A stretch of 64,000 bases of DNA. Origin: Bacilli bacterium (lineage in GTDB: Bacteria > Bacillota_I > Bacilli_A > ML615J-28 > CAG-698). Numbering within the stretch: position 1 is the stretch's first letter; every line of letters begins with the position of its first letter. The stretch lies in NCBI GenBank assembly GCA_041675865.1, contig JBAYTA010000001.1, forward strand, positions 6,332 through 70,331, in the 5' to 3' direction. The position numbers were made by a program, and so were the translations under genes. A model generated the notes under the pieces. That model saw only the letters and a list, made by a program, of their open reading frames with translations. It had not been told where the DNA came from and ran no database searches. Positions 1-64,000 of this stretch are shown here, one piece after another.

Positions 1-1213
1 TAGAAGAATTACACCAAAATTTATTAAGAAACTATTTTCAAAAGAAAAAAGTGCTTTAAGTGCTTATTTACATGGCAATAATTTAATGGCTTCTTTTGGT
101 TTTCGCTATTTCGGACCAACTAATGGACATAAAATAAAAGAACTTATTAAGTTTTTAGAACATGCGAAAAAATCTAATTCATCAATAATCATTCACGTGA
201 AAACTTTAAAGGGTAAAGGATTTAAATACGCAGAAGAAGACCAACAAGGAATATGGCACGGAGTTGGACCTTTTAATCCTGAAACTGGTGAAATTAAGGC
301 TAAAGAAACCAATGGTTTTGTTAGTTGGAGTAATGGAATAGGTAATTTAATATTAGAAAAAGCAAAGCATAATTCTAAAATTAAAGTAATAACTCCAGCT
401 ATGGTTCAAGGTTCTGGACTTGCGAAATTTGCTGATGAATTGCCTAAACAATTAATTGATGTAGGAATTGCAGAAGAACATAGTGTTGTCATGGCTTCCG
501 CAATGTCCATAAACGGATTAATTCCTGTTGTATCAATTTATTCTACTTTCATGCAAAGAGCTTATGATCAAATAAACCATGATGTTGCAAGGATAAACTC
601 TCATGTTATATTTTTAGTAGATCGTTCTGGCATTGTAGGTGAAGATGGCGATACACATCAAGGAACATTTGATATTGCATTCTTATCTTCAATTCCAAAT
701 ATGGTAATCACTATGCCTAAAGATTTAGATGAAGCAAATAGTTTATTAGATTATGGACTTAATGATCATAATGGACCTTTTGTTATAAGATATCCAAGAG
801 GTAATACAAACAAAGTTAATATTACTAATAAAAAATTAGAACTTGGTAAATGGGATAAAATTATTGACAATAACAATAACTATTTGATTACCTATGGCCC
901 AGCAGTTGGTGATGCTAAAAAAATTATAAAAAATGATAATCTAAATATTGGTTTAATTAATGCAAGATTTATTAAACCTCTAGATTTAGTTTTGCTTAGA
1001 AGTTTAGAGAATAAAAATATAATTGTATATGAAGAAGTAACAAAATATGGTTCGCTTGCTTCACTTATATATCAAGCAAATAATGAATTTAATTTAAACT
1101 TAAAAATAACATCATGTGCAATTGATGATATTTTTGTAGAACAAGGAAAAACTGAATTAGTTAAAAAAGATTTAGGATTAGATATATTAGATATTTTAAA
1201 AAATGTTAAATAA
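1..1213 (+). CDS. dxs: 1-deoxy-D-xylulose-5-phosphate synthase, C-terminal part (5' end lies outside the window)
   Basis: The frame is open from nt 2 with no upstream stop. The translated 'FRYFGPTNGH..ELIKFLEHAK' region and the transketolase-like C-terminal domain resemble DXS. It is followed directly by recN, as in Bacillus. Confidence 0.8.
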   Translation, partial: RRITPKFIKKLFSKEKSALSAYLHGNNLMASFGFRYFGPTNGHKIKELIKFLEHAKKSNSSIIIHVKTLKGKGFKYAEEDQQGIWHGVGPFNPETGEIKAKETNGFVSWSNGIGNLILEKAKHNSKIKVITPAMVQGSGLAKFADELPKQLIDVGIAEEHSVVMASAMSINGLIPVVSIYSTFMQRAYDQINHDVARINSHVIFLVDRSGIVGEDGDTHQGTFDIAFLSSIPNMVITMPKDLDEANSLLDYGLNDHNGPFVIRYPRGNTNKVNITNKKLELGKWDKIIDNNNNYLITYGPAVGDAKKIIKNDNLNIGLINARFIKPLDLVLLRSLENKNIIVYEEVTKYGSLASLIYQANNEFNLNLKITSCAIDDIFVEQGKTELVKKDLGLDILDILKNVK

Positions 1214-1225
1214 AGGAATAGACGT

Positions 1226-2866
1226 ATGTTATTATCACTGTATGTACAAAACTTTGCAATAATAGATAATGTAGAAATTGATTTCAAAGATAATATGACA
1301 GTAATTACTGGTGAAACTGGTGCTGGTAAATCACTTATTATAGATGCTATTGGATTATTATTTGGTAATAGAGCTTCTAGTAATTTAGTTCGTTTTGGTG
1401 AAGATAAAGCTATTATAGAAGGTGTTTTTTCTTATGTTCCAAAAGAAGTACAAGAAATTATTAGTTGTGAAGAAGACGATGTTTTAATTATCAGAAGAGA
1501 AATTTATGCTAATGGAAAAAGTATTTGTAAAATTAATAATCAGAATGTGACATTGTCACAACTTGTAGAAATATCGGACTTAGTTGGTGATATTCATACT
1601 CAATTCGACACACAACGACTTTTCAATCCTAAAAATTATTTAAACTTTATTGATGATGAAGAAGTAAACAATCTTTTAATTCAATATAGAGATAATTTAA
1701 AAGTTTATAATGCAATAAATAAAGAGTATAAAGATCTTCTTAATAAAAGTAATACTGATTTACAAAGATTGGATTTTTTGAAATTTCAAATAAATGAAAT
1801 TGAAAATGCAAAACTTTCAGTATCTGAAGAAGAAGAACTTAAAACAAGAAGCAATTATTTAATGAATTATGAAAATATATTAAATAATTTAAAATTAATT
1901 GTTGATTTATATAATGATGAAAATACACTAGATAATATATATAATTCAATTAGCTATATTTCAAAATTGGAATCGTTCGAACCGAAGTATAAACAATACA
2001 AACAAACTATAGAAGATTCATACTATACTCTTACTGATGTTATTGATGAAATTTCAAAAGAATTAAAATTGCTTGATTTTGATGAAAATGAGTTAAATAG
2101 CATAAATGATAAATTAGGGATTTATTCTGATTTTAAAAGAAAATATAAAAAAACAACAGAAGAGATTATAATTTATTATAATGAGATTTTAAATGATGTA
2201 AATAATATTGAAAATTACGACGAAAATATTGAAAAATTAGAAAAAAAGTTAAAAGATGCCTATAATAAAACACTTGAGATTGCAAAAAATATACGTAATA
2301 AAAGAATTATTCTTGCAAAATCATTAGAAGAAAATATTATTTTAAACTTAAAAGATTTAAAGCTTAAGAATACTAAATTTGACATACTATTTAACGATTT
2401 AGAAAATATTAACTTTAAAGCAGATGGTATAGATGAAATTGACTTTTTAATATCATTCAATATTGGTGAACCTTTAAAACCTTTATCAAAGGTTGCAAGT
2501 GGTGGTGAGTTATCACGTTTTATGTTAACACTTAAAGTATTAGTAAGTGAAAAACTTAAATTACAAACTATTATTTTTGATGAAATTGATAATGGTGTTA
2601 GTGGTGAAATTGCTTATAGTATTGCAAATAAAATTCATACTATTTCGCAAAAAGTTCAAGTATTATGTGTAACCCATTTGCCACAAGTCGCAGCAATTGC
2701 AGATCAGCAAATCAATATCTCTAAAGCGATCATAAAAGATAGAACTATTACAAATACTAAAGAACTTGAATATGAAGAAAGAATTATCGAAATTGCTAAG
2801 ATGATTTCTAATGGTGAAGTTACTGATGCAAGTAAAAATTTATCAATTGAATTATTAAAAAAATAA
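1226..2866 (+). CDS. recN: DNA repair protein RecN
   Basis: The N-terminus reads 'MLLSLYVQNFAIIDNVEIDF' with a Walker A 'GETGAGKS'. It has an SMC-like coiled-coil middle and a C-terminal 'SGGELSRFMLTLK' signature and Walker B 'IIFDEIDNGVSG'. An 'AAGGAA' RBS precedes the ATG. Confidence 0.9.
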   Translation: MLLSLYVQNFAIIDNVEIDFKDNMTVITGETGAGKSLIIDAIGLLFGNRASSNLVRFGEDKAIIEGVFSYVPKEVQEIISCEEDDVLIIRREIYANGKSICKINNQNVTLSQLVEISDLVGDIHTQFDTQRLFNPKNYLNFIDDEEVNNLLIQYRDNLKVYNAINKEYKDLLNKSNTDLQRLDFLKFQINEIENAKLSVSEEEELKTRSNYLMNYENILNNLKLIVDLYNDENTLDNIYNSISYISKLESFEPKYKQYKQTIEDSYYTLTDVIDEISKELKLLDFDENELNSINDKLGIYSDFKRKYKKTTEEIIIYYNEILNDVNNIENYDENIEKLEKKLKDAYNKTLEIAKNIRNKRIILAKSLEENIILNLKDLKLKNTKFDILFNDLENINFKADGIDEIDFLISFNIGEPLKPLSKVASGGELSRFMLTLKVLVSEKLKLQTIIFDEIDNGVSGEIAYSIANKIHTISQKVQVLCVTHLPQVAAIADQQINISKAIIKDRTITNTKELEYEERIIEIAKMISNGEVTDASKNLSIELLKK

Positions 2867-2898
2867 GCACTTCCAATTTTTAAAAGTGCTTTTTTTTA
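2866..2898 (+). terminator. rho-independent terminator after recN
   Basis: An AAGCACTT/AAGTGCTT stem is followed by a run of eight T. Confidence 0.6.
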
Positions 2899-2957
2899 TC
2901 TAAAAATTACAAATAATAATGATGTAGCCAAAAAAGGAGGTAATTTTTATCAAAATT

Positions 2958-3953
2958 TTGAAAAGATTTTTATTGAGTTTATGTTTGCTATTTGTAATTT
3001 TATTTGTCAGTACCACATCGTTATACGCACAAGAATTTAATATTTATGTCATTCCTGGTGGTGACTCTATCGGGTTACAATTAAACACCGGAATTGTGAT
3101 TACTGGTAAGTACGATGTAAAAACAAAAAACGGTGAAGCATCACCATGGTCTAAAAGCGATATAGAAGTCGGAGATAAAATCTTAGAAGTCAATAATCAA
3201 GTTGTTAATAAAATAGGAGATTTACAGAAGATTATTTCTAATATAAAGAGTGATCAAGACGTTCTCATGAAGTTAAAAAGAGAAAATACTTTGATTATGA
3301 CTACATGTAAGGTTGTTAAATCTGACAATGATAAAATGTCATTAGGCTTATATGTAAAAGATGAGATAATGGGTGTTGGTACCATGACTTTCATCAAAAC
3401 AAACAAAAATACTTATGCTGCTTTAGGTCATTCAGTTATACCTGATGAATTAAATGGCAAAAGTTTAGGAACAATTACAGCATCAACTATTCGTGGAATT
3501 AGGAAATCATTACCTGGTGTTCCAGGTGAAAAACAAGCTACATTATCAACAGTATCGATTGGGTCAATTGAAAGAAATACTCAAATAGGTATCTTTGGTA
3601 AAGTAAATAATATAAATGATTTCTCCAATGAAAAGAAAATGAAAATTGCATCCCCAAATGAAGTAGTACTTGGTGATGCAGAAATTTGGACAGTTATTGA
3701 TGGTTCAAAAAAAGAAGTATATACAGTAAAAGTAGTTGACTTAAAGAAACAAACTAGTACAGGTATTAAAGGTATTAAAATTAAAATTACAGATGCAAGA
3801 CTATTAGAAACTACAGGTGGTATAATACAAGGCATGAGTGGCAGTCCAATAATTCAAAATGGAAAAATAATTGGTGCTGTATCGCATGTTGTTGTTGATT
3901 CTCCTGAATATGGTTACGGTGTATACGCGATGTGGATGTATAATGCTTTCTAA
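2958..3953 (+). CDS. spoIVB: stage IV sporulation protein B, SpoIVB (S55) serine peptidase
   Basis: It has an N-terminal signal anchor, a PDZ-like region and the SpoIVB peptidase motif 'IQGMSGSPII..GAVSHV'. It sits between recN and spo0A. The start is probably the TTG at 2958, but the exact start is uncertain. Confidence 0.85.
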   Translation: MKRFLLSLCLLFVILFVSTTSLYAQEFNIYVIPGGDSIGLQLNTGIVITGKYDVKTKNGEASPWSKSDIEVGDKILEVNNQVVNKIGDLQKIISNIKSDQDVLMKLKRENTLIMTTCKVVKSDNDKMSLGLYVKDEIMGVGTMTFIKTNKNTYAALGHSVIPDELNGKSLGTITASTIRGIRKSLPGVPGEKQATLSTVSIGSIERNTQIGIFGKVNNINDFSNEKKMKIASPNEVVLGDAEIWTVIDGSKKEVYTVKVVDLKKQTSTGIKGIKIKITDARLLETTGGIIQGMSGSPIIQNGKIIGAVSHVVVDSPEYGYGVYAMWMYNAF

Positions 3954-3960
3954 TTTGGCT

Positions 3961-3990
3961 AAAAAAAAGGGCTTTTAAGCCCTTAATTTA
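3961..3990. terminator. bidirectional hairpin terminator between convergent spoIVB and the small HTH gene
   Basis: An AAGGGCTT-tt-AAGCCCTT stem is flanked by an A-run upstream and T-rich sequence downstream. Confidence 0.55.
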
Positions 3991-3992
3991 GA

Positions 3993-4175
3993 TTATTTAA
4001 CTTTTGGTTCCCATTTACATCTAATAGGAGAAACAATCTTCTCTTCTTTCTTTAGAGCATTGAAAGCTTTATCTACAACTTTTCTATCTAAGCCTGTTGC
4101 AGTTGCAACTTCACCAGCTGTTATTGGTTTATTTGCTTCTTTCATTGCTTGTAGAATTTTGTCATTAATTTCCAT
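3993..4175 (-). CDS. small (60 aa) winged-helix/HTH DNA-binding protein
   Basis: 'PITAGEVATATGLDRKVVDKAFNALKK' is a typical HTH recognition-helix pattern. The gene is convergent to spoIVB and sits between spoIVB and spo0A. Confidence 0.5.
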   Translation of the reverse strand: MEINDKILQAMKEANKPITAGEVATATGLDRKVVDKAFNALKKEEKIVSPIRCKWEPKVK

Positions 4176-4282
4176 AATAATACCTCCATTACTATATTAT
4201 TATAGCATATTCTTCATAAATTTTATATTTTTTTATAAAGTATATTAATTGTGCCAAAACACGCATACAATATTCTACATTT

Positions 4283-4322
4283 TTCGACAAAACCGTGTAA
4301 AAATTCAAGATACGATGTCGAA
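4283..4322. promoter_or_regulatory. Spo0A-binding (0A) boxes in the spo0A promoter region
   Basis: A TTCGACA at 4283-4289 (reverse orientation) and a TGTCGAA at 4316-4322 lie next to a TTTGACA -35-like element. Both sit 120-150 bp upstream of the spo0A ATG, which fits the known autoregulation of spo0A. Confidence 0.45.
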
Positions 4323-4438
4323 ATTTGACAAATTCAAAAAATTATTTTATAAAAAAAAGGTAAATTTCCAAATTTTTCTTGAAAAATCTAAATCAATAGT
4401 GTAAATTAGAGTTACCTATATGGTGGAGGAGAAAAATT

Positions 4439-5254
4439 ATGAATAGTTTAAAGGTTATCATTGCTGATGACGGTAAAGAACTAGTCCAAGCAATGCAGGA
4501 CTTCTTTAGCGATAAAGAAGAGATTCAAGTTGTTGGTGTACACAATGATGGTGTTACTTTACTTAACACACTTCGTGTTACACAAGTCGATTTACTTATA
4601 CTGGATATTTTCATGCCAAACTTAGATGGGGTAAAAGTGTTACAAGAATTGAATTCCAGAAGAGACCGCTACAAAGTACCAAAAACTATCATTGCAGTAA
4701 CAGCTTTTTCAAATGAAAAAATTATGAATAGTGTTGCTGAATTAGGTGCAGATTACTTTGTTGTAAAACCTATTAACTTTACACATTTATTTGAAACTAT
4801 TAAAGATTTACACGAAAAGAAAAACGAAAAGAACCAAACCAAAACTCAGAGTGCATACAGTTTTAATAATAAAACTGATCTTGACACAGAAATTACAACA
4901 TTACTACATGAGATAGGAGTTCCAGCACACATAAGAGGATACCTTTATATCCGCGAAGCCATTACAATGGTTTATCATAATCTTGAAATTCTGGGCAATA
5001 TTACAAAGATATTATACCCAGAGGTAGCTAGAAAATTTAATACAACATCATCTAGAGTTGAAAGGGCAATTCGTCATGCAATAGAAGTTGCCTGGGTTAG
5101 AGGAAATATCGATGCAATAAGCGATATATTTAGTTATACTATAAGTTATCATAAATCTAAGCCAACAAACTCAGAATTTATAGCAATGATTGCTGATCGT
5201 TTACGTCTATTACATAAGCGAGAAAAACGAGAAGTGTTAACTAGAGTTGTATAA
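4439..5254 (+). CDS. spo0A: sporulation master response regulator Spo0A
   Basis: It has a receiver domain with the phospho-acceptor Asp in '[13 protein letters not shown]'. The C-terminal Spo0A-specific DNA-binding domain reads '[34 protein letters not shown]'. A GGAGGAG RBS precedes the ATG. Confidence 0.95.
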
Positions 5255-5277
5255 TTTTGAGTATTATATAGATTAAA

Positions 5278-5306
5278 AGACTAAAAATAAATTTAGTCTT
5301 TTTTTA
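5278..5306 (+). terminator. rho-independent terminator after spo0A
   Basis: An AAGACTAAA/TTTAGTCTT stem is followed by TTTTT. A second hairpin at 5315-5333 serves the convergent minus-strand gene. Confidence 0.6.
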
Positions 5307-5336
5307 TAAAAAAAAACACAAATAAATTGTGTTTGC

Positions 5337-5555
5337 TTATTTACTAGATACTTCAACTATTAATAATATTAATGAAACTAAACTAAGAACAGTCATACCT
5401 ATAACAATCAAGTAAACAAAGATTTTTCCTAGTAGACTTTTTGAAGGATCTTTTAATTCAACTTCTACAGAATTGTCTAATTTTACTTTTGTTTTTAAAA
5501 GTGGTGTTCTTTCTTTTTTATTTGTTTTTTTGTTTTCTTTTTTCACTATTTTCAC
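5337..5555 (-). CDS. small Lys-rich single-pass membrane protein (hypothetical)
   Basis: A 72-aa ORF with a basic N-terminus and one C-terminal transmembrane helix. It has its own terminator hairpin. Confidence 0.4.
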   Translation of the reverse strand: MKIVKKENKKTNKKERTPLLKTKVKLDNSVEVELKDPSKSLLGKIFVYLIVIGMTVLSLVSLILLIVEVSSK

Positions 5556-5625
5556 CTCAAAATATGTTATAATTATAGATATGTATTATTATAACATAAG
5601 TTATTAGAAAAAGGAATGAAAAAAT

Positions 5626-6828
5626 ATGAATTCTTCGAAAATAATCTTTCATATTGATATGAATGCATTTTTTGCTTCTGTTGAAACTGCATTAAATCCT
5701 AATTTGAAAGATAAACCGATAGTTGTTGCGCATAATGATCCATTATATCGAGGTATTATTTTGTCGCCAAATTATGAAGCTAGAAAATATGGAATTAGAA
5801 CAACCATGCTTGTTAAAGAAGCAATGTTATTATGTAATAATTTAATAATAGTTGAACCTAAGATGGAAAAATATAAAGAATATTCAAATAAGTTCTTTGA
5901 GTATTTATATACTATTACAGATATTATAGAAATTGCTTCAATAGATGAAGCTTATATGGATGTAACAGAAAAGTTTAAACAAATCCACCCAATTGATTTA
6001 GCAAATCTTATTCAAAGGAAACTTTATAATGATTTCAAACTTCCGTCTAGTATTGGAATTGCTCCAAATAAATTTCTTGCAAAAATGGCATCAGATTTAA
6101 AAAAACCAATGGGTATAACTGTTTTAAGAAAAAGAGAAATTGATAAATACTTATGGCCACTTTCAATTGATAAGATGTTTGGGGTCGGAAAGAAAACAAA
6201 ACCTAAATTAGAAGAAATAGGAATTAAGACCATAGGAGATCTTGCAAACTTTAAAGATTTTGAATTATTAAAAAACACTGTTGGTGATTTAACGGCTAAT
6301 AGTTTGTATGAACATGCAAATGGAAATGATAATTCTATAGTTGATGTAAATAGTTATAGCGAATCACAATCTGTTAGCAATTCTCATACATTTGATAATA
6401 ATGTATTTGATCCTGAATATGCGAAAAAAACTTTAAAGGTTATTGCAAATACAGTAAGTTATAGATTAAAGAAAGAAAATAAAAAAGCACTAACAATTGG
6501 TTTGATCTTAAAATATTCAAACTTCAAACAAATTAATAGAAGTACAGGATTAGAGATAGCTACAAATAACGATAAAGAGATTTATGATATTGTAGAAGAC
6601 ATATTTGATGAGTATTTTACTCAAGGTGATATGATAAGATTAGTTGGAATATTTGCATCTAGATTAGAAAATGCAAATGATGAAGTAAAACAATATTCAA
6701 TTTTTGATGATCCAGAAGTTATTAATAAAGAAGATGGAATTAACAGATTATTAAATAATTTAAAATCAGAATTTGGGCAAAATAGTATAAACTTAGGATA
6801 TTATAATTATAAAGCAAAGGATGAATAA
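5626..6828 (+). CDS. dinB: DNA polymerase IV (Y-family)
   Basis: 'IFHIDMNAFFASVE' is the catalytic DxD/F motif of Y-family polymerases. The full UmuC-like palm/fingers and little-finger layout is present. Confidence 0.9.
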   Translation: MNSSKIIFHIDMNAFFASVETALNPNLKDKPIVVAHNDPLYRGIILSPNYEARKYGIRTTMLVKEAMLLCNNLIIVEPKMEKYKEYSNKFFEYLYTITDIIEIASIDEAYMDVTEKFKQIHPIDLANLIQRKLYNDFKLPSSIGIAPNKFLAKMASDLKKPMGITVLRKREIDKYLWPLSIDKMFGVGKKTKPKLEEIGIKTIGDLANFKDFELLKNTVGDLTANSLYEHANGNDNSIVDVNSYSESQSVSNSHTFDNNVFDPEYAKKTLKVIANTVSYRLKKENKKALTIGLILKYSNFKQINRSTGLEIATNNDKEIYDIVEDIFDEYFTQGDMIRLVGIFASRLENANDEVKQYSIFDDPEVINKEDGINRLLNNLKSEFGQNSINLGYYNYKAKDE

Positions 6829-6831
6829 AAA

Positions 6832-7680
6832 ATGCAAACAAAACTAGGACAAGTACAAAAATTTAAAGTACTAAGAGAAACACAAATAGGTTATATGTTA
6901 ACTATTACTGGAGAAGATGAATATTTTCTTCATAAAAATGAAACTGATTTTAGACATTTAACTGAAGGAGAGGAAGTAAACGGATTTTTATATAGTGATA
7001 AGAAAGCAAGAATTGCAGTTACATTAGTAACACCTAATGTAACTATCGATAAACCAGGTTTCACTAAAGTAATTGAAGTAAACAATTCACTTGGAGCATT
7101 TTTAGATATTGGTATTAGTAAAGATATCTTACTGTCAAAGGATGATCTGCCGATTGATTATAATGAATGGCCAATTGAAGGCGATGTGTTACTATGTATA
7201 TTAAGAGTTAAAGGTGATAGATTAATTTCTAAGATGCTTAATAAAAATGAAATCTTGGATTTAAATCTTCATTTTGAATTACCTTTAAATCAAAAAGTTA
7301 TTGGTTATGTTTATAGAATTACAGAAGATGGTATTAATATTGTTACTAAAAACTATAATATAGTTTTCGTCTATAAAACAAACATGCGTAAAAAGTATCG
7401 TTTGGGTGAAGAGGTTAATGTTAGGATTATTAAAAAAAATATTGATGATTACACTGGTACTTTATTTGATTCTAAGGAAGAGGTAATTAAAGAAGATTCT
7501 AAAAAGATTTTAGATTATTTAAATAAGAATAATGGTATAATGTCTATTACTGAAAAATCAGATCCAACTGTTATATATAAAGTATTTGGAATGAGTAAAA
7601 ATGCATTTAAAAATGCTCTTGGGTCTTTATATAAAGCTAAGCAAATTGAGATGGATGACGAAAAGGTTGTTTTATTGTAG
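6832..7680 (+). CDS. CvfB/YitL-family S1-domain RNA-binding protein
   Basis: Repeated S1-like barrels and a C-terminal winged-helix, 282 aa. It is translationally coupled 3 nt after dinB. Confidence 0.65.
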   Translation: MQTKLGQVQKFKVLRETQIGYMLTITGEDEYFLHKNETDFRHLTEGEEVNGFLYSDKKARIAVTLVTPNVTIDKPGFTKVIEVNNSLGAFLDIGISKDILLSKDDLPIDYNEWPIEGDVLLCILRVKGDRLISKMLNKNEILDLNLHFELPLNQKVIGYVYRITEDGINIVTKNYNIVFVYKTNMRKKYRLGEEVNVRIIKKNIDDYTGTLFDSKEEVIKEDSKKILDYLNKNNGIMSITEKSDPTVIYKVFGMSKNAFKNALGSLYKAKQIEMDDEKVVLL

Positions 7681-7829
7681 AAAAATGACAATGTCATTTT
7701 ATACAAAATTAGACAATAAATTATATCATCGACAAGATATGACTATATTTAATGTTTTTTGAACTTGATTTTATTGATTCGATAAATTTTTATTATTGAT
7801 TTATCATAATTTAAAATATGTGAAAAATC

Positions 7830-7858
7830 TTGACTTTCCTTTTGTTTTAGGTTAATAT
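7830..7858 (+). promoter_or_regulatory. sigma-A promoter for the hisS-aspS leader
   Basis: TTGACT (7830-7835), a 17-nt spacer, then TAATAT (7853-7858). Confidence 0.55.
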
Positions 7859-7865
7859 AGTAATA

Positions 7866-8095
7866 TCTATTTTAATAAATCGTTAAGGTAAGAATAGTAA
7901 TTAATTTGTTTTAAGTTAAAGCGAAAAGTGGTTGGTGAGAGCACTTACTTAAATATTAATGAAGGACACTTGCTTAGATTCCACCTAGGACGTAAATCTT
8001 GCGTTAAAGATTAAAGTGCATCATTTTGATGAAGTAAGGTGGTACCACGGATTAACAAATTCGTCCTTAAGATTTTTTCTTAAGGACTTTTATTT
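7866..8095 (+). promoter_or_regulatory. T-box riboswitch leader (tRNA-sensing transcription attenuator) of hisS-aspS
   Basis: The conserved T-box sequence 'AAGGTGGTACCACGG' lies at 8036-8050. It is followed by the terminator hairpin GTCCTTAAG..CTTAAGGAC plus TTTT at 8063-8092. A candidate specifier region 'GAAGGACAC' is at 7961-7969. Confidence 0.8.
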
Positions 8096-8118
8096 AAATT
8101 TAAATTAAGGAGATCAAT

Positions 8119-9381
8119 ATGTATCAAAAAGTAAAGGGAACTTTGGATTTTTATGATGAGAGTGCGATTAAGTATCGTTATTTAGAATCTGTTATATCTA
8201 AGGTTATTAAAAATTATGGTTATACTGAAGTTATTACACCAATTTTTGAAAATACAGAAATTTTTGTTAGAACATCTGGTGAAGAATCAGATATTGTAAC
8301 TAAAGAAATGTATACATTTTTAGATAAAGGCAAAAGAAGTATTACTTTAAGACCAGAAGGAACAGCTGGGGTTGTTAGAAGCTTTTTAGAGAATAAAATG
8401 TATGCAAATACAACTCTTACAAAACTGTATTATTTTGGTCCAATGTTTCGCTATGAAAGACCACAAACAGGTAGATACCGTCAATTTACACAATTTGGTG
8501 TAGAAGCTTTTGGTGCATCTTCACCTTTACTTGATGCAGATGTAATTATTAGCGCTTATCAAATTTTTAAATCTTTAGGAATCGATAACTTAAAATTAAA
8601 AATTAATACAATTGGTGATTTCACTTCTAGAAATAATTATGTTGATGTTTTACAAGATTATTTTAGGAAAGACATTGATAAACTATGTAGCGATTGTAAT
8701 AATAGATTAGAAAAAAATCCTTTAAGGATTTTAGATTGTAAAATTGATAGTGATAATCCAATAATTAAATCGGCTCCAAAAATTTCAGATTCCTTAACAC
8801 AAGAAGCAAAAGATTATTTTAAGGAAGTTTTAAAAGCTCTTGACTATAATAATATCAATTATTTTGTAGATGAAAATCTAGTTAGAGGACTTGATTATTA
8901 TACAGACACTGTCTTTGAATTTATAATTGAAAGTGATGATAATCTAAATGGTCTTGCAATTTGTGGTGGTGGAAAATACTCTGATATGGTTAAATCATTT
9001 GGAGGTCCAGATATTCCAGGAATTGGATATGCTTTTGGAATAGAAAGAGTTATCTCTATCATGGATCAAAAAGGTCTTTTTCCTAATTTAGATAAAGCTG
9101 CAGATGTTGTGTTAATTGCATTAGATGAAGAATCAAAATTATATAGTTTAAATCTTGCAAATAAATTACGAATGAATGGTTATTATGCAGATATAGATTA
9201 TTTTAATACTACTATGAAGCAACAATTTAAATTGAGTGATCGTTTGAATGCAAAATTCATTATAATAATTGGTGAAGAAGAGTTAGCAAATAATTCTCTA
9301 ACTATTAAAAACACTAAAACAAAAGAACAAATTACAATAAAAGAATATATGTTATTAGAATATTTAAAGGAGAAGATCTAA
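8119..9381 (+). CDS. hisS: histidine--tRNA ligase
   Basis: Class II aaRS motifs 'RPEGTAGVVR' and 'YYFGPMFRYERPQTGRYRQF', plus the HisRS anticodon-binding C-terminus. Confidence 0.95.
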   Translation: MYQKVKGTLDFYDESAIKYRYLESVISKVIKNYGYTEVITPIFENTEIFVRTSGEESDIVTKEMYTFLDKGKRSITLRPEGTAGVVRSFLENKMYANTTLTKLYYFGPMFRYERPQTGRYRQFTQFGVEAFGASSPLLDADVIISAYQIFKSLGIDNLKLKINTIGDFTSRNNYVDVLQDYFRKDIDKLCSDCNNRLEKNPLRILDCKIDSDNPIIKSAPKISDSLTQEAKDYFKEVLKALDYNNINYFVDENLVRGLDYYTDTVFEFIIESDDNLNGLAICGGGKYSDMVKSFGGPDIPGIGYAFGIERVISIMDQKGLFPNLDKAADVVLIALDEESKLYSLNLANKLRMNGYYADIDYFNTTMKQQFKLSDRLNAKFIIIIGEEELANNSLTIKNTKTKEQITIKEYMLLEYLKEKI

Positions 9382-11126
9382 TGCGAACACATAATAATGG
9401 CGAGTTAAGATTAAATGATGTAAATAAGGAAGTTAAATTAGTAGGTTGGGTTGCAAAAACTAGAAATTTAGGTGGTTTAATATTTATCGATTTAAGAGAT
9501 AGATATGGAATTACTCAAATTGTTTGTAAACCAGAAAATCCAAACTACGAAAAATTAGAAAATGTTAGAAATGAATACGTTCTTCAAGTTAAAGGGACTG
9601 TAATAGAAAGAGAAAGTAAAAATAAAAATTTACCAACAGGAGAAATTGAAGTTGTTGTACAAAATGTAATAATTTTGAGTGAAGCTAAAAATACTCCACT
9701 TATTATTGCCGATGAAACTGATGCTTTAGAAGATACTAGAATGAAGTATCGTTATTTAGACTTAAGAAGACCAGTAATGCAAAAGAACTTAATTCTCCGT
9801 CATAATATTGCAAAGTCAGTGAGAAACTATTTTAATGATTTAGATTTTGTTGAAATTGAGACTCCTGTATTTGGTAAATCAACTCCAGAAGGAGCAAGAG
9901 ATTACTTAGTTCCATCCAGAGTTAATCCAGGAAAGTTTTATGCACTTCCTCAATCACCACAAATCTATAAACAATTATTAATGGTTTCAGGATTTGAACG
10001 TTATTATCAAATAGTAAAGTGTTTCCGTGACGAAGACCAAAGAGCAGACCGTCAAATGGAATTTACTCAAATCGATGTTGAAATGAGTTTTGTAGATGAA
10101 GAAGATATTTATGTTTTAGTAGAAAAATTAATTTCCAAAATGATGAAGGAAGTTAAAAATATTGATGTTGAACTTCCATTCCCACGCTATAAATATGAGG
10201 AATCTTTAGATATCTTTGGAACTGATAAACCAGATACAAGATTTGCTTTACATTTAGTTAATATTGAAGATGCTATTAAAAATATTGAATTTGCAGTATT
10301 TACTGATACAATAAAAAATGGTGGAGTAGTAAAAGCTATTAATGCAAAAGATGCTGCAAATAAATATTCTCGTAAAGATATTGATAGATTAACAAATGAA
10401 GTTAAGAAATATAAGGCAAAAGGCCTTGCTTGGTTAAAATATGATAATAATGAATTTAGTGGATCGATTGTTAAATTCTTAACTGATGAAATAAAAGAAA
10501 ATTTAATTAAAAAATTAAATATTGAAAATAACGATATTATATTTATCGTAAGTGATGATAAGAAAATAACAAATCCTTCGCTTGGTCATTTAAGAAATGT
10601 CTTAGGAAAAGAATTAAATTTAATTGATAACTCAAAATTTAATTATTTATGGATAGTTGATTTTCCTTCTTTTGAATATGATGAAGAAGAAGGCCGTTAT
10701 ATCGCTGCCCATCATCCTTTTACATCGCCAAAGGATGAATTTAAAGATAAACTTCTATCAAACCCAGAAGAATGTTATTCTAAATGTTATGACTTAGTCT
10801 TAAATGGTTTTGAACTTGGAAGTGGATCAATTAGAATACATGACCAAAAAGTTCAATCAGATATGTTTAAAGCTATTGGTTTAAGCGATGATGAAATTAA
10901 AGAAAAATTTGGTTTCTTTGTTGAAGCATTAAAATATGGTACACCACCTCATGGTGGAATAGCATTAGGTTTAGATAGACTTGCTATGATTCTAACAGGC
11001 TCAACATCATTAAGAGATGTTATTGCATTCCCTAAATCTGCTTCCGCAATTGATCCAATGAGTGAAGCACCAAGTTTTATTAGTCAAAAACAATTAGATG
11101 AATTAAAATTGGTTATTAAAAAATGA
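9381..11126 (+). CDS. aspS: aspartate--tRNA ligase
   Basis: An N-terminal OB fold, 'FRDEDQRADRQMEFTQID', the GAD insertion, and 'GGIALGLDRLAM'. The start overlaps the hisS stop (TAATG). Confidence 0.95.
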   Translation: MRTHNNGELRLNDVNKEVKLVGWVAKTRNLGGLIFIDLRDRYGITQIVCKPENPNYEKLENVRNEYVLQVKGTVIERESKNKNLPTGEIEVVVQNVIILSEAKNTPLIIADETDALEDTRMKYRYLDLRRPVMQKNLILRHNIAKSVRNYFNDLDFVEIETPVFGKSTPEGARDYLVPSRVNPGKFYALPQSPQIYKQLLMVSGFERYYQIVKCFRDEDQRADRQMEFTQIDVEMSFVDEEDIYVLVEKLISKMMKEVKNIDVELPFPRYKYEESLDIFGTDKPDTRFALHLVNIEDAIKNIEFAVFTDTIKNGGVVKAINAKDAANKYSRKDIDRLTNEVKKYKAKGLAWLKYDNNEFSGSIVKFLTDEIKENLIKKLNIENNDIIFIVSDDKKITNPSLGHLRNVLGKELNLIDNSKFNYLWIVDFPSFEYDEEEGRYIAAHHPFTSPKDEFKDKLLSNPEECYSKCYDLVLNGFELGSGSIRIHDQKVQSDMFKAIGLSDDEIKEKFGFFVEALKYGTPPHGGIALGLDRLAMILTGSTSLRDVIAFPKSASAIDPMSEAPSFISQKQLDELKLVIKK

Positions 11127-11791
11127 GTTTTGAAAGATTAGAATTTCTTCTAGGTAGTAGTTCAATAGATAAACTTAATAATTCTAAAGTCGCTGTTGTG
11201 GGTTTAGGAGGAGTAGGTGGAGTTAGCGCTATTACCTTAGCTAGAAATGGTGTTGGAACATTAATTGTACAAGATTTTGATGTTGTTGCACCAAGTAATA
11301 TAAATAGACAAATTATTGCTAATTATGAAACAATTGGTAAAAGCAAAGCTGATTTAGTTGAAGAAGAAATAAAAAGAATAAATCCAAATTGTAAAATTAT
11401 TAAACTTAATGAAAGATTTAATGAAAATTCAAAGTTGTTTGACTATGATTTTGATTTTCTAATTGATGCTATTGATCAAATAGATGATAAATATTTATTA
11501 ATAACAACTTGTGTTGCTAAAAAAATCAATTTCATATCATCTATGGGTGCTGCAAAAAAAACCGACCAAACTAAACTAGCTATAATGGAAATAAGTAAAA
11601 CTACTTATGATCCATTAGCAAAGATTTTAAGAAAAAAACTACGAGACGACCAAATTTATGATAAAATAATGGTAGGATCTTCTACAGAAGCTCCTAGAAA
11701 AATCGCTAATCTTGGCTCTTACATGCCAGTAACTGCAAGTATGGGGTTATTATTAGCAGATTATGTAATAAAGAAAATAATAGAGGAGTAA
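11123..11791 (+). CDS. tcdA: tRNA threonylcarbamoyladenosine dehydratase (ThiF/MoeB-family E1-like, TcdA/YrvM)
   Basis: A Rossmann 'VAVVGLGGVGG' motif and ThiF-family length. It follows aspS, as yrvM does in B. subtilis. Confidence 0.75.
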   Translation: MSFERLEFLLGSSSIDKLNNSKVAVVGLGGVGGVSAITLARNGVGTLIVQDFDVVAPSNINRQIIANYETIGKSKADLVEEEIKRINPNCKIIKLNERFNENSKLFDYDFDFLIDAIDQIDDKYLLITTCVAKKINFISSMGAAKKTDQTKLAIMEISKTTYDPLAKILRKKLRDDQIYDKIMVGSSTEAPRKIANLGSYMPVTASMGLLLADYVIKKIIEE

Positions 11792-11794
11792 TAT

Positions 11795-12037
11795 ATGTTT
11801 TTAAATATTTTTGTAAGTATAATAGTTGTTTTTTCTGTAATCATGCTTTTCTTTTTGGCTGTTATAGTTAATGGTTTAACGAAAAAACCGGATAATGTAG
11901 AACTACCTGAACAATGTAGTAGCTGCAATAATAATTCTTGCTATATTAGGTTTGATGATTCACCAAAACCTAAAGAAACTATTCAAGAATTCTATAAAAA
12001 ATGTGAGGAGAATAATGCAAACACAGAAGCGAACTAA
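11795..12037 (+). CDS. small membrane protein with a Cys-rich C-terminal motif (hypothetical)
   Basis: One N-terminal transmembrane helix followed by 'CSSCNNNSC'. Its 3' end overlaps the next gene. Confidence 0.35.
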   Translation: MFLNIFVSIIVVFSVIMLFFLAVIVNGLTKKPDNVELPEQCSSCNNNSCYIRFDDSPKPKETIQEFYKKCEENNANTEAN

Positions 12038-12491
12038 TTATCTTTCTTGGGATAACTATTTTATGGGGGTAGCTATTCTATCTAGTATGCGAAGTAAAGA
12101 TCCTAATACTCAAGTTGGTGCATGTATAGTTAATCAGAAAAAAAGAATAATAGGTATTGGCTATAATGGATTACCTGTGGGTTTAAGCGATGATGAATTT
12201 CCATGGGGAAATCATGGGGATTATTTAGATACTAAATATCCTTATGTTGTCCATGCAGAACCTAATGCAATTTTAAATTCAATTGAAAAACTTGATAATG
12301 CAACAATTTATGTTACATTATTTCCTTGTAATGAGTGTGCAAAACTTGTAATTCAAAGCGGAATTAAAGAAATTGTCTACTTAGATGATAAATATAATAA
12401 TACTGAGGCTGATATTGCGTCTAAAAGGATGTTAGATGCAGCAGGTGTAAGTTATCGTAAATTAAATGAAATGACATTAGAGGTTAAATAA
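12015..12491 (+). CDS. comEB: dCMP deaminase (ComEB-like cytidine/deoxycytidylate deaminase)
   Basis: Zinc motifs 'HAEPNAI' and 'PCNECAKLV'. I chose the start 'MQTQKRTNYLSWDNYFM' after a GAGGAG RBS. The longer ORF starting at 11952 is an alternative. Confidence 0.8.
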   Translation: MQTQKRTNYLSWDNYFMGVAILSSMRSKDPNTQVGACIVNQKKRIIGIGYNGLPVGLSDDEFPWGNHGDYLDTKYPYVVHAEPNAILNSIEKLDNATIYVTLFPCNECAKLVIQSGIKEIVYLDDKYNNTEADIASKRMLDAAGVSYRKLNEMTLEVK

Positions 12492-13609
12492 TGATTCAAT
12501 TTTTTAAAGATTTAATAAATGGATTTAAGAAATCAAGTGTTACTAGAAAAATATTTTATTCATCACTTATTTTAATCTATTTTATACTTATAGCACTTTT
12601 AACTATTAAAGTTAATGTGGAAATAATTACACCGGGTGGTATAAATGCAAACATTGGAACTAATGAATACAATATTGCTAGTCCCAATGTATTTGTAGAT
12701 ACTGATTACAATCCGGGAAATATTTTTACAGTTGGTGTTCATTCAAGAAAGAGAATATCTCTTTACCAATATTTAATAAGTAAAATGAATGATGATATTG
12801 CATTTGAAGACTATGATCCAAAAACAAGTCTTTCAAAAGAAGAAGATTTAATTCTAGGTAAAAAAAGTAAAGATGTAAGCATAATAAATGCTTTAATAGT
12901 TGCCTATGAAGAAGCTAAAAAAGTTGATGATAATATAAATATTGATTATGAATTTGAAGGTGTTTTAGTTTCTTATGTTTTTAATAAAGATTCAAAATTA
13001 GAACCTGATGATATTATTACACATTTAAATGATCAAAAAATAGAGCCTGATACATTTAGAACTGAAATTGGTAAAATTAATAATGATGAGAATATTAAAC
13101 TAACAGTAAAAAGATATGATTCTGTTGCAAAGATGGATGTTGTTAAAGAAATAACTACAAAAAAATATTTTGATGAAGCAGCTAATCAATATTTACTTGG
13201 TATCTCTACAATGGATTCATATATAATAGATGAAGAAACAGCTTTTCCAGAATTTACTATTCATAAAAATTATAGTTCTATTGGTGGTAGTGGAGGAGCT
13301 ATGCAAGCTCTAGCAATTTACAACTCAATTTTAGAAGTTGATATCACGAATGGAAAAACTATTATTGGAACAGGTACTGTATCAGTAGAAACATATAATC
13401 CTGAATTAGTATTTGGTCAAATAGGAGATATAGGTGGAGTTAGCCAAAAAATAGTTACTGCAAATTTATATAATGCAGATATATTTTTTGTAAATCCAGA
13501 AGATGCAGAAGAAGCTAAACAAAAAGCTAAGGAAATAGATGCAAAATTTGAAGTTGTTGAAGTAAAAACATTTGCAGAAATAGTTAGTCATTTAAAAGGT
13601 GAAAATTAA
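12491..13609 (+). CDS. YlbL/SepM-like membrane-anchored Lon-type (S16) protease with PDZ domain
   Basis: An N-terminal transmembrane helix, a PDZ-like middle, and a C-terminal Lon proteolytic-domain pattern 'SIGGSGGAMQALAIYN..GTGTV'. Confidence 0.7.
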   Translation: MIQFFKDLINGFKKSSVTRKIFYSSLILIYFILIALLTIKVNVEIITPGGINANIGTNEYNIASPNVFVDTDYNPGNIFTVGVHSRKRISLYQYLISKMNDDIAFEDYDPKTSLSKEEDLILGKKSKDVSIINALIVAYEEAKKVDDNINIDYEFEGVLVSYVFNKDSKLEPDDIITHLNDQKIEPDTFRTEIGKINNDENIKLTVKRYDSVAKMDVVKEITTKKYFDEAANQYLLGISTMDSYIIDEETAFPEFTIHKNYSSIGGSGGAMQALAIYNSILEVDITNGKTIIGTGTVSVETYNPELVFGQIGDIGGVSQKIVTANLYNADIFFVNPEDAEEAKQKAKEIDAKFEVVEVKTFAEIVSHLKGEN

Positions 13610-14028
13610 TGTTTAAAAATTATAAAGAACCAAACTTTTGGATTCGTGGAAAATTAGAACAAAGAAAATTTTATGATATTAAGTTAAATACCAAAACTAG
13701 TATAATAACTTTTATAGCAGGTTTACTTTTTGGAGCAGTAATAATTTTACCTTTTGGATTAATGTTATTTCAATTTATAATGATATTTGGTTATAATTTA
13801 TCTATTTTTGTTTTATATCTAACAATTATCTGGATTCTAATGATGCTCTTCAATGGCTTTTCAAATTATTTTACTGTTAAATTAGCTCAAGCATATAATA
13901 AAGACATGAATACTTTACAAGAATTAGAACCTAGATACATATTCTTTTACCAAATACTTAATTTTGGTTTTGGATTATTTAGTTTATTCATAATTGTATT
14001 TTTTGGTATTCAACTAATAAATAGATAG
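13609..14028 (+). CDS. polytopic membrane protein (hypothetical)
   Basis: 139 aa with three or four hydrophobic helices, coupled to its neighbours. Confidence 0.45.
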   Translation: MFKNYKEPNFWIRGKLEQRKFYDIKLNTKTSIITFIAGLLFGAVIILPFGLMLFQFIMIFGYNLSIFVLYLTIIWILMMLFNGFSNYFTVKLAQAYNKDMNTLQELEPRYIFFYQILNFGFGLFSLFIIVFFGIQLINR

Positions 14029-14036
14029 GAGTATTC

Positions 14037-14519
14037 ATGATGAAGACAAGACAATTAATAATAGGACTTATATTAATAGTAGTAGGAGTTTTAATAGATC
14101 AATTCACAAAATTGATCGTATTCAAAAATCTAGAAATGAATAAACAGTATGATTCGATCCCAGGATTTAAAATATATCCAGTTAGAAATGATGGTGCTGC
14201 TTTTGGAATATTTGCAGGCAGAATGTGGATGTTAATAATTATTACTTTAATTGCATTTGCATTCTTCATTTATTTAATGAAAGACTTTGATTTAGTCACA
14301 AAACCAATTTATAGTGTTGCACTAATATTAATTATTAGTGGAACTATTGGGAACTTTATTGATCGTATAGTTGATGGATCTGTGAGAGATTTTATTAAAT
14401 TTAGTTTCTGGCCATCTTTTGCTATCTTTAACATAGCGGATATATGTTTAACTTTTGGAGTAATTCTGTTATCTATTGATATATTGTTCGGAGAGACAGG
14501 TATAAGGTGGACAAATTAA
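14037..14519 (+). CDS. lspA: lipoprotein signal peptidase II
   Basis: Conserved 'NxGAAFG' and 'FNIAD' LspA motifs with four transmembrane helices. Confidence 0.9.
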   Translation: MMKTRQLIIGLILIVVGVLIDQFTKLIVFKNLEMNKQYDSIPGFKIYPVRNDGAAFGIFAGRMWMLIIITLIAFAFFIYLMKDFDLVTKPIYSVALILIISGTIGNFIDRIVDGSVRDFIKFSFWPSFAIFNIADICLTFGVILLSIDILFGETGIRWTN

Positions 14520-15412
14520 TTAAAATTATTGAAGAAGTTGATATTCGTCTTGATAAATATCTAATTGATTATTTACCTGAAATGACTAGAACACAAATTC
14601 AACAAATGATAGAGAATGAAGAGATTTTAGTAAATAATAAACCAACTAAACCTTCATATAAGTTGAGAGTAAATGATGAGGTAGTAGTTAAGTATGTAGA
14701 ACCAAAAACTTTGGATATTAAATCTGAAGAAATACCTCTAGATATTTATTATGAAGATAGTGATTTAATAGTAGTTAATAAACCAACTGGAATGGTAGTT
14801 CATCCAGCATTTGGTAATTATGAGGGCACATTAGTAAATGCATTAATGCACCATTGTAAAGATTTATCTACTATTAATGGAGTAATTAGAGCAGGGATTG
14901 TTCACAGGATTGATAAAGAAACATCTGGTTTGCTTGTTGCATGTAAGAATGATTTTACTCATAAAAACTTAAGTAAACAATTTAGTTCTAAAACAGTTAC
15001 TAGAAAATACATTGCAATAGTACACGGAGTTATAAATCATAATCTAGGTAGAGTTGACGCTCCTATTGGTAGAAGTAAAGAAGACAGAAAGCTTATGGCT
15101 ATTGTTGAAGAAGGAAAACATGCTGCAACAAATTTTAAAGTAATTGAAAGATTTAAAGACCATACATTATTAGAATTATCTTTAGAAACGGGAAGAACAC
15201 ATCAAATTCGTGTTCACATGAAATATATTGGTTTTCCTGTAGTTGGAGATCCACAATATGGTTTAAGAAAAGATAAATCTAATTATGGACAATATCTTCA
15301 TGCAAAAACTTTAGGATTTATTCATCCTAGAACTAATGAATATATGGAATTTAATAGTCCATTACCTGATTATTTTTTAGAATATTTAGATGAAATAATA
15401 GCTAATGAATAA
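14507..15412 (+). CDS. rluD: 23S rRNA pseudouridine synthase, RluD family
   Basis: An S4 domain, 'HRIDKETSGLLV' and 'GRTHQIRVH' motifs, and a GTG start. The lspA-rluD adjacency matches Bacillus. Confidence 0.9.
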   Translation: MDKLIKIIEEVDIRLDKYLIDYLPEMTRTQIQQMIENEEILVNNKPTKPSYKLRVNDEVVVKYVEPKTLDIKSEEIPLDIYYEDSDLIVVNKPTGMVVHPAFGNYEGTLVNALMHHCKDLSTINGVIRAGIVHRIDKETSGLLVACKNDFTHKNLSKQFSSKTVTRKYIAIVHGVINHNLGRVDAPIGRSKEDRKLMAIVEEGKHAATNFKVIERFKDHTLLELSLETGRTHQIRVHMKYIGFPVVGDPQYGLRKDKSNYGQYLHAKTLGFIHPRTNEYMEFNSPLPDYFLEYLDEIIANE

Positions 15413-15416
15413 AAAA

Positions 15417-15443
15417 AACAATCAAATTAATGATTGTTTTTTA
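15417..15443. terminator. bidirectional terminator shared by rluD and rnhC
   Basis: An AACAATCA/TGATTGTT stem is followed by TTTT. The rnhC stop codon lies in the loop. Confidence 0.6.
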
Positions 15444-16332
15444 CTTTGTCTAGGTTCTTAAAATTTGTTTTTGCACATTTTGTAAGAATAGATTCTGATT
15501 GTTCTTTTAAGATTTTTGCTATAGCAAGATCAACCTTGTTACTTGCACCTTTAGGTAATTCAAATCCTATTTCATCTGATAATTTATCCATTTGCTTTAG
15601 AAATGCGTTTCTAGCTAAAATACTTGCGCAAGCAATTGATAGATATTTTGATTCAGCTTTTTCAACTAATTCCACATTCAACATTTTAGTTTTTTGATCA
15701 TCAATATAATCAAGATATTTCTCTTTTGTAGTGAATGCATCTATAATAACTGCATCATAATCTTGAACTTTTTGGGTTAACTTTAAGATAACATCATTAT
15801 GAAGCAACGCTTTTATTTTGTTCATATTATAATTTAATACTTGTGTTAAATAATTATATTTCATATTATCTAATGATACTATTTGAAAAGGAATTATTTT
15901 TATTAGTTCCGCTGCAATTTCTTTTATTTTATTATCATCTAAATCTTTAGAATCTTTAACACCTAGTTTCATAACAGGAATAATTTTGTCTTTATCAACA
16001 AAAGCTCCTGCCACAATAATAGGCCCGAAAAAATCTCCCGTGCCTACTTCATCAGTTCCAATAACCCTTAGGTTAATTGGTACTTCAGTATTTTTTTCTT
16101 CTATCGCAACACTTATATCTAAAGTATCACAAATTTCTTTATATACATTTGCAGCCTTACTTCCTTGTACAAGTAGAGTAAGAGTTTTATATAAAGTTAT
16201 TGTCGCACCCTTGTATTTTGCTCTAAAAAGTGTATAATTATTAGTGTGTTTGATAGAATAATCTTGATACTTTTTAATTATTAAGTCAGATTGACTATTA
16301 TTTAAATTTAATGTATAACTCATTTTCACCAT
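15427..16332 (-). CDS. rnhC: ribonuclease HIII
   Basis: An N-terminal TBP-like domain plus the RNase HII/HIII catalytic core 'GTDEVGTGDFFGPIIVA'. Confidence 0.85.
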   Translation of the reverse strand: MVKMSYTLNLNNSQSDLIIKKYQDYSIKHTNNYTLFRAKYKGATITLYKTLTLLVQGSKAANVYKEICDTLDISVAIEEKNTEVPINLRVIGTDEVGTGDFFGPIIVAGAFVDKDKIIPVMKLGVKDSKDLDDNKIKEIAAELIKIIPFQIVSLDNMKYNYLTQVLNYNMNKIKALLHNDVILKLTQKVQDYDAVIIDAFTTKEKYLDYIDDQKTKMLNVELVEKAESKYLSIACASILARNAFLKQMDKLSDEIGFELPKGASNKVDLAIAKILKEQSESILTKCAKTNFKNLDKVKNNH

Positions 16333-16387
16333 ATCCTTAATACTATTATATCATAAAATTGAATAAAAAGAAAGTTTGTATAAGACA

Positions 16388-18721
16388 ATGAATAAATACC
16401 ATAAAATATTAGAATTAGATAAGATAATTTCTAAAGTAAAGGATTTTTGTTATTTAGAAGAATCAAAAAAACAACTCGATAATAATGAGTTAATGAATGA
16501 TTTGAAAATAATTGAAAATACTTTAAATGAAATAGATGAAGCTACTATATTATTAGAAAGAATGCAGAAATTTCCGCTATATTTTCGCGGTGATATTAGA
16601 AAGATTCTTACTTTAATTAGAAAGTCTCACATAATAACAATTGAAGAATTAGTTGAAATTTTAAAATTTTTAGATACAGTTAAAGCAAATATAGTTTATT
16701 TAGAAACAGTTGAAAATTTGAAAATTGAAGCTAGTTATTATAAAGACAATATTAATAAATTATTTTATCCAAAAGATATTAATTTAAGAATAAAAGAAAT
16801 AATAACTCCATATGGAGATATAAATGATAATGCATCTGTTGATTTGTATAATATTCGAAAACAAATCAGAGATACTGAAAAGAATATTCAAGTTAAACTT
16901 CAAGAATTACTTGTGAAATTATCTTCAAAATTAACTGAAAGTTTAATTTCAATTAGGAATGACCGATACGTTATTCCAGTTAAAAACGAATTTAAAAATA
17001 CAGTGAAGGGTATTATCCACGATCAATCTGCATCAGGAGAAACATTCTTTATAGAACCTTTGGCTGTAAATGATTTAAATAATAAATTAAATCAATTAAG
17101 AGAAAATGAAAAGAAAGAAATTAATAAAATATTAAGAGATATTAGCAATTCACTTGCTAATATATTTGATGAATTAATTATTAATTTAGATGTATTAATT
17201 CATTTAGATATTGTTTTCTCCAAAGCATTATATGGATTAAAAATTAATGGGAAAAAACCAAAGATTAATGCTAAAGGCATTGTTGAACTATATAAATGTA
17301 GACATCCTTTACTAAATGTAGAAAATGTTATTCCCAATAATGTTATTATAGGCAAAGATTATCAAGGAATAATTATAACAGGACCTAATACTGGTGGTAA
17401 AACTGTACTATTAAAAACAGTCGGTTTACTATCTTTAATGGTTAAAGCTGGATTATTAATACCTTGTGATGAATCAAGCAATATCATGATTTTTGATAAT
17501 GTTTATTCTGATATAGGTGATGAACAAAGTATTGACCAAAACTTATCTACTTTTTCATCACATTTAAAGAATGTAATTAATATTATAGATAATGTAACAA
17601 ATAATTCGCTTGTATTATTAGATGAACTTGGTTCCGGAACAGATCCTCTTGAGGGATCTTCACTAGCAATTTCTATAATTGAATTCTTACTTGAGAAGAA
17701 ATGTTTAATTATTGCAACTAGTCATTATTCAGAACTTAAAACATATGCCTTTAATTCAGATAAAATAATTAATGCAAGTGTTGAATTTGATATTAAAACA
17801 CTTAAGCCTACATATAAATTATTAATTGGTGTTCCTGGTCAGTCAAATGCATTAGAAATATCAAAGACCTTAGGATTAAATCAGAAAATTATTGAAAATG
17901 CAAATAAGTATGCATATCAAAAAGATAGTGATACTAATAAAGTACTAAATAAATTAATAAAACAAACTCATGAATTTGATCAAAAATTAAATGAATTAGA
18001 AGATAAAGAGAATTTAATAAGTCAAAAAATTAGAGAAAATGAAGAACTAAAAATTAAGATAGAAGAAGAAAAAAATAAAATCCTATCTCTTGCCCAAAAG
18101 GATGCGCAAGACTTAATTAGAAAATCTTCAAAAAAAATAGATGAGATTATTGAAGAACTTAATTCTATGAAATTAAGAGAAATTAAAGCTCATGAAATTG
18201 CGCAAGTTAAACATGATATTAAAGAATTAAAAACTAGTACAAATATTGAAATCGAGCCTATTTATACTAACTATGAGTTTGAAGCAAATCAAAGCGTATT
18301 TGTTGAAAACTTCGGTGCATATGGTATAATAATCAAAGAAAATAAGAATAATCGTTACGATGTACAAATTGGGAATGCTACTGTTAATGTAGAAAAAAAA
18401 TATTTAAAACCTACAGAAAACAAACCTAAAGAACACTTAAAACCAAGAACAAACGTTGTCGGGGTTAAGAAAAATGTCCCTAGCACCCTAGACTTAAGAG
18501 GCATAAGGTATGAAGAAGCATACCAAAAACTAGAGAAGTATATCGATGATGCTATATATGGTTCCTTACAAATAATAACAATTATTCATGGATTTGGAAC
18601 AGGTGTGATAAGAGAAATGGTACTTAATTTCTTGAAAACTTCACCATATGTAGAAAGTTTTCGTTTTGGCGGTGCAAATGAAGGTGGCCAAGGAGTTACT
18701 GTAGTAACATTAAAAAGTTAA
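16388..18721 (+). CDS. mutS2: endonuclease MutS2 (MutS domains plus C-terminal Smr)
   Basis: Walker A 'GPNTGGKT', 'LLDELGSGTDP', and a C-terminal Smr domain 'LDLRGIRYEEA..HGFGTG'. The ATG at 16388 is my call; the TTG at 16376 is an alternative. Confidence 0.9.
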   Translation: MNKYHKILELDKIISKVKDFCYLEESKKQLDNNELMNDLKIIENTLNEIDEATILLERMQKFPLYFRGDIRKILTLIRKSHIITIEELVEILKFLDTVKANIVYLETVENLKIEASYYKDNINKLFYPKDINLRIKEIITPYGDINDNASVDLYNIRKQIRDTEKNIQVKLQELLVKLSSKLTESLISIRNDRYVIPVKNEFKNTVKGIIHDQSASGETFFIEPLAVNDLNNKLNQLRENEKKEINKILRDISNSLANIFDELIINLDVLIHLDIVFSKALYGLKINGKKPKINAKGIVELYKCRHPLLNVENVIPNNVIIGKDYQGIIITGPNTGGKTVLLKTVGLLSLMVKAGLLIPCDESSNIMIFDNVYSDIGDEQSIDQNLSTFSSHLKNVINIIDNVTNNSLVLLDELGSGTDPLEGSSLAISIIEFLLEKKCLIIATSHYSELKTYAFNSDKIINASVEFDIKTLKPTYKLLIGVPGQSNALEISKTLGLNQKIIENANKYAYQKDSDTNKVLNKLIKQTHEFDQKLNELEDKENLISQKIRENEELKIKIEEEKNKILSLAQKDAQDLIRKSSKKIDEIIEELNSMKLREIKAHEIAQVKHDIKELKTSTNIEIEPIYTNYEFEANQSVFVENFGAYGIIIKENKNNRYDVQIGNATVNVEKKYLKPTENKPKEHLKPRTNVVGVKKNVPSTLDLRGIRYEEAYQKLEKYIDDAIYGSLQIITIIHGFGTGVIREMVLNFLKTSPYVESFRFGGANEGGQGVTVVTLKS

Positions 18722-18744
18722 TTTTAAAAATTGGAGGATTAAAA

Positions 18745-19050
18745 ATGGTTAAGAAAATTGGCAAAAATGATTTTAAAGAAGCAACTAAAGGTTTAACTTT
18801 AGTAGATTTTTATGCAGATTGGTGTGGTCCTTGTCGTATGGTTGGACCAGTTGTAGAAGATTTATCAAAATCAATGACAGATGTTAACTTTACAAAAGTT
18901 GATGTTGATGAAGAAGGAGAATTAGCAGGCTTATTTGGAGTTAGAAGCATACCTACTTTAATTCTATTTAAAGACGGAACTGAAGTTGATCGTATTGTTG
19001 GATTTGCTCCAAAACAAAAACTTGAAAGTTTGATTAATAGTCATAAATAA
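18745..19050 (+). CDS. trxA: thioredoxin
   Basis: A 'WCGPC' active site and a strong GGAGG RBS. Confidence 0.9.
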   Translation: MVKKIGKNDFKEATKGLTLVDFYADWCGPCRMVGPVVEDLSKSMTDVNFTKVDVDEEGELAGLFGVRSIPTLILFKDGTEVDRIVGFAPKQKLESLINSHK

Positions 19051-19051
19051 C

Positions 19052-19080
19052 AAACAGGGATTATATTATCCCTGTTTTTA
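19052..19080 (+). terminator. rho-independent terminator after trxA
   Basis: An ACAGGGA/TCCCTGT stem followed by TTTTT. Confidence 0.65.
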
Positions 19081-19149
19081 ATAAAAAAAAAATTCATTTT
19101 ACAAGACTTAGAAATTTTGTTATAATTAGATTAGTAGGAGAAGTGGGTT

Positions 19150-19665
19150 ATGGAGCGATTAGATATTATTAGTTATAAACACGATGGCGAACTTCACCGT
19201 GTTTGGAAAAACGTAGTAAAAATCCACGAATCAAAAGATTTAGTAGTTATAGTAAATAATAAAGTTGATGTTATTGATGGGGATGGAAGACGCTGGAAAA
19301 CCAGAGAGCCTGCCATTTGTTATTTCTTTAAAGATTATTGGTTTAACGTAATTTGTATGATTCGTAGCAATGATGTTTACTATTATTGTAATTTAAGTTC
19401 ACCGTTTATTATTGATGAGGAAGGTTTAAAGTATATTGATTATGATTTAGATGTAAAATTATTTCCTGATGGAGAGGTATTACTATTAGATAGAGATGAA
19501 TTTGATTTTAATATTAAAGATTTACATTATACAAAAGAAATTCTTGATATTATCAAATATAATTTAAGCACATTACTAGATATGATAGAAAAAAGAGAAG
19601 ATCCTTTTAATTCTAAATGCGTTTATGATTGGTATAATAAATTTCTAAAAATGTCTAAAAAATAA
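19150..19665 (+). CDS. DUF402/YgaC-family protein (nucleoside tri/diphosphatase-like)
   Basis: 171 aa, 'HDGELHRVWKN..DLDVKLFPDGEVLLLDRDEF', with an AGGAG RBS. Confidence 0.55.
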   Translation: MERLDIISYKHDGELHRVWKNVVKIHESKDLVVIVNNKVDVIDGDGRRWKTREPAICYFFKDYWFNVICMIRSNDVYYYCNLSSPFIIDEEGLKYIDYDLDVKLFPDGEVLLLDRDEFDFNIKDLHYTKEILDIIKYNLSTLLDMIEKREDPFNSKCVYDWYNKFLKMSKK

Positions 19666-19733
19666 AAAAATTGGAAATTCTATTATAACAATGAATTAAT
19701 TGTAAATAATATAATTGAAAGGAATTGATCAAT

Positions 19734-19985
19734 ATGAAAAGTACTACAAGAGATTTATTAGGTCTTTTAGCATTTATTTCACTCTTGATTTTTACTGCTA
19801 GTTTTATTTTAAATAGAATTGGCGCACAGACTTCATTTTTTACTTATGCTGGTTATGGATTAGCTTTAATAGTTGTACTTGGAATTGCGAAAGTGTATGT
19901 AGATAAACTTAGCATGACATGGAAAATAGTGTTTTATATCATAGCAATATTTGCAATCCTTGATTACCTATTTTCAATATTTTAA
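19734..19985 (+). CDS. small two-helix membrane protein (hypothetical)
   Basis: A GAAAGGA RBS 10 nt before the ATG and two hydrophobic helices. Confidence 0.4.
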   Translation: MKSTTRDLLGLLAFISLLIFTASFILNRIGAQTSFFTYAGYGLALIVVLGIAKVYVDKLSMTWKIVFYIIAIFAILDYLFSIF

Positions 19986-20024
19986 CATAAAAAAATAGCA
20001 GCTTAGTGCTGCTATTTTCATTTA

Positions 20025-20636
20025 CTAGAATAATTTATTTACTTTTTCCCAATCAATTATATTGAAGAAGTTTTCAACATAATCTGCACGACGATTTTGG
20101 TAATTTAGGTAGTATGCATGTTCCCAAACGTCAATTAGTAATAATGGTTTTACTTCTAATTGTAATGGAACATCTTGATTAGGTGTTGATACAATCATTA
20201 ATTCATTGTTTTTATCTGCTACTAACCAAGCCCAACCAGAACCAAATCTGTCCATTGCTGCTTTCTTAAATGTTTCTTTGAATTTTTCAAATGAACCAAA
20301 TTTCGCATCAATTGCTTCAGCTAATTTACCAACAGGTTTCTTTGGAGAATTTGGTGTTAGTAAATCAAAGAATAAATTGTGATTAAATACTCCACCACCA
20401 TTATTTCTAACTTTTGTTTGAATATCATTTGGTAATGTGTTTAAGTTTCTTAATAGGTCTTCTAATGTTTTATTATGTAATTCAGGGTGATTTTCCAAAG
20501 CAGCGTTTAAATTGTTAACATATGCTTGGTGATGTTTGTCATGATGAAAATGCATTGTCTCTTTATCAATATATGGTTCAAGAGCATCATATTCATAAGG
20601 TAATTTTTCTAAAGAAAATGGATAAGTTTTATTCAT
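20025..20636 (-). CDS. sodA: Mn/Fe superoxide dismutase
   Basis: The 'DVWEHAYY' metal-ligand motif and an AGGAGG RBS. Confidence 0.95.
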   Translation of the reverse strand: MNKTYPFSLEKLPYEYDALEPYIDKETMHFHHDKHHQAYVNNLNAALENHPELHNKTLEDLLRNLNTLPNDIQTKVRNNGGGVFNHNLFFDLLTPNSPKKPVGKLAEAIDAKFGSFEKFKETFKKAAMDRFGSGWAWLVADKNNELMIVSTPNQDVPLQLEVKPLLLIDVWEHAYYLNYQNRRADYVENFFNIIDWEKVNKLF

Positions 20637-20805
20637 TTCGTTCCTCCTAATTTTATTATATTCATATTTTTTTGAAATGTAATTAAAGTTTTTTGTTTAA
20701 CTTAACTTACAATCGTATTATAACATAGTTTATTTCAGTTTGAATTAAATATGCTTTTTAAAATGAATCAATTTTTGGTATAATATTTATAAGGAGATTT
20801 TTATT

Positions 20806-21462
20806 ATGAATTGGGAGAAAATTATCAATGAGGAATTATCAAAAGAATATTTTAAAAATATTTTAAATGTTTTAAACAATGATTTGAAAAAATATAATAT
20901 ATTTCCTAAAAATGAGGATATTTTTAGAGCGTTTAAACTTACAAAGTTGGATAATGTAAAGTGTGTAATTTTAGGACAAGACCCATATCATGGTTTAAAT
21001 CAAGCTGATGGACTTGCTTTTTCGGTTAGAAAAGGAACTCCACTACCTCCATCATTAAAGAATATATTTAAAGAATTGAACTCAGACTTAGGATATGAAA
21101 TACCTAATAATGGTGATTTAACAAAATGGGCTAAGCAAGGTGTTTTGTTATTAAATACTATTTTAACTGTTCGTGAAGGTAATCCCAATTCGCACCAAAA
21201 TATAGGTTGGGAAATTTTTACAGATTATATTATTTCTATCTTAAATCATACTTCTAGACCGATTTGTTTTATATTATGGGGTAATAATGCGAAAACTAAG
21301 CAAAAGTTTATTACTAATAAAAATCATTTAGTTTTAACTGGAGCACATCCTAGTCCACTTTCTAGTTATAGAGGGTTTTTTGGTGGTAAGTATTTTTCAA
21401 AAGTTAATGAATTTTTAAAAGATACTAACCAATCTATTGTAGATTGGAATTTAGTTGATTAA
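20806..21462 (+). CDS. ung: uracil-DNA glycosylase
   Basis: The 'VILGQDPYH' catalytic motif and the 'HPSPLS' motif. Confidence 0.95.
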   Translation: MNWEKIINEELSKEYFKNILNVLNNDLKKYNIFPKNEDIFRAFKLTKLDNVKCVILGQDPYHGLNQADGLAFSVRKGTPLPPSLKNIFKELNSDLGYEIPNNGDLTKWAKQGVLLLNTILTVREGNPNSHQNIGWEIFTDYIISILNHTSRPICFILWGNNAKTKQKFITNKNHLVLTGAHPSPLSSYRGFFGGKYFSKVNEFLKDTNQSIVDWNLVD

Positions 21463-21511
21463 TTCATTTGTATTAATGATTAAAAAATAGTATAATTATA
21501 TATATAATCTA

Positions 21512-21627
21512 ATGGGGAGCTACGGCTGAGAGGTTATAATAAATTTATTATAACGACCCAAAACCTGATCTAGGTAATGCTAGCGTAGGAAAAACTTTTT
21601 TCTTTAGCATTCCTAAAGAATTTTTTT
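21512..21627 (+). promoter_or_regulatory. TPP (THI-box) riboswitch with terminator expression platform
   Basis: 'GGGGAGC..GGCTGAGAGG' and '..ACCCAAAACCTGATCTAGGTAATGCTAGCGTAGG' match the THI-box aptamer. They are followed by a TTCTTTAG/CTAAAGAA hairpin plus seven T. A TTGTAT-17-TATAAT promoter lies just upstream. Confidence 0.85.
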
Positions 21628-21642
21628 CTTAGGAGGTATAAA

Positions 21643-22254
21643 ATGAAAAATAAAGGTACTAGATTTATTGCTGAAATGGGTATATTTATTGCCCTTGGCT
21701 TAGTTTTTGATATTGTTGCAAAACCAATAGGTGATGCTATTTGGCCAAATGGTGGGTCTATTTCGATTGCTATGGTGCCAATCTTCATAATGAGTTTTCG
21801 TTATGGTTTAAAAGGTGGTTTGTTTTCTGGAATAGCAATTGGAAGTATCCAAATGCTTTGGTCTGGCAATGGAATAGTTGGTTGGGCACAAGCATTATTA
21901 GATTATACTGTTGCATATGGTCTTGTTGGTCTTGCAGGTGTATTATCAAAAACAGTTTATAAAAATAAAGATAATATTAGAAGTGTTATATATGCACTTA
22001 TCGCTATATTAATTTGTGGATTATTAAGAACATTTGCTCATATACTTTCAGGTGTACTATTTTGGAGTCAAGATTTATTTGATGAAGGTATTGCATTAAC
22101 ATTAATTTGGATTGGCTCTGCTACATATAATTTAGCTTATATGGCTCCATCAATTATTTTATCAATGATTGTTATGACTGTTTTAATTACAAAGTATTAT
22201 CACTTAGTAGAATATGTTGATTTAAATCCAAAAAATAAAATGAGTTCCCAGTAA
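21643..22254 (+). CDS. thiT: thiamine transporter ThiT (ECF-type S component)
   Basis: Six transmembrane helices and a ThiT-like N-terminus 'TRFIAEMGIFIALGLVFD'. It lies immediately downstream of the TPP riboswitch. Confidence 0.75.
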   Translation: MKNKGTRFIAEMGIFIALGLVFDIVAKPIGDAIWPNGGSISIAMVPIFIMSFRYGLKGGLFSGIAIGSIQMLWSGNGIVGWAQALLDYTVAYGLVGLAGVLSKTVYKNKDNIRSVIYALIAILICGLLRTFAHILSGVLFWSQDLFDEGIALTLIWIGSATYNLAYMAPSIILSMIVMTVLITKYYHLVEYVDLNPKNKMSSQ

Positions 22255-22267
22255 AGGGAACTCATAT

Positions 22268-23863
22268 TTAATTTAGATTTCTATTTTTATAGATAAATAA
22301 ACTACTAACTATTAATATCATTGAACATATTATCATAATTGTTGAAGTTAAGATATTAGTTTCAAGTGGATCAATATGATAAAAGGACGAAAAATACATT
22401 ATTGCTTTTGGAAGTTTTAAAACATTTTCTAGGTATAATGCAACAAAACTAAAAGCTATATAAACCCAAATTATCTTAGAGTACTTAATACCTATACTAT
22501 AAAGTATACAAGCAAGACTAAAAATTAGCCAAATAGCTGGTATAAAAGATAAACCAGTTTGAATTAATTTAGAAAAGCTCATAACTTCTAAAATAAACTC
22601 TCTTCCTGTAATCCACATACCTAGTACAATAATTAATTGAATAATAATTGAAAATAAAAATGCAAATATTATATGCTTTAGGAAATACTTAATTCTCGAA
22701 TATAGTCTTGAGTATATATTATCTAAAAATGAGTTTGCTTCTTCCTTAGTTAGTTTTAAAATAATAAATAAGGCAGGAATTAAACTAAATAATGTTATAA
22801 TTTTTAAAATATAGATTATTATAACTTCAGAATAATTTGCTGTATTTGATCCTAAGAATTGTTTCACAATTTCAATTTCATAAAATGCTTCAAACTCTTT
22901 AAAGATTGCTCCAAAGGCAGCTGTTAGGATAAATAAACTAACAGTCCATACTAAAATTTGGATTTTTTCTAAACGGAATATTAATCCAAAACTATTTTTA
23001 GAAAACTTAGATGCTTTAGTTCTACCTTTACTTGAATTATAAATACCTGAGCCAAAATCAATGTTTTTATAGAGGTAGAGGCTTAAAGCGAACAGTATTA
23101 TAATAAGAAGTAAGATTATTGTGATATATATTAAGTTATTTTTATAAAAAACCTGGACATTAAGTAATAATCCTAGTGGAGATATTAATGATATGAAGTT
23201 ATCTCCTACATCACCAATTGCTCTTATTAAATATGATACAAGTAGAATTAAGTATGAAAAATTATAAGCTGCACTTGCTGTATTAAATAATTTTGTTGCT
23301 ACAAATCCTACAAGAGCAAAGAAAAGTCCACCTAAAGCAAGGATTAATCCATAGATGATTGCACCAAGAGTTGTTGAACTAGGAATATTAATAATTATCA
23401 GTCCTATAGATACACTTAAAAAAATAATTAAATTTATTCCAATAATTACAACAAGAGAAGAGGTAAGATAAGTAAATCTATTTACTGGTTTAGATGTTAT
23501 TATTTCTATTAAACCAGCTTCTTCTGAAACTTTAGTAAATTTAATAGAAAAATAGATATTCATTACTGCTACTGCTATTAAAGTAAATAGTAATAATTCT
23601 TGAGAAAAAATTACTGTATGATTGAAAGCATCTATTGGATAAGCACTTCCAAGCAAGCCCTTCATAGCTGGATTTATCATTATATTTGCATAGTTTAAAA
23701 TTGCTTCTTCAGTCTCATATAAACTTGGATACAAATCTGCACTAACAAGAGTAATTCCTACAATGCTTATAAGCCAAATTAATATTTTCTTGAAATCGTT
23801 TTTTATTATAAGTTTATATAATAATAAATTAATTTTCTTCATATTAATTAGCCTTGTTTTCAT
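22268..23863 (-). CDS. ABC-2 type transporter permease (about 12 transmembrane helices)
   Basis: 531 aa and highly hydrophobic. It is translationally coupled to the upstream ATPase. Confidence 0.7.
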   Translation of the reverse strand: MKTRLINMKKINLLLYKLIIKNDFKKILIWLISIVGITLVSADLYPSLYETEEAILNYANIMINPAMKGLLGSAYPIDAFNHTVIFSQELLLFTLIAVAVMNIYFSIKFTKVSEEAGLIEIITSKPVNRFTYLTSSLVVIIGINLIIFLSVSIGLIIINIPSSTTLGAIIYGLILALGGLFFALVGFVATKLFNTASAAYNFSYLILLVSYLIRAIGDVGDNFISLISPLGLLLNVQVFYKNNLIYITIILLLIIILFALSLYLYKNIDFGSGIYNSSKGRTKASKFSKNSFGLIFRLEKIQILVWTVSLFILTAAFGAIFKEFEAFYEIEIVKQFLGSNTANYSEVIIIYILKIITLFSLIPALFIILKLTKEEANSFLDNIYSRLYSRIKYFLKHIIFAFLFSIIIQLIIVLGMWITGREFILEVMSFSKLIQTGLSFIPAIWLIFSLACILYSIGIKYSKIIWVYIAFSFVALYLENVLKLPKAIMYFSSFYHIDPLETNILTSTIMIICSMILIVSSLFIYKNRNLN

Positions 23864-24728
23864 AATAACTTAGGAATAGATCTTCTAATGTAGGCGGATT
23901 TGCTTGAAAATTTTCTAATTTGTATTTTCCTAGTTCCAGTAAAACTTGATTTACTAAATAATTTTCTACTAAAAATATTAATTGATCATCATTTCTTTGT
24001 ACATTATGAATTCCTTTAATATTATCTAATGCAATATTATCTTTAGTCTTAATAGTAAATTTAGATCTTGTTAAATGACGCATATCACTAAGACTGCCGC
24101 TATCTACGATTTTTCCATCTTTTATAATTGCAATTTTATCACAGACTTTTTCTACTTCAGATAAGATATGGCTAGATAAAAATATTGTTTTACCTTTTTT
24201 CTTTAAATCTAAGATTATTTCTTGGAAGACATTTTCCATTAATGGATCTAATCCAGATGTGGGTTCATCAAAAATATATAAGTCAACATTAGCTGCTAAA
24301 GCTGCAATCAAAGTAACTTTTTGCTTATTACCTTTAGAGTATGTTCTACATTTTTTAGAAGTATCTAAATCAAATTTTTTAATTAATTCATCTCTTAAAG
24401 TATAATCACTTACTTTACTCATTTTAAGTAAGATATCAATAACTTCCCCACCTGTTAGATTACCCCAAAGATTAGCCTCAGCTCCAACATAGGCTAAATT
24501 TTCGTGGATTAAAATAGTATCATTAAAAGCATCTAAACCAAATACTTCAACACTACCACTAGTTGCTTTTAATAAACCTAAGATTATTCTAATTGTTGTT
24601 GATTTTCCAGCACCATTAGGGCCAATAAATCCAAAGATCTCACCTTGATTAACACTTAGATTAATATTATTAAGGGCTCTAAATTTTCCAAAATCTTTGG
24701 TTAGATTTGTAAGTTTAATTACTTCCAT
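23844..24728 (-). CDS. ABC transporter ATP-binding protein
   Basis: Walker A 'GPNGAGKST' and Walker B 'IFDEPTSGLD'. Confidence 0.85.
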   Translation of the reverse strand: MEVIKLTNLTKDFGKFRALNNINLSVNQGEIFGFIGPNGAGKSTTIRIILGLLKATSGSVEVFGLDAFNDTILIHENLAYVGAEANLWGNLTGGEVIDILLKMSKVSDYTLRDELIKKFDLDTSKKCRTYSKGNKQKVTLIAALAANVDLYIFDEPTSGLDPLMENVFQEIILDLKKKGKTIFLSSHILSEVEKVCDKIAIIKDGKIVDSGSLSDMRHLTRSKFTIKTKDNIALDNIKGIHNVQRNDDQLIFLVENYLVNQVLLELGKYKLENFQANPPTLEDLFLSYYENKAN

Positions 24729-24797
24729 AACTCCTCCAGTAAAATTTTATTAGTATAGATCCATAATTAAAAAGATAAATGTCTCCTATGAAGCAAA

Positions 24798-25373
24798 TTA
24801 TTGATTAAAGTAATAAGTATCAATAGCTTTTAAATAATCCAAAGGTGGAGTATATCCTTGTTTAATTAATACACCAACTTCACTCGCTTTTTCAATTGTA
24901 ATACTTTTTCTTCCGCCATTAATTCCTTCTTTGTATAAATTATAAAAGACTGCAATGTCTATTAAATATACTTGGTTAACACATTTATAATATATTAATA
25001 CAAAAGCAATTCCTCCATTATCGTGAACTAATTTTAAATGTTCTATTTGATGAGGGAATATATGTTTAAAAGCAAAACTTTTATTATTAGTTTCTTTTGC
25101 TTCGTAATCTATATATTTGCCTTTATAAATACCATTATAGTCTGTAGTAGAAGGGGTTCTATAATATGCTTCCACAATCCGTGCCTTACTTCTAGCGGGG
25201 TAGTCTACTTTTACTACTTGAATAGGTGTAGGCTTTTTATATATAATTGCTTTATTATTAATTCTATAATATTCATTTGTAATATTAAGTCCATTTTCAA
25301 ACATCATACCATGAGATTTTAAATCTACTTTTTTAATTGTTCGTTGATTAGGAAATGGATAGTTTACTTTCAT
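24798..25373 (-). CDS. recU: Holliday junction resolvase RecU
   Basis: 191 aa reading 'VDYPARSKARIVEAYY..FAFKHIFPHQIEHL..FVLIYYK', a RecU/PBP-related factor A-like pattern. Confidence 0.8.
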   Translation of the reverse strand: MKVNYPFPNQRTIKKVDLKSHGMMFENGLNITNEYYRINNKAIIYKKPTPIQVVKVDYPARSKARIVEAYYRTPSTTDYNGIYKGKYIDYEAKETNNKSFAFKHIFPHQIEHLKLVHDNGGIAFVLIYYKCVNQVYLIDIAVFYNLYKEGINGGRKSITIEKASEVGVLIKQGYTPPLDYLKAIDTYYFNQ

Positions 25374-25472
25374 TTATCTCACCTAATATAATTATAACAC
25401 TTTTAAATATTTTATTGAAGATATAAAGTAACTTAAATTATGCTATTTACATAATCTATATTGAGGTGGAAT

Positions 25473-25760
25473 ATGGTATTAATTATAAATAAGGATAGTA
25501 CAAATATTAATTACAACGATGAAAACATAATTGTGTTAAGAAGTGTATGTGATTTAAAAACATATGAATGTACCTCTTATACAATTGTTTTAATTGATAT
25601 TGAGATTGATGATGAGGGGATTGTAGAAAAGTATAATTTTCCTTTTGAAGAGTTAATTATTACTTTAGATGTTGTTGCAGTTATCACAAATAAGAAATCA
25701 AATACTTTACAAGAAATATGTAATTATCACAAAATTCCTCTTTTGGTAAACAAATATTGA
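25473..25760 (+). CDS. small hypothetical protein with a degenerate receiver-like pattern
   Basis: 'MVLIINKD..IVLIDIEIDDEG..' resembles a beta1/beta3 CheY-like layout. A terminator hairpin lies at 25766-25797. Confidence 0.4.
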   Translation: MVLIINKDSTNINYNDENIIVLRSVCDLKTYECTSYTIVLIDIEIDDEGIVEKYNFPFEELIITLDVVAVITNKKSNTLQEICNYHKIPLLVNKY

Positions 25761-25863
25761 AAATAAACATACTCAAATCTGAATTTGAGTATGTTTTGCA
25801 TTATTTAGATGATTATTATATTATTTTCTAATTATGCAAATAATAATGTAAATAGGTGAAATT

Positions 25864-27693
25864 ATGATTGATCTTTTAAAAAGTATTCTAAAAAATATAA
25901 AATATAATTTTAAATCTCTAATATACTTTGAAGTGCTTTATAGAATTATTGGAGTATTTGTAATATTTCCGCTAACTAGACTTTTATTTAATCTATCAAT
26001 AAAGTTATCAAAATATAATTATATTAGCAATGAATTAGTGATTGAATATTTATTACTTCCAACAACCATTATAATTTTTATTTGTTTACTTGTAATATTA
26101 GGTATTTATATAGGATGGGAATTAATATTTTTAAGTTTACTGTTTAATCTGAATTATCACAAAATAAAAGTAAACTTTTTGGATTTCTTAAAATATGGAT
26201 TAAAAAAAACATTGTTTGTATTTAAAAGATATCACATTTTTATAATTATTCCGGCTATCTTCTTTTTTGTGTTTGTAGAGTATATACAAATTGCAGGTTT
26301 AATATCTACTTTATCCATTCCTGATTTTATATTAAATGAAATTAATAACATACCTACATTGAAATATAGTTTTATATTTTTAATACTTTTTCTTTTTATA
26401 TTGTTTATCCATATAGTTAACAAAATAAATATTTATACATTAGATTCATCAATAAAGATAAATATATGGCTAGAAAATTATAAAATTATAAAAAATAATC
26501 GTCTTAGGATGATCTGTGAATTTATAACTTTGAATATTATTTTAAATACTTTATTTTATCTTACTTATTTATTAACCCTTGCTATTACCTCTCTAATAGT
26601 TCTAATTACATTTGGTCAACATTTTGTTTTAGGAGTTGTTTTCACTGTATTTTATGCCTTATATATTGGTATAAGTTTTATAGCATCAATAATCCTTATT
26701 CCAATCAATTTTTCGTTAGTCACTTCTTGGTATTATAGATCTAAACAAAAACAAGGAATTAAGTTAAATAAACCTAATGTATTAATTTCTAAAAATAATC
26801 AAAATCTTAAATTAACTAAACGTTTAATCATTCTTACTTTTATTGTTGTTTTTGCAATAAATATTAGCAATGTCCTTGGTTTAATAAAAGAATCGAAGAT
26901 TCCTGTAGAATTATTTAATTATCCATCTATTATTGCACACCGTGGCGCATCTAAATCTGCACCAGAAAATACCTTAGCAGCAATTGATAAGGCAATTATT
27001 CAAGGTACAGATATTATTGAAATTGACATTAGATTTACTAAAGATGGTATTCCAATTTTACTTCATGATAGTAAATTAGGAAGGACAACAAATGATAAGG
27101 AAAATAAAAATATTGAAGATGTTGATTTGGAATATATTAAATTACTTGATGCTGGAAGTTGGTTTTCGGTTGAATATAAAGATGAAAAAATACCAACACT
27201 TGAAGAAACTTTAGTTTTTATAAATAGGCGTGCTGATGTAATAATTGATTTAAAAGTTAATAATCATTTATTTACTAAGTCTGTAGTTGAGTTAATAGAA
27301 AAGTATAATTTAGCTAATGATGTAAAAATAATGACTTCTAGTACTACTGATCTTTTTTTGATTAAAAAATTAAATCATAATATTGAAACAATTCTTGTAG
27401 TTACAACATTCTTCGGAAATATAGAATCCTTAAGTGATTATGAATATATTGATTGTGTAGCATTTGAAAGACAAATTATTTCAAACAATCCATACTATAT
27501 CGATGTTATAAAAGCAATGAATAAGAAAGTATATATTTGGACAGTAAATGATAAAAAGAGATTAGAGATGATAAATTATCTTGATATTGATGGAATTATA
27601 ACTGATAATCCGCTTATTACAAGGGAAGTTGTTTATTCAAAAAATAAGAATATTTCTTTAGTTAAAGTATTAAGAAATCTATTTTCTCGTTGA
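25864..27693 (+). CDS. membrane-anchored glycerophosphodiester phosphodiesterase (polytopic N-domain plus GDPD domain)
   Basis: About eight N-terminal transmembrane helices, then a GDPD catalytic 'HRGASKSAPENTLAA..EIDIRFTKDGIPILLHD'. Confidence 0.8.
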   Translation: MIDLLKSILKNIKYNFKSLIYFEVLYRIIGVFVIFPLTRLLFNLSIKLSKYNYISNELVIEYLLLPTTIIIFICLLVILGIYIGWELIFLSLLFNLNYHKIKVNFLDFLKYGLKKTLFVFKRYHIFIIIPAIFFFVFVEYIQIAGLISTLSIPDFILNEINNIPTLKYSFIFLILFLFILFIHIVNKINIYTLDSSIKINIWLENYKIIKNNRLRMICEFITLNIILNTLFYLTYLLTLAITSLIVLITFGQHFVLGVVFTVFYALYIGISFIASIILIPINFSLVTSWYYRSKQKQGIKLNKPNVLISKNNQNLKLTKRLIILTFIVVFAINISNVLGLIKESKIPVELFNYPSIIAHRGASKSAPENTLAAIDKAIIQGTDIIEIDIRFTKDGIPILLHDSKLGRTTNDKENKNIEDVDLEYIKLLDAGSWFSVEYKDEKIPTLEETLVFINRRADVIIDLKVNNHLFTKSVVELIEKYNLANDVKIMTSSTTDLFLIKKLNHNIETILVVTTFFGNIESLSDYEYIDCVAFERQIISNNPYYIDVIKAMNKKVYIWTVNDKKRLEMINYLDIDGIITDNPLITREVVYSKNKNISLVKVLRNLFSR

Positions 27694-27769
27694 TGTTTTA
27701 CGTTAGTTTAATAAATATTGCATTTTTTGTAGAAATATTGTAAAATAAGATATAAAGGAATATAAAAAT

Positions 27770-29587
27770 ATGGATAGAAATAATTTACTAGAAAGACAAA
27801 AAAGAATAAGAAACTTTTCAATCATAGCACACATAGATCATGGAAAAAGTACACTCGCAGATAGAATTTTAGAATTAACACAAACTGTTGAGACAAGAAA
27901 CATGAAGCAGCAAATGCTTGACTCTATGGATTTGGAAAGAGAACGCGGAATTACAATTAAACTAAACGCTGTGCAAATTACATATAAGTCAAAAGACTCA
28001 ACTGAATATATATTACATTTAATAGATACCCCAGGTCATGTAGACTTTACTTATGAAGTATCTAGATCTCTAGCTGCATGTGAGGGGGCTATTTTAGTTG
28101 TAGATGCAGCACAAGGAATTGAAGCACAAACATTAGCAAATGCTTATCTTGCTATTGATAATGATTTACATATCATCCCTGTAATTAATAAAATTGACCT
28201 TCCAAATGCAGATCCAGAAAGGGTAAAACTTGAAATTGAAAATGTGGGACTTGATACAACACACACAATTTTAGCTTCTGCTAAAAATGGAATTGGGATT
28301 GAAGACATTTTAGAAGAAATAATTAGAAGTGTACCAGCGCCAACCGGAGACCCTGATGCACCATTAAAGGCTTTAATTTTTGACTCATATTATGATCAAT
28401 ACAGAGGAATCATACCATCAATTAGAATTATCGATGGAACTATAAAAAAAGGTGATAAAATATATATGATGTCTACAAAAGCTGTGCATGAAGTTGTAGA
28501 AGTTGGTATATATACACCTAGAGAAATTCAAAGAGATTTCTTGACTGTTGGTGATGTTGGTTGGATTAGTGCAGCAATTAAAGATATCAAAGATGTAAGA
28601 GTTGGGGATACAATTACCCATTTTAATAAAAAAGCACCTGTAGCATTACCGGGTTATAGAAAACTTAATCCAATGGTATTTAGTGGTCTATTCCCAATTG
28701 ATAATAAAGAATATGAAGAATTAAAGGAAGCTTTAGAAAAATTAATATTAAATGATGCTTCTTTAGTCTATGAACCTGAGACATCTAAAGCACTTGGATT
28801 TGGATTTAGGGTTGGATTTTTAGGACTCTTACATATGGATATTATTCAAGAAAGAATTGATCGAGAGTTTGGGATTCCATTAATTGCTACTGCTCCAAGT
28901 GTTATCTATAAAGTTAATCTAACTAATGGATCAATAGTTACAGTGCATAATCCTTCAGAAATGCCCGATCCAACTCATATAAAAGATATTGAAGAGCCTT
29001 ATGTAAATGCAACTATTATGAGTCCAAGTGATTATATCGGTGCTATAATGGAGTTATGCCAAAATAAAAGAGCAATCTTCAAAAATATGACTTATATTGA
29101 TACCAAAAGAGTAACTATTGAATATGAAATGCCACTTTCTGAAGTTGTATTTGATTTCTTCGATCGACTTAAATCTTCTACAAGAGGATATGCATCATTT
29201 GATTATCAATTTTCAAGATACTTACCTTCTAAATTAGTTAAAATGGATATTTTAATAAATGGAGAAAAAGTAGATGCTTTAAGTATGATTGTCCACCGCG
29301 ATGCTGGTTTTCGTCGTGGTAAAGCAATGACTGAGAAATTAAAAGACTTGATTCCAAGACAATTATTTGAAGTTCCAATTCAAGCTGCAATAGGTACAAA
29401 AATTATTGCTAGAAGTACAATAAAATCTATGGGCAAAAATGTGCTAGCTAAATGTTACGGTGGTGACATCACTAGAAAGAAAAAACTTCTTGAGAAACAA
29501 AAAGAAGGGAAAAAGCGCATGAAGACTGTTGGTAATGTAGAAATACCTCAATCAGCATTTCTTGCTGTACTTAAGATTGATGAATAA
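27770..29587 (+). CDS. lepA: elongation factor 4
   Basis: GTPase G1-G4 motifs 'AHIDHGKST' and 'DTPGHVDF', plus the LepA C-terminal domain. A TTGCAT-17-TAAAAT promoter lies upstream. Confidence 0.95.
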
Positions 29588-30707
29588 AATAGAAAGTTTA
29601 TATATACATATTCCATTTTGTTCAAAAATTTGTACTTATTGTGATTTCTATAAAATGGTTGCGAAGCCATATGTGAAAGAAAAATATGTTGAATATTTAA
29701 TAAAAGAACTTGAAATGAAAAAACAATATCTAACAAGTTTAAAAACTATCTTTATAGGTGGTGGAACACCTACTTGTTTATCTTTGGAATCAATGGAAAA
29801 GTTATTTAGTTATCTTAATCAATATATTGATAAGGATATTTTAATTGAATTTACAATTGAAGCAAATCCAAATGATATAACCCTTGATATGGCAAAACTA
29901 TTTAAAAAATACAATATAAATAGAGTTAGCCTTGGTGTACAAGGCCTAAAGGAAGAGAAATTAAAAATTTTAGGTAGAACACACAATGAAGAAGATGTAA
30001 AGAAAGCAATTAAAAATTTAATTAAAGCAAAGATTACAAATATAAATGCTGATATTATTTATGGAGTAGGTAAGGAAACATTTGCAGACATTAAATATGA
30101 TTTAGAAAGATTAATTAAATTTGGAGTAAAACATATATCAGCATATTCACTTATCTTAGAAGATAAAACTGTTTTAAAAAAATTATTTGATGAAAAGAAA
30201 TTTTTCTTATACGATGAAGATGAAGAAAGTAATTTATATAAACAAATAGTTAATTTCTTAAAGAAGAAAAAGTTTATTCATTATGAAATAAGTAATTTTT
30301 CAAAAAAAGATCAGCAATCAAATCATAATTTAGTATATTGGAATAATATGAATTATATAGGGGCTGGTGCGAGCGCTAGCTACTATATTGATAATATGCG
30401 ATATACTAACATCCGTAATTTAGAAAAATATTATCAAGGAATAGATAACAATCAGCTAAATTATGCGGCAGTTACTGAGTTAACTAAAGAAGATATGATG
30501 AGTGAAGAAATGATCATGGGCTTAAGAAAGATTGAAGGAATAAATATTTTAGATTTTAAAGCTAAATATTTACTTGCAATTGAAGAAGCTTTTCCAATTA
30601 TTAAAAAATTTATTAGTTTAGAATTACTTGAAATTAAAAACAACTATTTATTTATTCCTGAAGAAAAACTATATTTATCTAATGAGGTTTTAGTTAATTT
30701 CGTCTAG
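29580..30707 (+). CDS. hemW: radical-SAM heme chaperone HemW (HemN-like)
   Basis: The '[14 protein letters not shown]' CxxxCxxC motif. Its ATG overlaps the lepA stop. The lepA-hemW order matches Bacillus. Confidence 0.85.
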
Positions 30708-30719
30708 GAAAGGAATAAT

Positions 30720-31214
30720 TTGCTTAAAAATAATTTATTTAAAAACAGATTATTTGTATATTTACTAAGTTTATATTTGGTAGGTATAATATTTGGTATA
30801 ATTTTTGTGAAAACAAATGATTATGTTTTTAATAATCAAACTAAAAATTATATGAAAATATTTTTATCGAATTATTGGTATTTATTTGTAATTTGGTTAT
30901 TTGGGTTTTCTTTCTTAGGCTATATAGTAACCTCAAGCATTGTATTTTTTAGAGCACTTGTTTTTGGAATATTAGTAAAATTATTAATTGTGAGTAACTT
31001 TGGTCTATTTATAATATTATTACTTTTAGAAATATTAATATTTTTTCCTACGCTAATATTTTTAGCATATATATCTTTAAGTTTAAGTAAGGAAAATTTT
31101 AAAATATATATTGGTGGATTTTCAAATACATTTAATCTCTCAAAATATATTAATTTAATGTTAGTTATAACTGTTATTTGTGCTCTATACTCATTATTGA
31201 TTTATATAAATTAG
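30720..31214 (+). CDS. spoIIM: stage II sporulation protein M-like membrane protein
   Basis: It has SpoIIM-like topology and a central motif pattern. It sits next to xerD, as in B. subtilis. The start is TTG. Confidence 0.55.
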   Translation: MLKNNLFKNRLFVYLLSLYLVGIIFGIIFVKTNDYVFNNQTKNYMKIFLSNYWYLFVIWLFGFSFLGYIVTSSIVFFRALVFGILVKLLIVSNFGLFIILLLLEILIFFPTLIFLAYISLSLSKENFKIYIGGFSNTFNLSKYINLMLVITVICALYSLLIYIN

Positions 31215-31226
31215 TTGGTGGTTTAA

Positions 31227-32129
31227 ATGGATAAGTATTTAAAAGAATATATATATTACATTAAAGGTGAATTAAATCTTGGAACCAATACTGTAGAGTC
31301 TTATACGAAAGATATTGAACAGTATATTGATTTTCTTAAAACATATAGACACAAAAACAATCCAGAGGATATAGAAATTCCAGATATAAGAAACTATATG
31401 AGCAGTTTAAAAAGAAAGTTTTTAGCTGCTGGAACGCAAGCAAGAAAACTAACTGCGATAAAGAGTTTTCATAGATTTTTGTTTTTAGAAAAATATACTA
31501 CTAGAAATGTTTCTAAAACTATTTCTAGTCCAAAACAAGAAGACAAGCTTCCGATAGTTTTATCGATAGAAGAAGTTAAGATTTTACTTGATTCTTTAAA
31601 AAGTGATACGCCTCTTAATTTAAGAAATAAAGCTATGATTGAAGTTGCTTATGCATGTGGTTTAAGAGAAAGCGAGTTAATAGGATTAAAAATAAGTGAT
31701 TTGCACTTAAACCAAGGTTTAATAAATATATATGGTAAAGGTAACAAAGAAAGAATTGTTCCAATTAATAAAAAGGCAATTGCTACAATCAATGATTATT
31801 TAGAAAATTCTAGACCTATTTTACGTTCTAATCAAAGCAAAAATATTCTCTTTTTAACAAAATCCGGAAACGCTGTTCCAAGAACATATTTTTATAATAT
31901 TGTAAGAGATGCAGCTATTAATGCTGGATTAAGAAAAAAAGTAACTCCGCATATGCTAAGACATTCATATGCTTCACATTTACTTGAAAACGGATTAGAT
32001 TTACGTTTAATTCAAGAATTACTAGGGCATGAAGATATTAGTACCACTGAAATATATACTCATATAAATAATACAAAACTAAAAGATGTTTATATGTCAG
32101 CTCATCCAAGAGCTAAGAAAGGACATTAA
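31227..32129 (+). CDS. xerD: site-specific tyrosine recombinase XerD
   Basis: An N-terminal SAM-like domain and the catalytic R..HxxR..Y residues ('HMLRHSYASHLLENG..EIYTH'). It is about 300 aa. Confidence 0.85.
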   Translation: MDKYLKEYIYYIKGELNLGTNTVESYTKDIEQYIDFLKTYRHKNNPEDIEIPDIRNYMSSLKRKFLAAGTQARKLTAIKSFHRFLFLEKYTTRNVSKTISSPKQEDKLPIVLSIEEVKILLDSLKSDTPLNLRNKAMIEVAYACGLRESELIGLKISDLHLNQGLINIYGKGNKERIVPINKKAIATINDYLENSRPILRSNQSKNILFLTKSGNAVPRTYFYNIVRDAAINAGLRKKVTPHMLRHSYASHLLENGLDLRLIQELLGHEDISTTEIYTHINNTKLKDVYMSAHPRAKKGH

Positions 32130-33314
32130 ATGAAAAAATTTAAACGAATATTTTTAATAGTTGCAGATTCTGTTGGTGTTGGAGCACTTCCAGATGCATC
32201 TAATTATGGTGATGAGGGTACAAACACTTTAAAACATTTATCCTATGCAAAAAAAGATTTCTCTATTCCCAATTTAGAAAAGTTAGGAATAGGGAATATA
32301 ACTGAAATTAATAACACAAAATCTGTTGATCTTCCATTAGCATCTTACGGGAAGATGGCTGAAGTTAGTGTAGGAAAAGACACTTTAACTGGACACTGGG
32401 AAATTATGGGGTTAAAAGTAGATACACCATTCCCATCATTTACAGACAATGGTTTTCCAGATGAATTAATTAAAAAATTAGAACTAGAAACTAATCATAA
32501 ATTTATTGGAAATATTGCTGCTAGTGGAACTGAAATAATTAAAGACTTAGGTGAAGAACACATTAAAACTAAAGCTATTATTATATATACTTCATCTGAT
32601 TCTGTCTTGCAACTTGCTGCTAATGAAGCTGTTATTCCATTAGAAGAATTATACCGAGTTTGTGAGATAGCAAGAAAAATTACTCTAGAAAATCCTGCTT
32701 GGCAAGTAGGAAGAATTATCGCAAGACCTTTTATTGGTGACAATAAAGACAATTTCACAAGAACTCCTAATCGTCATGATTATTCAGTTCAACCATTCTC
32801 TAAAACCGCTTTAAATCATTTACAAGATAATGGTTATGATGTTATTTCTGTAGGTAAGATTTTTGATATATTTGATGGTCAAGGAATTGACGAAGCAAAT
32901 AAAATAAAAAGCAATCAAGAAGGAATGGATATAACAATCTCTCTTACAAAACGCGATTTTACTGGTTTGTGTTTTGTGAACTTAGTAGACTTTGATGCCC
33001 TATATGGGCACAGACGCAACCCACTTGGCTATGCAGAGTCAGTAGAAGAGTTTGATAGAAATGTTGGAATATTATTAAACAATTTAAACGACGATGATTT
33101 ATTAATCATTACTGCTGATCATGGTAATGATCCAACTCATTCAGGAACCGATCATACAAGAGAATACGTACCTTTATTAGTTTATAATAAGAATTTACAA
33201 GGTCAATATTTACGGATTAGAAACACATTTGCAGATATAGCTGCAACAATTTGTGATAATTTTAATGTACAAACAACAACAATTGGTACTAGTTTTCTTA
33301 AAAGCCTAAAGTAA
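32130..33314 (+). CDS. deoB: phosphopentomutase
   Basis: 'IFLIVADSVGVG' and a C-terminal 'TADHGNDPT' metal-binding motif. Confidence 0.9.
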   Translation: MKKFKRIFLIVADSVGVGALPDASNYGDEGTNTLKHLSYAKKDFSIPNLEKLGIGNITEINNTKSVDLPLASYGKMAEVSVGKDTLTGHWEIMGLKVDTPFPSFTDNGFPDELIKKLELETNHKFIGNIAASGTEIIKDLGEEHIKTKAIIIYTSSDSVLQLAANEAVIPLEELYRVCEIARKITLENPAWQVGRIIARPFIGDNKDNFTRTPNRHDYSVQPFSKTALNHLQDNGYDVISVGKIFDIFDGQGIDEANKIKSNQEGMDITISLTKRDFTGLCFVNLVDFDALYGHRRNPLGYAESVEEFDRNVGILLNNLNDDDLLIITADHGNDPTHSGTDHTREYVPLLVYNKNLQGQYLRIRNTFADIAATICDNFNVQTTTIGTSFLKSLK

Positions 33315-33327
33315 GGAGGAGATTACT

Positions 33328-34266
33328 GTGTTGATAGAAGAAAAACTTTTGACACTTGGTAGAGAAGGGAAGGTTAAACTATACATTACTAAACCTAATA
33401 ATATTAAAGAAGCAAAAGGTGTAGTAATGCTTAACCATGGTATGGGGGAACATATTGAAAGATACCATGAATTTGCATCTAGACTTGCTCAGGCTGGTTA
33501 TATTGTCTATGGACACAATCATCGAGGTCATAAAGATTCAATTTCTAATTATGACGACTATGGGTACATTAATTGTGAACATAGTTTCGATATTTTAGTT
33601 GATGATAATGCTAGAATACTAGAATTAATTAAAAAAGAGTATCCAAATTCGCCTATATTTCTATTTGGACACAGTATGGGTTCATTTGTAGTACAAAGAT
33701 TTGCTCAACTACATGGGAAGAAAATAAACGGTATTATCCTGATGGGATCTGCAAAATTAAACAGAATTGTTTTAGATAGTGGAGTGCTTTTCGCAAAACT
33801 TAATTGTCGTTTTAAAGGCAAAAAACATCGAAGTAAAACATTACATAAACTGATGTTTGGAGGTTTTAATAAACATTTTAAACCAAATAGAACTGAACTG
33901 GATTGGTTAAATCGCGATGAAATTGAAGTCGATAAATATATTGCTGATCCTTATTGTGGTGGTGTATTTAGTGCATCATTTTATAGAGATTTCTTTAGAG
34001 GTCTAAGAAATATAAATCAAAATTATGAATTAGTTCCTAAAGATTTACCAATTTTAATTATTAGTGGGGAAATGGACCCTGTTGGTGGTCCTAAAGTACT
34101 TGTAAATAATTTATATAAAACATATCAAAGGAATAATATTAAAGATTTAGAATTAATTATTTATCCAGAAGCTAGACATGAGTTACTACTTGAATTAAAT
34201 AAAGACGAAGTAATGAATGATGTAATAAAATGGATAAATCATTATTCGAATTTGTGTAATATATAA
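33328..34266 (+). CDS. alpha/beta hydrolase (lysophospholipase/monoacylglycerol lipase-like)
   Basis: The nucleophile elbow 'GHSMGS', a GTG start, and an AAGGAGGA RBS. Confidence 0.7.
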   Translation: MLIEEKLLTLGREGKVKLYITKPNNIKEAKGVVMLNHGMGEHIERYHEFASRLAQAGYIVYGHNHRGHKDSISNYDDYGYINCEHSFDILVDDNARILELIKKEYPNSPIFLFGHSMGSFVVQRFAQLHGKKINGIILMGSAKLNRIVLDSGVLFAKLNCRFKGKKHRSKTLHKLMFGGFNKHFKPNRTELDWLNRDEIEVDKYIADPYCGGVFSASFYRDFFRGLRNINQNYELVPKDLPILIISGEMDPVGGPKVLVNNLYKTYQRNNIKDLELIIYPEARHELLLELNKDEVMNDVIKWINHYSNLCNI

Positions 34267-34534
34267 AATTTAAAAATCTTCTATTAATTTAGAAGATTTT
34301 TTTATGCAACCGGGTTAGTATTGATTGTGGTTGATCTTATTCAGTCAATAAAAAATAAAATACGGAAATAAATGAACTAAATTATGAACTTATAATAAAA
34401 ACACGAAATAAAGTTGAAAGTATTAAACTTATTGAAAATGAATAATGATTATTTAAAAATGTATGATTATTTAAAAAATATTTGATTAGTATTTATAATA
34501 TGATATAATTGGTTAGAGCAAAGAGGAGGAAACT

Positions 34535-36679
34535 ATGAAGAAAATATTTAAATTTTTATTATTGTTTTTTATTGCTTATACAATAACTACATTTAGTTTA
34601 AAAGTACAAGCAGCTGATGGCCCAATTATGGTCATTGTAAATCCAGGAGAAGACTCATCAACAATGATGAATATAAGCTATCATACTAGTTTAGAGAACA
34701 CTGTTATCCAATATTATGAAGCGCCTTCAGGATCAGCACAAATGATTATGCCAGAATGTAGAGCTACTCCATTTACTGAAAACAATAATTATCAATGTTT
34801 CGCAACATTGACAAACTTAAAACCTGATACAACATACAATTATTATATATTAGGTTATTCAAGCTATGTAGAAAGATCATTTAAAACTGCTGGAGCTGAT
34901 GAATTTTCATTTGTTCATGTAACAGATATTCATTCTTATAGAAGTGGTGCTAGTAATACTAGAGTAGCTACTGCAAATAAAGTTTTAAATACAATTAACC
35001 AAATTAAAGATTTTGATTTTACTCTAATGTCTGGAGATGTTACCGCATATGGTACTGTTTATGAACAATGGGAAACATTATATGGAATGGATGTTTTAAA
35101 ATCAAAAATGACTGCAATTACCCCTGGTAATCATGATTATTACAATACAAGTGCTGCAGTTGTTAGTATAGACTATTTTAATTCAGTTCTAAATAATCCA
35201 AAAAATGGAGCAGATGGCGTCCTTAATTCCACATATTACTTTAAATATGGGAATACATTATTTATTTCCTTAAACTCTGAAGAAGCTGCAAACAATTCTA
35301 CATTAAGAGCAAATCAAATAAAATGGTTAAATGAAGTTACCGCAAATAATCCTTCAGATTTTATTGTTGTTTTTACTCATAGACCGTTTTATACTGGTGA
35401 CAATTTGAATGCTGGCCAAGCAAGCGATATGAGAACATATTTCCAAGAAATATTTGATAAGACTGGTGTTGATTTAGTTTTAGGTGGACATAATCATGTT
35501 TATGCTAGAACAAATCATGTCTATCAAAATAATAAAGTTCTAGAAACAAACCCTAAATATCCGTATTTAGGAACGGTTTATTTAACTGGAATTCAAATTG
35601 GAGATCGTTATAAAACAGAACCAGGTACTAAACCTAGTATAGTTGAAGTGGCACATGTTGGTGCAGGTCAAGATGGTGGAAGTTTAATTACAGTTAATCA
35701 AGATAAAATTACTATCGAATTTATTAAACATGATGGAACAAGATTGTATCCATATGAAATTTTAAACAAATCTAAAGTAATAAATAAACAAAGTATTGAA
35801 TCAAGCGTTGAAGTATCTAAAACTAATGATACTATCAATATTGATTATTCACAAAATACTTTAGTTGGTAGTGTTAAAAAAGTAAATGTTTATGATGAAA
35901 ATAAAACTCTTTTAAAAACATTCTTGAACCCAACAAATCATTTAGAAATCGAAAATGGTCCAAAGGTGGGAAGATATAATCTTGAAGTAGAAATGTTTTT
36001 AAGAAATGGTGAAGTAATTAATAAAAATGTAGTAGCGATAGATAGTAGATATGACTTCGGGACAGTATTTGATTTTGAAACTGTAGAAGAAGAACTTTAT
36101 ACAAATTTAACTTGGAAAGCTGATGTGTTAAAAGATAAATTTGTTAGATATGAAATATATGCAAACGGCTCAAAATTAAAGGAAGTATCCAAAGATGCTA
36201 CATCGACAGTTTTGGATAAAATAAGCCCTTATAAAGAAAATGATATCTCATTCAGAGTTATTGGTGATAACAATTCTATACTTTATCAATATGATTTTGT
36301 TTATGGTGAAAATGCTAATGATATCCATGTAGTCTTCAATATAGAAAAACTAAGATTAAAAGAAGGCGATGAAAAGGATTTAGAAATTACTGTTTTCCCA
36401 GAACAAGATGTAAAATTAGAATTTGTTTCTAGTGATCCAAATGTTGCAACTGTTGATGAAAATGGTAAAGTTACTGCTATTGGTGAAGGTACATGTACAA
36501 TAAGTTTAAATGTTGCTAAACGTTGGGATGTAAAATCAGAAATAGAAATTACCGTAGAAGCTTCTCCAGTTAAAGATCCGACTCCTCCAACTAAAAAAGG
36601 ATGTTTCCAAGGTGGAAGTATATTTGTAGGATTTGCAGTTATAGGATTAGTAGTTATTTTAAGAAGAAAAAGATTTTAG
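34535..36679 (+). CDS. secreted, C-terminally membrane-anchored metallophosphoesterase (purple-acid-phosphatase-like) with Big_2 domain
   Basis: A signal peptide; calcineurin-like motifs 'GDVTAYG', 'GNHDY' and 'GGHNHVY'; a Big_2-like 'VATVDENGKVTAIGEGTCTI'; and a C-terminal transmembrane helix plus an 'RRKRF' tail. Confidence 0.8.
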   Translation: MKKIFKFLLLFFIAYTITTFSLKVQAADGPIMVIVNPGEDSSTMMNISYHTSLENTVIQYYEAPSGSAQMIMPECRATPFTENNNYQCFATLTNLKPDTTYNYYILGYSSYVERSFKTAGADEFSFVHVTDIHSYRSGASNTRVATANKVLNTINQIKDFDFTLMSGDVTAYGTVYEQWETLYGMDVLKSKMTAITPGNHDYYNTSAAVVSIDYFNSVLNNPKNGADGVLNSTYYFKYGNTLFISLNSEEAANNSTLRANQIKWLNEVTANNPSDFIVVFTHRPFYTGDNLNAGQASDMRTYFQEIFDKTGVDLVLGGHNHVYARTNHVYQNNKVLETNPKYPYLGTVYLTGIQIGDRYKTEPGTKPSIVEVAHVGAGQDGGSLITVNQDKITIEFIKHDGTRLYPYEILNKSKVINKQSIESSVEVSKTNDTINIDYSQNTLVGSVKKVNVYDENKTLLKTFLNPTNHLEIENGPKVGRYNLEVEMFLRNGEVINKNVVAIDSRYDFGTVFDFETVEEELYTNLTWKADVLKDKFVRYEIYANGSKLKEVSKDATSTVLDKISPYKENDISFRVIGDNNSILYQYDFVYGENANDIHVVFNIEKLRLKEGDEKDLEITVFPEQDVKLEFVSSDPNVATVDENGKVTAIGEGTCTISLNVAKRWDVKSEIEITVEASPVKDPTPPTKKGCFQGGSIFVGFAVIGLVVILRRKRF

Positions 36680-36847
36680 ATTAAAACGAGATTAAACTCT
36701 CGTTTTTTACTATTTTAAGCGGTTTTTTATCAAAAAAAGGCGTTTTACAGCGATTTATCTTTTTTTAGCTTGATATTTATCAATAGTTTTATTTTAGATG
36801 GTTTATAGGAGATGTACTGTACCATCTTAAAGTGGTCTTAGTAATAA

Positions 36848-36876
36848 TTGACTTTAGAGTTAATTTCTTGTATAAT
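36848..36876 (+). promoter_or_regulatory. consensus sigma-A promoter
   Basis: TTGACT, an exact 17-nt spacer, then TATAAT, about 35 nt upstream of the 36913 start. Confidence 0.6.
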
Positions 36877-36912
36877 AACAAAGTCGATTAATAATGAAAG
36901 GACTTTAGCAAA

Positions 36913-37494
36913 TTGAAAAAATATTATAAAACTAGAAAAAGATTTTTTATCGTAGTAATTTGCTTTATTACTTTAATATCAGGATATAGTATATTAAAAG
37001 GTATAATAAATAAAAATACCAATTCAGATCAATTAGCTGAATTTGGTTTTAATAATATAACAATAGAAGAACTAGTTCAAGGACTTGATTCTAATGATAT
37101 AAATAAACCAAATTTAAGTGCATCAATTACAGGGACTCATTTACTTCTGGCAAATGCAGATAAATCTGTTAAGATCCCTTTAAGTAATGATAAATTCTAT
37201 GTGTCATTTGCACCCTATATAAATAATACCCATACTTGTAGTAATCATAATTTAATTACTTGCACAAGTGAGCTTAAAAATGAATCTTTCCATGTTCTTA
37301 TATTAGATGAAACTGGTAAGGCTATTATAGATAAATATGTGCAAAGTATGGATAATGGTTTTATAGGCATGTGGATGCCAAAAAACATAACAGGCAAATT
37401 AATTGTCTCTTATAATGGATTAAAAGCAAGTACAAATATCACTACATTTAATGATAGTAATACTTGCATCACTACACCATTAAAATTAAATTAA
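36913..37494 (+). CDS. small secreted/lipid-anchored Cys-containing protein (hypothetical)
   Basis: A TTG start, an N-terminal signal anchor, and four Cys residues in 'HTCSNHNLITCTSE'. Confidence 0.5.
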   Translation: MKKYYKTRKRFFIVVICFITLISGYSILKGIINKNTNSDQLAEFGFNNITIEELVQGLDSNDINKPNLSASITGTHLLLANADKSVKIPLSNDKFYVSFAPYINNTHTCSNHNLITCTSELKNESFHVLILDETGKAIIDKYVQSMDNGFIGMWMPKNITGKLIVSYNGLKASTNITTFNDSNTCITTPLKLN

Positions 37495-37504
37495 ATATAA
37501 ATAT

Positions 37505-37545
37505 ACAGCCCTTATATTCTAAGAATAGGGGCTGTATTTCATCTC
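37505..37545 (+). terminator. rho-independent terminator
   Basis: An ACAGCCC..GGGGCTGT stem followed by T-rich sequence. Confidence 0.6.
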
Positions 37546-37703
37546 TACTGGCTTTATTTAGGATAATATAATGTTTACTCTAACTACTAACTGAATCGAT
37601 TAGGGATTAAATATGAAATGAATGCTTGTTTTTGATTTAAGAAATTTGTATAACAACAAATATAGTCAAAAAATGCAAATGAATACGTTTATTTGAAGAT
37701 AAT

Positions 37704-37784
37704 TGTCGAAAGTAAATATGAAATATATGTCGAAATATTAGGTGAATATCAATTTTTAGAACATAAATTATATAAAATTCGACA
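37704..37784. promoter_or_regulatory. cluster of three perfect Spo0A-box heptamers
   Basis: TGTCGAA at 37704-37710 and 37728-37734, and TTCGACA at 37778-37784. The region has no ORFs. Confidence 0.4.
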
Positions 37785-38702
37785 TTCATCACTTTATAAA
37801 CTGCGCTTTGGATCTTTGTTTTAGCAATAATCATTATTATAAGGTTGGTCTAGTGTAATTTAAAATATCAAGGACTAAATTTCGCGTACAATCATTTTAA
37901 ATATGTATTTCTATTAACTAATCATTTAATATTAAAATTGATTATAGAGGAAATTTAAGGGCTTTAGTTAATTTACTCTTTTAATGTTAGAATATATATC
38001 ATTTATTAGATGAATCCACAAATCACTATTATGCATGGCCCAATAAAAAAATAGATCGTATAAAAAAATAAGCTTCTGTGAGAGGCTTATTTAAATTTGA
38101 GAGGGTATAAATTAATAGATACTAGAAGCTAATATGAGGATTTTAATTTAATATATAATATAATTGCTTTATACTCATTGTTATCAACAGTTATACAGTT
38201 TTACACATTGTTTTGATATATTAGCCATAGTGCTATATATATTTAACTTAACATAATATACATTATAGGAAGTTGTTTTACTATTGAATTATTCATTTAA
38301 TTTAACGGTTTAACCAATACTTTTATGGTTCTATTCTTTTTCCAAGACATCTTGTAATAACCTTATGATGACTTATTAAGCATATAATAGATAATCTTCT
38401 CTCATGAGCAGTTATTGTTCAGCTTTTATAAGTTTAAATTATAAAACAAAATTATATATCTGAAGTATATTTTTATATTAATGTACTTTCATAATAACTT
38501 ATGCATGTATACCCACAACTAATAATATAAATGTCTCTTGGAGCGGATACATACCAGATTTATATGGCTAAGAAAATTGTAGAATAATGTAATATAATCC
38601 TGATATATGATAACATAAAATGCTTTAATTTGAAACAACATTTTTATAAAATTTAATTCGCAAATCTAAGTTCAAATTTATTATTAAATTATTAATATAA
38701 AT

Positions 38703-38729
38703 AGTGCCTTTAGTATAAACTAAGGCACT
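38703..38729 (-). terminator. hairpin downstream of the ABC exporter operon
   Basis: An AGTGCCTT..AAGGCACT stem about 90 nt past the stop of the last ABC gene. Confidence 0.45.
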
Positions 38730-38816
38730 CTAATAAAGTATTATTGGTAAATACCCATCCTATTAAAGATAATTGTCTCCTAGGAAGGGTATTTTTTTGT
38801 TTAGTAACTTTAATTA

Positions 38817-40595
38817 TTAATTTAGTTGATAATTTTCCGATTGGGTTTTAAAAAGCTTATAATACAAAGAATTTTTATCTTTCATTAGATTTTTATGTGT
38901 ATCATAAGAAACTACTTTGCCTCCATCTAAGACTAATATATAATCACAGAATACTGATGATGACATACGGTGAGAAATATAGATTGCTGTTTTATCAAGC
39001 ACTAGTTCATTAAAGTGTTCATAGATTTCTGCTTCTGCTATTGGATCCAATGCAGATGTTGGTTCATCTAAAATAACTAAGCTTGAGTTTTTATATAGAG
39101 CTCTTGCAATAGCAATTTTTTGTCCTTGACCACCAGATAGTTCTATACCATCTTCATCAAATGATTTATTTAATCTTGTATTAATACCTTTAGGTAATTC
39201 AGTAATTTTTTCAGTTAAGCCAACTTGATCAATAATTTTATTTAGTTGCTCTTTTGCAGTTTGTTCTTCTCCTGTAATGTTTTTTATAATCGAATACGCA
39301 AACAATTTATAATCTTGAAACACAATTGAAATTGCATCTAAATAAGATTTATAATTATAATCATAGATACTTTTATCATTGATTAAAATCTCTCCAGAAT
39401 CTGGCTCATAGAATCTACATAGTAATTTAATTATAGTTGTCTTACCTGCACCGTTTAATCCAACAATCGAGATTTTTTCTCCCTTATTTATTTTGAATGA
39501 TACATTATCAAGGATTAAGTTATTTGATTTTGGGTAAGTAAAACTAACATTTTTAAATTCAATTTTTTCTATTTCCTTTAGTTCTAAATCACTAGGTACT
39601 TCTAATGCATTTGGTAATTGCATAAACTCCACAAATGGATTTAAATAATCTAATAATTGCATCATATCAATTACATTATTAAATAAACCATCAAATGTTT
39701 TAGAAAAGTTGATTGCGGAATTTGCAAACATTGTGAAATCACCAATGGTTATTTTCTTTGATGTTTCTACAGTTGAAGCTAATAATCCAACATATAAATA
39801 AACTAACCCAGTTTGAAGCGCTGTTAATAACGACTGCAATCCTTGTACAATACCCATATTCCTAAAGAATTTTTTGAAGTTAGATACATTTACTTTGTTG
39901 TAATGTTGAACTCTATCTAAGATTAAAGGACTCATATTATATAAACGCATATCTTTAGATAATCTTTGATCATTCGTTAAGTTAAAATAATAGTTGTATT
40001 TTCGATTAATTGGTATAATACTTTGAAAGAAATTGACTTGGTATTTCATAAATTGACTATTAATCACTAAAGTTATAATAACTCCGATTAGTAATATTGT
40101 TATTAAAATATAACCCAGAGTTAGCATAATAGCAATTAATCCTAACAATGTAATAAAGTTTGTTACAAGCCCTGATAATCCATTAACCATTCTTTGGAGT
40201 GCATTTTGATTATTTATCGCAAATGCTGCTCTTTCTTTTAAGTCTAAATAATATGGATCTTCTAGATGCTTATATTCTACTTTCATAATTTTAATAGACA
40301 TTTCTTCCATAACTTTATAAGATACTTTTCTTTGTTTTACTTCAAGCAATCTCTTATATATTTTGTTAATTAAATTAATAATCAAATTAAAGCCAACAAT
40401 AGCTATACCGTAATAAAAAGCTGTCATAAGATCCTTATTTATTATTAGTTCATCAATCAAAAATTTAGGTAAAATTACATTTCCTATTACTTGAATTGAA
40501 GAAAATAACGATCCAAATATTGTTAAAAATATAAATCCTGGAGAAACCTTAAACATTAATTTCAATAGATATTTAATTTTCTTAAATGCTTTCAT
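38817..40595 (-). CDS. ABC exporter subunit (fused TMD-NBD), heterodimer partner 2
   Basis: Six transmembrane helices, Walker A 'GLNGAGKTT', signature 'LSGGQGQKIAIARAL', and Walker B 'VILDEPTSALD'. Confidence 0.9.
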   Translation of the reverse strand: MKAFKKIKYLLKLMFKVSPGFIFLTIFGSLFSSIQVIGNVILPKFLIDELIINKDLMTAFYYGIAIVGFNLIINLINKIYKRLLEVKQRKVSYKVMEEMSIKIMKVEYKHLEDPYYLDLKERAAFAINNQNALQRMVNGLSGLVTNFITLLGLIAIMLTLGYILITILLIGVIITLVINSQFMKYQVNFFQSIIPINRKYNYYFNLTNDQRLSKDMRLYNMSPLILDRVQHYNKVNVSNFKKFFRNMGIVQGLQSLLTALQTGLVYLYVGLLASTVETSKKITIGDFTMFANSAINFSKTFDGLFNNVIDMMQLLDYLNPFVEFMQLPNALEVPSDLELKEIEKIEFKNVSFTYPKSNNLILDNVSFKINKGEKISIVGLNGAGKTTIIKLLCRFYEPDSGEILINDKSIYDYNYKSYLDAISIVFQDYKLFAYSIIKNITGEEQTAKEQLNKIIDQVGLTEKITELPKGINTRLNKSFDEDGIELSGGQGQKIAIARALYKNSSLVILDEPTSALDPIAEAEIYEHFNELVLDKTAIYISHRMSSSVFCDYILVLDGGKVVSYDTHKNLMKDKNSLYYKLFKTQSENYQLN

Positions 40596-42372
40596 GTTCT
40601 TCTCCTTGTTGATAGTACTTACCTTGAACTACAAACATATTATAGTATTCACCTTTTAATTGCATTAGTTCATCATGAGTACCATATTCTTCTAATACTG
40701 AATTATTAAATAAGGCAATTTTATCGCAAAATTTTGTGCTAGCAAGTCTATGTGATATGAAAATTGTTGTATGATCTTTAACTAGATTATTAAAGTTTTC
40801 ATATATTTCTGCTTCTGCTAGAGCATCTAATGCTGCAGTTGGTTCATCTAAAACTACCATTTTACCATTTTTATATAATGCTCTTGCTATAGCTAGTTTT
40901 TGATTTTCCCCACCACTAAAAATAATTCCTGACTCATCAATATTCTTAAGCATAATTGTATCTAGACCATGGTCAAGATTTCTAACTTTATCTCCTAAAC
41001 CTACTAAATCTAAACACTTCCAAATTCTTTCTTCGTCATTTGATAAACCTAGAGTAATATTTTCTCTAACTGAGAAAGCAAGAATATTTATATCTTGAAA
41101 CACAGGTGCAAATAGGCTTTGGTATGTCTCTTTATCATAATCTAATGCATTAATTCCGTTTACTAAAATAACTCCTTCAGTGGGTTTAAATAATCTAAGT
41201 AATAATTTCACAATCGTTGTCTTACCGGCACCATTTATACCAACGATTGCTAGTTTTTCGCCTTTTTCAATTTTTAAGTTTAAATTTTTTATAATCCATT
41301 TTTCTGTTTTAGGATATTTGAAACTTACATTCTTAAACTCAATTTCAAGTGTTTCACTTTCAATGTTACTAATTCCTTGAGATTTTTCATTAAAATCTGT
41401 ATCCATAAAGACAAAATAGTCATTTAAATACTGACCCTTGCTTATTAAGAAAATAATATCTTCTACTAAAACTTTTAATAATGTAGTTAGAGCTAAAGCA
41501 GCAAGTAAATAGAAGGAAAACGATGCAATATCCATTCCATCAATTACCTTTGTAATTAGAAAATAGAATAATAAACCATCACTAATTAGTACAAATAAAG
41601 CATCAATCAAAGCAAGGAAATATTCTTTGTTTTTTATTTTGCGAAAAACAGATAAATACGATTTTATTTCAAAATCATAGCTTTCAGTAATACTTTTTTC
41701 AAAATTATATAAACGAATATCTTTTCCAAAACTGAAATCTTGAGCTGTACTTTCAAAGTATCTTAATCTCCTATTAGCATTTGCAAGATTTTTCTTTTGT
41801 TTAAAGTTTATATTTTTAATAATAAATGCACTAAAAACACTAAATATTAATGATAAGATGATAGAACCAACGACTAAGATGTTTAAGGTTATTAAAAAAT
41901 AAATGTAAATCAAAGATAGCATTATCTTAGAAGCAAAAACAAAGAGTCTTCTTATCACCTCTTCAAAATCATTACCTCCTATAACATCATAAGCATCACT
42001 ATTTTCATTTAAAAAGTTTGGATCCTCTGTATAATGATAATCTAAGCGGTTTGTTTTATCAAAGATATTTGTGAGTAGATCAATTCTTACTTTCATTACT
42101 TTCACATAAACATTGGTATGTATATATCTTTCAAAAAATGAAAAAACACCAATTACAATAGTTATAACACCTACTATTAATAATAATTCTTCTACAATGA
42201 TAGATGCATCTTGTAAGCCTTCAATAATTAATCTTGGCATGAAGATGGCAAGTATGGGTACAGTTGTTGCTAGAATTGTATAAATTAGAAATAGTAAAAA
42301 TAAACTTTTTTCAGATTTCCAAATTTCATTTACTGATCTTTTCATTGTTTTTAAAAAAGAATATTTTTTCAT
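40582..42372 (-). CDS. ABC exporter subunit (fused TMD-NBD), heterodimer partner 1
   Basis: Walker A 'GINGAGKTT', signature 'FSGGENQKLAIARAL', and Walker B 'VVLDEPTAALD'. It overlaps both neighbours. Confidence 0.9.
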   Translation of the reverse strand: MKKYSFLKTMKRSVNEIWKSEKSLFLLFLIYTILATTVPILAIFMPRLIIEGLQDASIIVEELLLIVGVITIVIGVFSFFERYIHTNVYVKVMKVRIDLLTNIFDKTNRLDYHYTEDPNFLNENSDAYDVIGGNDFEEVIRRLFVFASKIMLSLIYIYFLITLNILVVGSIILSLIFSVFSAFIIKNINFKQKKNLANANRRLRYFESTAQDFSFGKDIRLYNFEKSITESYDFEIKSYLSVFRKIKNKEYFLALIDALFVLISDGLLFYFLITKVIDGMDIASFSFYLLAALALTTLLKVLVEDIIFLISKGQYLNDYFVFMDTDFNEKSQGISNIESETLEIEFKNVSFKYPKTEKWIIKNLNLKIEKGEKLAIVGINGAGKTTIVKLLLRLFKPTEGVILVNGINALDYDKETYQSLFAPVFQDINILAFSVRENITLGLSNDEERIWKCLDLVGLGDKVRNLDHGLDTIMLKNIDESGIIFSGGENQKLAIARALYKNGKMVVLDEPTAALDALAEAEIYENFNNLVKDHTTIFISHRLASTKFCDKIALFNNSVLEEYGTHDELMQLKGEYYNMFVVQGKYYQQGEEHESI

Positions 42373-43394
42373 AATAAATTGCTCCTTATGGTATTTAGTA
42401 CTTGATTAAGTCTAGTTTTATTAATTTCGTAATAAATTTTTTTATTATCATTAGGATCGATTACCATTTTTAATAAATAATTATTTACTAAAATATTTAA
42501 ATGGTGATTTATTGTAGCTGCACTTAGACCTAATTGGGATGCAATATCACTTCCATATGTTTGTTTTAGAGATAGAATTTTTAAGATTTTGTATCTTGTC
42601 GAATCGCTTAATGATTTTATAACATTTAATGCTTCCTCTTCATCATTGTTTTTATTTTTAATCAGATTAGTAAATTTAAAAACTAAATATCCGACATAAA
42701 TATAACGTTTATTATCCATTGTTTTATGAAAAATATAGCTATAATCACTTATACTAATATTAATTTCAGTTGTACTATTTTGATATATCTCTTCTCCTTT
42801 AAAGAAATCATTTAAAAGTGTAGGTAGAGTATCAGTATCTTGAATAATATTATATAATTCCATAACTTCTTCTTCTACAAAATGATAATATTTTTGGTAA
42901 ATTACAGCTGATTTTTCTACACATTCTATAATCTCTAAAAACAGTTCTTCTCCACCAGTATATAAACTGATTAATGTTAATTTATCTTTATCATCCATAT
43001 CCAAGCCATTTATGATATTTAATATATCATTAAAATCTAAGGTCTCACTATAATCTTCTTTAAACGCAAGATCTGACTCAAAAAATCGATTAATAAATAT
43101 TTTATGATCTAACTTTTCACTATTTATATACTTTACATAGAGTCTATTTAAAACAGGAATTGTATTTGATTTAACTATGAAATATGGAATTAATTTATCT
43201 GGTACAGAAACTTCATTTTTAAAACTACTTTTTAACTTAAAATAATTATTGAGTAATTTTTTTACTTCATTTCCATCCAAACCATATTCTTCTATTTCGC
43301 CCAACAATTCTTGATCAATATTTTTATCTGAGTACAATTTGTGAATTAAGTCAATCGCTTCTTTCTTAAAATCAATTTGCTTATTTATAAACAT
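42369..43394 (-). CDS. ArsR-family HTH protein with about 250-aa N-terminal extension of unknown function
   Basis: The C-terminal 'LSDSTRYKILKILS..GSDIASQLGLSAATINHHLNILVNNYLL' is an ArsR/SmtB-type HTH. The N-domain has no recognisable enzyme motif. An AGGAGG RBS precedes the ATG. Confidence 0.65.
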   Translation of the reverse strand: MFINKQIDFKKEAIDLIHKLYSDKNIDQELLGEIEEYGLDGNEVKKLLNNYFKLKSSFKNEVSVPDKLIPYFIVKSNTIPVLNRLYVKYINSEKLDHKIFINRFFESDLAFKEDYSETLDFNDILNIINGLDMDDKDKLTLISLYTGGEELFLEIIECVEKSAVIYQKYYHFVEEEVMELYNIIQDTDTLPTLLNDFFKGEEIYQNSTTEINISISDYSYIFHKTMDNKRYIYVGYLVFKFTNLIKNKNNDEEEALNVIKSLSDSTRYKILKILSLKQTYGSDIASQLGLSAATINHHLNILVNNYLLKMVIDPNDNKKIYYEINKTRLNQVLNTIRSNLL

Positions 43395-43412
43395 AATAAT
43401 CCTCCTGCCAAT

Positions 43413-43441
43413 ATTATATAAAAATATTAGACCGATGTCAA
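43413..43441 (-). promoter_or_regulatory. perfect consensus sigma-A promoter (minus strand)
   Basis: On the minus strand: TTGACA (43441-43436), a 17-nt spacer, then TATAAT (43418-43413), followed by the AGGAGG RBS. Confidence 0.65.
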
Positions 43442-43443
43442 CA

Positions 43444-43473
43444 ATTATTATTAGATAATTATCTAATAATAAT
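43444..43473. promoter_or_regulatory. 30-bp perfect palindrome abutting the -35 element (candidate operator)
   Basis: ATTATTATTAGATAATTATCTAATAATAAT is a perfect inverted repeat centred at 43458/43459. Confidence 0.5.
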
Positions 43474-43487
43474 GATAAAAAAAGAAA

Positions 43488-44282
43488 CTAGAACTCTTTT
43501 CTAATTTCTTCATTTATTTTTTCAATATATTCATTTGCTTTTTTCACAACACTTAACTTATTTCCATTTTTTGCAACACTTCTAAAATATTCTAATGCTC
43601 TTTTATAATCTGTTTGTTTATATGCAATCAATCCTAAATAATAAACATTTACTACTACATTAAATTTAGGGAAATTTGCTCTAAAAATTTTAGAAAACTC
43701 TTGCTCTGCAAGATTTAAATGGATATTTGCTAGGATATAATATCTTGCTATTATTTGATTATAATTAGATATTAACTGAGTTTTAAATTTTAGAGGGATT
43801 ATGTCAATCAATTCCTTTACTTGATTAATTAGTGTCTTAATTCGCTCTAATTCTTTTGTTTCCTCAAAATAATATATCCATGCTTTATAATACCAAAATC
43901 TAAGTGGAGGGCTAAAATTGGGCTCAAATTCGACTAAATCATCTAAAATATTCTTTGCTTCACCAAGTTCTCCAAGCGATAAATAAGCTAGACTTATTGT
44001 AATTTCATTTAAATATTTATTAGTTTTTGCTTGAATAAAATTACTTAAATATTTTTTATATTCAGTTATATATTTTAAAGGATCACATTCATCCAAATAT
44101 ATTTTTGAAATTCTTAGTAAATTTACTTTTTCTAATCTTAAAGTAAAATAATAAATTGCAAATAGGATTATTCCAATTAATATATATACACTTGACTGAA
44201 TTATCTCTAATATCACAAGAGGTAATACAAATACTACATAAATCGATGCAATAATCAATACGATTAATCTTAGTTTACTCAT
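43488..44282 (-). CDS. membrane-anchored TPR-repeat protein
   Basis: Two N-terminal transmembrane helices followed by TPR-like helical repeats. Its start overlaps the PHP gene stop by 4 nt. Confidence 0.6.
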   Translation of the reverse strand: MSKLRLIVLIIASIYVVFVLPLVILEIIQSSVYILIGIILFAIYYFTLRLEKVNLLRISKIYLDECDPLKYITEYKKYLSNFIQAKTNKYLNEITISLAYLSLGELGEAKNILDDLVEFEPNFSPPLRFWYYKAWIYYFEETKELERIKTLINQVKELIDIIPLKFKTQLISNYNQIIARYYILANIHLNLAEQEFSKIFRANFPKFNVVVNVYYLGLIAYKQTDYKRALEYFRSVAKNGNKLSVVKKANEYIEKINEEIRKEF

Positions 44283-45067
44283 ACATTTTTCCCAAATAAA
44301 TAGTGGACAATATTTAATTTTAAATCTCTTGCAAACTTGTAGGCTTTTTTAACATTTACATCACCTGTATAAGAGATTTTATGATTGTCTTCACCAATTA
44401 TAACTTTCGCCTTTTCATATTCTTGAACAATTTTCCAAAACTCGATTCTAGGATAAATATGAACAATATCTCCATCTTGATTAGTTATTGGTTTTCTTCT
44501 AATACCGTTAGCATTAACTTCTAATAAAACATTATATTTAATACTAGCTTCAATAATTTCTCGACTTACCTTTTCAGTCATTTGATTCCATGTTTGATAA
44601 TTAAATAAAAACAAATCAGGATGAGCTAATATTTTAAAATAACCAGTATTCATTCCTTCAATAACTTGATCTTTATATAAAACAACATTCTCTGCTGTCA
44701 TTTCTCTATAAATATCATATAGTTTATTTTTATTTCTAATAATATGCTGGCCTAAAATTAAATAATCTAACTCATCTAATAATTTTTTATAATAATCATT
44801 GTATTCATTCAGATATTCGATTTCTAAGCCTTTATATATTTTAATTTTATCACCATATTCTTTTATTGCAGCATCTAAAGAAGGTAAATAAATATTTCTA
44901 TATTCTTGTTTATTCATTCGAAATGTCCATTCATCTAAGAGTGGACCATGGTCACTTATACCAATTTCTTCATATTTTAATTCTATAGCTTTTTTAATAT
45001 AATCGGCTGGCATACCCTCTGCATGCTTACATAATTTGATATGTGTGTGATAATTTGTTTTATTCAT
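44279..45067 (-). CDS. PHP-domain phosphoesterase, HisJ (histidinol-phosphatase) family
   Basis: 'YHTHIKLCKHAEG' and 'GISDHGP' are HisJ-type PHP metal-binding motifs. Confidence 0.7.
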   Translation of the reverse strand: MNKTNYHTHIKLCKHAEGMPADYIKKAIELKYEEIGISDHGPLLDEWTFRMNKQEYRNIYLPSLDAAIKEYGDKIKIYKGLEIEYLNEYNDYYKKLLDELDYLILGQHIIRNKNKLYDIYREMTAENVVLYKDQVIEGMNTGYFKILAHPDLFLFNYQTWNQMTEKVSREIIEASIKYNVLLEVNANGIRRKPITNQDGDIVHIYPRIEFWKIVQEYEKAKVIIGEDNHKISYTGDVNVKKAYKFARDLKLNIVHYLFGKNV

Positions 45068-46088
45068 AATTAAATCCTTTATATATTTTTACCCATTTTG
45101 CACTTCTTCCCTTGCCCAAAGGTTTAATTCGCCCTTCATCACGCATTTTCATCAAAGCTCTATTAATTGTAGATTCACTAACATATGGATGGATAATCCT
45201 AATTTCATCTTTTGTGAAAATGTCTGGAAGCTTGGAAATAGTATTACCTATATTATCAGCTTTATTTAAGTTTGAATCAAATTTATAATCTTTAATAATA
45301 CTATAAGCTTTTTCATAACCATTTATTATTATTTTATCCATAAATCTAATAAAACCTAATGTTTGCGCAAATCCTTCTTTCCAATTAAAACTTGCATTTT
45401 TAACTTCAGTTTTGAATTCATTGTAATTTTCATATAATAGTTCAAAAAAGGAAATATATTTAAATGCTTCTAAATCAGATTTAAAAATTAATAAATAAAG
45501 TAATACAAAACTTGATGTAAAGTTGTTTTCTGTAAAAGGTGCGATGTTGTAAAAATCTATAAAGTAATTAAAAAACAAAGTTGTTCTTTCGTATGTATTT
45601 CTTTGAAGATAGATTTCCATTTGCTCATTAATTTCGTCTAAAATAAGTCTTTTACTTTTTGCTGCTTGACTTTTTAAAATAGCTCTTTTATTTGTTTCTA
45701 CAAAATCAAATTTAATATCTTTATAATGAGAATAAATATAATTTATTATATTTAAAACATCATTGCTTTGAAATCTTTGATGCTGATAGTTCCTTTGAAT
45801 ATTAGTTAAGGTTTCTTTTAAATTATAAAGTGTTGTTTCTTCTTTATTTCTAGGAGTTGAGTTTTTAGTTATAATCAAACGTGTTCTAGAATCAGTAATA
45901 TCTAGTTCTAATATTTGTGATAGAAAAAAAGTATCTCTTTCAATAGTTTGATCAATTATCTTATCAAGATCATTTTTTACAGCATCTTTAAAAAACTTAT
46001 TTTGACCTATCCATTTATAGATATTTGATAAAGAAACTATAATATCATTAGGGATAATGAACCTATCTATATTTAAAACTGTACTCAT
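45060..46088 (-). CDS. Fic-family-like protein with degenerate active-site motif and C-terminal winged HTH
   Basis: The central 'IAPFTENNFTSSFVLL' aligns to the Fic 'HPFx[DE]GNGRxxR' motif, but His, both Gly and both Arg are replaced. The C-terminal 'RIKPLGKGRSAKWVKI' resembles the Fic-associated wHTH. Confidence 0.55.
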   Translation of the reverse strand: MSTVLNIDRFIIPNDIIVSLSNIYKWIGQNKFFKDAVKNDLDKIIDQTIERDTFFLSQILELDITDSRTRLIITKNSTPRNKEETTLYNLKETLTNIQRNYQHQRFQSNDVLNIINYIYSHYKDIKFDFVETNKRAILKSQAAKSKRLILDEINEQMEIYLQRNTYERTTLFFNYFIDFYNIAPFTENNFTSSFVLLYLLIFKSDLEAFKYISFFELLYENYNEFKTEVKNASFNWKEGFAQTLGFIRFMDKIIINGYEKAYSIIKDYKFDSNLNKADNIGNTISKLPDIFTKDEIRIIHPYVSESTINRALMKMRDEGRIKPLGKGRSAKWVKIYKGFNYE

Positions 46089-46108
46089 AATATCCTTCTT
46101 TCAAAATA

Positions 46109-46181
46109 AGCCTTCTAATAAATGTTTATCGATAAATATCCATCTTTGAAAAGATAAATGTCTATTAGAAGGCGTTTTTAT
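46109..46181. terminator. long hairpin (bidirectional terminator-like) with nested palindromes between parC and the Fic-like gene
   Basis: GCCTTCTAATA (46109-46119) pairs with TATTAGAAGGC (46162-46172), flanked by T-runs on both strands. TTTATCGATAAA and ATCTTTGAAAAGAT palindromes sit inside the loop. Confidence 0.5.
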
Positions 46182-46209
46182 TGCATTTTTAACCAATTTT
46201 GAGCTATTT

Positions 46210-48690
46210 TTAGCTAAAATCGTTGTTATTTCTAACAATTATTAAATTTAATGGTGTTTTTACTTTTTTAGAATTAATCTTTTTACCTGTTGCACTAGTA
46301 GCACTTCTTATATCAGAGAAATCTAATTTTTCATATCCTTCTTCACCATCAATATATGAATCTAGATCTAGATTAGCATTTTTACGATGAATTATACTTG
46401 ATGAAATTATATTGTTGTTCACAGTTTTCATCATTTGCATATATTGTTTACCAACATTGTTTTTTCTTCCCTTGATAATTTCATCTATTCTAAATCTCTT
46501 AACATTACAGTTAGCAGTTAAGACTACTATTAGATCTTTTTCATCAATATAATGTCCACCAACTACAACATCTTTTGGTCTACTCTTAAGTTCTATTGCT
46601 TTTACTCCAACTGCAGAAATTGCCATTTCTGGTATTTCTTCAGAACTATATCTGTTCATATAACCATCAGCAGTAATAACAACTACTTCAGGATTTACTT
46701 CACTTGTAATATCTACACTTACTACTTCATCATCATCTCTTAATTTAGTAGCTCTAAGTGCTCTTGAATATCTTGTCGCATACAGATGTTTCACATGTGT
46801 CTTTTTAATAAAACCATTTTTTGTAGTAAACAGTATATATTTATTTGCTTCAAAATCATCAATTGGAACTGAGAATATTACTTTTTCAACTGATTCAATA
46901 TTAACTAAAGTTGATATATGGTAACCCAAATCTTTATGTTTCACATCAGGTATTTTTGAAACTGGTAAATATACATAATTTCCACGATCTGTAAAGAATA
47001 ACATTACATCTAATGTAGTAACTTCATAAGTAGCAACTATAAAGTCATTATCTTTAAGTTTAGTTTCATCACCATTTGCATAAGCCTTTGGTGTAAGTCT
47101 TTTAATATAGCCATCATTAGTTAAAATGATTACCATATCTTCTTTCGCAATCAACTCTTTAACTTCAACTTTTACTTCTTCAATTTCATGTTCAATTACT
47201 GTTTTTCTTGGAACATTAATTTTCTTATATGTATTTTTAAGTTCTAGTTTTATTTGTTTAACTAATTCATCTTCACTAGAAAGGATAGCAACTAGCCTAT
47301 CAATAAGTTCATTAAGTTCTTCTTTTTCTTTTTGTAAAGCAAAAATATCGGTATTTGTAAGACGATATAATTGCAACATTACAATAGCTTCAGCTTGAGC
47401 ATAAGAGAATTCATAATTACTTACTAAATTTTCTATTGCATCTTTTTTGTTGTTAGAATTCCTAATTGTTTTAATAACAGCATCTAATATAGATACCATT
47501 GAAATTAATCCGTCGACTATATGTAATCTTTTCCTTGCGGCATTTAATTCATAATTACTACGGTTAATTACTACATCTTTTTGATGAGTTATATAGTAAT
47601 CTAAATACTCAATTAATCCTAGTTGTAGGGGACGTTTATTAGCAATTGCAACTATATTAAAGTTATAGTTTGATTGTAATTCAGTTGCTTGGAAGAAGAA
47701 ATTTTTAATATCTTCAGGATTCACATCTTTTCGAATATCAACAACAATTCTTAAACCTTCTCTATCTGTTTCATCTCTAATATCTATAATTCCATCAATG
47801 TTTTTCTTTACATAAACTTCACTCATTTTTTTAACTAAATTAGCTTTGTTTACATCATAAGGAATCTCAGAAATGATAAGCTTATACATCTTAGACTCTT
47901 CTGTTATTTCTACCTTCGCTTTTACAATTATCTTTCCCTTACCAGTTTTATATGCATTAATAATTCCGTCTAACCCTTGGATAATCCCTCCCGTTGGAAA
48001 ATCAGGACCCGGAACAATTTTCATCAAATCTTTTAAACTTGCATCAGGATGATCTAATTTATAAATTGTAGCTTCGATAATCTCACCAACATTATGAGGA
48101 GGAATTTCAGTTGCATAACCAGCAGATATACCTGAAGCTCCATTTACAAAGAGATTCGGATATTTAGCAGGTAATACAGTAGGTTCATATTCTTCATCAT
48201 CAAAATTAGGAATAAAACCAACAGTTTTTTTATTAATATCTTCTAATAAATATTCAGAATACATTGATAATCTTGCTTCTGTATAACGCATTGCCGCAGC
48301 AGGATCACCGTCAATACTTCCATTATTACCATGCATTTCAATTAAAGGTAGTCTTGTTTTAAAATCTTGAGACATTCTCACCATAGCATCATAAACAGAT
48401 GAGTCACCATGAGGATGATATTTACCTATAACTTCACCAACAATTCTTGCAGATTTCTTAAATGGTTTATTTGAAAACATTCCAAGTTTAAACATTGCAT
48501 AAAGAATTCTTCGTTGTACAGGTTTTAAACCGTCTCTAACGTCAGGAATTGCTCTATCTTGAATTATATATTTAGAATATCTACCAAACCTATCACCAAA
48601 TATATCTTCAAGATTTTCTTGGATTATTTTCTCATTTACGAATTCTTCAATTTTTTTAGTTGTTTTACTCTTTTTAGATCTATTCATCAA
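46210..48690 (-). CDS. parC: DNA topoisomerase IV subunit A
   Basis: The type IIA A-subunit catalytic region contains a ParC-like '[22 protein letters not shown]'. It is paired with parE and sits next to plsY, as in Bacillus. Confidence 0.8.
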
Positions 48691-50623
48691 TTGATACCTC
48701 TTCTAAAGTGAAATTATCTTCGAATTCAAATGAAACATTATTATCAATCCATTCTCTTCTTGGACCTACTTCATCCCCCATTAGTACACTTACACGATTA
48801 TCTGCATCAGAGAAATCTTCAATCTTTACTTGAATAAGTGTTCTAGTTTCTGGATTCATTGTTGTATCCCAAAGTTGATCTGCATTCATCTCACCCAAAC
48901 CTTTAAATCTTTGGATTAAAACATTTTTATTAGATTCAACTTTTGCTTTTAATTCTTCGTCAGTCCATGCATATTCAATTTTATTTTTTATTGTTAATTT
49001 ATATAATGGTGCTTGCGCAATATATACATAACCTTGTTCAATTAATTCTCGCATATATCTAAAGAAGAATGTTAGTAATAATACTTGAATATGTGCTCCA
49101 TCAGTATCAGCATCGGTCATAATGATAATTTTGCTATAGTTTGATTTATCTATATTAAATTCTCTACCAAACCCTGCACCAATAGAATAAATCATTGACA
49201 TTATTTCTTCATTTTTAAGTAAATCTTCTGTCTTGATTCTTTCTACATTTAAGACCTTACCTCTAAGAGGTAGGATAGCTTGGAAGCGACGATCTCTTCC
49301 TTGTTTAGCACTACCACCAGCTGAATCACCTTCGACGATAAATAATTCATTATTCTTACGATTTTTATCTTGAACTGGTGCTAACTTCCCAGCCATATTT
49401 GCAGTCTTACCAACTTTTTGTTTAATCATTCTAACTTCTTCACGCGCTTTTCTAGCAGCTTCGCGTGCTTTTGCAGCTCGGATTGCATTAGAGATTAAGA
49501 TATTTGCAATTTCTCCCTTTTCATTTAAGAAGAATTTCATTTGTTCTAGAACAATAGTTTCAACTGCAAGTTTTGCTTCAGTAGTACCTAATTTATTTTT
49601 TGTTTGTCCTTCAAATTGAAGTATATCTTCGCCTACTCTAATTGATAAAACAGCAGTTAAACCTTCTCTAACATCATTACCTTCTAAATTAGGATCCTTA
49701 TCTTTTAATAAACCCTTCATTCTTGCATAATCATTAAATGCTCTAGTAATTGCTGCTCTAAAGCCTGTTTCATGTGTTCCACCATCTCTAGTACGAATAT
49801 TATTAACAAAGGATAATACATTCTCAGAGAATGATTTTTTAGAATATTGAAGAGCACATTCAACTTGAATATTTGAGTTTGTTCCTTCTAAGAAAACGAC
49901 TTCATGAATAGCTTGTTTACCTTTATTTATTTCCTCCACAAATTCAGAAATACCATTTTCAAACATAAAGGTATCACTTGCACCAGTTCTTTCATCAACT
50001 AAATCAATTTTTAAACCTCTGATTAAAAATGCAGATTCTCTTAGTCTTTGTACACATTGTTTATAATCAATAATGGTTGTTGAAAAAATAAGTGGGTCTG
50101 GTTTAAAATGAACTGTAGTTCCAGTTTTCTTTGATTCACCAATAAATTTATGCTTATGGATCTTTGCTCCACCATTCTCAAATTTTTGGTAATAAATCTT
50201 TCCTTCTCTTGCAATCTTAAGTTCAACAAGTTCACTTAATGCATTTACAACACTCGAACCAACACCATGTAGGCCTCCAGACACTTTGTATGCACCACCA
50301 GCTTCAAATTTTCCACCAGCATGTAAAGTACAAAATACTACTTGCGGAGTAGGTACTCCAGTCTTATGCATACCAATAGGAATTCCTCTACCATTATCTA
50401 TAACCTCAACAGAATTCCCTTTATGAATGATAACTTTTACATAGTTTGCATATCCGGTCAAAACTTCGTCAATTGCATTATCTACAATTTCCCAAATTAA
50501 ATGATGTAGTCCTCTTGAATCCGTACTTCCAACATACATACCAGGACGTTTTCGAATAGCTTCTAACCCTTGTAAGACTTGAATTTTGGATTCATCATAT
50601 TTTTCAATTTTCTTCTTGGCCAT
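48680..50623 (-). CDS. parE: DNA topoisomerase IV subunit B
   Basis: A GHKL ATPase with TOPRIM 'EGDSAGG'. I chose the ATG at 50623 giving '[22 protein letters not shown]'; the GTG at 50632 is an alternative. Confidence 0.8.
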
Positions 50624-50878
50624 ATTTAACACAAACCTTTCATTAGTATAATTTATTATAGCATATATTTAATAAAAAGTAAACAACTATTATCATTATT
50701 TTATTATGCTCATATGCAATAAATGAGTATGTTTATTGTAGAGAATTATGTCGAATTTGAAAATGTTGACTATATTAAAAAGAGATCTTTTTATAGATTA
50801 TTGTCATTTTAAATTAAATATTTGCTTGTTTTAATATCCCATTTAGAGTATAATAGATATCATATAAAGGTGTATTAA

Positions 50879-51544
50879 ATGGTTATTCAAATAGGATTAT
50901 TAATTTTGTCATATTTATTAGGGTCAATTCCGACAGGTTTTCTACTTGGAAAAATGAAGGGTATTGACATAAGAGAACATGGAAGTAAAAATATTGGTGC
51001 TACCAATACAGGCAGAGTACTTGGAAAAAGATATGCAATTATTGCATATATCTTCGATATGCTCAAAGGGGCAGTTTTAGTATTTTTATTTAGATTTGAA
51101 ATTATCTCTTTAGAATATTGCCTTCTTGGTCAACCACTACTTTACGGAATGGCTGCAACATTAGGTCATACCTCTTCTATTTACTTAAAGTTTAAGGGTG
51201 GTAAAGCTGTTGCAACTTCTAGCGGTGTTATCTTTGGTTATGTTCCCTGGCTATTATTAGTTGGTTTAATAATCTTCTTTACAGTAATGTTTATTACAAA
51301 ATATGTATCTGTTGGATCGATTGTTGGAGCATCAAGTGTTTTATTAATTTGTGTAGTTTTAACCATAGTCGGTAAGGATCCGTTTTACGAAGGCTTTACA
51401 TACGATTGGTACTTCCTACTATTTATTACAATAATATTTATTATTCTAATAATTAGACATAAAGGAAACATCTCAAGGTTAAGGCAAAAAACGGAATCAA
51501 AAATTAATTTTAAAAGAAAAAAAGAATCTAGTAATGAAAGCTAG
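50879..51544 (+). CDS. plsY: glycerol-3-phosphate acyltransferase PlsY
   Basis: 'GSKNIGATN' and 'HTSSIYLKFKGGKAVATS' motifs. It is divergent from parE. Confidence 0.9.
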   Translation: MVIQIGLLILSYLLGSIPTGFLLGKMKGIDIREHGSKNIGATNTGRVLGKRYAIIAYIFDMLKGAVLVFLFRFEIISLEYCLLGQPLLYGMAATLGHTSSIYLKFKGGKAVATSSGVIFGYVPWLLLVGLIIFFTVMFITKYVSVGSIVGASSVLLICVVLTIVGKDPFYEGFTYDWYFLLFITIIFIILIIRHKGNISRLRQKTESKINFKRKKESSNES

Positions 51545-51583
51545 ATTCTTTTTAAAATAAAAAATGACCATAGGCCATTTTAA

Positions 51584-51814
51584 TTAATCTTTTTTTGCAG
51601 CATTCATTGATGCCATAACTTGTCTAACTTGTTTTTCTGATGGGGTTCTTCCCATTTGTTGCATCATAACTCTAATCATTTTTTCATTAACAGGTGGGTT
51701 CTTTTCTAAATAATTAGTAAATATCTTACGTGAAATGAAGAAACCTGCAACAGCTCCAACAATTAATACCCCAAGTAAAATAAGTACAAATAACCACCAT
51801 TGTAAATCAACCAT
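51584..51814 (-). CDS. UPF0154/YneF-family small membrane protein
   Basis: 76 aa with one N-terminal transmembrane helix and a conserved 'NPP..E..IR.MM.QMGR.PSE.Q' pattern. Confidence 0.65.
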   Translation of the reverse strand: MVDLQWWLFVLILLGVLIVGAVAGFFISRKIFTNYLEKNPPVNEKMIRVMMQQMGRTPSEKQVRQVMASMNAAKKD

Positions 51815-51967
51815 AATGACCTCCTAAACTTTATATATATTTTACTACAATTTCTAAAAAATATCAATAAAAATAAAATTATGAAAATGTTATCTTTTTA
51901 AAATACTTGTTTATTTTTTAATAATATAATGATATAATTAATATATACTAATAAGGGAGGATTTTTT

Positions 51968-52135
51968 ATGCCAAGATTTATTACAGATGCTTGTATAGCA
52001 TGTGGTTCATGCGCTGCTGAATGTCCAGTAGATTGCATTAGTGAAGGAGACATTTATGTAATTGATCAAGATGCATGTATCGATTGTGGTGCATGTGAAG
52101 AGGTTTGCCCAACCGAAGCAATTATTGCTGTATAA
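51968..52135 (+). CDS. fdx: 2x[4Fe-4S] ferredoxin (55 aa; absent from the ORF track because it is under 60 aa)
   Basis: 'CIACGSCAAECP' and 'CIDCGACEEVCP' cluster motifs. AGGGAGG lies 8 nt before the ATG and the terminator at 52150-52183 follows. Confidence 0.8.
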   Translation: MPRFITDACIACGSCAAECPVDCISEGDIYVIDQDACIDCGACEEVCPTEAIIAV

Positions 52136-52149
52136 AAAACTATAATATA

Positions 52150-52183
52150 AACAGGTTATTCTTTAAAATAACCTGTTTTTTTA
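52150..52183. terminator. bidirectional terminator between fdx and the nif3-family gene
   Basis: An 11-bp AACAGGTTATT/AATAACCTGTT stem followed by a T-run. Confidence 0.6.
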
Positions 52184-52975
52184 ATTCTCGTATTCAAAAG
52201 GATCTGTTTCTAAAGCACTAACAATAATTTCTCCTGCTACTAATTTTATAAGTTTGTTCTTTAAATGACCTAATGCTAATTTTTCTACTCCATGATTAAC
52301 CTCGATAATAGATAAATTATTATAATTTGCAAATTGAGCTGCACTTAATTTAAATTCACTAGATATATACACATCTAAATTTAAATTTAGTGCATCTTTT
52401 ACTGCTCCATCATTGCCGCCGCTACCACCAAAGATACCAACCCTTTTTACTAATTTTGTTTTATCTCCGACATATTTAACACCATTTAATTTAAATTTAC
52501 TAATTACACGCTTTATTAATTCTTGAAAACTCATTTCTTCAATATCACCATATCTTAGATAAGAGTCCTTCAAATTATCTCCACCAATATTTTTTAATCC
52601 TAAGGTTTTCGCAAGATAATCACCAACTCCACCTATACCAACATCAAAATTAGTATGCATAGTATAGACTGAGATATTATTTTCAATCAATTTTTTTATA
52701 ATTCTTCCACCTACAGTATTATAATTAATTTTATAAATCGGTTTAAAGATAAGAGGGTGGTGAGCAATAATTATATTTACATTATTATCAATAGCTTCTT
52801 CTATTACTTCTTCATTTATATCCAATGTTAATAAAACATTTTTCAAATTCTGAAATTTATCACCTAAAATAAAACCAATTCTAGGTAAGTCTTCATCCCA
52901 AGCAAGTTCATGTGGATATACTTGGTCTAAATATTTTACTAAATCAATAATATTAACAAACTGATTATTTACCAT
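52181..52975 (-). CDS. Nif3-family dinuclear metal-centre protein (YqfO-like)
   Basis: The 'IIAHHPLIF' motif at a Nif3-like length. Confidence 0.8.
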   Translation of the reverse strand: MVNNQFVNIIDLVKYLDQVYPHELAWDEDLPRIGFILGDKFQNLKNVLLTLDINEEVIEEAIDNNVNIIIAHHPLIFKPIYKINYNTVGGRIIKKLIENNISVYTMHTNFDVGIGGVGDYLAKTLGLKNIGGDNLKDSYLRYGDIEEMSFQELIKRVISKFKLNGVKYVGDKTKLVKRVGIFGGSGGNDGAVKDALNLNLDVYISSEFKLSAAQFANYNNLSIIEVNHGVEKLALGHLKNKLIKLVAGEIIVSALETDPFEYEN

Positions 52976-53610
52976 AAATTCTCCTTAACTAAATTAATTT
53001 TACATAATATTTCAGCATTCTTATTTGGAATATTATTTAAAATTCTTAAATCATTTTTCATTTTTTCTTTTAAGACACTATCTTTTCTGTCTAATAAAAC
53101 TGGTCCAAAATACAATTCATTTCTTTTATAATTGAATGGTTGTTCAGTCTTCTCAAAGACTATTATTTCATAATATTTACCATCTTCGAAAATTATCTTT
53201 TCATCATAAATATAATAACCTACTTCAGTTAAATATTTTCTTACTTCATATGTATTACGATTTGCTTGAATTATTAATCTTGCATTATTTAACTTTCTAA
53301 AGTCTTTTTTAAGTAAATCAATAATTAATAAGCCACCCATTCCAGCAAAAACTATTACATCGACATAGTCTTCTAGCTTTTCTAAACCATCACTGAGCAA
53401 GAATTCAACTTTATTAGAAAATTCATGAGCATTAATATTATTTTTTGCATTTTCAAGCGGACCTTCTTTATTATCAATAGCATAGGCTTTTTGTAAATTA
53501 TAATTAAGAAAGCCTTCAATAATTACATATCCATGATCACAGCCTACATCTGCTAGGATTTTTTTATTTTCTAAGTATTTTGCTATTTCTTTTAATCTTT
53601 TTGAAATCAT
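52969..53610 (-). CDS. trmK: tRNA (adenine22-N1)-methyltransferase TrmK
   Basis: A 'LADVGCDHGY' SAM-binding motif. The yqfN-yqfO synteny matches Bacillus. Confidence 0.8.
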   Translation of the reverse strand: MISKRLKEIAKYLENKKILADVGCDHGYVIIEGFLNYNLQKAYAIDNKEGPLENAKNNINAHEFSNKVEFLLSDGLEKLEDYVDVIVFAGMGGLLIIDLLKKDFRKLNNARLIIQANRNTYEVRKYLTEVGYYIYDEKIIFEDGKYYEIIVFEKTEQPFNYKRNELYFGPVLLDRKDSVLKEKMKNDLRILNNIPNKNAEILCKINLVKENLW

Positions 53611-53728
53611 TATAGCACCTCTATTTATTTATTATACAATAAGCTTAAACTTTATACAAGTAATACAAATTAACAATGTTAATTACAAATTAATAAAAGG
53701 CGAGTTTTCACTCACCTTAATTCACATC

Positions 53729-54997
53729 CTATTTGTATTGACTTAAACGTTTTTGTCTAGTAGGATGACGTAAACGTCTAATCGCTTTTGCTTCAATTTG
53801 ACGAATTCTTTCTCTCGTTACACCGAATTCTTTACCTACTTCTTCTAATGTGTGAGCTTTTCCATCAATAAGACCGAATCTTAAACGAAGGACTTTTTCC
53901 TCCCTTGGAGTTAGGGTTTTTAATACTGTATCAATTTCTTCTTTATATTTTTCATTAATTGTAAATTCTAAAGGATTAGCTAATTCAGTATCATGAACAA
54001 AATCACCTAAAGTAGAATCATCTTCTTCACCCACTGGTGTTTCAAGTGATACAGGTTCTTGAGCAATCTTTTGAATTTGTTGCACCTTTTCTACAGATAT
54101 CTTCATCTCTACTGCGATTTCATCTGGAGTTGGTTCTCTTCTTAATTCTTGAGTTAATTTTCTTTGAATTCTCACAAGTTTATTTATAGTTTCTACCATA
54201 TGAACTGGAATTCTAATTGTTCTTGCTTGGTCAGCAATAGCTCTTGTAATAGCTTGACGAATCCACCATGTAGCATATGTAGAGAACTTAAATCCTTTTG
54301 TTGGGTCAAATTTATTAACTGCTTTCATTAATCCCATATTACCTTCTTGGATTAAATCTTGGAATTGCATTCCTCTACCTAAATATCTTTTAGCTATTGA
54401 AACAACTAATCTTAAGTTAGATTCTATTAAAATTTCTCTAGCATCTAACCCTTCAGAAACATACATTTCGTATTTAGCTTTATCTTCTTCAGATATTTCT
54501 TTTCTTCCTCGTTCAACTCTACGAAGTTCTTCAGAAGCTAATAATCCTTGTTGGACTGTACGAGATAATTCTAACTCTCTTATTGTTGTTAGTAGAGGAA
54601 TTTGTCCTATCTCTCTTAAATATGTCCTTACTGGATCATCTGAAGGGGAAGGTACTGCAAATGTTGTTACAATATCATCAATATCTTTTTCTTTTAAATC
54701 ATTTTCTACTTCTGTAGAGAATTCATTAAATTCTGGATCACTTTCAATTTCGCCAATAAAGCCATCGAAATCATCACCAATATCACTATCTATATCATCA
54801 TCTAGTTCTAATGTCTCTATATCTTCATCACGTACTAGGTCAATATTTTCAGCTTCAATTAACTTTGTAAACTCATCAAAATCATCAGAATCTTCATCTA
54901 TTAATTTTAGTACATTTATTAATGGGATATAACCATTAATTTTACCTTCTTCAATTAGATCCATTAAAGCCTGGTTTTCGTAAATCATCAGATTCAC
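53729..54997 (-). CDS. sigA: RNA polymerase primary sigma factor
   Basis: An acidic region 1, region 2 '[17 protein letters not shown]', and region 4 '[21 protein letters not shown]'. Confidence 0.95.
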
Positions 54998-56814
54998 TCC
55001 TTTTTCTTTTTAAATTTTATTAAACTTTTTTTATGGTCTCGATAATCTTCCATTTTTTCTACACTTAATTCTACTTTTAATAATTTATCATATAAAGCTT
55101 CTTTATCTTTTTCTTTATAAAACAAATTTATAGCAAGTACACATTCATCAATTGGTTTTAAATCATTTTTAAGAGAATTTACATCAAATCCCATATTTAA
55201 AATATCCTTTAATAAATAAACTTCATTAGTACTTAAAGTTGCTTGAAATCTTTCGCTGTTCATTTCATCATTTTTATTATAATATTCGTAGATTTGTACA
55301 AGCAAACTATTATGTAGTTTATCTACATGACGGTCTTTTAATTTGTCTTTTATAATATTGCAATATTTTTTAGAATGGTATGCAATTTTTATTAACTGTT
55401 TTGATGCATTTACATATCTTAGCACATGATGCTTTGGTTTTTCATCAAATGGTGTATCTACTGTAAATCCAGGTAAATCAAGCGGTGGAACATAATCATA
55501 ATCACTCACACTAACTTGATTAAATACTGGTTTTGGTTGATTTCCATAATCCAATTTAAGGCTCTCAACACTAACTGTTAGATCACCTGCAAGTTTTAAG
55601 AAAAACCTTTCATTAATTGTGTTTGAATTAAAGTATCCTAAAAGTTTGAAAATGTCATTTTTAAATTTTTCAACTGAACTCAGATTGCTTAAATCAAGTT
55701 CTTTTTTGGCAGTCTCATAAAGAAAATCATAACCACTTATTTGTGAATTAAGTAGTAAATTTTCTAGCTTGTCCTCTCCATACTTATTTAAATAATCATC
55801 GGGGTCAGATCCATCAGGCAATAAAACTGCTTGTACATTAAAGTCAGCTTTTAAAAACTGAATTATTGCTTTTTTTGCTGCTTCTATACCTGGCAAATCA
55901 CCATCATAACATATAACAATGTTGTTTGTTGATTTTTTGAGACTTTTTATTTGATTTGAAGAAACCGATGTACCCATTGTTGCAACAGCATTATGGATAT
56001 TGCATCTATAAGCGGCAATAACATCCATAAAACCTTCAAAAACAAATACACAATCTTTATTACGTATATAATTTTGCGCATTAGAGAAATTATATAAAAT
56101 ATTTCCTTTTTTGAAGACTTTATTTTCAGAAGAGTTTATGTATTTTGGTTCTTCTTTGCTAGTAGTATTATAAATTCTACCACTAAAACCTACAACTTTT
56201 CCATTAATATCATCAATCGGGAACATAATTCTATTTCTAAATACATCAGTATAATTACTTGTACCTCTAATAACTCCTGCTTCAATCATGTCTAAAGGTT
56301 GGAAATTTTCCTCTAATAAACTTTTATACAGTAAATCTGGATCTTCTTTAGACAAACCAATATTAAATCTCTTTATTATCTCATCATTTAAGTTTCTTTT
56401 ATACAAATATTTTTTTGCCGTTTCACCTTCAACAGTATTTTCTAAAAGAAATTGATAAAAACTTGAAGATGCTGCAAGGATATTATAATATTTTGTATAA
56501 ATTTGAATATTTTCATCATTTGCAAGTTCAACGTTTATTCCACATTTTTCGCCAACAATTTGAACTGCTCTAGGAAATGGAACTTTTTCGTAGTTTTCTA
56601 CGAATTTAATAACATCTCCCGATGCTCCACAACTAAAACATTTATATATTTTTTTAGTCGGTGATACATTAAGTGATGGATTTTGATCTGGATGAAAGGG
56701 ACATAGGCCAATATATGAGCTTGATTTTTTTTCAAGTTTTATATATTCAGATATTATTTTCACAATATCTGCTTCATCTTTAATTCTTTGGAATGTCGAT
56801 TCCGGAATCATCAA
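54994..56814 (-). CDS. dnaG: DNA primase
   Basis: The zinc ribbon '[22 protein letters not shown]' plus a TOPRIM domain. Confidence 0.95.
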
Positions 56815-56829
56815 AATATCACTTCCCTT

Positions 56830-58194
56830 TTAGTTTATTTTTTCACGTATATATTCAATTAAATCTTCTATTTTTATTCTAACTTGATCCATTGAATCTC
56901 TATCTCTAACAGTAACAGACGAATCTTCTAATGTATCAAAATCAATAGTAACGCAGTACGGTGTTCCAATTGCATCTTGTCTACGATATCTCTTACCAAT
57001 AGCACCGCTTGTATCAAATGTAGCCATAAAATGTTTACTTATTTTTTCAAATACTTCTGTTGCTTTTTCACTTAATTTATTAACTAAAGGAAGAATAGCA
57101 ACTTTAAACGGTGCAAGAGCAGGAATTAATTTTAATACTTCTCTTGTATCGGTTTCATTTACTGCTTCTTCTGTATAAGCGTTTGTAAGAATAGCAAGAA
57201 GCAATCTTTCCACACCTACAGAAGGTTCAACTACATATGGGATGTATTTTGTATTAGTTTCTGGATCAAAATATTCTAGATTTTCTTTTGAATGAGTTTG
57301 ATGAACACTTAAATCATAATCTGTTCTATCAGCAATACCCCATAATTCTCCCCAACCAAAGAAAAATTTAAATTCGATATCAGTTGTAGCTACAGAGTAG
57401 AATGATAATTCATCTTGACCATGATCTCTAAAGCGAAGTCTATCTTCTGTTAGACCAATAGTTTTTAAAAATTTAATACAATAATTTCTCCAATATTCAA
57501 ACCATTCTAAATCAGTACCAGGTTTACAGAAGAATTCTAATTCCATTTGTTCAAACTCTCTAGTACGATAAATAAAGTTACCAGGAGTTATTTCATTTCT
57601 AAAAGATTTACCAATTTGAGCAATTCCAAACGGTAATTTTTTTCTCATAGATCTTTGAACATTTTTAAAATTAACAAAAATACCTTGAGCTGTTTCTGGC
57701 CTTAGGTATACAATATTCTTCTCATCGTCTATTACACCTTGATTTGTTTTAAACATCAAATTAAATTTTCTTATATCTGTAAAGTCATTAGATCCACAGC
57801 TTGGACATTTAACTTTATTATCCTTAATATAAGAAATTAATTCTTCGTCACTCATCCCATCAGCAACTACATTGCCATCAGTTGCATCCTCGATTAATTT
57901 GTCAGCGCGGTATCGAACACCACATTTTTTACAATCTGTTAATGGATCACTAAATCCACCTACATGTCCACTTGCTACCCAAACTTGTGGATTCATAATA
58001 ATAGCACTATCCATACCTACATTGTATGGTGATTCTTGAACGAATTTCTTCCACCATAATTTCTTCAAATTATTTTTAAGTTCAACACCAAGTGGTCCAT
58101 AATCCCAAGCATTTGCAAGACCGCCATAGATCTCACTACCTTGAAAAACAAAACCTTGATGTTTTAAAAATGCTACTAATTTTTCCATTGTCAT
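56830..58194 (-). CDS. glyQS: glycine--tRNA ligase (single-chain alpha2 type)
   Basis: '[22 protein letters not shown]'. The start is placed at an in-frame ATG (MTMEKLV...). The ORF-track start further upstream is unlikely. Confidence 0.85.
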
Positions 58195-58338
58195 ATCTTC
58201 CACAAACACTACGCTCCTTTTTATACTTACATTACATAATATCACAAGTAACTATTTTTGTAAAGTAAAATATTTACTCTAATTTAGTTAAATAAGGCTT
58301 AAATTAAGCCTATTTTCCGTTTTTACATGTTTTACCAG

Positions 58339-58845
58339 TTAGATTTCAAATATGTAACCTAAAGGCGATATAAACGTCAATACAACGAAAAGTGTTGCAA
58401 TGACTATATAATTTGCTATACCTATTAATAAACTACGATTCAACTTAATTCCTTGGATGAAATAAGTTGCTATTGAACCAGCAATTATTGATATAAAATA
58501 AACTATATTAATTGCAATAATATTATTAAAGACCCAAGTTTTAGAATAGATATTAAAAATAACTAAAGTCATTGTAGACATTACAAAAACCCCAAAGACT
58601 CTAGATAATATATAATTATTTGGTAGATCAAAAGATATAAAATATTCAATAATCATTAACAAAGAAATAGCAAAGAAATAGTTTTTCAATATCTCAAAGA
58701 TAGTTATTTTATTAGGCAATAAATTACTAGCACCTACAATTCTTAAACTTTGCACTGTTAATATTAATATATATAATATAACTCCAATAAATAAAATTTC
58801 ATTGATCAATCTAGACTTTTTAAATAATGTCATTCTTATCACCAA
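58339..58845 (-). CDS. polytopic membrane protein (hypothetical)
   Basis: 168 aa with five hydrophobic helices, sitting between the lipoprotein and glyQS. Confidence 0.45.
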   Translation of the reverse strand: MVIRMTLFKKSRLINEILFIGVILYILILTVQSLRIVGASNLLPNKITIFEILKNYFFAISLLMIIEYFISFDLPNNYILSRVFGVFVMSTMTLVIFNIYSKTWVFNNIIAINIVYFISIIAGSIATYFIQGIKLNRSLLIGIANYIVIATLFVVLTFISPLGYIFEI

Positions 58846-58937
58846 TAATATTATTAATATCCATTTAATTAATTATACAATTTATTAACAAAACAAAACC
58901 TGCATTTTACTGCAGGTTTTATCCTTTAAAAATCAGA

Positions 58938-59906
58938 TTATTTTACTTTGTTATAAAGATCTTGCAATACTTTAATGTAATCATTTGTTTTTACTGTAAC
59001 ACCAGTAACAACTAATGTTGTACCATCTTTAGAAATACCACGATCTTTAATTGATTTTAATCCTTCGATTCCGTTTTCTAAAACATAATCTGTAATCATC
59101 TTAGATTGTTTGAACCATTCGTTTTTAGATTTGCCTTCAGCAACTACTGACCAATCACCGTTTTTGAATTCGTATTCTGGTCCATTGCCTTCCATATTAT
59201 AATCATCACCTAATTCAAGTTTTGATTTTGCATTCCAAACGAATTTGTTATCAACTACAGATCCTTGAATTGTATCAAGTTTTAATTCAGTGAATTTGCC
59301 ATCTTTGTCAACTTTAGCAGTTGCAAATACTACAGCGTTAGAAGCAGGAACCCATGCTTTAACAACGCCATCTTTAGCCATTTGTAAAGCTTCTTTTGCT
59401 AATTCTGAATATCCACCATCTTTAATAGTAACACCAGCATCAACATTTGTGAATCTGTCATCAACTTTTTCAACAGCTTCAGGTCCATTTGCTAAGAAGA
59501 AATCTTCAATAAGTTTAGCTTGTTCAAACCATTCTTTTTCAGATTTTTTATCTGCAACAACTTCCCATTTTCCATCTTTGAATTCATATTTAGGTCCATT
59601 ACCTTTCATACCATACTCATTACCAAGTTCTTTTTTAGTCTTAGCATTGAAAGCATAAGTATAAACCGGTTCTTCTTCTGTACCAGTATTTGTTTTTGTG
59701 TTTTGTAATACATCGATATAATAAGATTTAACCTTATCATTTTCGATAGTTACAGAAACGCTAGTAACTTGTGGTCCATCGTTAGAATGAGTTTCCCACT
59801 TGAAAGCAGTGTAAACACCATCTGCTGCATAAGTTCTTTCGCCACAAGCAACGAACAATAATGCTGATACTGCAACAATAAACACTAATAAAAATTTTTT
59901 AAACAT
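58938..59906 (-). CDS. lipoprotein with an internal tandem duplication (possible FMN-binding repeats)
   Basis: A signal peptide with lipobox 'LFVAC'. Two about 150-aa repeats ('YEFKDGKWEVVADKKSEKEWFEQAK..' and 'YEFKNGDWSVVAEGKSKNEWFKQSK..') each end in a G-V-T motif ('DAGVTIKDG' and 'VTGVTVKTN'). Confidence 0.55.
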   Translation of the reverse strand: MFKKFLLVFIVAVSALLFVACGERTYAADGVYTAFKWETHSNDGPQVTSVSVTIENDKVKSYYIDVLQNTKTNTGTEEEPVYTYAFNAKTKKELGNEYGMKGNGPKYEFKDGKWEVVADKKSEKEWFEQAKLIEDFFLANGPEAVEKVDDRFTNVDAGVTIKDGGYSELAKEALQMAKDGVVKAWVPASNAVVFATAKVDKDGKFTELKLDTIQGSVVDNKFVWNAKSKLELGDDYNMEGNGPEYEFKNGDWSVVAEGKSKNEWFKQSKMITDYVLENGIEGLKSIKDRGISKDGTTLVVTGVTVKTNDYIKVLQDLYNKVK

Positions 59907-60050
59907 TAGTCTTTTCTCCTCCTTGTTATTTGATTAAGACATAATAATTATATCATAAACACTTGACGAATTCAATTTTTTCCAAGAAAATGCCAAATGT
60001 AAATGTTTACTTAATTTTATTTACATTTGACAATTTTTTTCTTGTTTTAA

Positions 60051-60368
60051 TTAATTGTTTTCGCTAAGTTTACGATCGTAATCTTCAAGATAAGCTTTGA
60101 TTTTATCACGCATATCTTGTTTTCCAGGTTTGCATAGTTTTGAGTCCGCACCGTCAAAAACTATTGCATTTGCAAGTCCATTACAGCCAGGATGACCGCA
60201 TGCACCGCAGTTATAACCAGGTAATAAATTGGTAATATCTTCAACTCTTGGATCTTCTTCTACATAAAATGCAATCGAAGCAACTGATATTAATACACCG
60301 AATACTCCACCAGTTATAGCCAAAACTATAGCTGGTAATAAATAAGATTGAAACACACTTAAAATCAT
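60051..60368 (-). CDS. rnfB: Rnf complex subunit B, minimal form (N-terminal Fe-S domain only)
   Basis: An N-terminal transmembrane helix plus 'CGACGHPGCNGLANAI..C'. It is 105 aa and lacks the usual ferredoxin domains. Confidence 0.65.
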   Translation of the reverse strand: MILSVFQSYLLPAIVLAITGGVFGVLISVASIAFYVEEDPRVEDITNLLPGYNCGACGHPGCNGLANAIVFDGADSKLCKPGKQDMRDKIKAYLEDYDRKLSENN

Positions 60369-60940
60369 ATGTTTAATGCTCCAAATCTAGAAAATATCAT
60401 TGCAAGAAGTCCTGCAGTAACTAATGCAATAGGAACTCCTTTAAACGCAACTGGAACATCAGCTTTCAATAATCTTACTCTTATAGTTGAAAATAAATAG
60501 ATTACAAATAAGAAACCAACGCTTGATGCAAATGCAAATACAAATGCACTTACAAACGTATAATCAGGAGTTGCAACCATTTTCGCAAGACCTAATACAG
60601 CACAGTTAGTTGTAATTAATGGAAGGTATACACCTAATGCTTTATATAAACCAGGTGATACTTTTTTAATAAACATTTCAATTATTTGAACTAATCCTGC
60701 AATCACAAGAATAAAGATAATTGTTTGCATGTAAACCATATTAAATGGTCTTAATACAAATGTATATAATAGATAAGCAACAGTAGATGATAAAGTAATA
60801 ACAAATACAACTGCTAGTCCCATACCAACTGAAGATTCACGTTTTTCAGATACCCCAAGTAATGGGCAAATACCTAAAAATCTATTTAGTACAACATTTT
60901 GAATTAATATAGCAGATATAGCTAGTGAGAATAGATTCAT
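60365..60940 (-). CDS. rnfA: Rnf complex subunit A
   Basis: 'NVVLNRFLGICPLLGVS' and six transmembrane helices. Confidence 0.9.
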   Translation of the reverse strand: MNLFSLAISAILIQNVVLNRFLGICPLLGVSEKRESSVGMGLAVVFVITLSSTVAYLLYTFVLRPFNMVYMQTIIFILVIAGLVQIIEMFIKKVSPGLYKALGVYLPLITTNCAVLGLAKMVATPDYTFVSAFVFAFASSVGFLFVIYLFSTIRVRLLKADVPVAFKGVPIALVTAGLLAMIFSRFGALNI

Positions 60941-61563
60941 TATTTCTTCACCTCTTTACGTTTATTATTAATTATATTAGCAAGTCCAATGATAATTCCT
61001 AGAATAATAAATGCTGATGGAGGGTTAAGGAAGAAATTATTAAAGAACTTAGCTGAACTATCAAAAATTTGTAATTCAACACCAGACCAAATTGAAATTG
61101 ATCCTGTTCCTAGGAATTCTCTTATAATAGCCATAACTATTAAAACTCCACTATAACCTACTGCCATACCAACTGCATCTAAGAATGAATTACCTACATT
61201 GTTTTGTGAAGCAAATGCTTCAGCACGTCCTAATATAATACAGTTAACAACAATCAATGAAATCCATACACCTAAATTGTTATACAATTCTGGTAAGAAT
61301 GCATTCATTAACATTTCTGCTAATGTAACTAAAGTTGCAACTACAACTATGTAAATAGGAATTCTAATTTCATGAGGTACGATTTTTCTAATCAATGAAA
61401 TTATAATATTAGATAATACGATTACAAATGTAAAAGCTAAACCTAATCCAATAGAATCTTTTAGAGATCCAGTAACAGCAAGAACTGAACAAAGACCTAA
61501 TAAAGATACTAAAACTGGATTTTCATTCCACATACCTTTTAATAAATTTTCTCTTTTAGTCAT
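60940..61563 (-). CDS. rnfE: Rnf complex subunit E
   Basis: 'LLGLCSVLAVTGSLKDSIGLGLA', a paralogue of RnfA. Confidence 0.9.
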   Translation of the reverse strand: MTKRENLLKGMWNENPVLVSLLGLCSVLAVTGSLKDSIGLGLAFTFVIVLSNIIISLIRKIVPHEIRIPIYIVVVATLVTLAEMLMNAFLPELYNNLGVWISLIVVNCIILGRAEAFASQNNVGNSFLDAVGMAVGYSGVLIVMAIIREFLGTGSISIWSGVELQIFDSSAKFFNNFFLNPPSAFIILGIIIGLANIINNKRKEVKK

Positions 61564-62122
61564 TAGTTACACCTCCAAGATCAGCTTTAATTGTTTTGAA
61601 GTGATCAGCAGCCGCATCAAAGCCAGCAATGATTGCACCTAGTGTAAACTGGGGTGTTACACCAGCTACTACTGGAGAATAACTATCAACATTTTGATCA
61701 GCCATACCGAAATCATGATCCATAATTTTATCAGCAAAGCTTGGTGTATCATCATGAGAAATCATTTTTGCTTTTCCAAAAGTTCCATCAACTTTTATTT
61801 CCACAAAACATCTTACAAATCCTGTTTTTTCATAACCAGGAACTGCAGTTTGGTAAATTACAGCTGCTAAGCTACCATCTTCATTAAATGCAAAGAAGAT
61901 TTCTTGGATAGCATCACTTGATTCAGGATAATCAACTTTTTTACCAAATGAGTAATCAGCATAATCAAATTCTTTTCTTAATGCACCAACAACTTGTTCT
62001 TTTGCTCTTTCTTCAATTATTGGTGAAGTTAAAGCATTAACAGCACCAAGTAATACTCCAGCAATTAATCCTAACACTACTAAGAATACAGTATATTTTA
62101 ATATTTTTTTATTATTATTCAT
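61556..62122 (-). CDS. rnfG: Rnf complex subunit G (FMN-binding)
   Basis: An N-terminal transmembrane helix and an FMN_bind domain. The flavin-site motif reads 'VAGVTPQFT', so Thr is kept but the context is G-V-T rather than the canonical G-A-T. Confidence 0.85.
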   Translation of the reverse strand: MNNNKKILKYTVFLVVLGLIAGVLLGAVNALTSPIIEERAKEQVVGALRKEFDYADYSFGKKVDYPESSDAIQEIFFAFNEDGSLAAVIYQTAVPGYEKTGFVRCFVEIKVDGTFGKAKMISHDDTPSFADKIMDHDFGMADQNVDSYSPVVAGVTPQFTLGAIIAGFDAAADHFKTIKADLGGVTND

Positions 62123-64000
62123 CTGTACCCTCCAAATATTTCAAATAATCTAAAGCCATATTTGCAGCTTTCACAATCGCTCTTGATGTAACAGAAGCTC
62201 CAGATACAACTTCTACTTCACTTAAATCAGCTTGTTTAGAAACAATTTCAGTAGGGATTTTATCTTGTGGATGAATTCCTCCACCAACGTCACTCCATTC
62301 ACCATGCATATAAGATTCGCCTGTAGTTTCATTTTTTAAATCATTTGTTTCTACAGCAGTGATCTTAAACTCTTCATCAAATGTGAATGTTGTTGTGATA
62401 GGATTTTTAAATCCTTTTGTTCTAACAACGATTGTTGTTTCAGTCTTACTTACATAATAAGCATCAAATTTATTAGCATCTATTGCAGCTTCTACATCAG
62501 CTAAAATTTCAGCAGGAACAGTTGATGTTATTTCATAATCAGTATCTGTTGTAACAATAGTTTTACTATCAGCATCTCTAAATACATAAACAAATTCTAA
62601 TGTTTCTAAATCTTGAGATACACCAACTAATGTAAGTTCAGTAATAGTATCTAAATAATCAACATATGCCTGAGCAACGCCTACAGCATTTTTAATAGCA
62701 TTAGAAGTAACAGTAGCACCTGCAACAACACCAACACTACTTAAATCATCTTGATTAGCAATAATATCACCAGGAATTTTATCTTTTGGATGAACTCCGC
62801 CACCAACATTTTGCCATTCTCCGCTTGGATATGACTCGTTATATGTAACTACAAAATCAGTAATAACAAAATCATTATCATATGTAATAACATTTGTGAC
62901 AGCACCAGCAAATCCACCTGTAATAATAGTTAATTCTAAGTAGTCAGCACCTTCATTAGCGCTTTGTACAAAGTTTCTAATTTTATTATCATTGATTAAT
63001 TTTGCTAATTCTTCTTTTGATTCTGCATTATCAAATTCTTGATTGCTTACTTGTTTTATAGTAAAGTCTTGAGCAGTAGTAACAGTAAACTCTTCACCAT
63101 TAGATGTAAATTTGTAAACAAAATCAAATGATTTATAGTCTTGTGAACTTTCTACATATTCAAATTCAGGCATTACAACTGGTTCTACAATGCTTTTAAC
63201 AACTGGGAATACTGAAATACCAGCTAATAATAATCCCACTAAAGTATATGATAAAACCATTTTTTTCTTGTTAGGTTCAACTCTTAATTTTGTTGCAAAT
63301 CTTTCGATTATAGCAGTAAACATATTAAGAGCTAAAATAGATACTGCAACACCTTCTGGATTATTAGATGCAAACCTAAACACAACAGTTAATACACCAA
63401 GACCTAAAGCATAAATAATTTTACCATTAGGGTTTCTTGGACTAGTTACTGGTTCAGTTGCCATGAATACAGCACCAAACATTAAACCACCACTAAATAT
63501 ATTAAATAAAGCAAAGTTTAATGTACCAGCATAACCATTGATTGCACCAATAATATAAGTTAATACGAATACAGTTCCGATATAGATTACTGGAATTCTC
63601 CAGTTAATTACTTTTCTCACTAATAGATAGATTAAACCTACTAAACAAAGTAATGCACTTGTTTCTGCAATTACTCCAGGATTAAATCCTAAGAATAAAT
63701 TTAAAATGCCATATTTTTCTAACATAGCTTCATAACCAACAAAAATGTTAGCAAATTCTGCTGGGTTTTTAATTGCACTAAGTGGTGTTGCACCAACTGT
63801 TATAGCTTCAGTAGGATTTAAAAATCCTTTTGATCCAAAACTAGTAGCTCCACCCATAAGTCCAAAATATGAATAAGTAGTTAGAAAAACAAATCCTATT
63901 AAAGCAGGGTTAAATATATTATGGCCAAATCCACCAAATAGTAATTTCGCAATTACAGTTGCAAATATTGTACCAATAAATAATACCCAAATTGGAGTTG
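62115..64000 (-). CDS. rnfD: Rnf complex subunit D fused to two C-terminal FMN-binding domains (N-terminus beyond the window)
   Basis: An RnfD/NqrB membrane core with 'TVGATPL'. A 355-aa extension carries two FMN_bind-like domains with 'VAGATVTS' and 'VSGASVTS'. The ORF stays open to nt 64000. Confidence 0.8.
   Translation of the reverse strand, partial: TPIWVLFIGTIFATVIAKLLFGGFGHNIFNPALIGFVFLTTYSYFGLMGGATSFGSKGFLNPTEAITVGATPLSAIKNPAEFANIFVGYEAMLEKYGILNLFLGFNPGVIAETSALLCLVGLIYLLVRKVINWRIPVIYIGTVFVLTYIIGAINGYAGTLNFALFNIFSGGLMFGAVFMATEPVTSPRNPNGKIIYALGLGVLTVVFRFASNNPEGVAVSILALNMFTAIIERFATKLRVEPNKKKMVLSYTLVGLLLAGISVFPVVKSIVEPVVMPEFEYVESSQDYKSFDFVYKFTSNGEEFTVTTAQDFTIKQVSNQEFDNAESKEELAKLINDNKIRNFVQSANEGADYLELTIITGGFAGAVTNVITYDNDFVITDFVVTYNESYPSGEWQNVGGGVHPKDKIPGDIIANQDDLSSVGVVAGATVTSNAIKNAVGVAQAYVDYLDTITELTLVGVSQDLETLEFVYVFRDADSKTIVTTDTDYEITSTVPAEILADVEAAIDANKFDAYYVSKTETTIVVRTKGFKNPITTTFTFDEEFKITAVETNDLKNETTGESYMHGEWSDVGGGIHPQDKIPTEIVSKQADLSEVEVVSGASVTSRAIVKAANMALDYLKYLEGTDE

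Follow-up and report, generated by a model that had tools for sequence, protein, structure and literature searches.

A conserved module carrying Spo0A-box motifs lies beside dif in the replication terminus of an uncultured Bacilli lineage

The window, the whole stretch of 64,000 nucleotides analysed here, contains a 1322-bp gap (37495-38816) that sits between convergent genes, with a CueP-like lipoprotein on its left and an ABC transporter pair on its right. Genes are oriented mostly on the plus strand before the gap and mostly on the minus strand after it. GC skew is positive up to 36 kb (+0.14 to +0.21, with a weaker stretch of +0.01 to +0.08 at 20-28 kb) and negative beyond 40 kb (-0.15 to -0.24). 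The description of the tract as gene-less in the first-pass annotation holds: the gap contains short ORFs only, none conserved as a protein, and gene callers place no gene in it in two near-identical contigs. That annotation overlooked what the tract is, namely the replication terminus and dif locus; the terminus is marked by dif together with the flip in skew and gene orientation, and it is because of this terminus that the tract is without genes. Coordinates of all features are collected in Table 1.

Table 1. Features of the dif gap, of the spo0A and parE-parC loci and of their neighbours, in window coordinates
Feature	Position	Strand	Evidence or remark
Two 0A boxes upstream of spo0A	4283-4322		Internal reference; boxes at 4283 (-) and 4316 (+)
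spo0A	4439-5254		Pfam Spo0A_C, 2.7e-42
xerD	31227-32129	+	Name from source annotation; 6 kb from dif
CueP-like lipoprotein, left of gap	36913-37494	+	
Degenerate -10, TTTAAT, where sister species have TGGTATAAT	37606-37611	-	Inferred
Module M1, ~90 bp	37657-37744	+	nhmmer, five-species profile, E 1e-15 to 1e-18 for orthologous copies
0A box 1 (TGTCGAA)	37704-37710	+	Exact-match search
0A box 2 (TGTCGAA), most conserved box	37728-37734	+	Exact-match search
0A box 3 (TTCGACA on the plus strand), this species only	37778-37784	-	Exact-match search
Module X, conserved ~95-120-nt imperfect palindrome with TAYAATC core	37847-37966	.	nhmmer, E 1e-16 to 1e-25, five species
12-bp hairpin between A-run and T-run, terminator-like	38066-38092	.	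Centroid structure; counterpart in species B
dif site, ACTTCCTATAATGTATATTATGTTAAGT	38246-38273	-	At GC-skew sign change; 28/28 in species B, D, E
ABC transporter pair, right of gap	38817-42372	-	
parC	46210-48690	-	Pfam, topoisomerase IV
parE	48680-50632	-	Pfam, topoisomerase IV
Predicted parE-parC promoter: TTTACT, 17 nt, TGCTATAAT	50655-50683	-	Best promoter score in region
M1-like paralogous copy, parE/plsY intergenic	50704-50764	+	nhmmer, E 1.2e-3
plsY, divergent from parE-parC	50879-51544	+	

The dif site, composed of two 11-bp arms flanking a 6-bp centre (ACTTCCTATAA-TGTATA-TTATGTTAAGT), shares 24/28 positions with the B. subtilis dif 28-mer, which occurs in Kono et al. 2011 (PMC3025954). 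It is a single-copy element, with one match at ≤3 mismatches in 64 kb, and its 28 positions are all identical in species A (the window species), B, D and E. Together with its position at the skew switch and the proximity of xerD, these properties liken it to the Firmicutes dif/XerCD site. Conservation extends over ~55 nt of left flank (38190-38245), more than a bare Xer site needs. Judged by eye on the alignments, this flank includes a DnaA-box-like sequence, TTTTACACA, at 38199-38207 (+), ~40 bp left of dif, which reads TTATACACA in B, TTTTACACA in D and ATTTACACA in E. One strain of species E (L039) carries a T-to-C substitution inside the dif central region (gap position 995, the dif centre), leaving 27/28 matches. 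The xerD gene follows a SpoIIM-like gene (30720-31214, +) and precedes phosphopentomutase, a block that also borders the gap in species D and E.

A cluster of perfect Spo0A boxes lies in the left part of the gap, with dif 470 bp to its right and the individual boxes 470-540 bp from dif. The heptamers initially reported, TGTCGAA at 37704 and 37728 in direct orientation and at 37778 inverted, were all recovered by exact-match search. Across the window, 8 perfect boxes occur on both strands against 2.94 ± 1.71 expected from dinucleotide shuffles, and 0/100 shuffles reached 8. The first-pass figure of ~10 chance boxes per 64 kb was thus roughly threefold too high, the shuffles giving ~3, and the claim that a triple within 81 bp lies far above chance proves conservative, the cluster being rarer than claimed. 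Under a first-order Markov model fitted to the composition of the gap itself, 0.047 boxes would be expected in 1322 bp, where 3 are present; 2 Mb of simulated window-like sequence yields one pair and 0 triples within 81 bp; and the chance probability of the cluster is ~1e-5. Six of the 8 perfect boxes lie outside ORFs of at least 120 aa, two in the spo0A promoter, three in the dif gap and one in the parE/plsY intergenic region. For the C. difficile 630 genome, of ~4.3 Mb, a total of 102 boxes would correspond to a density of ~1.5 per 64 kb. This number of perfect boxes is the published count for that AT-rich genome (PMC3485338).

The gene for the presumptive ligand of these boxes is in the same window. 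The earlier statement that the spo0A promoter shows the same boxes is borne out, with both heptamers located 117-156 bp upstream of the ATG at 4439. The C-terminal domain of this Spo0A aligns to the DNA-bound B. subtilis structure 1LQ1 over 117 residues (E 8.5e-56) and shares a 15-residue identical stretch with it; the DNA-recognition region is essentially unchanged, which makes TGTCGAA very likely the cognate motif of this organism's Spo0A. TGTCGAA has been shown experimentally to be a Spo0A motif in C. difficile, and the same source describes the 0A-box consensus with its predictive value and the contacts of Spo0A with bases G2, C4 and G5 of the box (PMC3485338). The closest named relatives of this Spo0A are MAGs labelled Acholeplasmataceae, and the host lineage is uncultured, ~27% GC and spore-forming.

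Syntenic gaps were retrieved via the neighbouring proteins, yielding four further species and three near-identical contigs of species A. Flanking proteins are 56-77% identical between the window and the other four species: B (L007/L008; CueP 56%, ABC transporter 77%), C (L009, a partial contig), D (L035; ABC transporter 68%) and E (L038/L039; ABC transporter 69%). Complete gaps measure 1.15-1.33 kb and contain no called gene in any species, C being partial. The comparison covers these five species plus one paralogue described below, B and C being 82% identical in this region. A search of genome contigs with the CueP-like neighbour returned distant, non-syntenic matches only, and all 19 of the 19 matches in a search of metagenome contigs with ATGAATANGNTTATTTGAAGA are by chance, none with a box downstream. 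Two sets of homologues were discarded as gap sources: the CueP homologues P0001, P0004, P0007 and P0021 have no record or lie in unrelated copper operons, and the ABC-transporter orthologues P0039 and P0041 are non-syntenic and have no gap.

Between distant pairs only a few blocks of the gap are alignable: the flanking terminators, dif with its left flank, and two modules that we term M1 and X. M1 contains, in order, an inverted repeat, GTTTATTTGAAGA (37687-37699), box 1, 17 nt and box 2, the boxes lying 24 bp apart. Its inverted repeat pairs ATAGTCA (37662-37668) with TGAATAC (37680-37686), forming 7-bp arms across an 11-bp spacer, with the consensus ATATTCA-N11-TGAATAT across species. The GTTTATTTGAAGA core is invariant in the five-species alignment, and TTTATTTG, likewise invariant, and the inverted repeat are as strongly conserved as the box. 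M1 is found 430-760 bp from dif in all four species in which both are seen, while the flanking genes turn over.

The two boxes of M1 differ in how they are kept. Box 2 retains TGTCGA in 5/5 species. Box 1 matches TGTCGAA in full in A and B, reads TGTCGAT in C, is lost in D (TGTAAAT, with TGACGAA 5 nt upstream) and is replaced in E by a shifted TGTCGCA positioned 15 bp from TGTCGAT. Every species nonetheless keeps two sites with G2, C4 and G5 within ~60 bp (TGTCGAA, TGTCGAT, TGTCGCA or TGACGAA), their position and spacing varying, and retention of the contact bases while positions drift is the pattern expected for selected binding sites. By our own count in the same gaps, sites with ≤1 mismatch are ~50 times rarer outside M1 than in M1. 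These comparisons support the view that boxes 1 and 2 are non-chance and are under purifying selection within a conserved module. Contigs L001 and L002, near-identical to the window, share box 3, and its position reads ATTGACA in species B and ACTGACA in species C; it is not conserved. Of the three-box unit originally proposed, boxes 1 and 2 therefore stand as part of a conserved module and box 3 drops out, leaving a unit of two boxes plus the inverted repeat. All boxes are invariant among the near-identical contigs covering them. The sole polymorphism near the boxes in the window species is a G/A difference at 37741 (versus L001), six bases after box 2.

The five-species M1 profile finds one further significant match in all DNA searched, located on the plus strand in the intergenic region between parE and plsY, 13 kb from the gap copy. 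Lying ~100 bp upstream of the predicted parE promoter, this paralogue holds a T-rich core and, at 50749-50755, a perfect 0A box. Its inverted repeat, CTCAT (50709-50713) with ATGAG (50723-50727), has changed on both arms from TTCAT/ATGAA. With a paralogue placed in a real promoter region, a Spo0A-responsive regulatory element is the best reading of the module.

The extended -10 element TGnTATAAT occurs a single time per gap in B, C and D, in each as a minus-strand TGGTATAAT that precedes the M1 anchor on its left by 40-64 nt; its counterpart at the parE copy is TGCTATAAT, also on the minus strand and at a distance of 72 nt from the anchor there, again to the left. With a background of 0.009 per 60-nt single-strand window, the occurrence of TGnTATAAT beside M1 in 3/5 independent instances is non-random (chance roughly 1e-5 by our own estimate). 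Assuming a start site 7 nt past the -10, the box centre falls at -98 in B, -98 in C, -99 in D, -104 at parE and -90 in E; species D is without ~24 bp between repeat and promoter, which places box 2 at about -100 there. Counting against a leftward promoter, the TTTAAT of the window species is without the key A at position 2, species E has TATAGT without TG, and a position of -100 leaves a box at a long distance from RNA polymerase. Matches to the sigma-70 consensus in the gap (23% GC) are no commoner than in shuffles, for which reason promoter elements were sought where their position is conserved; no convincing sigma-H match was found in the gap by eye.

A product of such transcription has been sought in several forms. 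The DNA covered in the leftward direction is not conserved between lineages, running ~100 nt to the cueP terminator in B and C and through module X in D and E. In a six-frame comparison of all gaps, conservation is confined to the nucleotide level: several frames are similar simultaneously and none holds a conserved ORF. Neither of the ORFs lying over the boxes (43 aa and 65 aa) is conserved as a small protein, and a 5-codon ATG...TGA in M1 lacks a ribosome-binding site and, in species E, is read through. Rfam covariance models return nothing at gathering score in the gap (best E-value 0.98, far below gathering), and the segment 37790-38100 folds no better than shuffles (z = +0.84), apart from the 12-bp hairpin. 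This hairpin has its better T-run on the minus strand and would suggest the terminator of a leftward transcript from the dif side, for which no promoter was identified. A promoter within M1, with box 1 serving as the -35 (TCGACA, 16-18 nt, CATATT), was discarded as a model of general validity, A and C having a G at -10 position 2. Of the Spo0A-controlled promoter put forward in the first-pass annotation, then, a Spo0A-responsive element is retained in view of box conservation, the Spo0A recognition region and the paralogue, and the sRNA, peptide or RNA structure to go with it is not found in conserved form. As to the proposed transcript in the ORF-free tract, the sole core promoter tied non-randomly to the module would fire leftward (-), away from this tract and in the direction of the terminator that belongs to the convergent gene upstream.

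Module X, the second conserved block, matches its own reverse complement (E 2e-4 to 8e-4) and is located at 971-1092 in L008, 1118-1238 in L009, 10674-10791 in L035 and 10528-10646 in L038. It lies right of M1 in A, B and C and 22 nt left of M1 in D and E. RNAalifold gives no consensus structure for X, whose hairpin is strong only in species C. A tandem duplication behind the swapped order of M1 and X was rejected in that no significant degenerate second copy was detected. Also set aside were an integrated element between two dif sites (no second dif-like site above chance) and a plasmid or phage origin of the region (no similarity). Inspected by eye, none of the sigma-H, sigma-E/F/G/K, CodY, ArgR/AhrC, CIRCE, Fur-type or RTP-Ter motifs fits across species.

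On balance we favour, with about even confidence, a reading in which M1 truly responds to Spo0A and acts as the upstream module of a leftward promoter, the gap copy having a non-coding output and the same cassette serving parE-parC. Boxes 1 and 2 would be Spo0A~P sites forming the distal part of a compact cis-regulatory module. Followed along the minus strand, this module presents a pair of 0A boxes, next a core rich in T/A, and finally an inverted repeat of 7-9 bp whose spacer measures 9-11 bp, the repeat being probably bound by a second, dimeric factor. The module would stand upstream of a sigma-A-type extended -10 promoter directed leftward, placing the 0A box ~100 bp upstream of the start, and the cassette would also precede parE-parC (topoisomerase IV), 13 kb away. 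At the gap copy, only a short non-coding transcript is predicted, ending at the bidirectional terminator of the convergent upstream gene. The core -10 appears to have decayed in the window species, where a third, inverted 0A box has apparently arisen 50 bp further upstream; given this combination of loss and gain, output there is probably weak or more strictly dependent on Spo0A.

The degree of conservation outside the boxes bears on whether Spo0A is involved at all. M1 could be the operator of another protein that recognises the inverted repeat and/or TTTATTTGAAGA, with TGTCGA part of that site or incidental. Conservation of ATATTCA-N11-TGAATAT and of TTTATTTG equals or exceeds that of the boxes, the parE copy keeps its repeat through changes on both arms (TTCAT/ATGAA to CTCAT/ATGAG), and box 1 is lost in D, all of which speak for such a protein. 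We nevertheless consider this unlikely, as it leaves unexplained why a rare CG-containing heptamer appears 2-3 times per species with the Spo0A contact bases kept and its position shifting, and why six of the eight perfect boxes are intergenic, those of the spo0A promoter among them.

Transcription could instead run rightward (+), as the first-pass annotation implies, from a promoter ~55-60 bp downstream of box 2 that is activated or repressed by boxes 1 and 2 and drives a transcript through X towards the hairpin and dif, box 3 overlapping its -10. We rank this below the leftward promoter and regard it as rather unlikely. A CATAnT-type hexamer does follow box 2 by 53-60 nt (TGACATATT in B, TGACATACT in C, TGACATTAT in E and CATAAT in D), and X and the hairpin come after it in A, B and C. 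The window species, however, has CATTCA at this place, without TG and overlapped by box 3; the alignment of the segment is ambiguous, the D hexamer matching the upstream GAACATAA in A equally well; X is on the other side of M1 in D and E; the better T-run of the hairpin belongs to the minus strand; and no structural signal is seen in the region (z = +0.84).

The proximity of M1 to dif raises a candidate role at the level of the chromosome, independent of transcription, in which Spo0A~P bound beside dif, possibly with a palindrome-binding factor, acts on the terminus at the onset of sporulation, candidate processes being Xer recombination, decatenation and sister-terminus cohesion. Although the flanking genes turn over, M1 stays 430-760 bp from an absolutely conserved dif in four species; the DNA that would be transcribed is not conserved; the window species combines the best boxes with the worst core promoters; a sister copy lies at the topo IV genes; and Spo0A is known to act away from promoters, both at replication origins and on the DNA of phages phi29/Nf. 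How termini cohere in sporulation is moreover an open problem (PMC7515245). The distance to dif is not fixed, however, and an intact TGnTATAAT, as found in B, C, D and at parE, is a sign of ordinary promoter function, and we judge such a role improbable. The occurrence of one Spo0A-box module at both dif and parE-parC nonetheless opens a possible link between sporulation and the terminus. Spo0A~P might directly couple sporulation entry to terminus processing by tuning topo IV and occupying or transcribing the dif-side DNA, thereby delaying decatenation or dimer resolution and yielding sister-terminus cohesion, a scenario that we regard as very improbable. The mechanism of sister-terminus cohesion in the axial filament is unknown (Willis, Errington and Wu 2020, PMC7515245); models for the Spo0A-dependent behaviour of sister termini in early B. 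subtilis sporulation comprise catenation, Xer/dif dimers and protein bridging, none tested (PMC7515245).

A chance cluster, or the remains of a lost gene's promoter, decaying and now functionless, would suit the missing target gene, the degenerate core promoters of the window species and the young box 3, and is extremely improbable given the ~1e-5 chance probability and the conservation of M1 where the rest of the gap is unalignable.

Returning to M1 as a Spo0A-responsive promoter module, the arrangement resembles the multi-box Spo0A promoters of B. subtilis (spoIIG, spoIIA, spoIIE, abrB, spo0A) and C. difficile (spo0A, sigH) in having several TGTCGAA cores within ~100 bp, A/T flanks and a conserved Spo0A. 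Its distal box, predicted near -100, recalls site 1 of B. subtilis spoIIG, a distal high-affinity box near -100. Unlike these promoters, M1 is followed on neither strand by a protein-coding or known RNA gene, its inverted repeat is foreign to known Spo0A promoters, and it is located between convergent genes, in a terminus/dif gap. As a cluster of Spo0A boxes making up an operator, M1 would belong to a known kind of element; unusual are the missing target gene, the conservation, the position beside dif and the topo IV paralogue.

Box clusters within replication or segregation DNA that serve no adjacent gene have a precedent in the non-promoter Spo0A sites of B. subtilis oriC and of phages phi29/Nf. 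Those sites are at origins or phage promoters, whereas M1 is at a terminus and has a core promoter associated with it in sister species; to our knowledge, nothing comparable to M1 has been described at a terminus. The Spo0A sites on the phi29/Nf genomes are noted in PMC2731898. The dif site is a neighbour of the box cluster, and the 0A boxes themselves have no similarity to Xer arms. XDS sites reportedly resemble the XerD arm of dif. Described in PMC12322038, which cites Karaboja et al. 2021, as XerD-binding SMC-unloading sites of the B. subtilis terminus, they are, like M1, conserved non-coding protein-binding sites near dif, binding to M1 being a prediction. M1 differs from them in that XerD-arm matches are not enriched in the window: 77 XerD-arm/XDS-like half-sites were counted against 88.5 expected, none of them in M1 or X.

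Should M1 be a genuine Spo0A target, it would be an orphan, a conserved operator-plus-promoter cassette without a gene that has long been kept in fast-evolving terminus DNA and duplicated at the topo IV operon. It offers sequence-level leads to Spo0A at sites other than the classical sporulation promoters and to how sporulating cells handle the terminus, for which cohesion, decatenation and Xer/dif resolution are the models in B. subtilis. For annotation, the locus illustrates that a tract marked by eye as gene-less may turn out to be nothing more than the dif/terminus locus. As a plausible regulatory site in an uncultured Bacilli lineage, M1 is of modest practical impact for now.

Two further observations concern the wider neighbourhood. 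In two relatives that are more distant (L037 and L040-L042), the ArsR-ABC-ABC block lies away from any terminus-like gap, and in L040/L041 spo0A is only 4 kb from this block. Such placement in L037 and L040-L042 implies that the terminus neighbourhood has been rearranged between lineages, the modules of the dif gap persisting where synteny holds. Elsewhere in the window, a T-box leader (Rfam RF00230, 97.8 bits) is located at 7874-8071 (+), upstream of the ORF at 8119-9381.

Follow-up and report, generated by a model that had tools for sequence, protein, structure and literature searches.

Three juxtaposed gene units, probably not a single system, between parC and a dif site in an uncultured Acholeplasmataceae genome

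Introduction

The heterodimeric ABCB-type exporters of Firmicutes include BmrCD, LmrCD, EfrCD and PatAB, and TM287/288 is also an exporter of this type. Pumps of the BmrCD/LmrCD type have a degenerate ATP site as a hallmark and are controlled by PadR regulators, attenuators or leader peptides. Another example of regulated transport is that of the ArsR/SmtB autorepressors (CzrA–czrB, SmtB and CadC, and the SdpR subfamily), in which the transporter operon starts with the regulator gene, whose own promoter carries a palindromic operator, and the transporter is a CDF or P-type metal pump. Fic proteins of class II that end in a winged helix have been described in Bordetella bronchiseptica (PDB 8UQU), Shewanella (SoFic, 3EQX/3ZCN), Coxiella (CbFic2, 8CIL) and Desulfovibrio (Dde_2494, 4RGL), and carry the motif HxFx(D/E)GNGR. 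Fic proteins are also known to target ParE: the FicT/Fic-1-type toxins, which are small, active class I proteins encoded with antitoxins, AMPylate GyrB and ParE, the latter being the topoisomerase IV B subunit (PMC7479194). Finally, the XerCD/dif systems of B. subtilis and E. coli act on sites of 11-6-11 organization (PMC3025954), and in E. coli topoisomerase IV acts at dif with XerC and MatP (PMC4865107).

Here we analyse six genes (g1 to g6) from a 64-kb stretch of an uncultured Acholeplasmataceae genome (the window), which lie between parC and a dif site and resemble parts of all these systems (Table 1). A preliminary description had taken them for one accessory operon. The comparison with relatives indicates that they are probably three units juxtaposed at the replication terminus: g1 (unit A), g2 and g3 (unit B), and g4 to g6 (unit C).

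Table 1. Features of the locus and its surroundings (positions in the window)
Feature	Position	Strand	Description
parE	48680-50632	minus	TIGR01058 parE_Gpos, 938.7 bits, above curated cut-off
parC	46210-48690	minus	TIGR01061 parC_Gpos, 954.9 bits, above curated cut-off
parC–g1 hairpin	46110..46173	minus	13-bp outer stem, U-rich tail, 3' end just before g1 RBS
g1	45060-46088	minus	pseudo-Fic domain and C-terminal winged HTH, 342 aa
g2	44279-45067	minus	PHP-family phosphoesterase, HisJ-like
g3	43488-44282	minus	membrane-anchored TPR-like protein
Palindromic operator	43444..43473	minus	ATTATTATTAGAT-AATT-ATCTAATAATAAT, 13+13 bp, abuts -35 hexamer of g4 promoter
g4–g6 promoter	43413..43441	minus	TTGACA-17-TATAAT, 12/12 consensus, best of 14.5-kb scan
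g4	42369-43394	minus	long ArsR-type regulator, 341 aa
g5	40582-42372	minus	ABCB-type half-transporter
g6	38817-40595	minus	ABCB-type half-transporter
Terminator-like hairpins	38703..38794	minus	two in tandem after g6 stop (RNA fold)
dif (XerC/D target)	38246..38273	minus	ACTTCCTATAA-TGTATA-TTATGTTAAGT, 28 bp, 11-6-11
DnaA-box-like tandem repeats	38180..38208	minus	TGTGNAWAA units, ~35 nt past dif as seen from g1 (30-locus alignment)
xerD	31227-32129		XerD equivalog, ~6 kb from dif

Gene organization and synteny

The ORF scan reproduced the six minus-strand genes and the four overlaps of the preliminary description (8 nt for g1/g2, 4 nt for g2/g3, 4 nt for g4/g5 and 14 nt for g5/g6), and a Shine–Dalgarno-like motif precedes all six starts. 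The domain calls of that description were right for every gene, the catalytically dead Fic/wHTH protein included, as was the placement of the block beside parC, upstream of g1. Translational coupling may hold at the four overlaps but not for the six genes as one string, because the 93 nt between g3 and g4 contain a sigma-70 consensus promoter and a palindrome. This palindrome is without a U-tract, and some read-through from g3 to g4 is possible. The tract beyond g6, reported as 1.2 kb free of ORFs, indeed lacks any ORF of at least 100 aa (37,495–38,816), but it is not empty, since the chromosomal dif site lies inside it.

Conservation, counted over 65 species-level loci, is nested. The gene parC precedes g1 in 46 of 51 loci (adjacent in 41, with inserts of 1.8–4.2 kb in 5), the PHP gene follows g1 in 17 of 55, and 12 of 49 contain the TPR gene; ArsR or ABC genes were found downstream of g1 in none of the 36 loci with at least 6 kb beyond it. 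Only loci whose g1 shares at least 76% identity with that of the window (L072, L073, L080 and L081) have the complete array, and in L080 an opposite-strand ORF of 160 aa separates the TPR and ArsR genes. A long ArsR gene with two ABC genes of ~600 aa occurs without g1–g3 in L077, L078 (a Spo0A-bearing contig) and L079 (Sedimentibacter). These copies outside the clade show 47–66% ABC identity, the same operator and promoter layout, and unrelated, Clostridia-type contexts.

These neighbourhoods largely refute a single system with the TPR protein as sensor, the two HTH proteins as regulators, the PHP enzyme acting on a signal or substrate, and the ABC pair as its exporter. Such a system would agree with the co-directional, tightly packed genes and with the persistence of their order in five distinct clade contigs although ArsR identity falls to 36–52%. 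It is nonetheless highly unlikely, given that g1, g2 and g3 occur in many species without the cassette, that the cassette has its own operator and promoter and exists without g1–g3 in other Firmicutes, that the array is split in L080, and that g1 tracks parC and dif rather than the exporter. The two halves of the proposed accessory operon are thus unlinked in relatives. As a separate observation, the retention of the six-gene order despite ArsR divergence (identity down to 36–43%) could reflect selection for linkage and not simple vertical inheritance.

The ArsR–ABC–ABC cassette

The g4 product carries an ArsR HTH_5 domain at residues 264–304 (36.2 bits; cut-off, 22), scores under the metalloregulator cut-offs, and reaches 53.6 bits against the SdpR subfamily, under the cut-off of 100. 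In its AF2 model (pLDDT 78) only the winged HTH matches PDB structures (SrnR, CzrA and SmtB), and no fold match was found among PDB structures for the N-terminal domain of ~250 aa. Full-length-type relatives number 735 at E ≤ 1e-10; one relative of the regulator is paired with an MFS exporter instead of an ABC pair. The likeness to ArsR/SmtB autorepressors thus extends from the C-terminal fold to the first position of the regulator gene and the palindromic operator at its own promoter. However, g4 differs from these repressors in its 341-aa length with the added N-terminal domain, in the lack of Cys and of alpha-5 metal ligands within residues 250–341, and in its ABCB-type partner.

The operator palindrome occurs once in the window; its half-sites are invariant and its central 4 nt variable in L072, L073 and L074. 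The same ATTAGAT-N4-ATCTAAT arrangement is found upstream of the cassette copies in L078, L080 and L081, with N6 in L079. An extra half-site, GTCTAAT, lies within the g4 promoter spacer and is conserved in relatives together with both hexamers. In the 14.5-kb promoter scan as a whole, sites were no more numerous than in shuffled sequence, and the individual promoter calls, like the terminator calls, are to be read as consensus matches.

In g5 and g6, ABC_tran was detected with 99 and 119 bits, respectively, full-length alignments to MsbA-type models fell under the equivalog cut-offs, and PDB matches were to ABCB1 and MsbA. Both proteins have multiple hydrophobic segments; their transmembrane domains were not detected in the PF00664 (ABC_membrane) search. 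All cassette copies retain both genes. The pair resembles BmrCD/LmrCD-type pumps in consisting of adjacent, overlapping TMD–NBD genes of ~600 aa with 32–37% mutual identity. Nevertheless, both proteins retain Walker A, the Walker B Glu and the H-loop His, and the signature motif deviates only in g5 (FSGGE, vs. LSGGQ in g6), so that the degenerate ATP site characteristic of those pumps is not evident; the type of regulator also differs from theirs. The tandem hairpins after g6 fold with -35 kcal/mol (z = -5.1), and none of 200 shuffles was equally stable.

The idea of a sensing, regulation and export module therefore survives for g4–g6, as a regulator with its exporter, but not for all six genes. 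Unit C would be an autonomous, self-regulated cassette, in which g4 may bind the palindrome and the half-site and repress its own promoter. A ligand sensed by the N-terminal domain would relieve this repression, and a g5–g6 heterodimer would export that compound. The cassette appears to be a recent insertion between g3 and dif, which the ancestor of the narrow clade probably acquired horizontally from Clostridia-like Firmicutes. Its position ~540 bp from dif, its patchy distribution and the 61–66% identity of its ABC genes to a Clostridia-type copy of the same sample could also suggest cargo of a dif-integrating mobile element (IMEX) inserted via XerC/D. This origin is improbable to a high degree: a search of the window that allowed up to 3 mismatches gave no second dif-like site, the tract is free of integrase, replication and phage genes, composition does not shift across the cassette, and terminators and about 430 nt lie between it and dif.

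The PHP and TPR genes

The g2 product belongs to the PHP family (PF02811, 66.3 bits, E = 5.5e-18) and scores 71.3 bits against TIGR01856 (hisJ_fam), under the 90.2 cut-off; compared with the histidinol phosphatase of T. thermophilus (2YXO; E = 1.6e-6), its HxH, DH, E and H ligand positions align. The g3 product has a single, N-terminal hydrophobic stretch (residues 1–51) and weak TPR matches (Fis1_TPR_C, 27.8 bits), and is lineage-restricted, with only 11 clusters in a search of 5.8 billion proteins. Its proposed role as the sensor of the exporter is not supported, as 12 loci have the TPR gene without the cassette. Unit B would represent later additions in some lineages, translationally coupled to g1.

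A pseudo-Fic protein encoded after parC

No Pfam or NCBIfam model matched g1 above cut-off. However, its family profile matches the Fic protein 8UQU (E = 3.8e-21, 287 of 342 positions covered), in which HPFPDGNGR aligns to xPFTxxNxx of the profile. The AF2 model (pLDDT 89.5) finds Fic proteins as all of its best Foldseek matches among PDB structures, Fic+wHTH structures included, with probability 1.0 and TM up to 0.87 over the Fic core. The catalytic His is missing in 60 of 60 orthologues, in which the wHTH is near-invariant. The pseudo-Fic call is therefore confirmed. The architecture and fold are those of the class II Fic proteins with a winged helix, and the wing motif GKGRxAKW is common to g1 and 8UQU; every g1 orthologue, in contrast, has xPFxxxNxx in place of the class II motif. 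Since the motif is so reduced and the inhibitory-helix Glu, (S/T)xxxE(G/N), is not conserved in the orthologues, canonical AMPylation is excluded. A fixed genomic place after parEC and before dif has not been described for class II Fic proteins, and g1 has one.

The Fic fold and the known attack of Fic toxins on ParE and GyrB, together with the occurrence on Bacillus plasmids and in two phage records of Fic-family proteins distantly related to g1, raise the question of whether g1 is part of a toxin–antitoxin or anti-phage module that poisons topoisomerase IV. The analogy is weak because those toxins are small class I proteins without the wHTH type of g1, which is 342 aa long, inactive, devoid of an antitoxin gene, and itself a member of the parEC operon or encoded behind it. 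Considering also that PADLOC gave no match for g1–g3 and that g1 is core-like and vertically inherited, this explanation has next to no probability. Nor does the label "accessory" suit g1, a conserved partner of parE–parC across Acholeplasmatales, Anaeroplasmataceae and Izemoplasmatales.

Upstream of g1, the conserved neighbours are the topoisomerase IV pair. The parC–g1 hairpin (-27.6 kcal/mol, z = -2.9) has equivalents in ~19 related species, in which the outer-stem sequence varies with pairing preserved and the interior GATTATCTTT...TGGATAAT is conserved; inside it lies a weak promoter-like site, TAGACA-18-GATATT. It is probably a leaky terminator or attenuator that sets g1–g3 expression relative to parC. 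In 13 loci the parC–g1 gap is only 15–34 nt, which would not accommodate a separate promoter and implies operon membership. Where the gap is 15–30 nt, g1 would thus be co-transcribed with parE–parC, and in the clade of the window it may be expressed via the leaky hairpin or an internal promoter.

The replication terminus

The dif site occurs once in the window, against a chance expectation of 0, and is identical to the B. subtilis and E. coli sites at 24 and 22 of 28 positions, respectively (reference sequences from PMC3025954); its core is invariant in 30 species. The GC skew changes sign at about 38.5–39 kb. The dif site, the skew switch and the nearby xerD place the block at the replication terminus, as in the XerCD/dif systems of both model bacteria. 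Unlike in these, parE–parC, g1 and xerD all lie within ~12 kb of dif, and this clustering, of which no description was found in the literature searched, recurs in Acholeplasmataceae and Anaeroplasmataceae, where g1 sits between parC and dif. In many loci dif is 50–420 nt beyond the g1 block, including all 5 loci without parC; in Izemoplasmatales parC–g1 is kept and dif is absent within 10 kb. In line with the DnaA-box-like repeats, the sequence TGTGGATAA (at most 1 mismatch) was found in 15 of 32 dif-flanks, compared with 1.9% of background windows, and 7-mers were enriched too.

Alternatively, g1–g3 might be functionally unrelated to topoisomerase IV and the terminus, g1 being an ordinary, perhaps autoregulatory, dead-Fic transcription factor whose position is inherited gene order. 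The synteny of plsY–parE–parC and neighbouring blocks in the same small or reduced genomes, the Izemoplasmatales loci, the inverted repeat and promoter-like site upstream of g1, and the weak enrichment of the motif shared by g1 leaders and dif flanks (median, 4.4 vs. 2.6 bits) make this a possibility of some weight. It is, however, rather unlikely, because g1 stays in place while downstream genes vary freely and down to 30–40% protein identity, belongs to the parC operon in the 13 short-gap loci, and lies 0.3–0.4 kb from dif in 5 of 5 loci without parC.

Judged from sequence, the g1 family appears as an unannotated, ancient family that many wall-less bacteria have conserved behind parE–parC. 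From its Fic fold, which has lost the catalytic His, and its strongly conserved winged helix, we infer that g1 may be a non-enzymatic DNA-binding factor working with topoisomerase IV and/or the terminus.

Gene Order and Neighborhoods

The six minus-strand genes at this locus, named g1 to g6 from upstream to downstream, had been proposed to form one operon for sensing, regulation, and export. An ORF scan returned these genes at identical coordinates, and the four overlaps described previously (8, 4, 4, and 14 nt) are correct. The genes parE and parC lie upstream of g1, both scoring above their NCBIfam equivalog cut-offs; the region has a G+C content of ~25% with intact table-11 ORFs, and its nearest relatives are metagenome-assembled genomes of Acholeplasmataceae or "Bacilli." The single operon does not hold, as the g3/g4 junction, the sole non-overlapping one among the six genes, is a gap of 93 nt with its own promoter and palindrome, and in a related locus (L080) an opposite-strand ORF of 160 aa is found between the TPR and ArsR genes.

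Gene neighborhoods were scanned using one genome per species and g1 orthologues down to 30% identity, which gave 65 loci from Acholeplasmatales, Anaeroplasmataceae, Izemoplasmatales, Haploplasma, and Liberiplasma. In a tblastn census, 51 loci extended far enough to be scored for parC; 41 of them have it directly upstream of g1 (median gap 113 nt), and in five others it is at most 4.2 kb away. In the same census the PHP gene (g2) follows g1 in 17/55, the TPR gene (g3) is present in 12/49, and ArsR or ABC genes were found downstream of g1 in none of 36. These data contradict a single six-gene sensing-and-export system, and the one-system reading is rejected on the gene neighborhoods across relatives, which saves effort on a proposal that was not upheld. 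The g1–PHP pair, seen in loci whose g1 is 40–88% identical, is old and has often been lost; g2 and g3, where present, are translationally coupled to g1. In 13 species g1 is a member of the parEC operon, because the parC–g1 gap is only 15–34 nt.

A protein of ~550 aa with a C-terminal uridine-kinase/PRK domain is encoded immediately upstream of g1 in Anaeroplasmataceae, Haploplasma modicum, and Mariniplasma, and in the last two its gene is the sole one between parC and g1. The Mariniplasma anaerobium record pAa22_1 (L082; NZ_AP024413.1) is a 12.8 kb circle filed as a plasmid. On it are yneF, plsY, parE, parC, a nucleoside kinase gene, the g1 orthologue, and tsf, all apparently essential chromosomal genes; a search of this record found no dif.

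Coordinates of features in the window and in comparison loci from related or other genomes (L numbers)
Feature	Location	Strand	Basis or remark
g1 (Fic-like/wHTH)	45060-46088	-	ORF scan
g2 (PHP)	44279-45067	-	ORF scan
g3 (TPR)	43488-44282	-	ORF scan
g4 (long ArsR)	42369-43394	-	ORF scan
g5 (ABC)	40582-42372	-	ORF scan
g6 (ABC)	38817-40595	-	ORF scan
parC–g1 hairpin, 64 nt, two-tier	46110-46173	-	per-sequence RNA folds
parC–g1 hairpin in other loci	L001, L003, L005, L008, L009, L013, L020-L024, L032, L033, L035, L070, L072, L073
dif, 28-bp ACTTCCTATAA-TGTATA-TTATGTTAAGT	38246-38273	-	within the ORF-free tract
DnaA-box-like repeats	38180-38208	-	same position in about 30 loci, e.g., L024, L036, L048, L071
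714-aa protein homologous to Metallophos/Big_2 surface proteins of L073 and L080; CueP-family copper-binding protein	34535-37494	+	beyond dif
xerD equivalog	31227-32129	+	TIGR02225, 336.1 bits vs 329.6 cut-off
Uridine-kinase/PRK-domain protein	L039 8265-9926; L048 8229-9878; L052 8191-9879; L065 8361-9998; L082 7348-8988
g4–g6-type cassette	L077		after smpB
g4–g6-type cassette	L078		contig also bearing Spo0A
g4–g6-type cassette	L079		Sedimentibacter

The ArsR–ABC–ABC Cassette

The regulator g4 can be assigned, from its sequence and structural model, to the ArsR/SmtB family of transcription factors. The ArsR domain HTH_5 (PF01022; 36.2 bits against a cut-off of 22) is confined to residues 264–304 of its 341 aa, and the Foldseek matches of this winged helix, covering ~90 residues, include SrnR, CzrA, and SmtB. 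The winged-helix region is devoid of metal ligands, there is no Cys in residues 250–341, and the metalloregulator model NF033788 scores 45 bits against 55, so that g4 is not classed with the ArsR/SmtB metalloregulators. The SdpR model NF033789 also stays below its cut-off (53.6 vs 100 bits); SdpR autorepressors are proteins of ~80–90 aa paired with SdpI, whereas g4 is far longer and has no adjacent sdpI-like gene. Foldseek found no PDB fold match for the 250-aa N-terminal domain, which therefore gives no clue to the ligand.

The g3/g4 gap contains the best promoter match in a scan of 14.5 kb (TTGACA-17-TATAAT, 12/12), with a perfect 13+13 palindrome directly upstream that occurs once in the window. 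Among relatives with ArsR proteins of just 43–52% identity, conservation extends to the two half-sites (ATTAGAT/ATCTAAT), to the promoter hexamers, and to a third half-site located within the spacer, and the central 4 nt of the palindrome vary. Invariant half-sites around a variable center are the signature of a predicted operator for a dimeric winged-helix protein. A g4 dimer would bind both the palindrome and the half-site in the spacer, repressing its own consensus promoter, and an organic ligand bound by the N-terminal domain might relieve this repression. At the other end of the cassette, two stable hairpins follow g6 (RNA fold z = −5.1).

The g5 and g6 proteins have hydrophobic segments, score 99 and 119 bits with ABC_tran, and align over their full length to MsbA-type models (residues 14–583 and 44–586); PF00664 gave no match to either at E ≤ 0.1. 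With Walker A and B, signature, and H-loop motifs legible in their sequences, they are classified as ABC type IV (ABCB-like) exporters. Both are paralogues of 32–37% identity, encoded by the genes sharing the 14-nt overlap, and always co-inherited. In exporters of the BmrCD, LmrCD, or TM287-288 type one ATP site is degenerate, with Walker B Glu replaced by Asp and degenerate H-loop and signature. Such a classic asymmetric heterodimer is rejected here, since LDEPT and ISHR are present in both proteins and the sole deviation is the g5 signature FSGGE; both nucleotide-binding sites look competent. A bacteriocin or peptide exporter, expected to have a C39 peptidase domain at the N-terminus or a precursor peptide gene nearby, is not supported by the domain searches: Pfam detected no peptidase domain in either protein, both of which begin with the transmembrane domain, and the NCBIfam peptide-exporter models score far under their cut-offs. 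The PDB sequence matches are generic ABCB/MsbA proteins, mostly via the nucleotide-binding domain, and offer no clue to the substrate. The two proteins would form a heterodimeric ABCB-type exporter of the g4 ligand or of a related toxic compound.

Close relatives of the g4 gene are rare, with six clusters in 5.8 billion proteins, all of them in the same six-gene array and on contigs where g1 shares 76% identity or more with that of the window. The long-ArsR architecture as such is more widespread: an exhaustive profile search yielded 735 representatives at E ≤ 1e-10, in Clostridia and Bacilli, annotated merely as ArsR/wHTH regulators. Three of the four other contexts examined show the same ArsR–ABC–ABC trio in unrelated surroundings, with ABC proteins 47–66% identical to g5 and g6 and the same operator/promoter layout; in the fourth the regulator is paired with an MFS exporter. 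Because the trio recurs elsewhere with this layout, g4–g6 is best read as an autonomous, autoregulated exporter cassette, probably horizontally transferred. It is of a known kind, a repressor plus an efflux pump, and ordinary-looking; the widespread long-ArsR/ABC subtype appears uncharacterized.

Two of these contexts deserve a comment. A TPR protein upstream of the L077 cassette was considered as a g3 homologue and rejected (E = 0.14). In Sedimentibacter sp. zth1 (L079, 10704–13095), genes for PmbA/TldD-type peptidases directly follow the cassette, and a second, shorter ArsR gene with a single ABC exporter gene is located 1–3.4 kb upstream on the opposite strand. An IMEX origin of the cassette, for which two flanking dif-like sites are required, is unlikely, with one such site (up to three mismatches) in the 64 kb.

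The Fic-Like Protein and Its PHP and TPR Partners

No curated family matches g1. A profile of 45 sequences of its family matches the Bordetella Fic protein 8UQU (E = 3.8e-21), and every PDB match at E ≤ 0.001 in a Foldseek search with the AlphaFold (AF2) model (pLDDT 89.5) is a Fic protein, including SoFic, CbFic2, and Dde_2494, which combine Fic and winged-helix domains. By profile and model, g1 is therefore assigned to the Fic/Fido fold. The AMP-transferase motif HxFx(D/E)GN(G/K)R is absent, HPFPDGNGR of 8UQU being aligned in the profile comparison opposite xPFTxxNxx of the g1 family, where a variable residue precedes P-F-x-x-x-N-x-x; the catalytic His is found in 0 of 60 orthologues. These observations bear out the initial description of g1 as a pseudo-Fic/wHTH protein. 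The class II inhibitory motif (S/T)xxxE(G/N) is likewise missing, with SNRLEG of 8UQU opposite FLSKILxL and the Glu position variable in the family. The winged helix (HP[YT][VI]S[ED]STINR...GKGRSAKW), in turn, is nearly invariant in the 60 orthologues.

Three findings rule out a role of g1 in toxin–antitoxin or defense systems. The active site is dead; the small antitoxin ORF that would accompany g1 in a FicTA module is missing, the neighbors of g1 being parC and the PHP gene; and PADLOC returned for the block generic HTH and ATPase matches only, with none for g1–g3. The orthologue in RefSeq Mariniplasma is labeled "hypothetical protein," literature searches on "8UQU" and on the Coxiella Fic protein 2 gave no match, and one on Fic pseudoenzymes with a winged helix found none relevant. 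The g1 family is an unannotated, universally inactivated variant of the Fic+wHTH class, positionally fixed between topoisomerase IV and dif.

As for its partners, g2 contains a PHP domain (PF02811, E = 5.5e-18, 66.3 bits against a cut-off of 26.4) whose metal-ligand positions align to 2YXO, and scores below the HisJ cut-offs (TIGR01856, 71.3 vs 90.2 bits; PRK07328, 93 vs 202 bits). It is classed by sequence as a HisJ-like PHP member, HisJ orthology not being established. The g3 protein begins with a hydrophobic stretch of about 50 residues and matches TPR models weakly.

The parC–g1 Hairpin

A hairpin equivalent to that between parC and g1 is found in the clade of the window and in about 19 other species, and is missing where the gap is 15–34 nt. 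The sequence of its outer stem varies with the pairing kept, as a descriptive comparison of per-sequence folds shows; the interior (GATTATCTTT...TGGATAAT) is conserved, a U-rich tail follows, and in several species the two interior boxes form an inverted repeat (GATTATC/GATAATC). There is also a weak promoter-like site inside it. The element is probably a leaky terminator. When 20 parC–g1 spacers were aligned with MAFFT, the hairpin arms fell out of register, and RNAalifold therefore found no consensus structure. A loose regular expression for the core matched 7 times in the window against 3.9 expected, an enrichment that is not significant, and a PWM of the hairpin-loop box is weakly enriched beside dif; with such weak enrichment, it is not established that the leader of g1 and the flank of dif have a binding site in common. 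Rfam gave no match in the block, the ORF-free tract, or the hairpin. Unrelated to the block, a T-box leader (RF00230, 97.8 bits) was found at 7874–8071 (+), upstream of the ORF 8119–9381.

dif and the Replication Terminus

The tract downstream of g6 had been presented as ORF-free. It is so in that no ORF of at least 100 aa occurs in 37495–38816, and it is not so in being empty, as it holds dif. A blastn search of this tract against all fetched loci unexpectedly matched about 35 of them through a short core, aligned as an invariant block of roughly 30 nt. The site, built of two 11-bp arms around a 6-bp center and the only copy in the window, is identical at 24 of 28 positions to the experimentally defined dif of Bacillus subtilis and at 22 of 28 to that of Escherichia coli (sequences from PMC3025954), and is identified on this basis as a predicted XerC/D recombination site, dif. 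GC skew, positive before and negative after, switches sign near 38.5–39 kb, gene orientation converges at this switch, and a xerD equivalog is encoded nearby; the block is placed at the replication terminus because of these features together with dif. The terminus is thus fixed for these mostly uncultured genomes, and the ORF-free tract is explained.

The gene order in relatives is xerD–deoB–hydrolase–dif–(TPR–PHP)–g1–parC–parE–plsY, with the cassette placed between g3 and dif in the clade of the window. In many loci dif has the same orientation, 50–420 nt past the gene that ends the g1 block. Across dif, the clade of the window has a Metallophos/Big_2 protein, accompanied in the window by a CueP-family protein; those more distant relatives that were examined lack both and have the hydrolase gene beyond dif. 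Each of the two flanks of dif is thus a variable island.

About 35 nt past dif, and without exception on the flank facing away from g1, there are two or three DnaA-box-like units in tandem (TGTGNAWAA; exactly TGTGGATAA in some species). Of 32 loci, 15 have such units, compared with 1.9% of background windows. The units may represent a cluster of DnaA boxes, a Ter-like site, or the binding site of another protein.

Possible Role of the g1 Family

In E. coli, XerC targets topoisomerase IV to dif and MatP modulates the enzyme (PMC4865107), and ParE Tyr109 is the AMPylation target of active Fic proteins (PMC7479194). We infer that g1 may be a DNA-binding pseudoenzyme tied to topoisomerase IV, to the terminus, or to both. 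The alternative is that its position near parC and dif reflects synteny alone, a reading that we consider rather doubtful. Izemoplasmatales, which keep parC–g1 with no dif within 10 kb, speak for it; all five loci without adjacent parC (L031, L048, L049, L050, and L052), which keep dif 50–420 nt past the g1 block, speak against it. More specifically, and by analogy, g1 would represent a new class of Fic-derived pseudoenzymes acting at the replication terminus, in which the winged helix binds DNA and the Fic scaffold docks ParE, so that topoisomerase IV would be recruited or modulated at dif/XerD in Acholeplasmatales and relatives in a MatP/XerC-like role; we regard this as improbable. In that process, the coupled PHP phosphoesterase might serve as an accessory enzyme. 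The g1 family is worth keeping in view, as its gene belongs to the topoisomerase IV operon or follows it, next to dif, across a whole branch of wall-less Firmicutes.

Follow-up and report, generated by a model that had tools for sequence, protein, structure and literature searches.

The protein designated pFic here is probably a catalytically dead descendant of class II Fic proteins with a C-terminal winged helix-turn-helix (wHTH), which would be dimeric, bind DNA, and be co-expressed with topoisomerase IV. The name pFic is used for this gene and its product (Table 1) as well as for the degenerate family to which they belong; "the window" is the whole stretch of 64,000 nucleotides that was analyzed. 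Fic proteins have otherwise been studied almost solely as enzymes or toxins. In the large pFic family, the catalytic apparatus appears to be wholly gone, yet the protein is strongly conserved in a housekeeping position. No current view is overturned by this, as degenerate Fic motifs as such were already known; rather, the very few known non-catalytic Fic folds (BepC and AvrB) are joined by a housekeeping bacterial case.

Table 1. Features of the pFic gene and its surroundings in the window, with the evidence for each
Feature	Position	Strand	Evidence
parE, topoisomerase IV subunit B	48680..50632	-	TIGR01058 parE_Gpos, 939 bits (cutoff 900)
parC, topoisomerase IV subunit A, immediately upstream of pFic	46210..48690	-	TIGR01061 parC_Gpos, 955 bits (cutoff 813)
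Long hairpin in the parC-pFic gap, then TTATTTTG	46110..46173	-	RNA fold (-26.3 kcal/mol, z = -3.1); promoter scan
pFic CDS, predicted Fic-fold pseudoenzyme with C-terminal winged helix	45060..46088	-	ORF, AF2, Foldseek, 8UQU (E = 7e-39)
N-terminal helical region, residues 1-105	45774..46088	-	Helices 14-27, 30-59, 66-75, 82-103; hhalign, MAFFT
Fic core, residues 106-270, including flap	45279..45773	-	hhalign, pLDDT
Degenerate signature APFTENNFTSSF, residues 183-194 (compare HPFxDGNGRxSR)	45507..45542	-	phmmer, profile, hhalign, family statistics
Winged helix-turn-helix, residues 276-336	45081..45263	-	DSSP, family conservation, weak Pfam winged-helix matches, pI 9.7
PHP-domain (HisJ-like) phosphoesterase gene	44279..45067	-	PF02811 (E = 5.5e-18); NCBIfam matches below cutoffs
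Membrane-anchored TPR protein gene, last of the array	43488..44282	-	TPR Pfam matches

A degenerate Fic family in Acholeplasma-like Bacilli

The interval to which the initial annotation had assigned the gene is filled exactly by an ORF of 342 amino acids. The span therefore stands, but the strand had to be corrected to minus; the plus-strand translation of the same interval is riddled with stops. Both peptides quoted in that annotation, the degenerate motif and GKGRSAKW, are found in the ORF. The gene appears to be genuine, not a chance ORF, because a word-indexed search retrieved 429 homologues (E ≤ 1e-3) and an exhaustive search 1097 related cluster representatives. At least 263 species-level genomes of Acholeplasmatales, Izemoplasmatales, Anaeroplasmataceae, and related "Bacilli" MAGs carry full-length, frame-intact orthologues, which form about 115 clusters at 50% identity, are between 23 and 99% identical to the query, and share strongly conserved blocks. 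Within Acholeplasma-like Bacilli, the family has been passed on vertically. In an NJ tree built to ask whether the degenerate clade arose once, all but two long-branch members (P0246 and P0264) stood apart from the group of canonical and partly degenerate relatives, but the exact split was recovered in only 6 of 50 bootstraps. That pFic is a decaying, functionless remnant of a gene for a Fic toxin or for defence, as the loss of all catalytic residues and the lack of an annotation in any library could be taken to mean, is extremely improbable: a pseudogene is effectively ruled out by the conservation described above, and the fixed chromosomal position and the overlap with the next gene also speak against it.

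Every named member examined is called "hypothetical protein" in its source. A profile search with Pfam PF02661 (Fic/DOC), which the initial annotation had proposed, identified the canonical relatives (51-63 bits), but the pFic query did not reach the gathering threshold; scanned against Pfam as a single sequence, it had no Fic match even at E ≤ 1 and weak winged-helix matches only. Six of 92 family members matched PF02661 at E < 0.01, and no NCBIfam model matched the query. The Fic homology became visible only via phmmer against the PDB and via profile searches, after these single-sequence scans. In the ranked exhaustive search, canonical relatives carrying IHPFxDGNGRxSR appeared only below E ~ 1e-32.

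Fold and loss of the catalytic apparatus

The AlphaFold2 (AF2) model of pFic has a mean pLDDT of 89.9 and a pTM of 0.80, and all 14 of its Foldseek matches in the PDB at E ≤ 1e-3 are Fic proteins, including 8UQU, SoFic (3ZCN/3EQX), CbFic2 (8CIL), the M. marinum structure 7CB8, Dde_2494 (4RGL), and BT_2513 (3CUC). The Foldseek probability was 1.00 for 8UQU, SoFic, CbFic2, FICD, and others. The alignments to 3EQX, 3ZCN, and 8CIL were full-length (337-368 columns), and hhalign aligned the pFic family with the canonical relatives over 335 columns (probability 100%, E = 4e-43). AF2, Foldseek, and hhalign thus agree on the all-alpha core fold of the Fic/Fido superfamily, and the Fic fold claimed in the initial annotation is borne out by the structure prediction and structural alignment that it had suggested. 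This gives the "hypothetical protein" members a structural identity. In the model, the fold and the three-part architecture of Fic-wHTH proteins appear intact: an N-terminal helical segment, the Fic core, a long connecting helix, and a C-terminal winged helix follow each other in the same order of secondary structure elements. Residues 1-105 correspond to the N-terminal helical/dimerization part of SoFic, CbFic2, and 8UQU, and Y24, G28, and E84 are near-invariant in this region across the broad pFic family.

Three independent alignments (phmmer, family profile, and hhalign) place residues 183-194 on the Fic signature, in agreement with the initial annotation. With phmmer, pFic matched 8UQU at E = 7e-15, with IHPFPDGNGRMSR aligned to IAPFTENNFTSSF; with the family profile, the match reached E = 7e-39. 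Where Fic enzymes carry HxFx(D/E)GNGRxxR, the aligned segment of pFic is APFTENNFTSSF, so that, as had been tallied before, the Pro, the Phe, a Glu at the D/E position, and the motif Asn are kept and the His, both Gly, and both Arg are gone. Neither an intact motif elsewhere in the protein nor the lack of a Fic fold, either of which the initial annotation had considered fatal to its claim, was found. Family statistics were compiled from 224 members and cluster representatives in which the signature region was aligned. The catalytic His is present in 4 of these, the first motif Gly in 13, and the second in 1; a basic residue is found at the position of the first Arg in 3 and at that of the second in none. 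The His position is hypervariable (K/A/R/E/Q/S/N), and the second Gly is replaced by an acidic residue in 152 sequences. To judge from these alignments, the elements for nucleotide transfer (the catalytic His, the GNG anion hole, and both phosphate-binding Arg) are gone throughout the pFic family. The motif Asn, on the other hand, is kept in 210 of the 224 sequences; among close homologues, P184 and N189 are invariant and F185 nearly so. The motif Glu of the query is incidental, as this position is S/A/E/D/Q in close homologues. The pattern P-F-x-x-x-N-[D/E], still conserved in the former active-site loop, could mean residual ligand binding or novel catalysis instead of a role in structure alone.

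Like the active site, the auto-inhibitory motif and the target-docking flap appear to be eroded in the pFic family. Where active relatives carry the inhibitory SNRIEG, hhalign and MAFFT place the pFic segment SQILEL (45903-45920, minus strand), which departs from the class II inhibitory motif (S/T)xxxE(G/N): its Glu position varies between E, K, N, and Q among close homologues, and the G/N position is occupied by L or I. Compared with canonical relatives, the flap (residues 122-148; 45645-45725) lacks 12 residues according to hhalign, and it is poorly ordered in the AF2 model, with a pLDDT of 57 at residues 131-140 and isolated beta-bridges only. A flap this short speaks against Fic-style docking onto a protein such as ParE.

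Conserved residues of a possible remodeled pocket are D178, N181, E167, S213, S145-K146-R147, and P-F...N-[D/E]. If such a pocket served a different reaction, or bound a ligand that controls DNA binding, pFic would still be an enzyme or a small-molecule sensor, which is decidedly improbable. The loop Asn and the acidic residue next to it are retained to the extent given above, but an acidic residue would repel phosphates, and it is replaced by F/L/Y in the window's own subclade. Fic folds support several chemistries (PMC4454073), but here the His position is hypervariable, and neither Arg nor the glycine anion hole is left. A nucleoside kinase, whose gene is a neighbor in some lineages, or the PHP phosphoesterase, whose gene is a recurrent neighbor, might give a hint as to the ligand. 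Upstream of residue 270, near-invariance in the broad family is confined to E84, E167, and S213, too small a set to point to an obvious new catalytic site.

The winged helix and its precedents

According to DSSP, the C-terminal region of pFic consists of helices 276-286, 293-299, and 305-317 and strands 290-292, 321-323, and 331-334, which is the alpha-beta-alpha-alpha-beta-beta topology of a wHTH, complete with a recognition helix (SESTINRALMKMRD; 45138-45179, minus strand) and a basic wing. The domain is basic as a whole (Table 1) and, by phmmer and the family profile, homologous to the wHTH of 8UQU and CbFic2. A C-terminal wHTH had been proposed in the initial annotation and is upheld by this H-E-H-H-E-E order (residues 276-334) and this homology, except that the peptide GKGRSAKW (residues 325-332; 45093-45116, minus strand) forms the wing, i.e., the beta2-beta3 hairpin, not the recognition helix. 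Its portrayal as a domain found on many Firmicute Fic proteins was too narrow; the domain is not Firmicute-specific, the closest solved relative coming from Bordetella. Across 92 diverse members, the winged helix is the best-conserved block of the protein (HPxVSxSTINRxL...GxGRSAKW), the conserved residues being F291, K293, P301, S304, T307, I308, R310, L312, I321, G327, R328, A330, and W332. Family members also gave weak Pfam matches to DIP2311-like_C, FUR, GntR, LexA, and MCM4 WH. The winged helix and the hydrophobic core are under strong purifying selection.

The closest solved relative, 8UQU (Fic family, "Fido domain-containing", from Bordetella bronchiseptica; Foldseek TM 0.82-0.85 on the target), shares the three-part architecture of pFic and has the wing GKGRGAKWIK at the end of its sequence. 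Unlike pFic, this proteobacterial protein has kept its signature intact (HPFPDGNGRMSR), and its flap is of full length and its inhibitory motif reads SNRLEG. Literature searches found no paper that cites the 8UQU entry and none that connects the Fic domain with Acholeplasma. CbFic2 of Coxiella burnetii (8CIL) and SoFic (3EQX/3ZCN) align structurally with pFic over the full length, including the wHTH, and in the family profile the CbFic2 wing KKGRSAAY aligns to GKGRSAKW. In contrast to pFic, both are active AMPylases/deAMPylases with a canonical motif and the inhibitory Glu. The HTH of CbFic2 is needed for dimerization and DNA-induced dimerization; a variant lacking it kept some DNA binding, which the authors deemed unspecific (PMC10628234).

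The best functional precedent for a Fic-wHTH protein as a transcription factor is CccR of Yersinia pseudotuberculosis (PDB 7XUX), which likewise combines a Fic domain with a C-terminal HTH. Its dimer binds a palindrome via the HTH and represses the promoter of its own gene; the catalytic His is dispensable for this, as the H192A mutant still represses (PMC9755527). CccR differs from pFic in being a catalytically active, secreted T6SS effector that AMPylates FtsZ and is encoded in an effector cluster, and its structural match to pFic is weak (Foldseek E ~ 1e-3). Fic folds that work by binding, not catalysis, are also known from BepC (Bartonella) and AvrB (Pseudomonas syringae; PMC7842960). Unlike the products of the housekeeping chromosomal pFic genes, however, these two are secreted, host-targeting effectors without a wHTH, and BepC retains a near-canonical HxFxKGNGRxxR.

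We propose that a class II Fic-wHTH ancestor with the architecture of 8UQU, SoFic, CbFic2, and CccR gave rise to pFic by loss of the catalytic site. From homology and conservation, we infer that pFic would work non-catalytically, by binding DNA: the winged helix would make the DNA contacts, while the dead Fic core, together with the N-terminal helices, would supply the dimer or scaffold in the manner of CccR. The regulatory or scaffolding role suggested in the initial annotation is a plausible one. pFic would be co-expressed with topoisomerase IV and would most likely be a transcriptional regulator or a nucleoid-associated factor tied to chromosome maintenance.

Linkage to parE and parC

Of 68 informative loci, 52 have the end of parC no more than 300 nt upstream of pFic, and in 10 more parC lies 0.9-4.1 kb upstream on the same strand. 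This linkage spans Acholeplasmatales, Izemoplasmatales, and Anaeroplasmataceae, including two complete genomes, and also holds in cultured Mariniplasma anaerobium, whose pFic homologue (WP_176240150.1) makes the question of the parEC linkage tractable. In 22 loci, the gap between parC and pFic is 40 nt or less, which suggests co-transcription. Thus, pFic comes after parEC and does not lead an operon that is fully its own. Relatives whose motif is intact or partly kept, in contrast, are found in unrelated surroundings, accessory ones in the case of the canonical proteins; these include a type I R-M locus, isolated chromosomal sites, Bacillus plasmids, and phages.

FicT proteins are small, single-domain class I Fic proteins that are not known to carry a wHTH. 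In contrast to FicT/FicA toxin-antitoxin modules, pFic has a wHTH but neither an antitoxin partner nor catalytic residues; its gene adjoins parC and the PHP phosphoesterase gene in a conserved core-region position, and the protein matched none of the PADLOC defence-system models. The tie between Fic domains and the B subunits of topoisomerase IV and gyrase is a thematic one: ParE/GrlB and GyrB are AMPylation targets of Fic enzymes from a range of bacteria, Staphylococcus aureus among them (PMC7479194). It raises the possibility that pFic is encoded in the parEC operon because it acts on topoisomerase IV or ParE, its dead Fic domain being derived from a ParE/GyrB-targeting Fic and retaining target binding only, so as to tether or modulate topoisomerase IV on DNA or to shield ParE from Fic toxins. 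The parE-parC-pFic adjacency across orders, with its short gaps, and the lack of parEC linkage in canonical relatives are consistent with such a role, which is nevertheless unlikely. The FicT proteins that target ParE/GyrB are described as active toxins of toxin-antitoxin pairs (PMC8401265), and in class I Fic proteins the inhibitory helix is supplied by the antitoxin (PMC3667792), whereas pFic groups with the class II wHTH forms; in addition, its target-docking flap is shortened and poorly ordered. The gene string that holds parC and pFic also contains the unrelated tsf and nucleoside kinase genes, the latter lying between parC and pFic in several lineages, so that the adjacency may reflect a housekeeping gene string, not shared function. 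In Izemoplasmatales, moreover, parC has its own clean terminator and pFic its own promoters. A direct physical or regulatory tie between pFic and topoisomerase IV is speculative. It is distinctly unlikely that a Fic lineage was domesticated early in the Acholeplasma/Izemoplasma/RF39 radiation as a non-catalytic, DNA-bound topoisomerase IV accessory, encoded in the parEC operon and recruiting, positioning, or regulating topoisomerase IV or protecting ParE from Fic toxins; if true, pFic would be a pseudoenzyme partner of a type II topoisomerase.

In the window, the parC-pFic gap is 121 nt long and contains a terminator-like hairpin and a weak promoter-like site (TAGACA-18-GATATT). A 36-nt core that includes an ATTATC...GATAAT inverted repeat and is conserved in the parC-pFic gap of 19 loci is present once in the hairpin (46129-46164). 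This motif was considered as an operator for autoregulation by pFic and rejected: a PWM scan found high-scoring copies after many unrelated genes, in terminator-like hairpins, and since it is dispersed, terminator-associated, and present at other gene ends, it is no evidence for autoregulation. No pFic-specific operator was found, and a simple search for TTATC-N9-14-GATAA across the window stayed at chance level. Interpretation of the motif as a DnaA box (TTATCCACC compared with TTATCCACA) or as a sigma-70 promoter is equally unsupported, the -35 being poor and A-11 not conserved, and Rfam at gathering thresholds matched nothing in the gap.

Downstream, the PHP gene overlaps the pFic stop by 8 nt, which suggests translational coupling, and the TPR gene overlaps the PHP stop by 4 nt. 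In many loci pFic is likewise paired with a PHP gene, and a TPR gene following PHP is conserved in Acholeplasmatales-like loci. Because the gap before pFic contains the hairpin and the promoter-like site and the genes after it overlap, pFic may head a pFic-PHP-TPR sub-unit in this window. To this extent, the description of pFic as leading an operon may hold locally, although it is the third gene of the conserved parE-parC-pFic array.

Fic fold and degenerate motif of pFic

The window (27% G+C) is a chromosomal core region with hisS-aspS behind a T-box, dinB, mutS2, recU, lepA, an xerD-like recombinase, dnaG-rpoD and glyS. In it, positions 45060-46088 are filled exactly by one minus-strand ORF of 342 aa, which we term pFic; the plus-strand translation is crowded with stops. 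Pfam and NCBIfam scans of the single sequence returned no Fic domain. When PDB sequences were searched with phmmer, pFic matched the Fic family protein 8UQU from Bordetella bronchiseptica (E=7e-15), with IHPFPDGNGRMSR aligned with IAPFTENNFTSSF in the motif register and GKGRGAKWIK paired with GKGRSAKWVK at the C terminus. The family profile (92 diverse members) matched 8UQU over positions 23-334 (E=7e-39), and hhalign of the family against ten canonical relatives (Fic-wHTH proteins with an intact HPFxDGNGRxSR motif) covered 335 columns at 100% probability (E=4e-43), the motif register being unchanged. The AlphaFold2 model (44-sequence alignment; mean pLDDT 89.9, pTM 0.80; motif loop, pLDDT 97-98) was compared with the PDB using Foldseek; all 14 matches at E<=1e-3 were Fic proteins, including 8UQU (TM 0.82-0.85 on target), SoFic, CbFic2, M. 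marinum Fic, Dde_2494 and BT_2513, and weaker E-values were obtained for CccR (7XUX), FICD and other Fic structures. The initial annotation had proposed a Fic fold carrying a degenerate motif at this position. All four lines of evidence agree on the fold, and phmmer and hhalign place the motif in the same register; profile and structure comparison revealed neither an intact motif elsewhere nor the lack of a Fic fold.

Loss of catalytic and regulatory elements

An exhaustive family-profile search of 1.84 billion representatives yielded 1097 matches (510 at E<=1e-10, 122 at E<=1e-30). According to the extracted motif columns, all sequences ranked above E~1e-32 are degenerate, and canonical IHPFxDGNGRxSR proteins appear only below this level (from P0239 of the ranking onward). 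Among 224 sequences of the degenerate clade, the catalytic His was present in 4, the first Gly in 13 and the second Gly in 1; a basic residue occupied the first Arg position in 3 and the second in none. The second Gly position was acidic in 152, and the motif Asn was kept in 210. The motif Glu, previously listed as retained, is present in pFic, but its position varies (S/A/E/D/Q) among close homologues. That P-F...N-[D/E] is still conserved would fit a re-purposed ligand pocket, which we regard as quite improbable.

Where canonical relatives carry the class II inhibitory motif SNRIEG, the alignment shows SQILEL in pFic; the Glu position is variable among close homologues, and the Gly/Asn is gone. 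Compared with that of canonical relatives, the target-docking flap lacks 12 residues as well as the conserved GG...VRF elements, and it forms the sole internal low-confidence segment of the model. The regulatory module and, apparently, the docking module are thus eroded. Judged from these alignments, the loss is a family trait that extends past the signature motif to the inhibitory motif and, apparently, the flap.

Canonical and partly degenerate relatives, by contrast, occur in unrelated settings. The Paenibacillus thiaminolyticus form (ISPFEYGNERIAR) is located on a chromosomal contig among ABC transporter and other unrelated genes, and the Solobacterium-type form (IQPFEIGNESMS) heads a type I restriction-modification locus; both have lost the catalytic His and partly kept the motif. 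A canonical gut-metagenome form occupies an isolated chromosomal site; further relatives are found on Bacillus plasmids and in two phages. The Paenibacillus and Solobacterium-type forms (loci L088 and L089) are independent, partly degenerate Fic-wHTH proteins that still bear the annotation 'Fic family protein'. Defence-system models did not match pFic.

The conserved winged helix and its possible role

Across the 92 members, which range down to 23% identity, (near-)invariant positions cluster in the C-terminal domain (F291, K293, P301, S304, T307, I308, R310, L312, I321, G327, R328, A330 and W332; pattern HPxVSxSTINRxL...GxGRSAKW). N-terminal of residue 270, this level is reached only at Y24, G28, E84, E167 and S213; K276 and I284 are located just ahead of the wHTH block. 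The modeled domain has winged-helix topology, with SESTINRALMKMRD as the predicted recognition helix, and is basic (pI 9.7, vs 5.9 for the Fic core). The C-terminal wHTH proposed earlier is thus supported, except that GKGRSAKW represents the wing and not the HTH itself. A functionless relic is excluded by the family conservation.

The wHTH of CbFic2 aligns to that of the family. Without its HTH, CbFic2 no longer dimerizes, even when DNA is present; some DNA binding was still measured, which the authors deem unspecific (PMC10628234). CccR, a representative of the already known Fic-HTH transcription factors, recognizes a palindrome in dimeric form, and even its H192A mutant represses transcription (PMC9755527). 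We favor, with moderate confidence, that pFic binds DNA and has no catalytic role: on the model of CccR and CbFic2, the wHTH would contact DNA, and the N-terminal helices and dead Fic core would serve as a dimerization or interaction scaffold. It might regulate specific sequences, or it might be a factor associated with the nucleoid or with topoisomerase. Degenerate Fic motifs and Fic folds that act without catalysis have precedents (AvrB and BepC; PMC7842960), and surveys noted Fic clades without key residues (PMC4454073). Literature searches of incomplete coverage found no description of a parEC-linked degenerate Fic clade; what is new is that a large clade without annotation, at a fixed chromosomal place, has lost every catalytic element and has its gene tied to parEC.

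Distribution and linkage to parEC

Each named family member that was examined goes by 'hypothetical protein', its source being Acholeplasmatales, Acholeplasmataceae, Izemoplasmatales or a 'Bacilli bacterium' MAG. Scanning GTDB species genomes retrieved 263 relatives; among the best 80 are Acholeplasmatales, Izemoplasmatales, Anaeroplasmataceae and CAG:307/CAG:698-type Bacilli, beside one Erysipelotrichaceae member and two complete genomes of Mycoplasmatota. Inheritance is vertical. Of the non-redundant loci, 68 had an upstream flank of 3 kb or more. In 52 of these, parC ends <=300 nt upstream of pFic on the same strand (<=40 nt in 22); it lies 0.9-4.1 kb upstream in 10 and was not found in the retrieved flank in 6. 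In six of the ten wider-gap loci, plus some short-flank loci, a ~550-aa 'nucleoside kinase' (RefSeq name; TGS-like and, C-terminally, uridine-kinase-like, N-terminal half unannotated) is inserted between parC and pFic; hosts are Anaeroplasmataceae, CAG:307-type Bacilli, an Erysipelotrichaceae MAG and Mariniplasma. In cultured Mariniplasma anaerobium, the order is plsY / parE-parC-nucleoside kinase-pFic-...-tsf, pFic being hypothetical in RefSeq. The Mariniplasma record (L091; NZ_AP024413.1), deposited as circular 12.8-kb plasmid pAa22_1, holds plsY, parE, parC, the kinase, the pFic homologue and tsf; given that these are essential housekeeping genes, either the plasmid is really a mini-chromosome or it is an artefact of assembly.

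A direct tie of pFic to topoisomerase IV is conceivable, as ParE and GyrB are AMPylated by Fic enzymes (PMC7479194). However, those enzymes are described as toxin-antitoxin-type and not wHTH forms, the pFic flap is truncated, and the gene string is shared with unrelated housekeeping genes, which makes such a tie unlikely.

Transcription unit and the 36-nt element

The parC-pFic gap contains a 64-nt hairpin (-26.3 kcal/mol, z=-3.1) followed by TTATTTTG, and, inside the hairpin, a weak promoter-like TAGACA-18-GATATT. Equivalent hairpins occur in 19 Acholeplasmatales-like loci, with variable, covarying outer arms and a conserved 36-nt core. Izemoplasmatales have a clean terminator past parC, then sigma-70-like promoters; the 22 tight gaps leave no space for either arrangement. 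These arrangements suggest, therefore, that pFic is expressed together with or just after parEC. Thus, 'leading an operon' holds insofar as pFic may head a pFic-PHP-TPR sub-unit in this genome, but it stands third after parE-parC. The PHP/HisJ-like phosphoesterase gene, which comes after pFic in many loci from different orders, is translationally coupled to both pFic and the TPR gene; its product keeps the N-terminal HxH metal motif (YHTH) and scores far under histidinol-phosphatase cutoffs.

The core, GAGAAGATTATCTTTTAAAAGGTGGATAATTAnTCA, is conserved across Acholeplasmatales-like MAGs and not present in Rfam at gathering thresholds. It was considered as a pFic operator and rejected, given copies after unrelated genes in the window and many loci. 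Because high-scoring copies usually lie 10-50 nt past the stops of unrelated genes, in terminator-like hairpins that are often followed by a T-run and whose outer arms differ between species, we interpret the core as a dispersed element that accompanies terminators. Candidate identities are a terminator-associated repeat, a site for protein binding and a small mobile element.

Coordinates of features in the window and, where an L-number is given, in retrieved relative loci
Feature	Position	Strand	Remark
T-box leader	7874-8071	plus	Rfam RF00230, 97.8 bits; upstream of hisS-aspS (8119-11126)
36-nt core	24750-24785	minus
Region without ORF >65 aa	37500-38800		~1.3 kb; holds two 36-nt copies
36-nt core	38366-38401	minus
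Terminator hairpin	about 38697-38727	minus	separate from the 36-nt copies
36-nt core	38744-38779	minus
Region with palindrome ATTATTAGATAATTATCTAATAAT and promoter	43395-43487	minus	palindrome of 24 nt, perfect
Membrane TPR protein gene	43488-44282	minus	4-nt overlap with PHP gene
PHP/HisJ-like phosphoesterase gene	44279-45067	minus	8-nt overlap with pFic
pFic	45060-46088	minus	121 nt from parC
36-nt core	46129-46164	minus
parC	46210-48690	minus	above NCBIfam cutoff, Gram-positive topo IV
parE	48680-50632	minus	above NCBIfam cutoff, Gram-positive topo IV
36-nt core, L032	9828	minus
36-nt core, L011	10944
Nucleoside kinase, L086	5210-6922		between parC and pFic
Nucleoside kinase, L085	1121-2761		between parC and pFic
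Nucleoside kinase, L091	7348-8988		between parC and pFic
Nucleoside kinase, L052, L061, L062, L067, L069, L075, L077, L078, L084			between parC and pFic
Fic-wHTH protein, L088	6001-7101
Fic-wHTH protein, L089	2353-3405

Beyond the TPR gene, the palindrome closely precedes a perfect TTGACA-17-TATAAT promoter driving the gene for a 341-aa protein that combines an uncharacterised 250-aa N-terminal region with an ArsR/SdpR-type HTH at its C terminus; two MsbA-like ABC exporter genes follow. The palindrome is likely an autorepressor operator. The region without longer ORFs is bordered by the operon of the ABC exporter and by a CueP-like gene.

What the first reader, a model, noticed from the sequence alone, without database searches (positions are those of the whole stretch)
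58938..59906. Tandem-duplicated lipoprotein immediately downstream of rnf with the same G-V-T motif as the local RnfG
The 322-aa lipoprotein consists of two homologous halves. Each half ends in a Gly-Val-Thr motif ('DAGVTIKDG' and 'VTGVTVKTN') in the position where FMN_bind domains carry the flavinylated Thr. The RnfG encoded 2 kb upstream uses the same non-canonical 'AGVT' context instead of 'SGAT'. This suggests a shared flavin-transferase specificity. The architecture resembles the two-FMN lipoprotein PplA of the Listeria flavin-based extracellular electron transfer system, here genetically linked to Rnf rather than to Ndh2/DmkA. The 5-TM protein at 58339-58845 could be part of the same unit.
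Basis: inference. Interest (0 to 1): 0.55.

Follow-up and report, generated by a model that had tools for sequence, protein, structure and literature searches.

The report
Two-flavin lipoprotein beside an Rnf operon
The gene encodes a membrane-anchored surface protein made of two copies of a divergent flavin-carrying domain; in many relatives of the wall-less bacteria it sits directly after the genes of the Rnf redox pump and probably carries electrons outside the cell, so it is a new member of a protein class already described, not a new kind of system.

Summary
ORF 58938-59906 (-) encodes a 322-aa lipoprotein (Cys21) made of two homologous halves (hhalign 99.95%, E 3e-38).

Each half is a divergent FMN-binding domain:
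- Pfam does not detect it.
- The family profile hits PDB 2kzx (E 6.8e-10), placing LP Thr160 on the Thr of 2kzx's SGAT.
- The Thr/Ser at both sites is essentially invariant in 112 homologues. The motif is [A/S/T]-G-[V/A]-[T/S].

Linkage to rnf is conserved in both directions. 40 of 71 informative species-level genomes have rnfB immediately upstream. 43 of 63 informative short-rnfB metagenome loci have the lipoprotein downstream.

It matches the "FMN-bind2" double-flavinylated proteins of Huang et al. 2024. It is related to the flavinylated T. pallidum lipoprotein TP0171.

Not supported:
- The 5-TM gene as part of the unit.
- G-V-T as a shared transferase signature. RnfD in this operon and most RnfGs in relatives use G-A-T/S.

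No ApbE lies within the window or any linked locus. Flavinylation and electron flow from Rnf are inferred.

Verdict: new member of a known kind, with moderate interest.

The parts
58938..59906 (-). Lipoprotein gene (322 aa + stop) encoding two tandem divergent FMN-binding domains
59844..59906 (-). Signal peptide with lipobox L-F-V-A-C (Cys21 is the lipidation site)
   Evidence: Read from the sequence. Cys21 is invariant in 80 homologues.
59367..59828 (-). FMN-binding-like domain 1 (residues about 27-180); predicted flavinylation site Thr160 (codon 59427-59429) in N-V-D-A-G-V-T
   Evidence: The HMM alignment to 2kzx places LP 'vagvT' on 2kzx 'ISGAT'. T/S is present in 112/112 homologues. Codon position.
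58941..59366 (-). FMN-binding-like domain 2 (residues 181-322); predicted flavinylation site Thr304 (codon 58995-58997) in L-V-V-T-G-V-T
   Evidence: hhalign of domain 1 against domain 2 gives 99.95%, E 3e-38, with the two G-V-T sites in the same column. T/S is present in 111/112 homologues.
59947..59975 (-). Promoter-like site TTGAAT-17-TATAAT with a TG extension, about 40 bp upstream of the ATG
   Evidence: Best minus-strand match, 10 of 12. This is a consensus match only. The whole region gave 20 promoter-like hits against 13.4 expected from shuffles.
59983..60044 (-). Strong AT-rich hairpin directly after the rnfB stop codon, between rnfB and the lipoprotein promoter (terminator, attenuator or operator; not resolved)
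   Evidence: RNA fold dG -20.2 kcal/mol, z -7.1, with 0 of 200 shuffles as stable.
58886..58925 (-). Intrinsic-terminator-like hairpin plus U-tract directly after the lipoprotein stop codon
   Evidence: RNA fold dG -19.1 kcal/mol, z -5.4, followed by UUUUGUUUUG. The pattern scanner did not list it.
60051..60368 (-). rnfB, minimal form (105 aa): TM helix plus the single small 4Fe-4S domain, without the C-terminal polyferredoxin domain
   Evidence: Pfam FeS PF04060 only. TIGR01944 matches model positions 8-91 of 190. The homologues are 95-110 aa in 36 genome loci.
60365..60940 (-). rnfA
   Evidence: Pfam Rnf-Nqr, E 7.9e-52.
60940..61563 (-). rnfE
   Evidence: Pfam Rnf-Nqr, E 6.6e-61.
61556..62122 (-). 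rnfG, divergent (188 aa); predicted flavinylation site Thr156 (codon 61655-61657) in V-V-A-G-V-T
   Evidence: TIGR01947 E 2e-11 (below its cut-off) and Pfam FMN_bind E 0.09. The motif column is shown. Codon position.
62115..64000 (-). rnfD (742 aa in full; runs off the window end) fused through an extra TM helix (63198-63260) to two canonical FMN_bind domains. Predicted sites: Thr (63786-63788, V-G-A-T-P-L), Thr (62712-62714, A-G-A-T), Ser (62193-62195, S-G-A-S)
   Evidence: Pfam NQR2_RnfD_RnfE plus FMN_bind x2. Full length seen in L001. Codon positions.
58339..58845 (-). 5-TM protein of unknown function. Listed because the finding named it; probably NOT part of the unit
   Evidence: No Pfam or NCBIfam hit. 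It is separated from the lipoprotein by a terminator. It lies downstream of the lipoprotein in only 5 of 81 loci. It is unrelated to the ApbE-associated Hpre_diP_synt_I protein.

Best explanation
The gene encodes a lipid-anchored, extracytoplasmic protein built from two tandem copies of a divergent FMN-binding domain. The domain belongs to the Tp15/3o6u branch of the fold and most likely to the 'FMN-bind2' subtype.

An ApbE-type FAD:protein FMN transferase, encoded elsewhere in the genome, is predicted to attach FMN by a phosphoester bond to Thr160 and Thr304. This would give a compact two-flavin module on the outer face of the cell membrane.

In this lineage the Rnf complex already exposes extra flavins on that face: RnfG plus two FMN_bind domains fused to RnfD. 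The lipoprotein is proposed to exchange electrons with them. It would then act as a side branch that links the NADH/ferredoxin pool, through Rnf, to acceptors or reductases outside the membrane. That makes it a flavin counterpart of the multihaem cytochrome MmcA in the Methanosarcina rnf operon, and of PplA in Listeria.

Shown here: the fold and its homology, the duplication, conservation of the modification-site residue, the lipobox, and conserved gene order with rnf.

Inferred: covalent flavinylation, electron exchange with Rnf, and the direction and final partner of electron flow.
For: Homology and fold.
- The 80-sequence profile hits PDB 2kzx at E 6.8e-10 and 3o6u at E 0.012, with G-V-T aligned on S-G-A-T.
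- Foldseek gives probability 1.00 and 0.96 to the same two structures.
- 2kzx, 3o6u and TP0171 (sequence recalled from memory) all pass Pfam FMN_bind.
- 5 of 10 multi-repeat relatives pass it too and a sixth is borderline.

Site conservation. T/S is essentially invariant at both sites, Gly is common at -2, and the family consensus D-x-x-[A/S/T]-G-[V/A]-[T/S] keeps the canonical spacing. Homologues with G-A-T or G-A-S number 15 of 112 at site 1 and 27 of 112 at site 2.

Tolerance of the variant. A-to-V in the motif still allowed about 50% flavinylation, and D-to-A had minor effects, in K. pneumoniae fumarate reductase (PMC12052999).

Precedents.
- TP0171, a lipoprotein of the same branch, is flavinylated at Thr114 by the T. 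pallidum ApbE homologue (PMC4436053).
- Two-domain FMN-bind2 proteins were modelled as a pseudo-symmetric two-flavin unit (PMC11334425).
- RNF clusters with extra flavinylated domains were proposed to feed extracytosolic acceptors (PMC8238504).
- MmcA is an Rnf-operon carrier used for extracellular transfer (PMC12174285).

Linkage. rnfB lies immediately upstream on the same strand, 103-719 bp away, in 40 of 71 informative species-level genomes. These fall in several lipoprotein clades at 35-45% identity. 43 of 63 informative short-rnfB metagenome loci carry the lipoprotein 65-903 bp downstream. A four-domain version occupies the same position in L032.
Against: - No ApbE gene lies in the 64-kb window, in the contig flanks, or in any of the 80 lipoprotein loci. 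The probes used do find ApbE next to rnf in relatives that lack the lipoprotein.
- This particular protein departs from D-x-x-[S/T]-G-A-[S/T] at two positions in both sites: there is no Asp at -6, and Val replaces Ala at -1.
- The gene appears to have its own promoter and is bracketed by strong hairpins, so it need not be co-transcribed with rnf.
- In 29 of 71 genomes, mostly Acholeplasmataceae, it lies beside lepA, hemW, xerD and deoB with no redox neighbour.
- Profile comparison with the operon's own canonical FMN_bind domains aligns only the motif region, at low probability.
- Nothing here shows contact with Rnf.
Confidence: 0.55

Rival explanations
1. It is a covalent (or tightly bound) two-flavin lipoprotein, but it works independently of Rnf. 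It would take electrons from another membrane donor or from free flavins, for example to detoxify oxygen or reduce extracellular substrates. Its position after rnfB would be inherited gene order without a functional meaning.
For: - It has its own promoter-like site and is flanked by hairpins.
- 29 of 71 genomes keep the gene, with intact T/S sites, beside housekeeping genes and far from rnf.
- 20 of 63 short-rnfB loci lack it.
- The multi-FMN protein SaFMN3 reacts with O2 on its own (PMC10339131).
Against: - The rnfB-lipoprotein order is kept across several deep clades at 35-45% protein identity, and in both search directions. That is hard to explain without selection.
- The lipoprotein-linked Rnf operons are the ones that carry additional extracytoplasmic FMN_bind domains.
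Confidence: 0.25
2. The domains keep the FMN-binding fold but are not flavinylated in this organism. The protein would be a surface lipoprotein with another role, such as non-covalent flavin or ligand binding, or a structural or antigenic function.
For: - Both sites lack Asp at -6 and have Val instead of Ala.
- No ApbE was found nearby.
- Pfam FMN_bind does not recognise the protein.
- In the closest clade the second site further loses Gly in some members, for example A-S-V-S and A-T-I-T.
Against: - The T/S is essentially invariant at both sites over the whole family, including members with canonical G-A-T.
- A-to-V and D-to-A are tolerated by a studied ApbE.
- In this clade the Rnf subunits, which must be flavinylated to work, have also lost the Asp. 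The local transferase therefore evidently does not need it.
Confidence: 0.12
3. It is an accessory factor for Rnf biogenesis or flavin supply, holding or delivering flavin to RnfG/RnfD on the outer face, and not an electron carrier.
For: It is linked to rnf. T. pallidum work ties periplasmic flavin handling to Rnf (PMC4436053).
Against: No known FMN_bind-type domain acts as a flavin chaperone. The conserved Thr/Ser points to a covalent cofactor, not a transferable one. Nothing here speaks for this role specifically.
Confidence: 0.05

Closest known systems
FMN-bind2 double-flavinylated proteins (Huang et al. 2024, mSystems, PMC11334425; examples Erysipelotrichaceae NTW96865.1 2x, Hujiaoplasma nucleasis WP_312031774.1 6x)
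   Same: - The domain is enlarged relative to 3o6u-type FMN-bind1: 142-153 aa against about 120.
- Copy number is even: 2 here, with 4 and 6 in relatives.
- No InterPro or Pfam assignment.
- The same taxonomic neighbourhood (Erysipelotrichaceae; Izemoplasmatales-like).
- A confident compact two-domain model (pTM 0.88).
   Different: - Sequence identity to the published examples could not be checked here.
- Only the insertion between strand 3 and helix 1 is evident against 2kzx, not the strand-1/strand-2 insertion.
- The parts of the paper read here do not report linkage to rnf, the dominance of G-V-T, or experimental flavinylation of this subtype.
TP0171 (Tp15) of Treponema pallidum and the structural-genomics proteins 3o6u (CPE2226) and 2kzx (A3DHT5)
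   Same: - They are the nearest solved relatives of this protein.
- TP0171 is also a lipoprotein.
- TP0171 is flavinylated by the ApbE homologue Ftp at the equivalent Thr, in an organism whose redox balance is thought to rely on Rnf.
- JGI labels several homologues with the Tp15 COG name 'major membrane immunogen'.
   Different: - Those proteins have a single domain of 120-140 aa and the canonical [S/T]-G-A-T motif, and Pfam recognises them.
- This protein is a tandem pair with about 30 extra residues per domain and a G-V-T motif.
- The TP0171 sequence used here was recalled from memory. It is consistent with the paper's Cys19 and Thr114.
PplA of Listeria monocytogenes / Cad of Enterococcus faecalis (extracellular electron transfer lipoprotein)
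   Same: A lipoprotein of about 310 aa with two flavinylated FMN-binding domains on the outer face of a single-membrane cell. It acts as the last protein-bound carrier of an outward electron path.
   Different: - PplA is fed by Ndh2 and demethylmenaquinone. It is clustered with apbE (fmnB), dmkA, eetA and eetB; none of these is in the window.
- cad-apbE clusters were reported only in genomes without rnf (PMC7074142).
- Here the neighbour is rnf and no apbE is near.
- Direct sequence comparison with PplA was not possible.
Multi-flavinylated RNF clusters (Meheust et al. 2021, eLife, PMC8238504) and MmcA, the multihaem cytochrome of the Methanosarcina acetivorans rnf operon
   Same: Extra extracytoplasmic redox carriers are encoded with rnf. 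They were proposed (flavins) or shown (MmcA) to branch electrons from Rnf to acceptors outside the membrane.
   Different: - The 2021 survey found flavinylated domains through Pfam FMN_bind, which does not detect this lipoprotein. It describes multi-domain RnfGs, not a separate lipid-anchored protein.
- MmcA uses haems, not flavins.
RnfG / NqrC
   Same: The same fold superfamily, with a Thr-linked FMN on the outer face.
   Different: - RnfG has an N-terminal TM anchor and one domain, and it is a core subunit.
- hhalign between the lipoprotein halves and the operon's RnfG family gives under 3% probability.
- The lipoprotein is not a second RnfG.

Membership tests
FMN_bind superfamily (Pfam PF04205; ApbE-substrate domain) | The FMN-binding domain fold | tested here: met
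FMN_bind superfamily (Pfam PF04205; ApbE-substrate domain) | A match to the Pfam model above its gathering score | tested here: not met
   No hit at E<=1 for the protein or at E<=10 for either half, nor for homologues that carry G-A-T. Membership is reached only transitively. The family profile hits 2kzx at E 6.8e-10, and 2kzx passes Pfam. 5 of 10 multi-repeat relatives pass and a sixth is borderline.
FMN_bind superfamily (Pfam PF04205; ApbE-substrate domain) | The flavinylation motif D-x-x-[S/T]-G-A-[S/T], with the last residue modified | tested here: inconclusive
   The final T/S and the Gly are conserved, and the family consensus is D-x-x-[A/S/T]-G-[V/A]-[T/S]. In this protein both sites lack the Asp and have Val for Ala. 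Single A-to-V and D-to-A changes are tolerated in one studied system.
FMN_bind superfamily (Pfam PF04205; ApbE-substrate domain) | Extracytosolic location | tested here: met
   A signal peptide with a lipobox; Cys21 is invariant.
FMN_bind superfamily (Pfam PF04205; ApbE-substrate domain) | Covalently bound FMN, and an ApbE transferase in the genome | not testable with these tools
   No ApbE lies in the window, the contig flanks or 80 related loci. Whole genomes could not be searched. ApbE is present next to rnf in relatives without the lipoprotein.
FMN-bind2 subtype (Huang et al. 2024) | A domain of about 160 aa with insertions relative to FMN-bind1, in even-numbered copies that form a pseudo-symmetric pair | tested here: inconclusive
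   The domains are 153 and 142 aa. About 29 extra residues lie between strand 3 and helix 1 relative to 2kzx. Forms with 2, 4 and 6 copies exist. pTM 0.88 implies fixed domain packing.
FMN-bind2 subtype (Huang et al. 2024) | BLAST similarity to the published examples (NTW96865.1, WP_312031774.1) | not testable with these tools
   Those sequences could not be retrieved. Cluster look-ups gave no matching accession.
PplA/Cad extracellular-electron-transfer lipoprotein | A lipoprotein with two FMN-binding domains | tested here: met
PplA/Cad extracellular-electron-transfer lipoprotein | A gene cluster with ndh2, dmkA/dmkB, eetA/eetB and fmnB (apbE) | tested here: not met
   Pfam scans of nearly all window ORFs of 100 aa or more found none of these. 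The neighbours are rnf and glyS.
PplA/Cad extracellular-electron-transfer lipoprotein | Orthology by sequence | not tested
   No PplA or Cad sequence was available. The nearest relatives found belong to the Tp15/3o6u branch instead.
RnfG subunit | An N-terminal TM anchor, a single FMN_bind domain, and a match to TIGR01947 | tested here: not met
   It has a lipobox instead of a TM anchor, and two domains. NCBIfam gives no rnfG hit. hhalign to the RnfG family gives under 3%. A separate rnfG gene is present.

The most novel reading that the evidence does not exclude
The Rnf complexes of this clade form a distinct, outward-directed variant. It combines four features:
- a minimal RnfB that lacks the ferredoxin-docking polyferredoxin domain;
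- two extra FMN domains fused to, or encoded next to, RnfD;
- a divergent RnfG;
- a dedicated lipid-anchored two-flavin protein.

Together these give six predicted covalent flavins, which would form a flavin wire exporting (or importing) electrons across the single membrane. That would be an Rnf-driven, cytochrome-free and quinone-free route of extracellular electron transfer in Izemoplasmatales, Acholeplasmatales-like Bacilli and their spore-forming relatives. The lipoprotein would be its terminal module.
Probability: 0.22. Interest if true: 0.65.

Novelty: new member of a known kind. Interest (0 to 1): 0.4.

Why it matters
Pfam-based surveys of protein flavinylation miss this family. It comprises about 1,000 clusters at 50% identity and is annotated 'hypothetical protein' at NCBI. 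The flavin-based extracytoplasmic redox capacity of Izemoplasmatales, Acholeplasmatales and related Bacilli is therefore under-counted.

The tight, two-way gene linkage to an unusual Rnf gives a concrete and testable candidate for how fermentative, cytochrome-poor and partly wall-less bacteria might couple their NADH/ferredoxin pool to electron acceptors outside the cell. That Rnf has a minimal RnfB and extra external flavin domains.

The family also offers a natural G-V-T variant of the ApbE recognition motif, which is relevant to flavin-tagging tools. All of this extends published ideas and does not overturn them.

Tried and rejected
- Pfam and NCBIfam on the protein and on each half gave no FMN_bind hit. 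Homology had to be shown through a family profile against PDB and by fold search.
- hhalign of each half against alignments of the operon-type RnfG and of the RnfD-fused FMN_bind domains aligned only about 20 residues around the motif, at 1-21% probability. This is not usable as evidence.
- The afdb50 fold library was not available.
- The supplements of Meheust 2021 held as text contain no Izemoplasma or Acholeplasma entries.
- The ApbE search covered the window, the contig flanks L001 and L085, and 80 genome loci. It used Pfam on the ORFs, a recalled E. coli ApbE and a Pfam-verified ApbE from relative L141. Nothing was found near the lipoprotein. The probes are valid, because they find ApbE in lipoprotein-less relatives.
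- Idea rejected: the 5-TM protein is the ApbE-associated 'Gx transporter' (Hpre_diP_synt_I). BLASTP gives E 14 and there is no Pfam hit.
- Idea rejected: a riboswitch lies in the rnfB-lipoprotein spacer. Rfam finds only a T-box, at 7874-8071.
- Idea rejected: G-V-T marks a genome-wide transferase specificity.
- Cluster look-ups intended to tie the family to the published FMN-bind2 accessions returned no names.
- The pattern scanner did not list the terminator after the gene. Folding shows it clearly.
Full report
**What is in the sequence**

The ORF at 58938-59906 on the minus strand encodes 322 aa, with a strong RBS (AAGGAGGAG) upstream. The N-terminus MFKKFLLVFIVAVSALLFVAC is a lipoprotein signal peptide, and Cys21 is invariant in 80 homologues.

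The protein is a tandem duplication.
- BLASTP of the halves gives 54% identity over 68 aa, E 4e-27.
- Profile-profile comparison of the two halves gives 99.95% probability, E 3e-38, over 124 columns. The two G-V-T motifs fall in the same column.

The window has 27% G+C. A near-identical protein in NCBI is MFA7434791.1, 'hypothetical protein [Bacilli bacterium]'.

**What the domain is**

Pfam and NCBIfam do not recognise the protein or either half. Other evidence places it in the FMN-binding fold.

- A profile of 80 homologues hits PDB 2kzx at E 6.8e-10 and 3o6u at E 0.012. LP '...vidnvagvTikdg' aligns on 2kzx '...HTDAISGATIKVK'.
- The AlphaFold model built on that alignment is confident (pLDDT 94.4, pTM 0.88).
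- Foldseek returns 2kzx and 3o6u with probabilities 1.00 and 0.96.
- 2kzx and 3o6u pass the Pfam FMN_bind threshold, as does the T. pallidum lipoprotein TP0171. I recalled the TP0171 sequence from memory; it reproduces the published Cys19 and Thr114.
- An exhaustive HMMER search finds 1,057 clusters (50% identity) at E<=1e-3, with one to eight repeats per protein.
- Of ten such relatives, five pass Pfam FMN_bind and a sixth is borderline.

The halves are therefore divergent FMN-binding domains of the Tp15/3o6u branch.

**The modification site**

In 112 homologues the residue aligned with Thr160 is T or S in 112. The residue aligned with Thr304 is T or S in 111, the other being an alignment gap. 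Gly at -2 is present in 104 and 83. The residue at -1 is V (97 and 82) or A (15 and 27).

The family consensus D-N-V-[A/S/T]-G-V-T and D-D-L-A-G-V-T keeps the spacing of the ApbE motif D-x-x-[S/T]-G-A-[S/T].

A review of ApbE reports results for K. pneumoniae fumarate reductase. A-to-V lowered flavinylation to about 50%, D-to-A had minor effects, and T-to-A abolished it.

In this particular protein both sites lack the Asp (N-V-D-A-G-V-T and L-V-V-T-G-V-T). Flavinylation is therefore likely but not shown.

**Is G-V-T a shared signature with RnfG?**

The local RnfG does have A-G-V-T in the canonical column. However, RnfD in the same operon carries V-G-A-T-P-L, A-G-A-T and S-G-A-S. Among relatives, RnfG is usually G-A-T while the lipoprotein is G-V-T. 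G-V-T is thus a trait of the lipoprotein family.

A different pattern does covary. In the window's clade the Asp at -6 is lost from both the Rnf sites and the lipoprotein sites, while Izemoplasmatales keep it in both (Spearman 0.55, p 0.001, n = 33). This fits one transferase serving both. It is not corrected for phylogeny and amounts to roughly one event.

**Gene neighbourhood**

The same contig (L001) shows rnfC, rnfD (742 aa), rnfG, rnfE, rnfA, rnfB (105 aa), the lipoprotein, a 164-aa membrane protein and glyS.

I fetched 80 species-representative genome loci with the family profile. Of these, 71 are informative:
- 40 have rnfB (or rnfA) immediately upstream on the same strand, 103-719 bp away;
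- one has rnf 4.8 kb upstream;
- one has rnf on the other strand;
- 29 have no rnf within the available flank.

The rnf-adjacent state is spread over several lipoprotein clades. These cover Izemoplasmatales, 'Bacilli'/'Bacillales' MAGs and some Acholeplasmatales. Acholeplasmataceae instead place the gene beside lepA, hemW, xerD and deoB.

In the reverse direction I fetched 80 metagenome loci with the short RnfB. Of the 63 informative ones, 43 carry the lipoprotein 65-903 bp downstream of rnfB.

**Transcription signals**

The 144-bp spacer after rnfB holds a strong hairpin (dG -20.2, z -7.1). After it comes the best promoter-like site on that strand, TTGAAT-17-TATAAT with a TG extension.

A terminator-like hairpin with a U-tract follows the lipoprotein stop (dG -19.1, z -5.4). 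The gene may therefore be transcribed on its own.

The 5-TM gene lies beyond that terminator. It has no family match and follows the lipoprotein in only 5 of 81 loci. It is unrelated to the ApbE-associated Hpre_diP_synt_I protein. I do not count it as part of the unit.

**The transferase**

No ApbE, Ndh2 or DmkA is present in the window, in the contig flanks or in any lipoprotein locus.

The probes work. In nine short-rnfB loci that lack the lipoprotein, an ApbE homologue lies next to rnf. In L141 the order is rnfB, ApbE (Pfam 108 bits), NusG_II, Hpre_diP_synt_I.

An intact Rnf needs ApbE for RnfD and RnfG (established knowledge; PMC8238504). One is therefore expected elsewhere in the genome, but I could not check this.

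**How it most likely works**

The operon predicts six covalent flavin sites: one in the RnfD membrane domain, two in its fused external domains, one in RnfG and two on the lipoprotein.

Published work proposed that RNF clusters with extra flavinylated domains open a second path to extracytosolic acceptors. The Methanosarcina rnf operon encodes a multihaem cytochrome that does this.

I propose that the lipoprotein is the lipid-anchored end of such a branch. This step is inference.

The local RnfB is minimal. It has the TM helix plus the small 4Fe-4S domain, without the two-to-seven-cluster ferredoxin-acceptor domain described for characterised RnfBs. That is a further sign that this Rnf type is unusual.

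**Comparison with known families**

The best published match is the 'FMN-bind2' subtype of Huang et al. 2024. It has these properties:
- domains of about 160 aa;
- even copy numbers that form a pseudo-symmetric two-flavin unit;
- no InterPro assignment;
- examples from an Erysipelotrichaceae bacterium (2x) and Hujiaoplasma (6x).

Here the domains are 153 and 142 aa. Forms with two, four and six copies exist, and the model is compact. I could not compare sequences directly, so membership remains likely but unproven.

The protein works like PplA in architecture but lacks PplA's gene context. PplA-type cad-apbE clusters were reported only in genomes without rnf. It is not an RnfG.

**Verdict**

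The object is a new, Pfam-invisible member of a known class of flavinylated extracytoplasmic proteins. Its conserved link to an atypical Rnf is worth an experiment.

Noticed in passing
window 60051-60368 (-); L006-L084; L087-L166: RnfB is only 105 aa: a TM helix plus the small single-cluster FeS domain. It lacks the C-terminal polyferredoxin domain that accepts electrons from ferredoxin in characterised Rnf complexes. The short form (95-110 aa) is conserved in 36 genome loci and in nearly all of 80 metagenome loci.
   Followed up: partly
window 62115-64000 (-), continuing in L001 5564-7792: RnfD is 742 aa. The normal membrane domain is followed by an extra TM helix (63198-63260) and two canonical FMN_bind domains. 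In Izemoplasmatales the same two domains are a separate gene of about 390 aa between rnfD and rnfG.
   Followed up: partly
window 59983-60044 (-): A very stable AT-rich hairpin (dG -20.2 kcal/mol, z -7.1) lies right after rnfB and just upstream of the lipoprotein's promoter-like site. It could be a terminator, an attenuator or a regulator binding palindrome (CAAATGTAAA / TTTACATTTG).
   Followed up: partly
window 58995-63788 (all six predicted flavin sites); L014, L018, L034, L035, L039, L044, L051: In this clade every predicted flavinylation site, in RnfD, RnfG and the lipoprotein, has lost the 'strictly conserved' Asp at -6 of the ApbE motif. Izemoplasmatales keep it everywhere. This suggests a lineage-specific change in transferase recognition.
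   Followed up: partly
L141 5998-8199; also L139, L148, L157, L136, L161, L164, L165: In relatives with the short RnfB but without the lipoprotein, the position after rnfB is taken by ApbE, a NusG_II protein and an Hpre_diP_synt_I ('Gx transporter') protein. ApbE-type and lipoprotein-type loci did not overlap in the sample.
   Followed up: partly
L032 (lipoprotein position, 580 aa; P0121/P0300); P0122 (796 aa): Four-domain and six-domain versions of the same lipoprotein exist. The four-domain one sits directly downstream of rnfB in an Izemoplasmatales MAG.
   Followed up: partly
window 2958-3953 (+), 4439-5254 (+); L085 4835-5344: Sporulation genes are present in a 27% G+C genome whose Rnf and lipoprotein genes are closest to Izemoplasmatales/Acholeplasmatales-type bacteria: SpoIVB peptidase and Spo0A in the window, and SpoIIIAH just outside it. 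This looks like a spore-forming relative of the wall-less lineages.
   Followed up: no
L015, L016, L020, L023, L024, L032, L038, L053, L057, L060, L065, L084 (downstream of the lipoprotein): In many Izemoplasmatales the histidine-utilisation genes follow the lipoprotein: a histidine ammonia-lyase-like gene and a urocanase-like gene, judged by eye from the sequences. Urocanate is a known acceptor of flavinylated extracytosolic reductases elsewhere. No such reductase was seen here.
   Followed up: no
window 7874-8071 (+): A T-box leader (Rfam RF00230, 97.8 bits) lies upstream of the histidyl-tRNA synthetase gene at 8119-9381.
   Followed up: no
window 27770-33314 (+): The block lepA - hemN/hemW-like radical SAM - xerD-like recombinase - phosphopentomutase-like gene directly flanks the lipoprotein in Acholeplasmataceae. 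Here it lies about 25 kb away, which points to rearrangement between the lineages.
   Followed up: no
window 12491-13609 (+), 22268-23863 (-), 45060-46088 (-): Three sizeable ORFs (372, 531 and 342 aa) have no Pfam match at E<=1e-3.
   Followed up: no
window 36913-37494 (+), 20025-20636 (-): A CueP-type periplasmic copper-binding protein and an Fe/Mn superoxide dismutase are encoded in the window.
   Followed up: no
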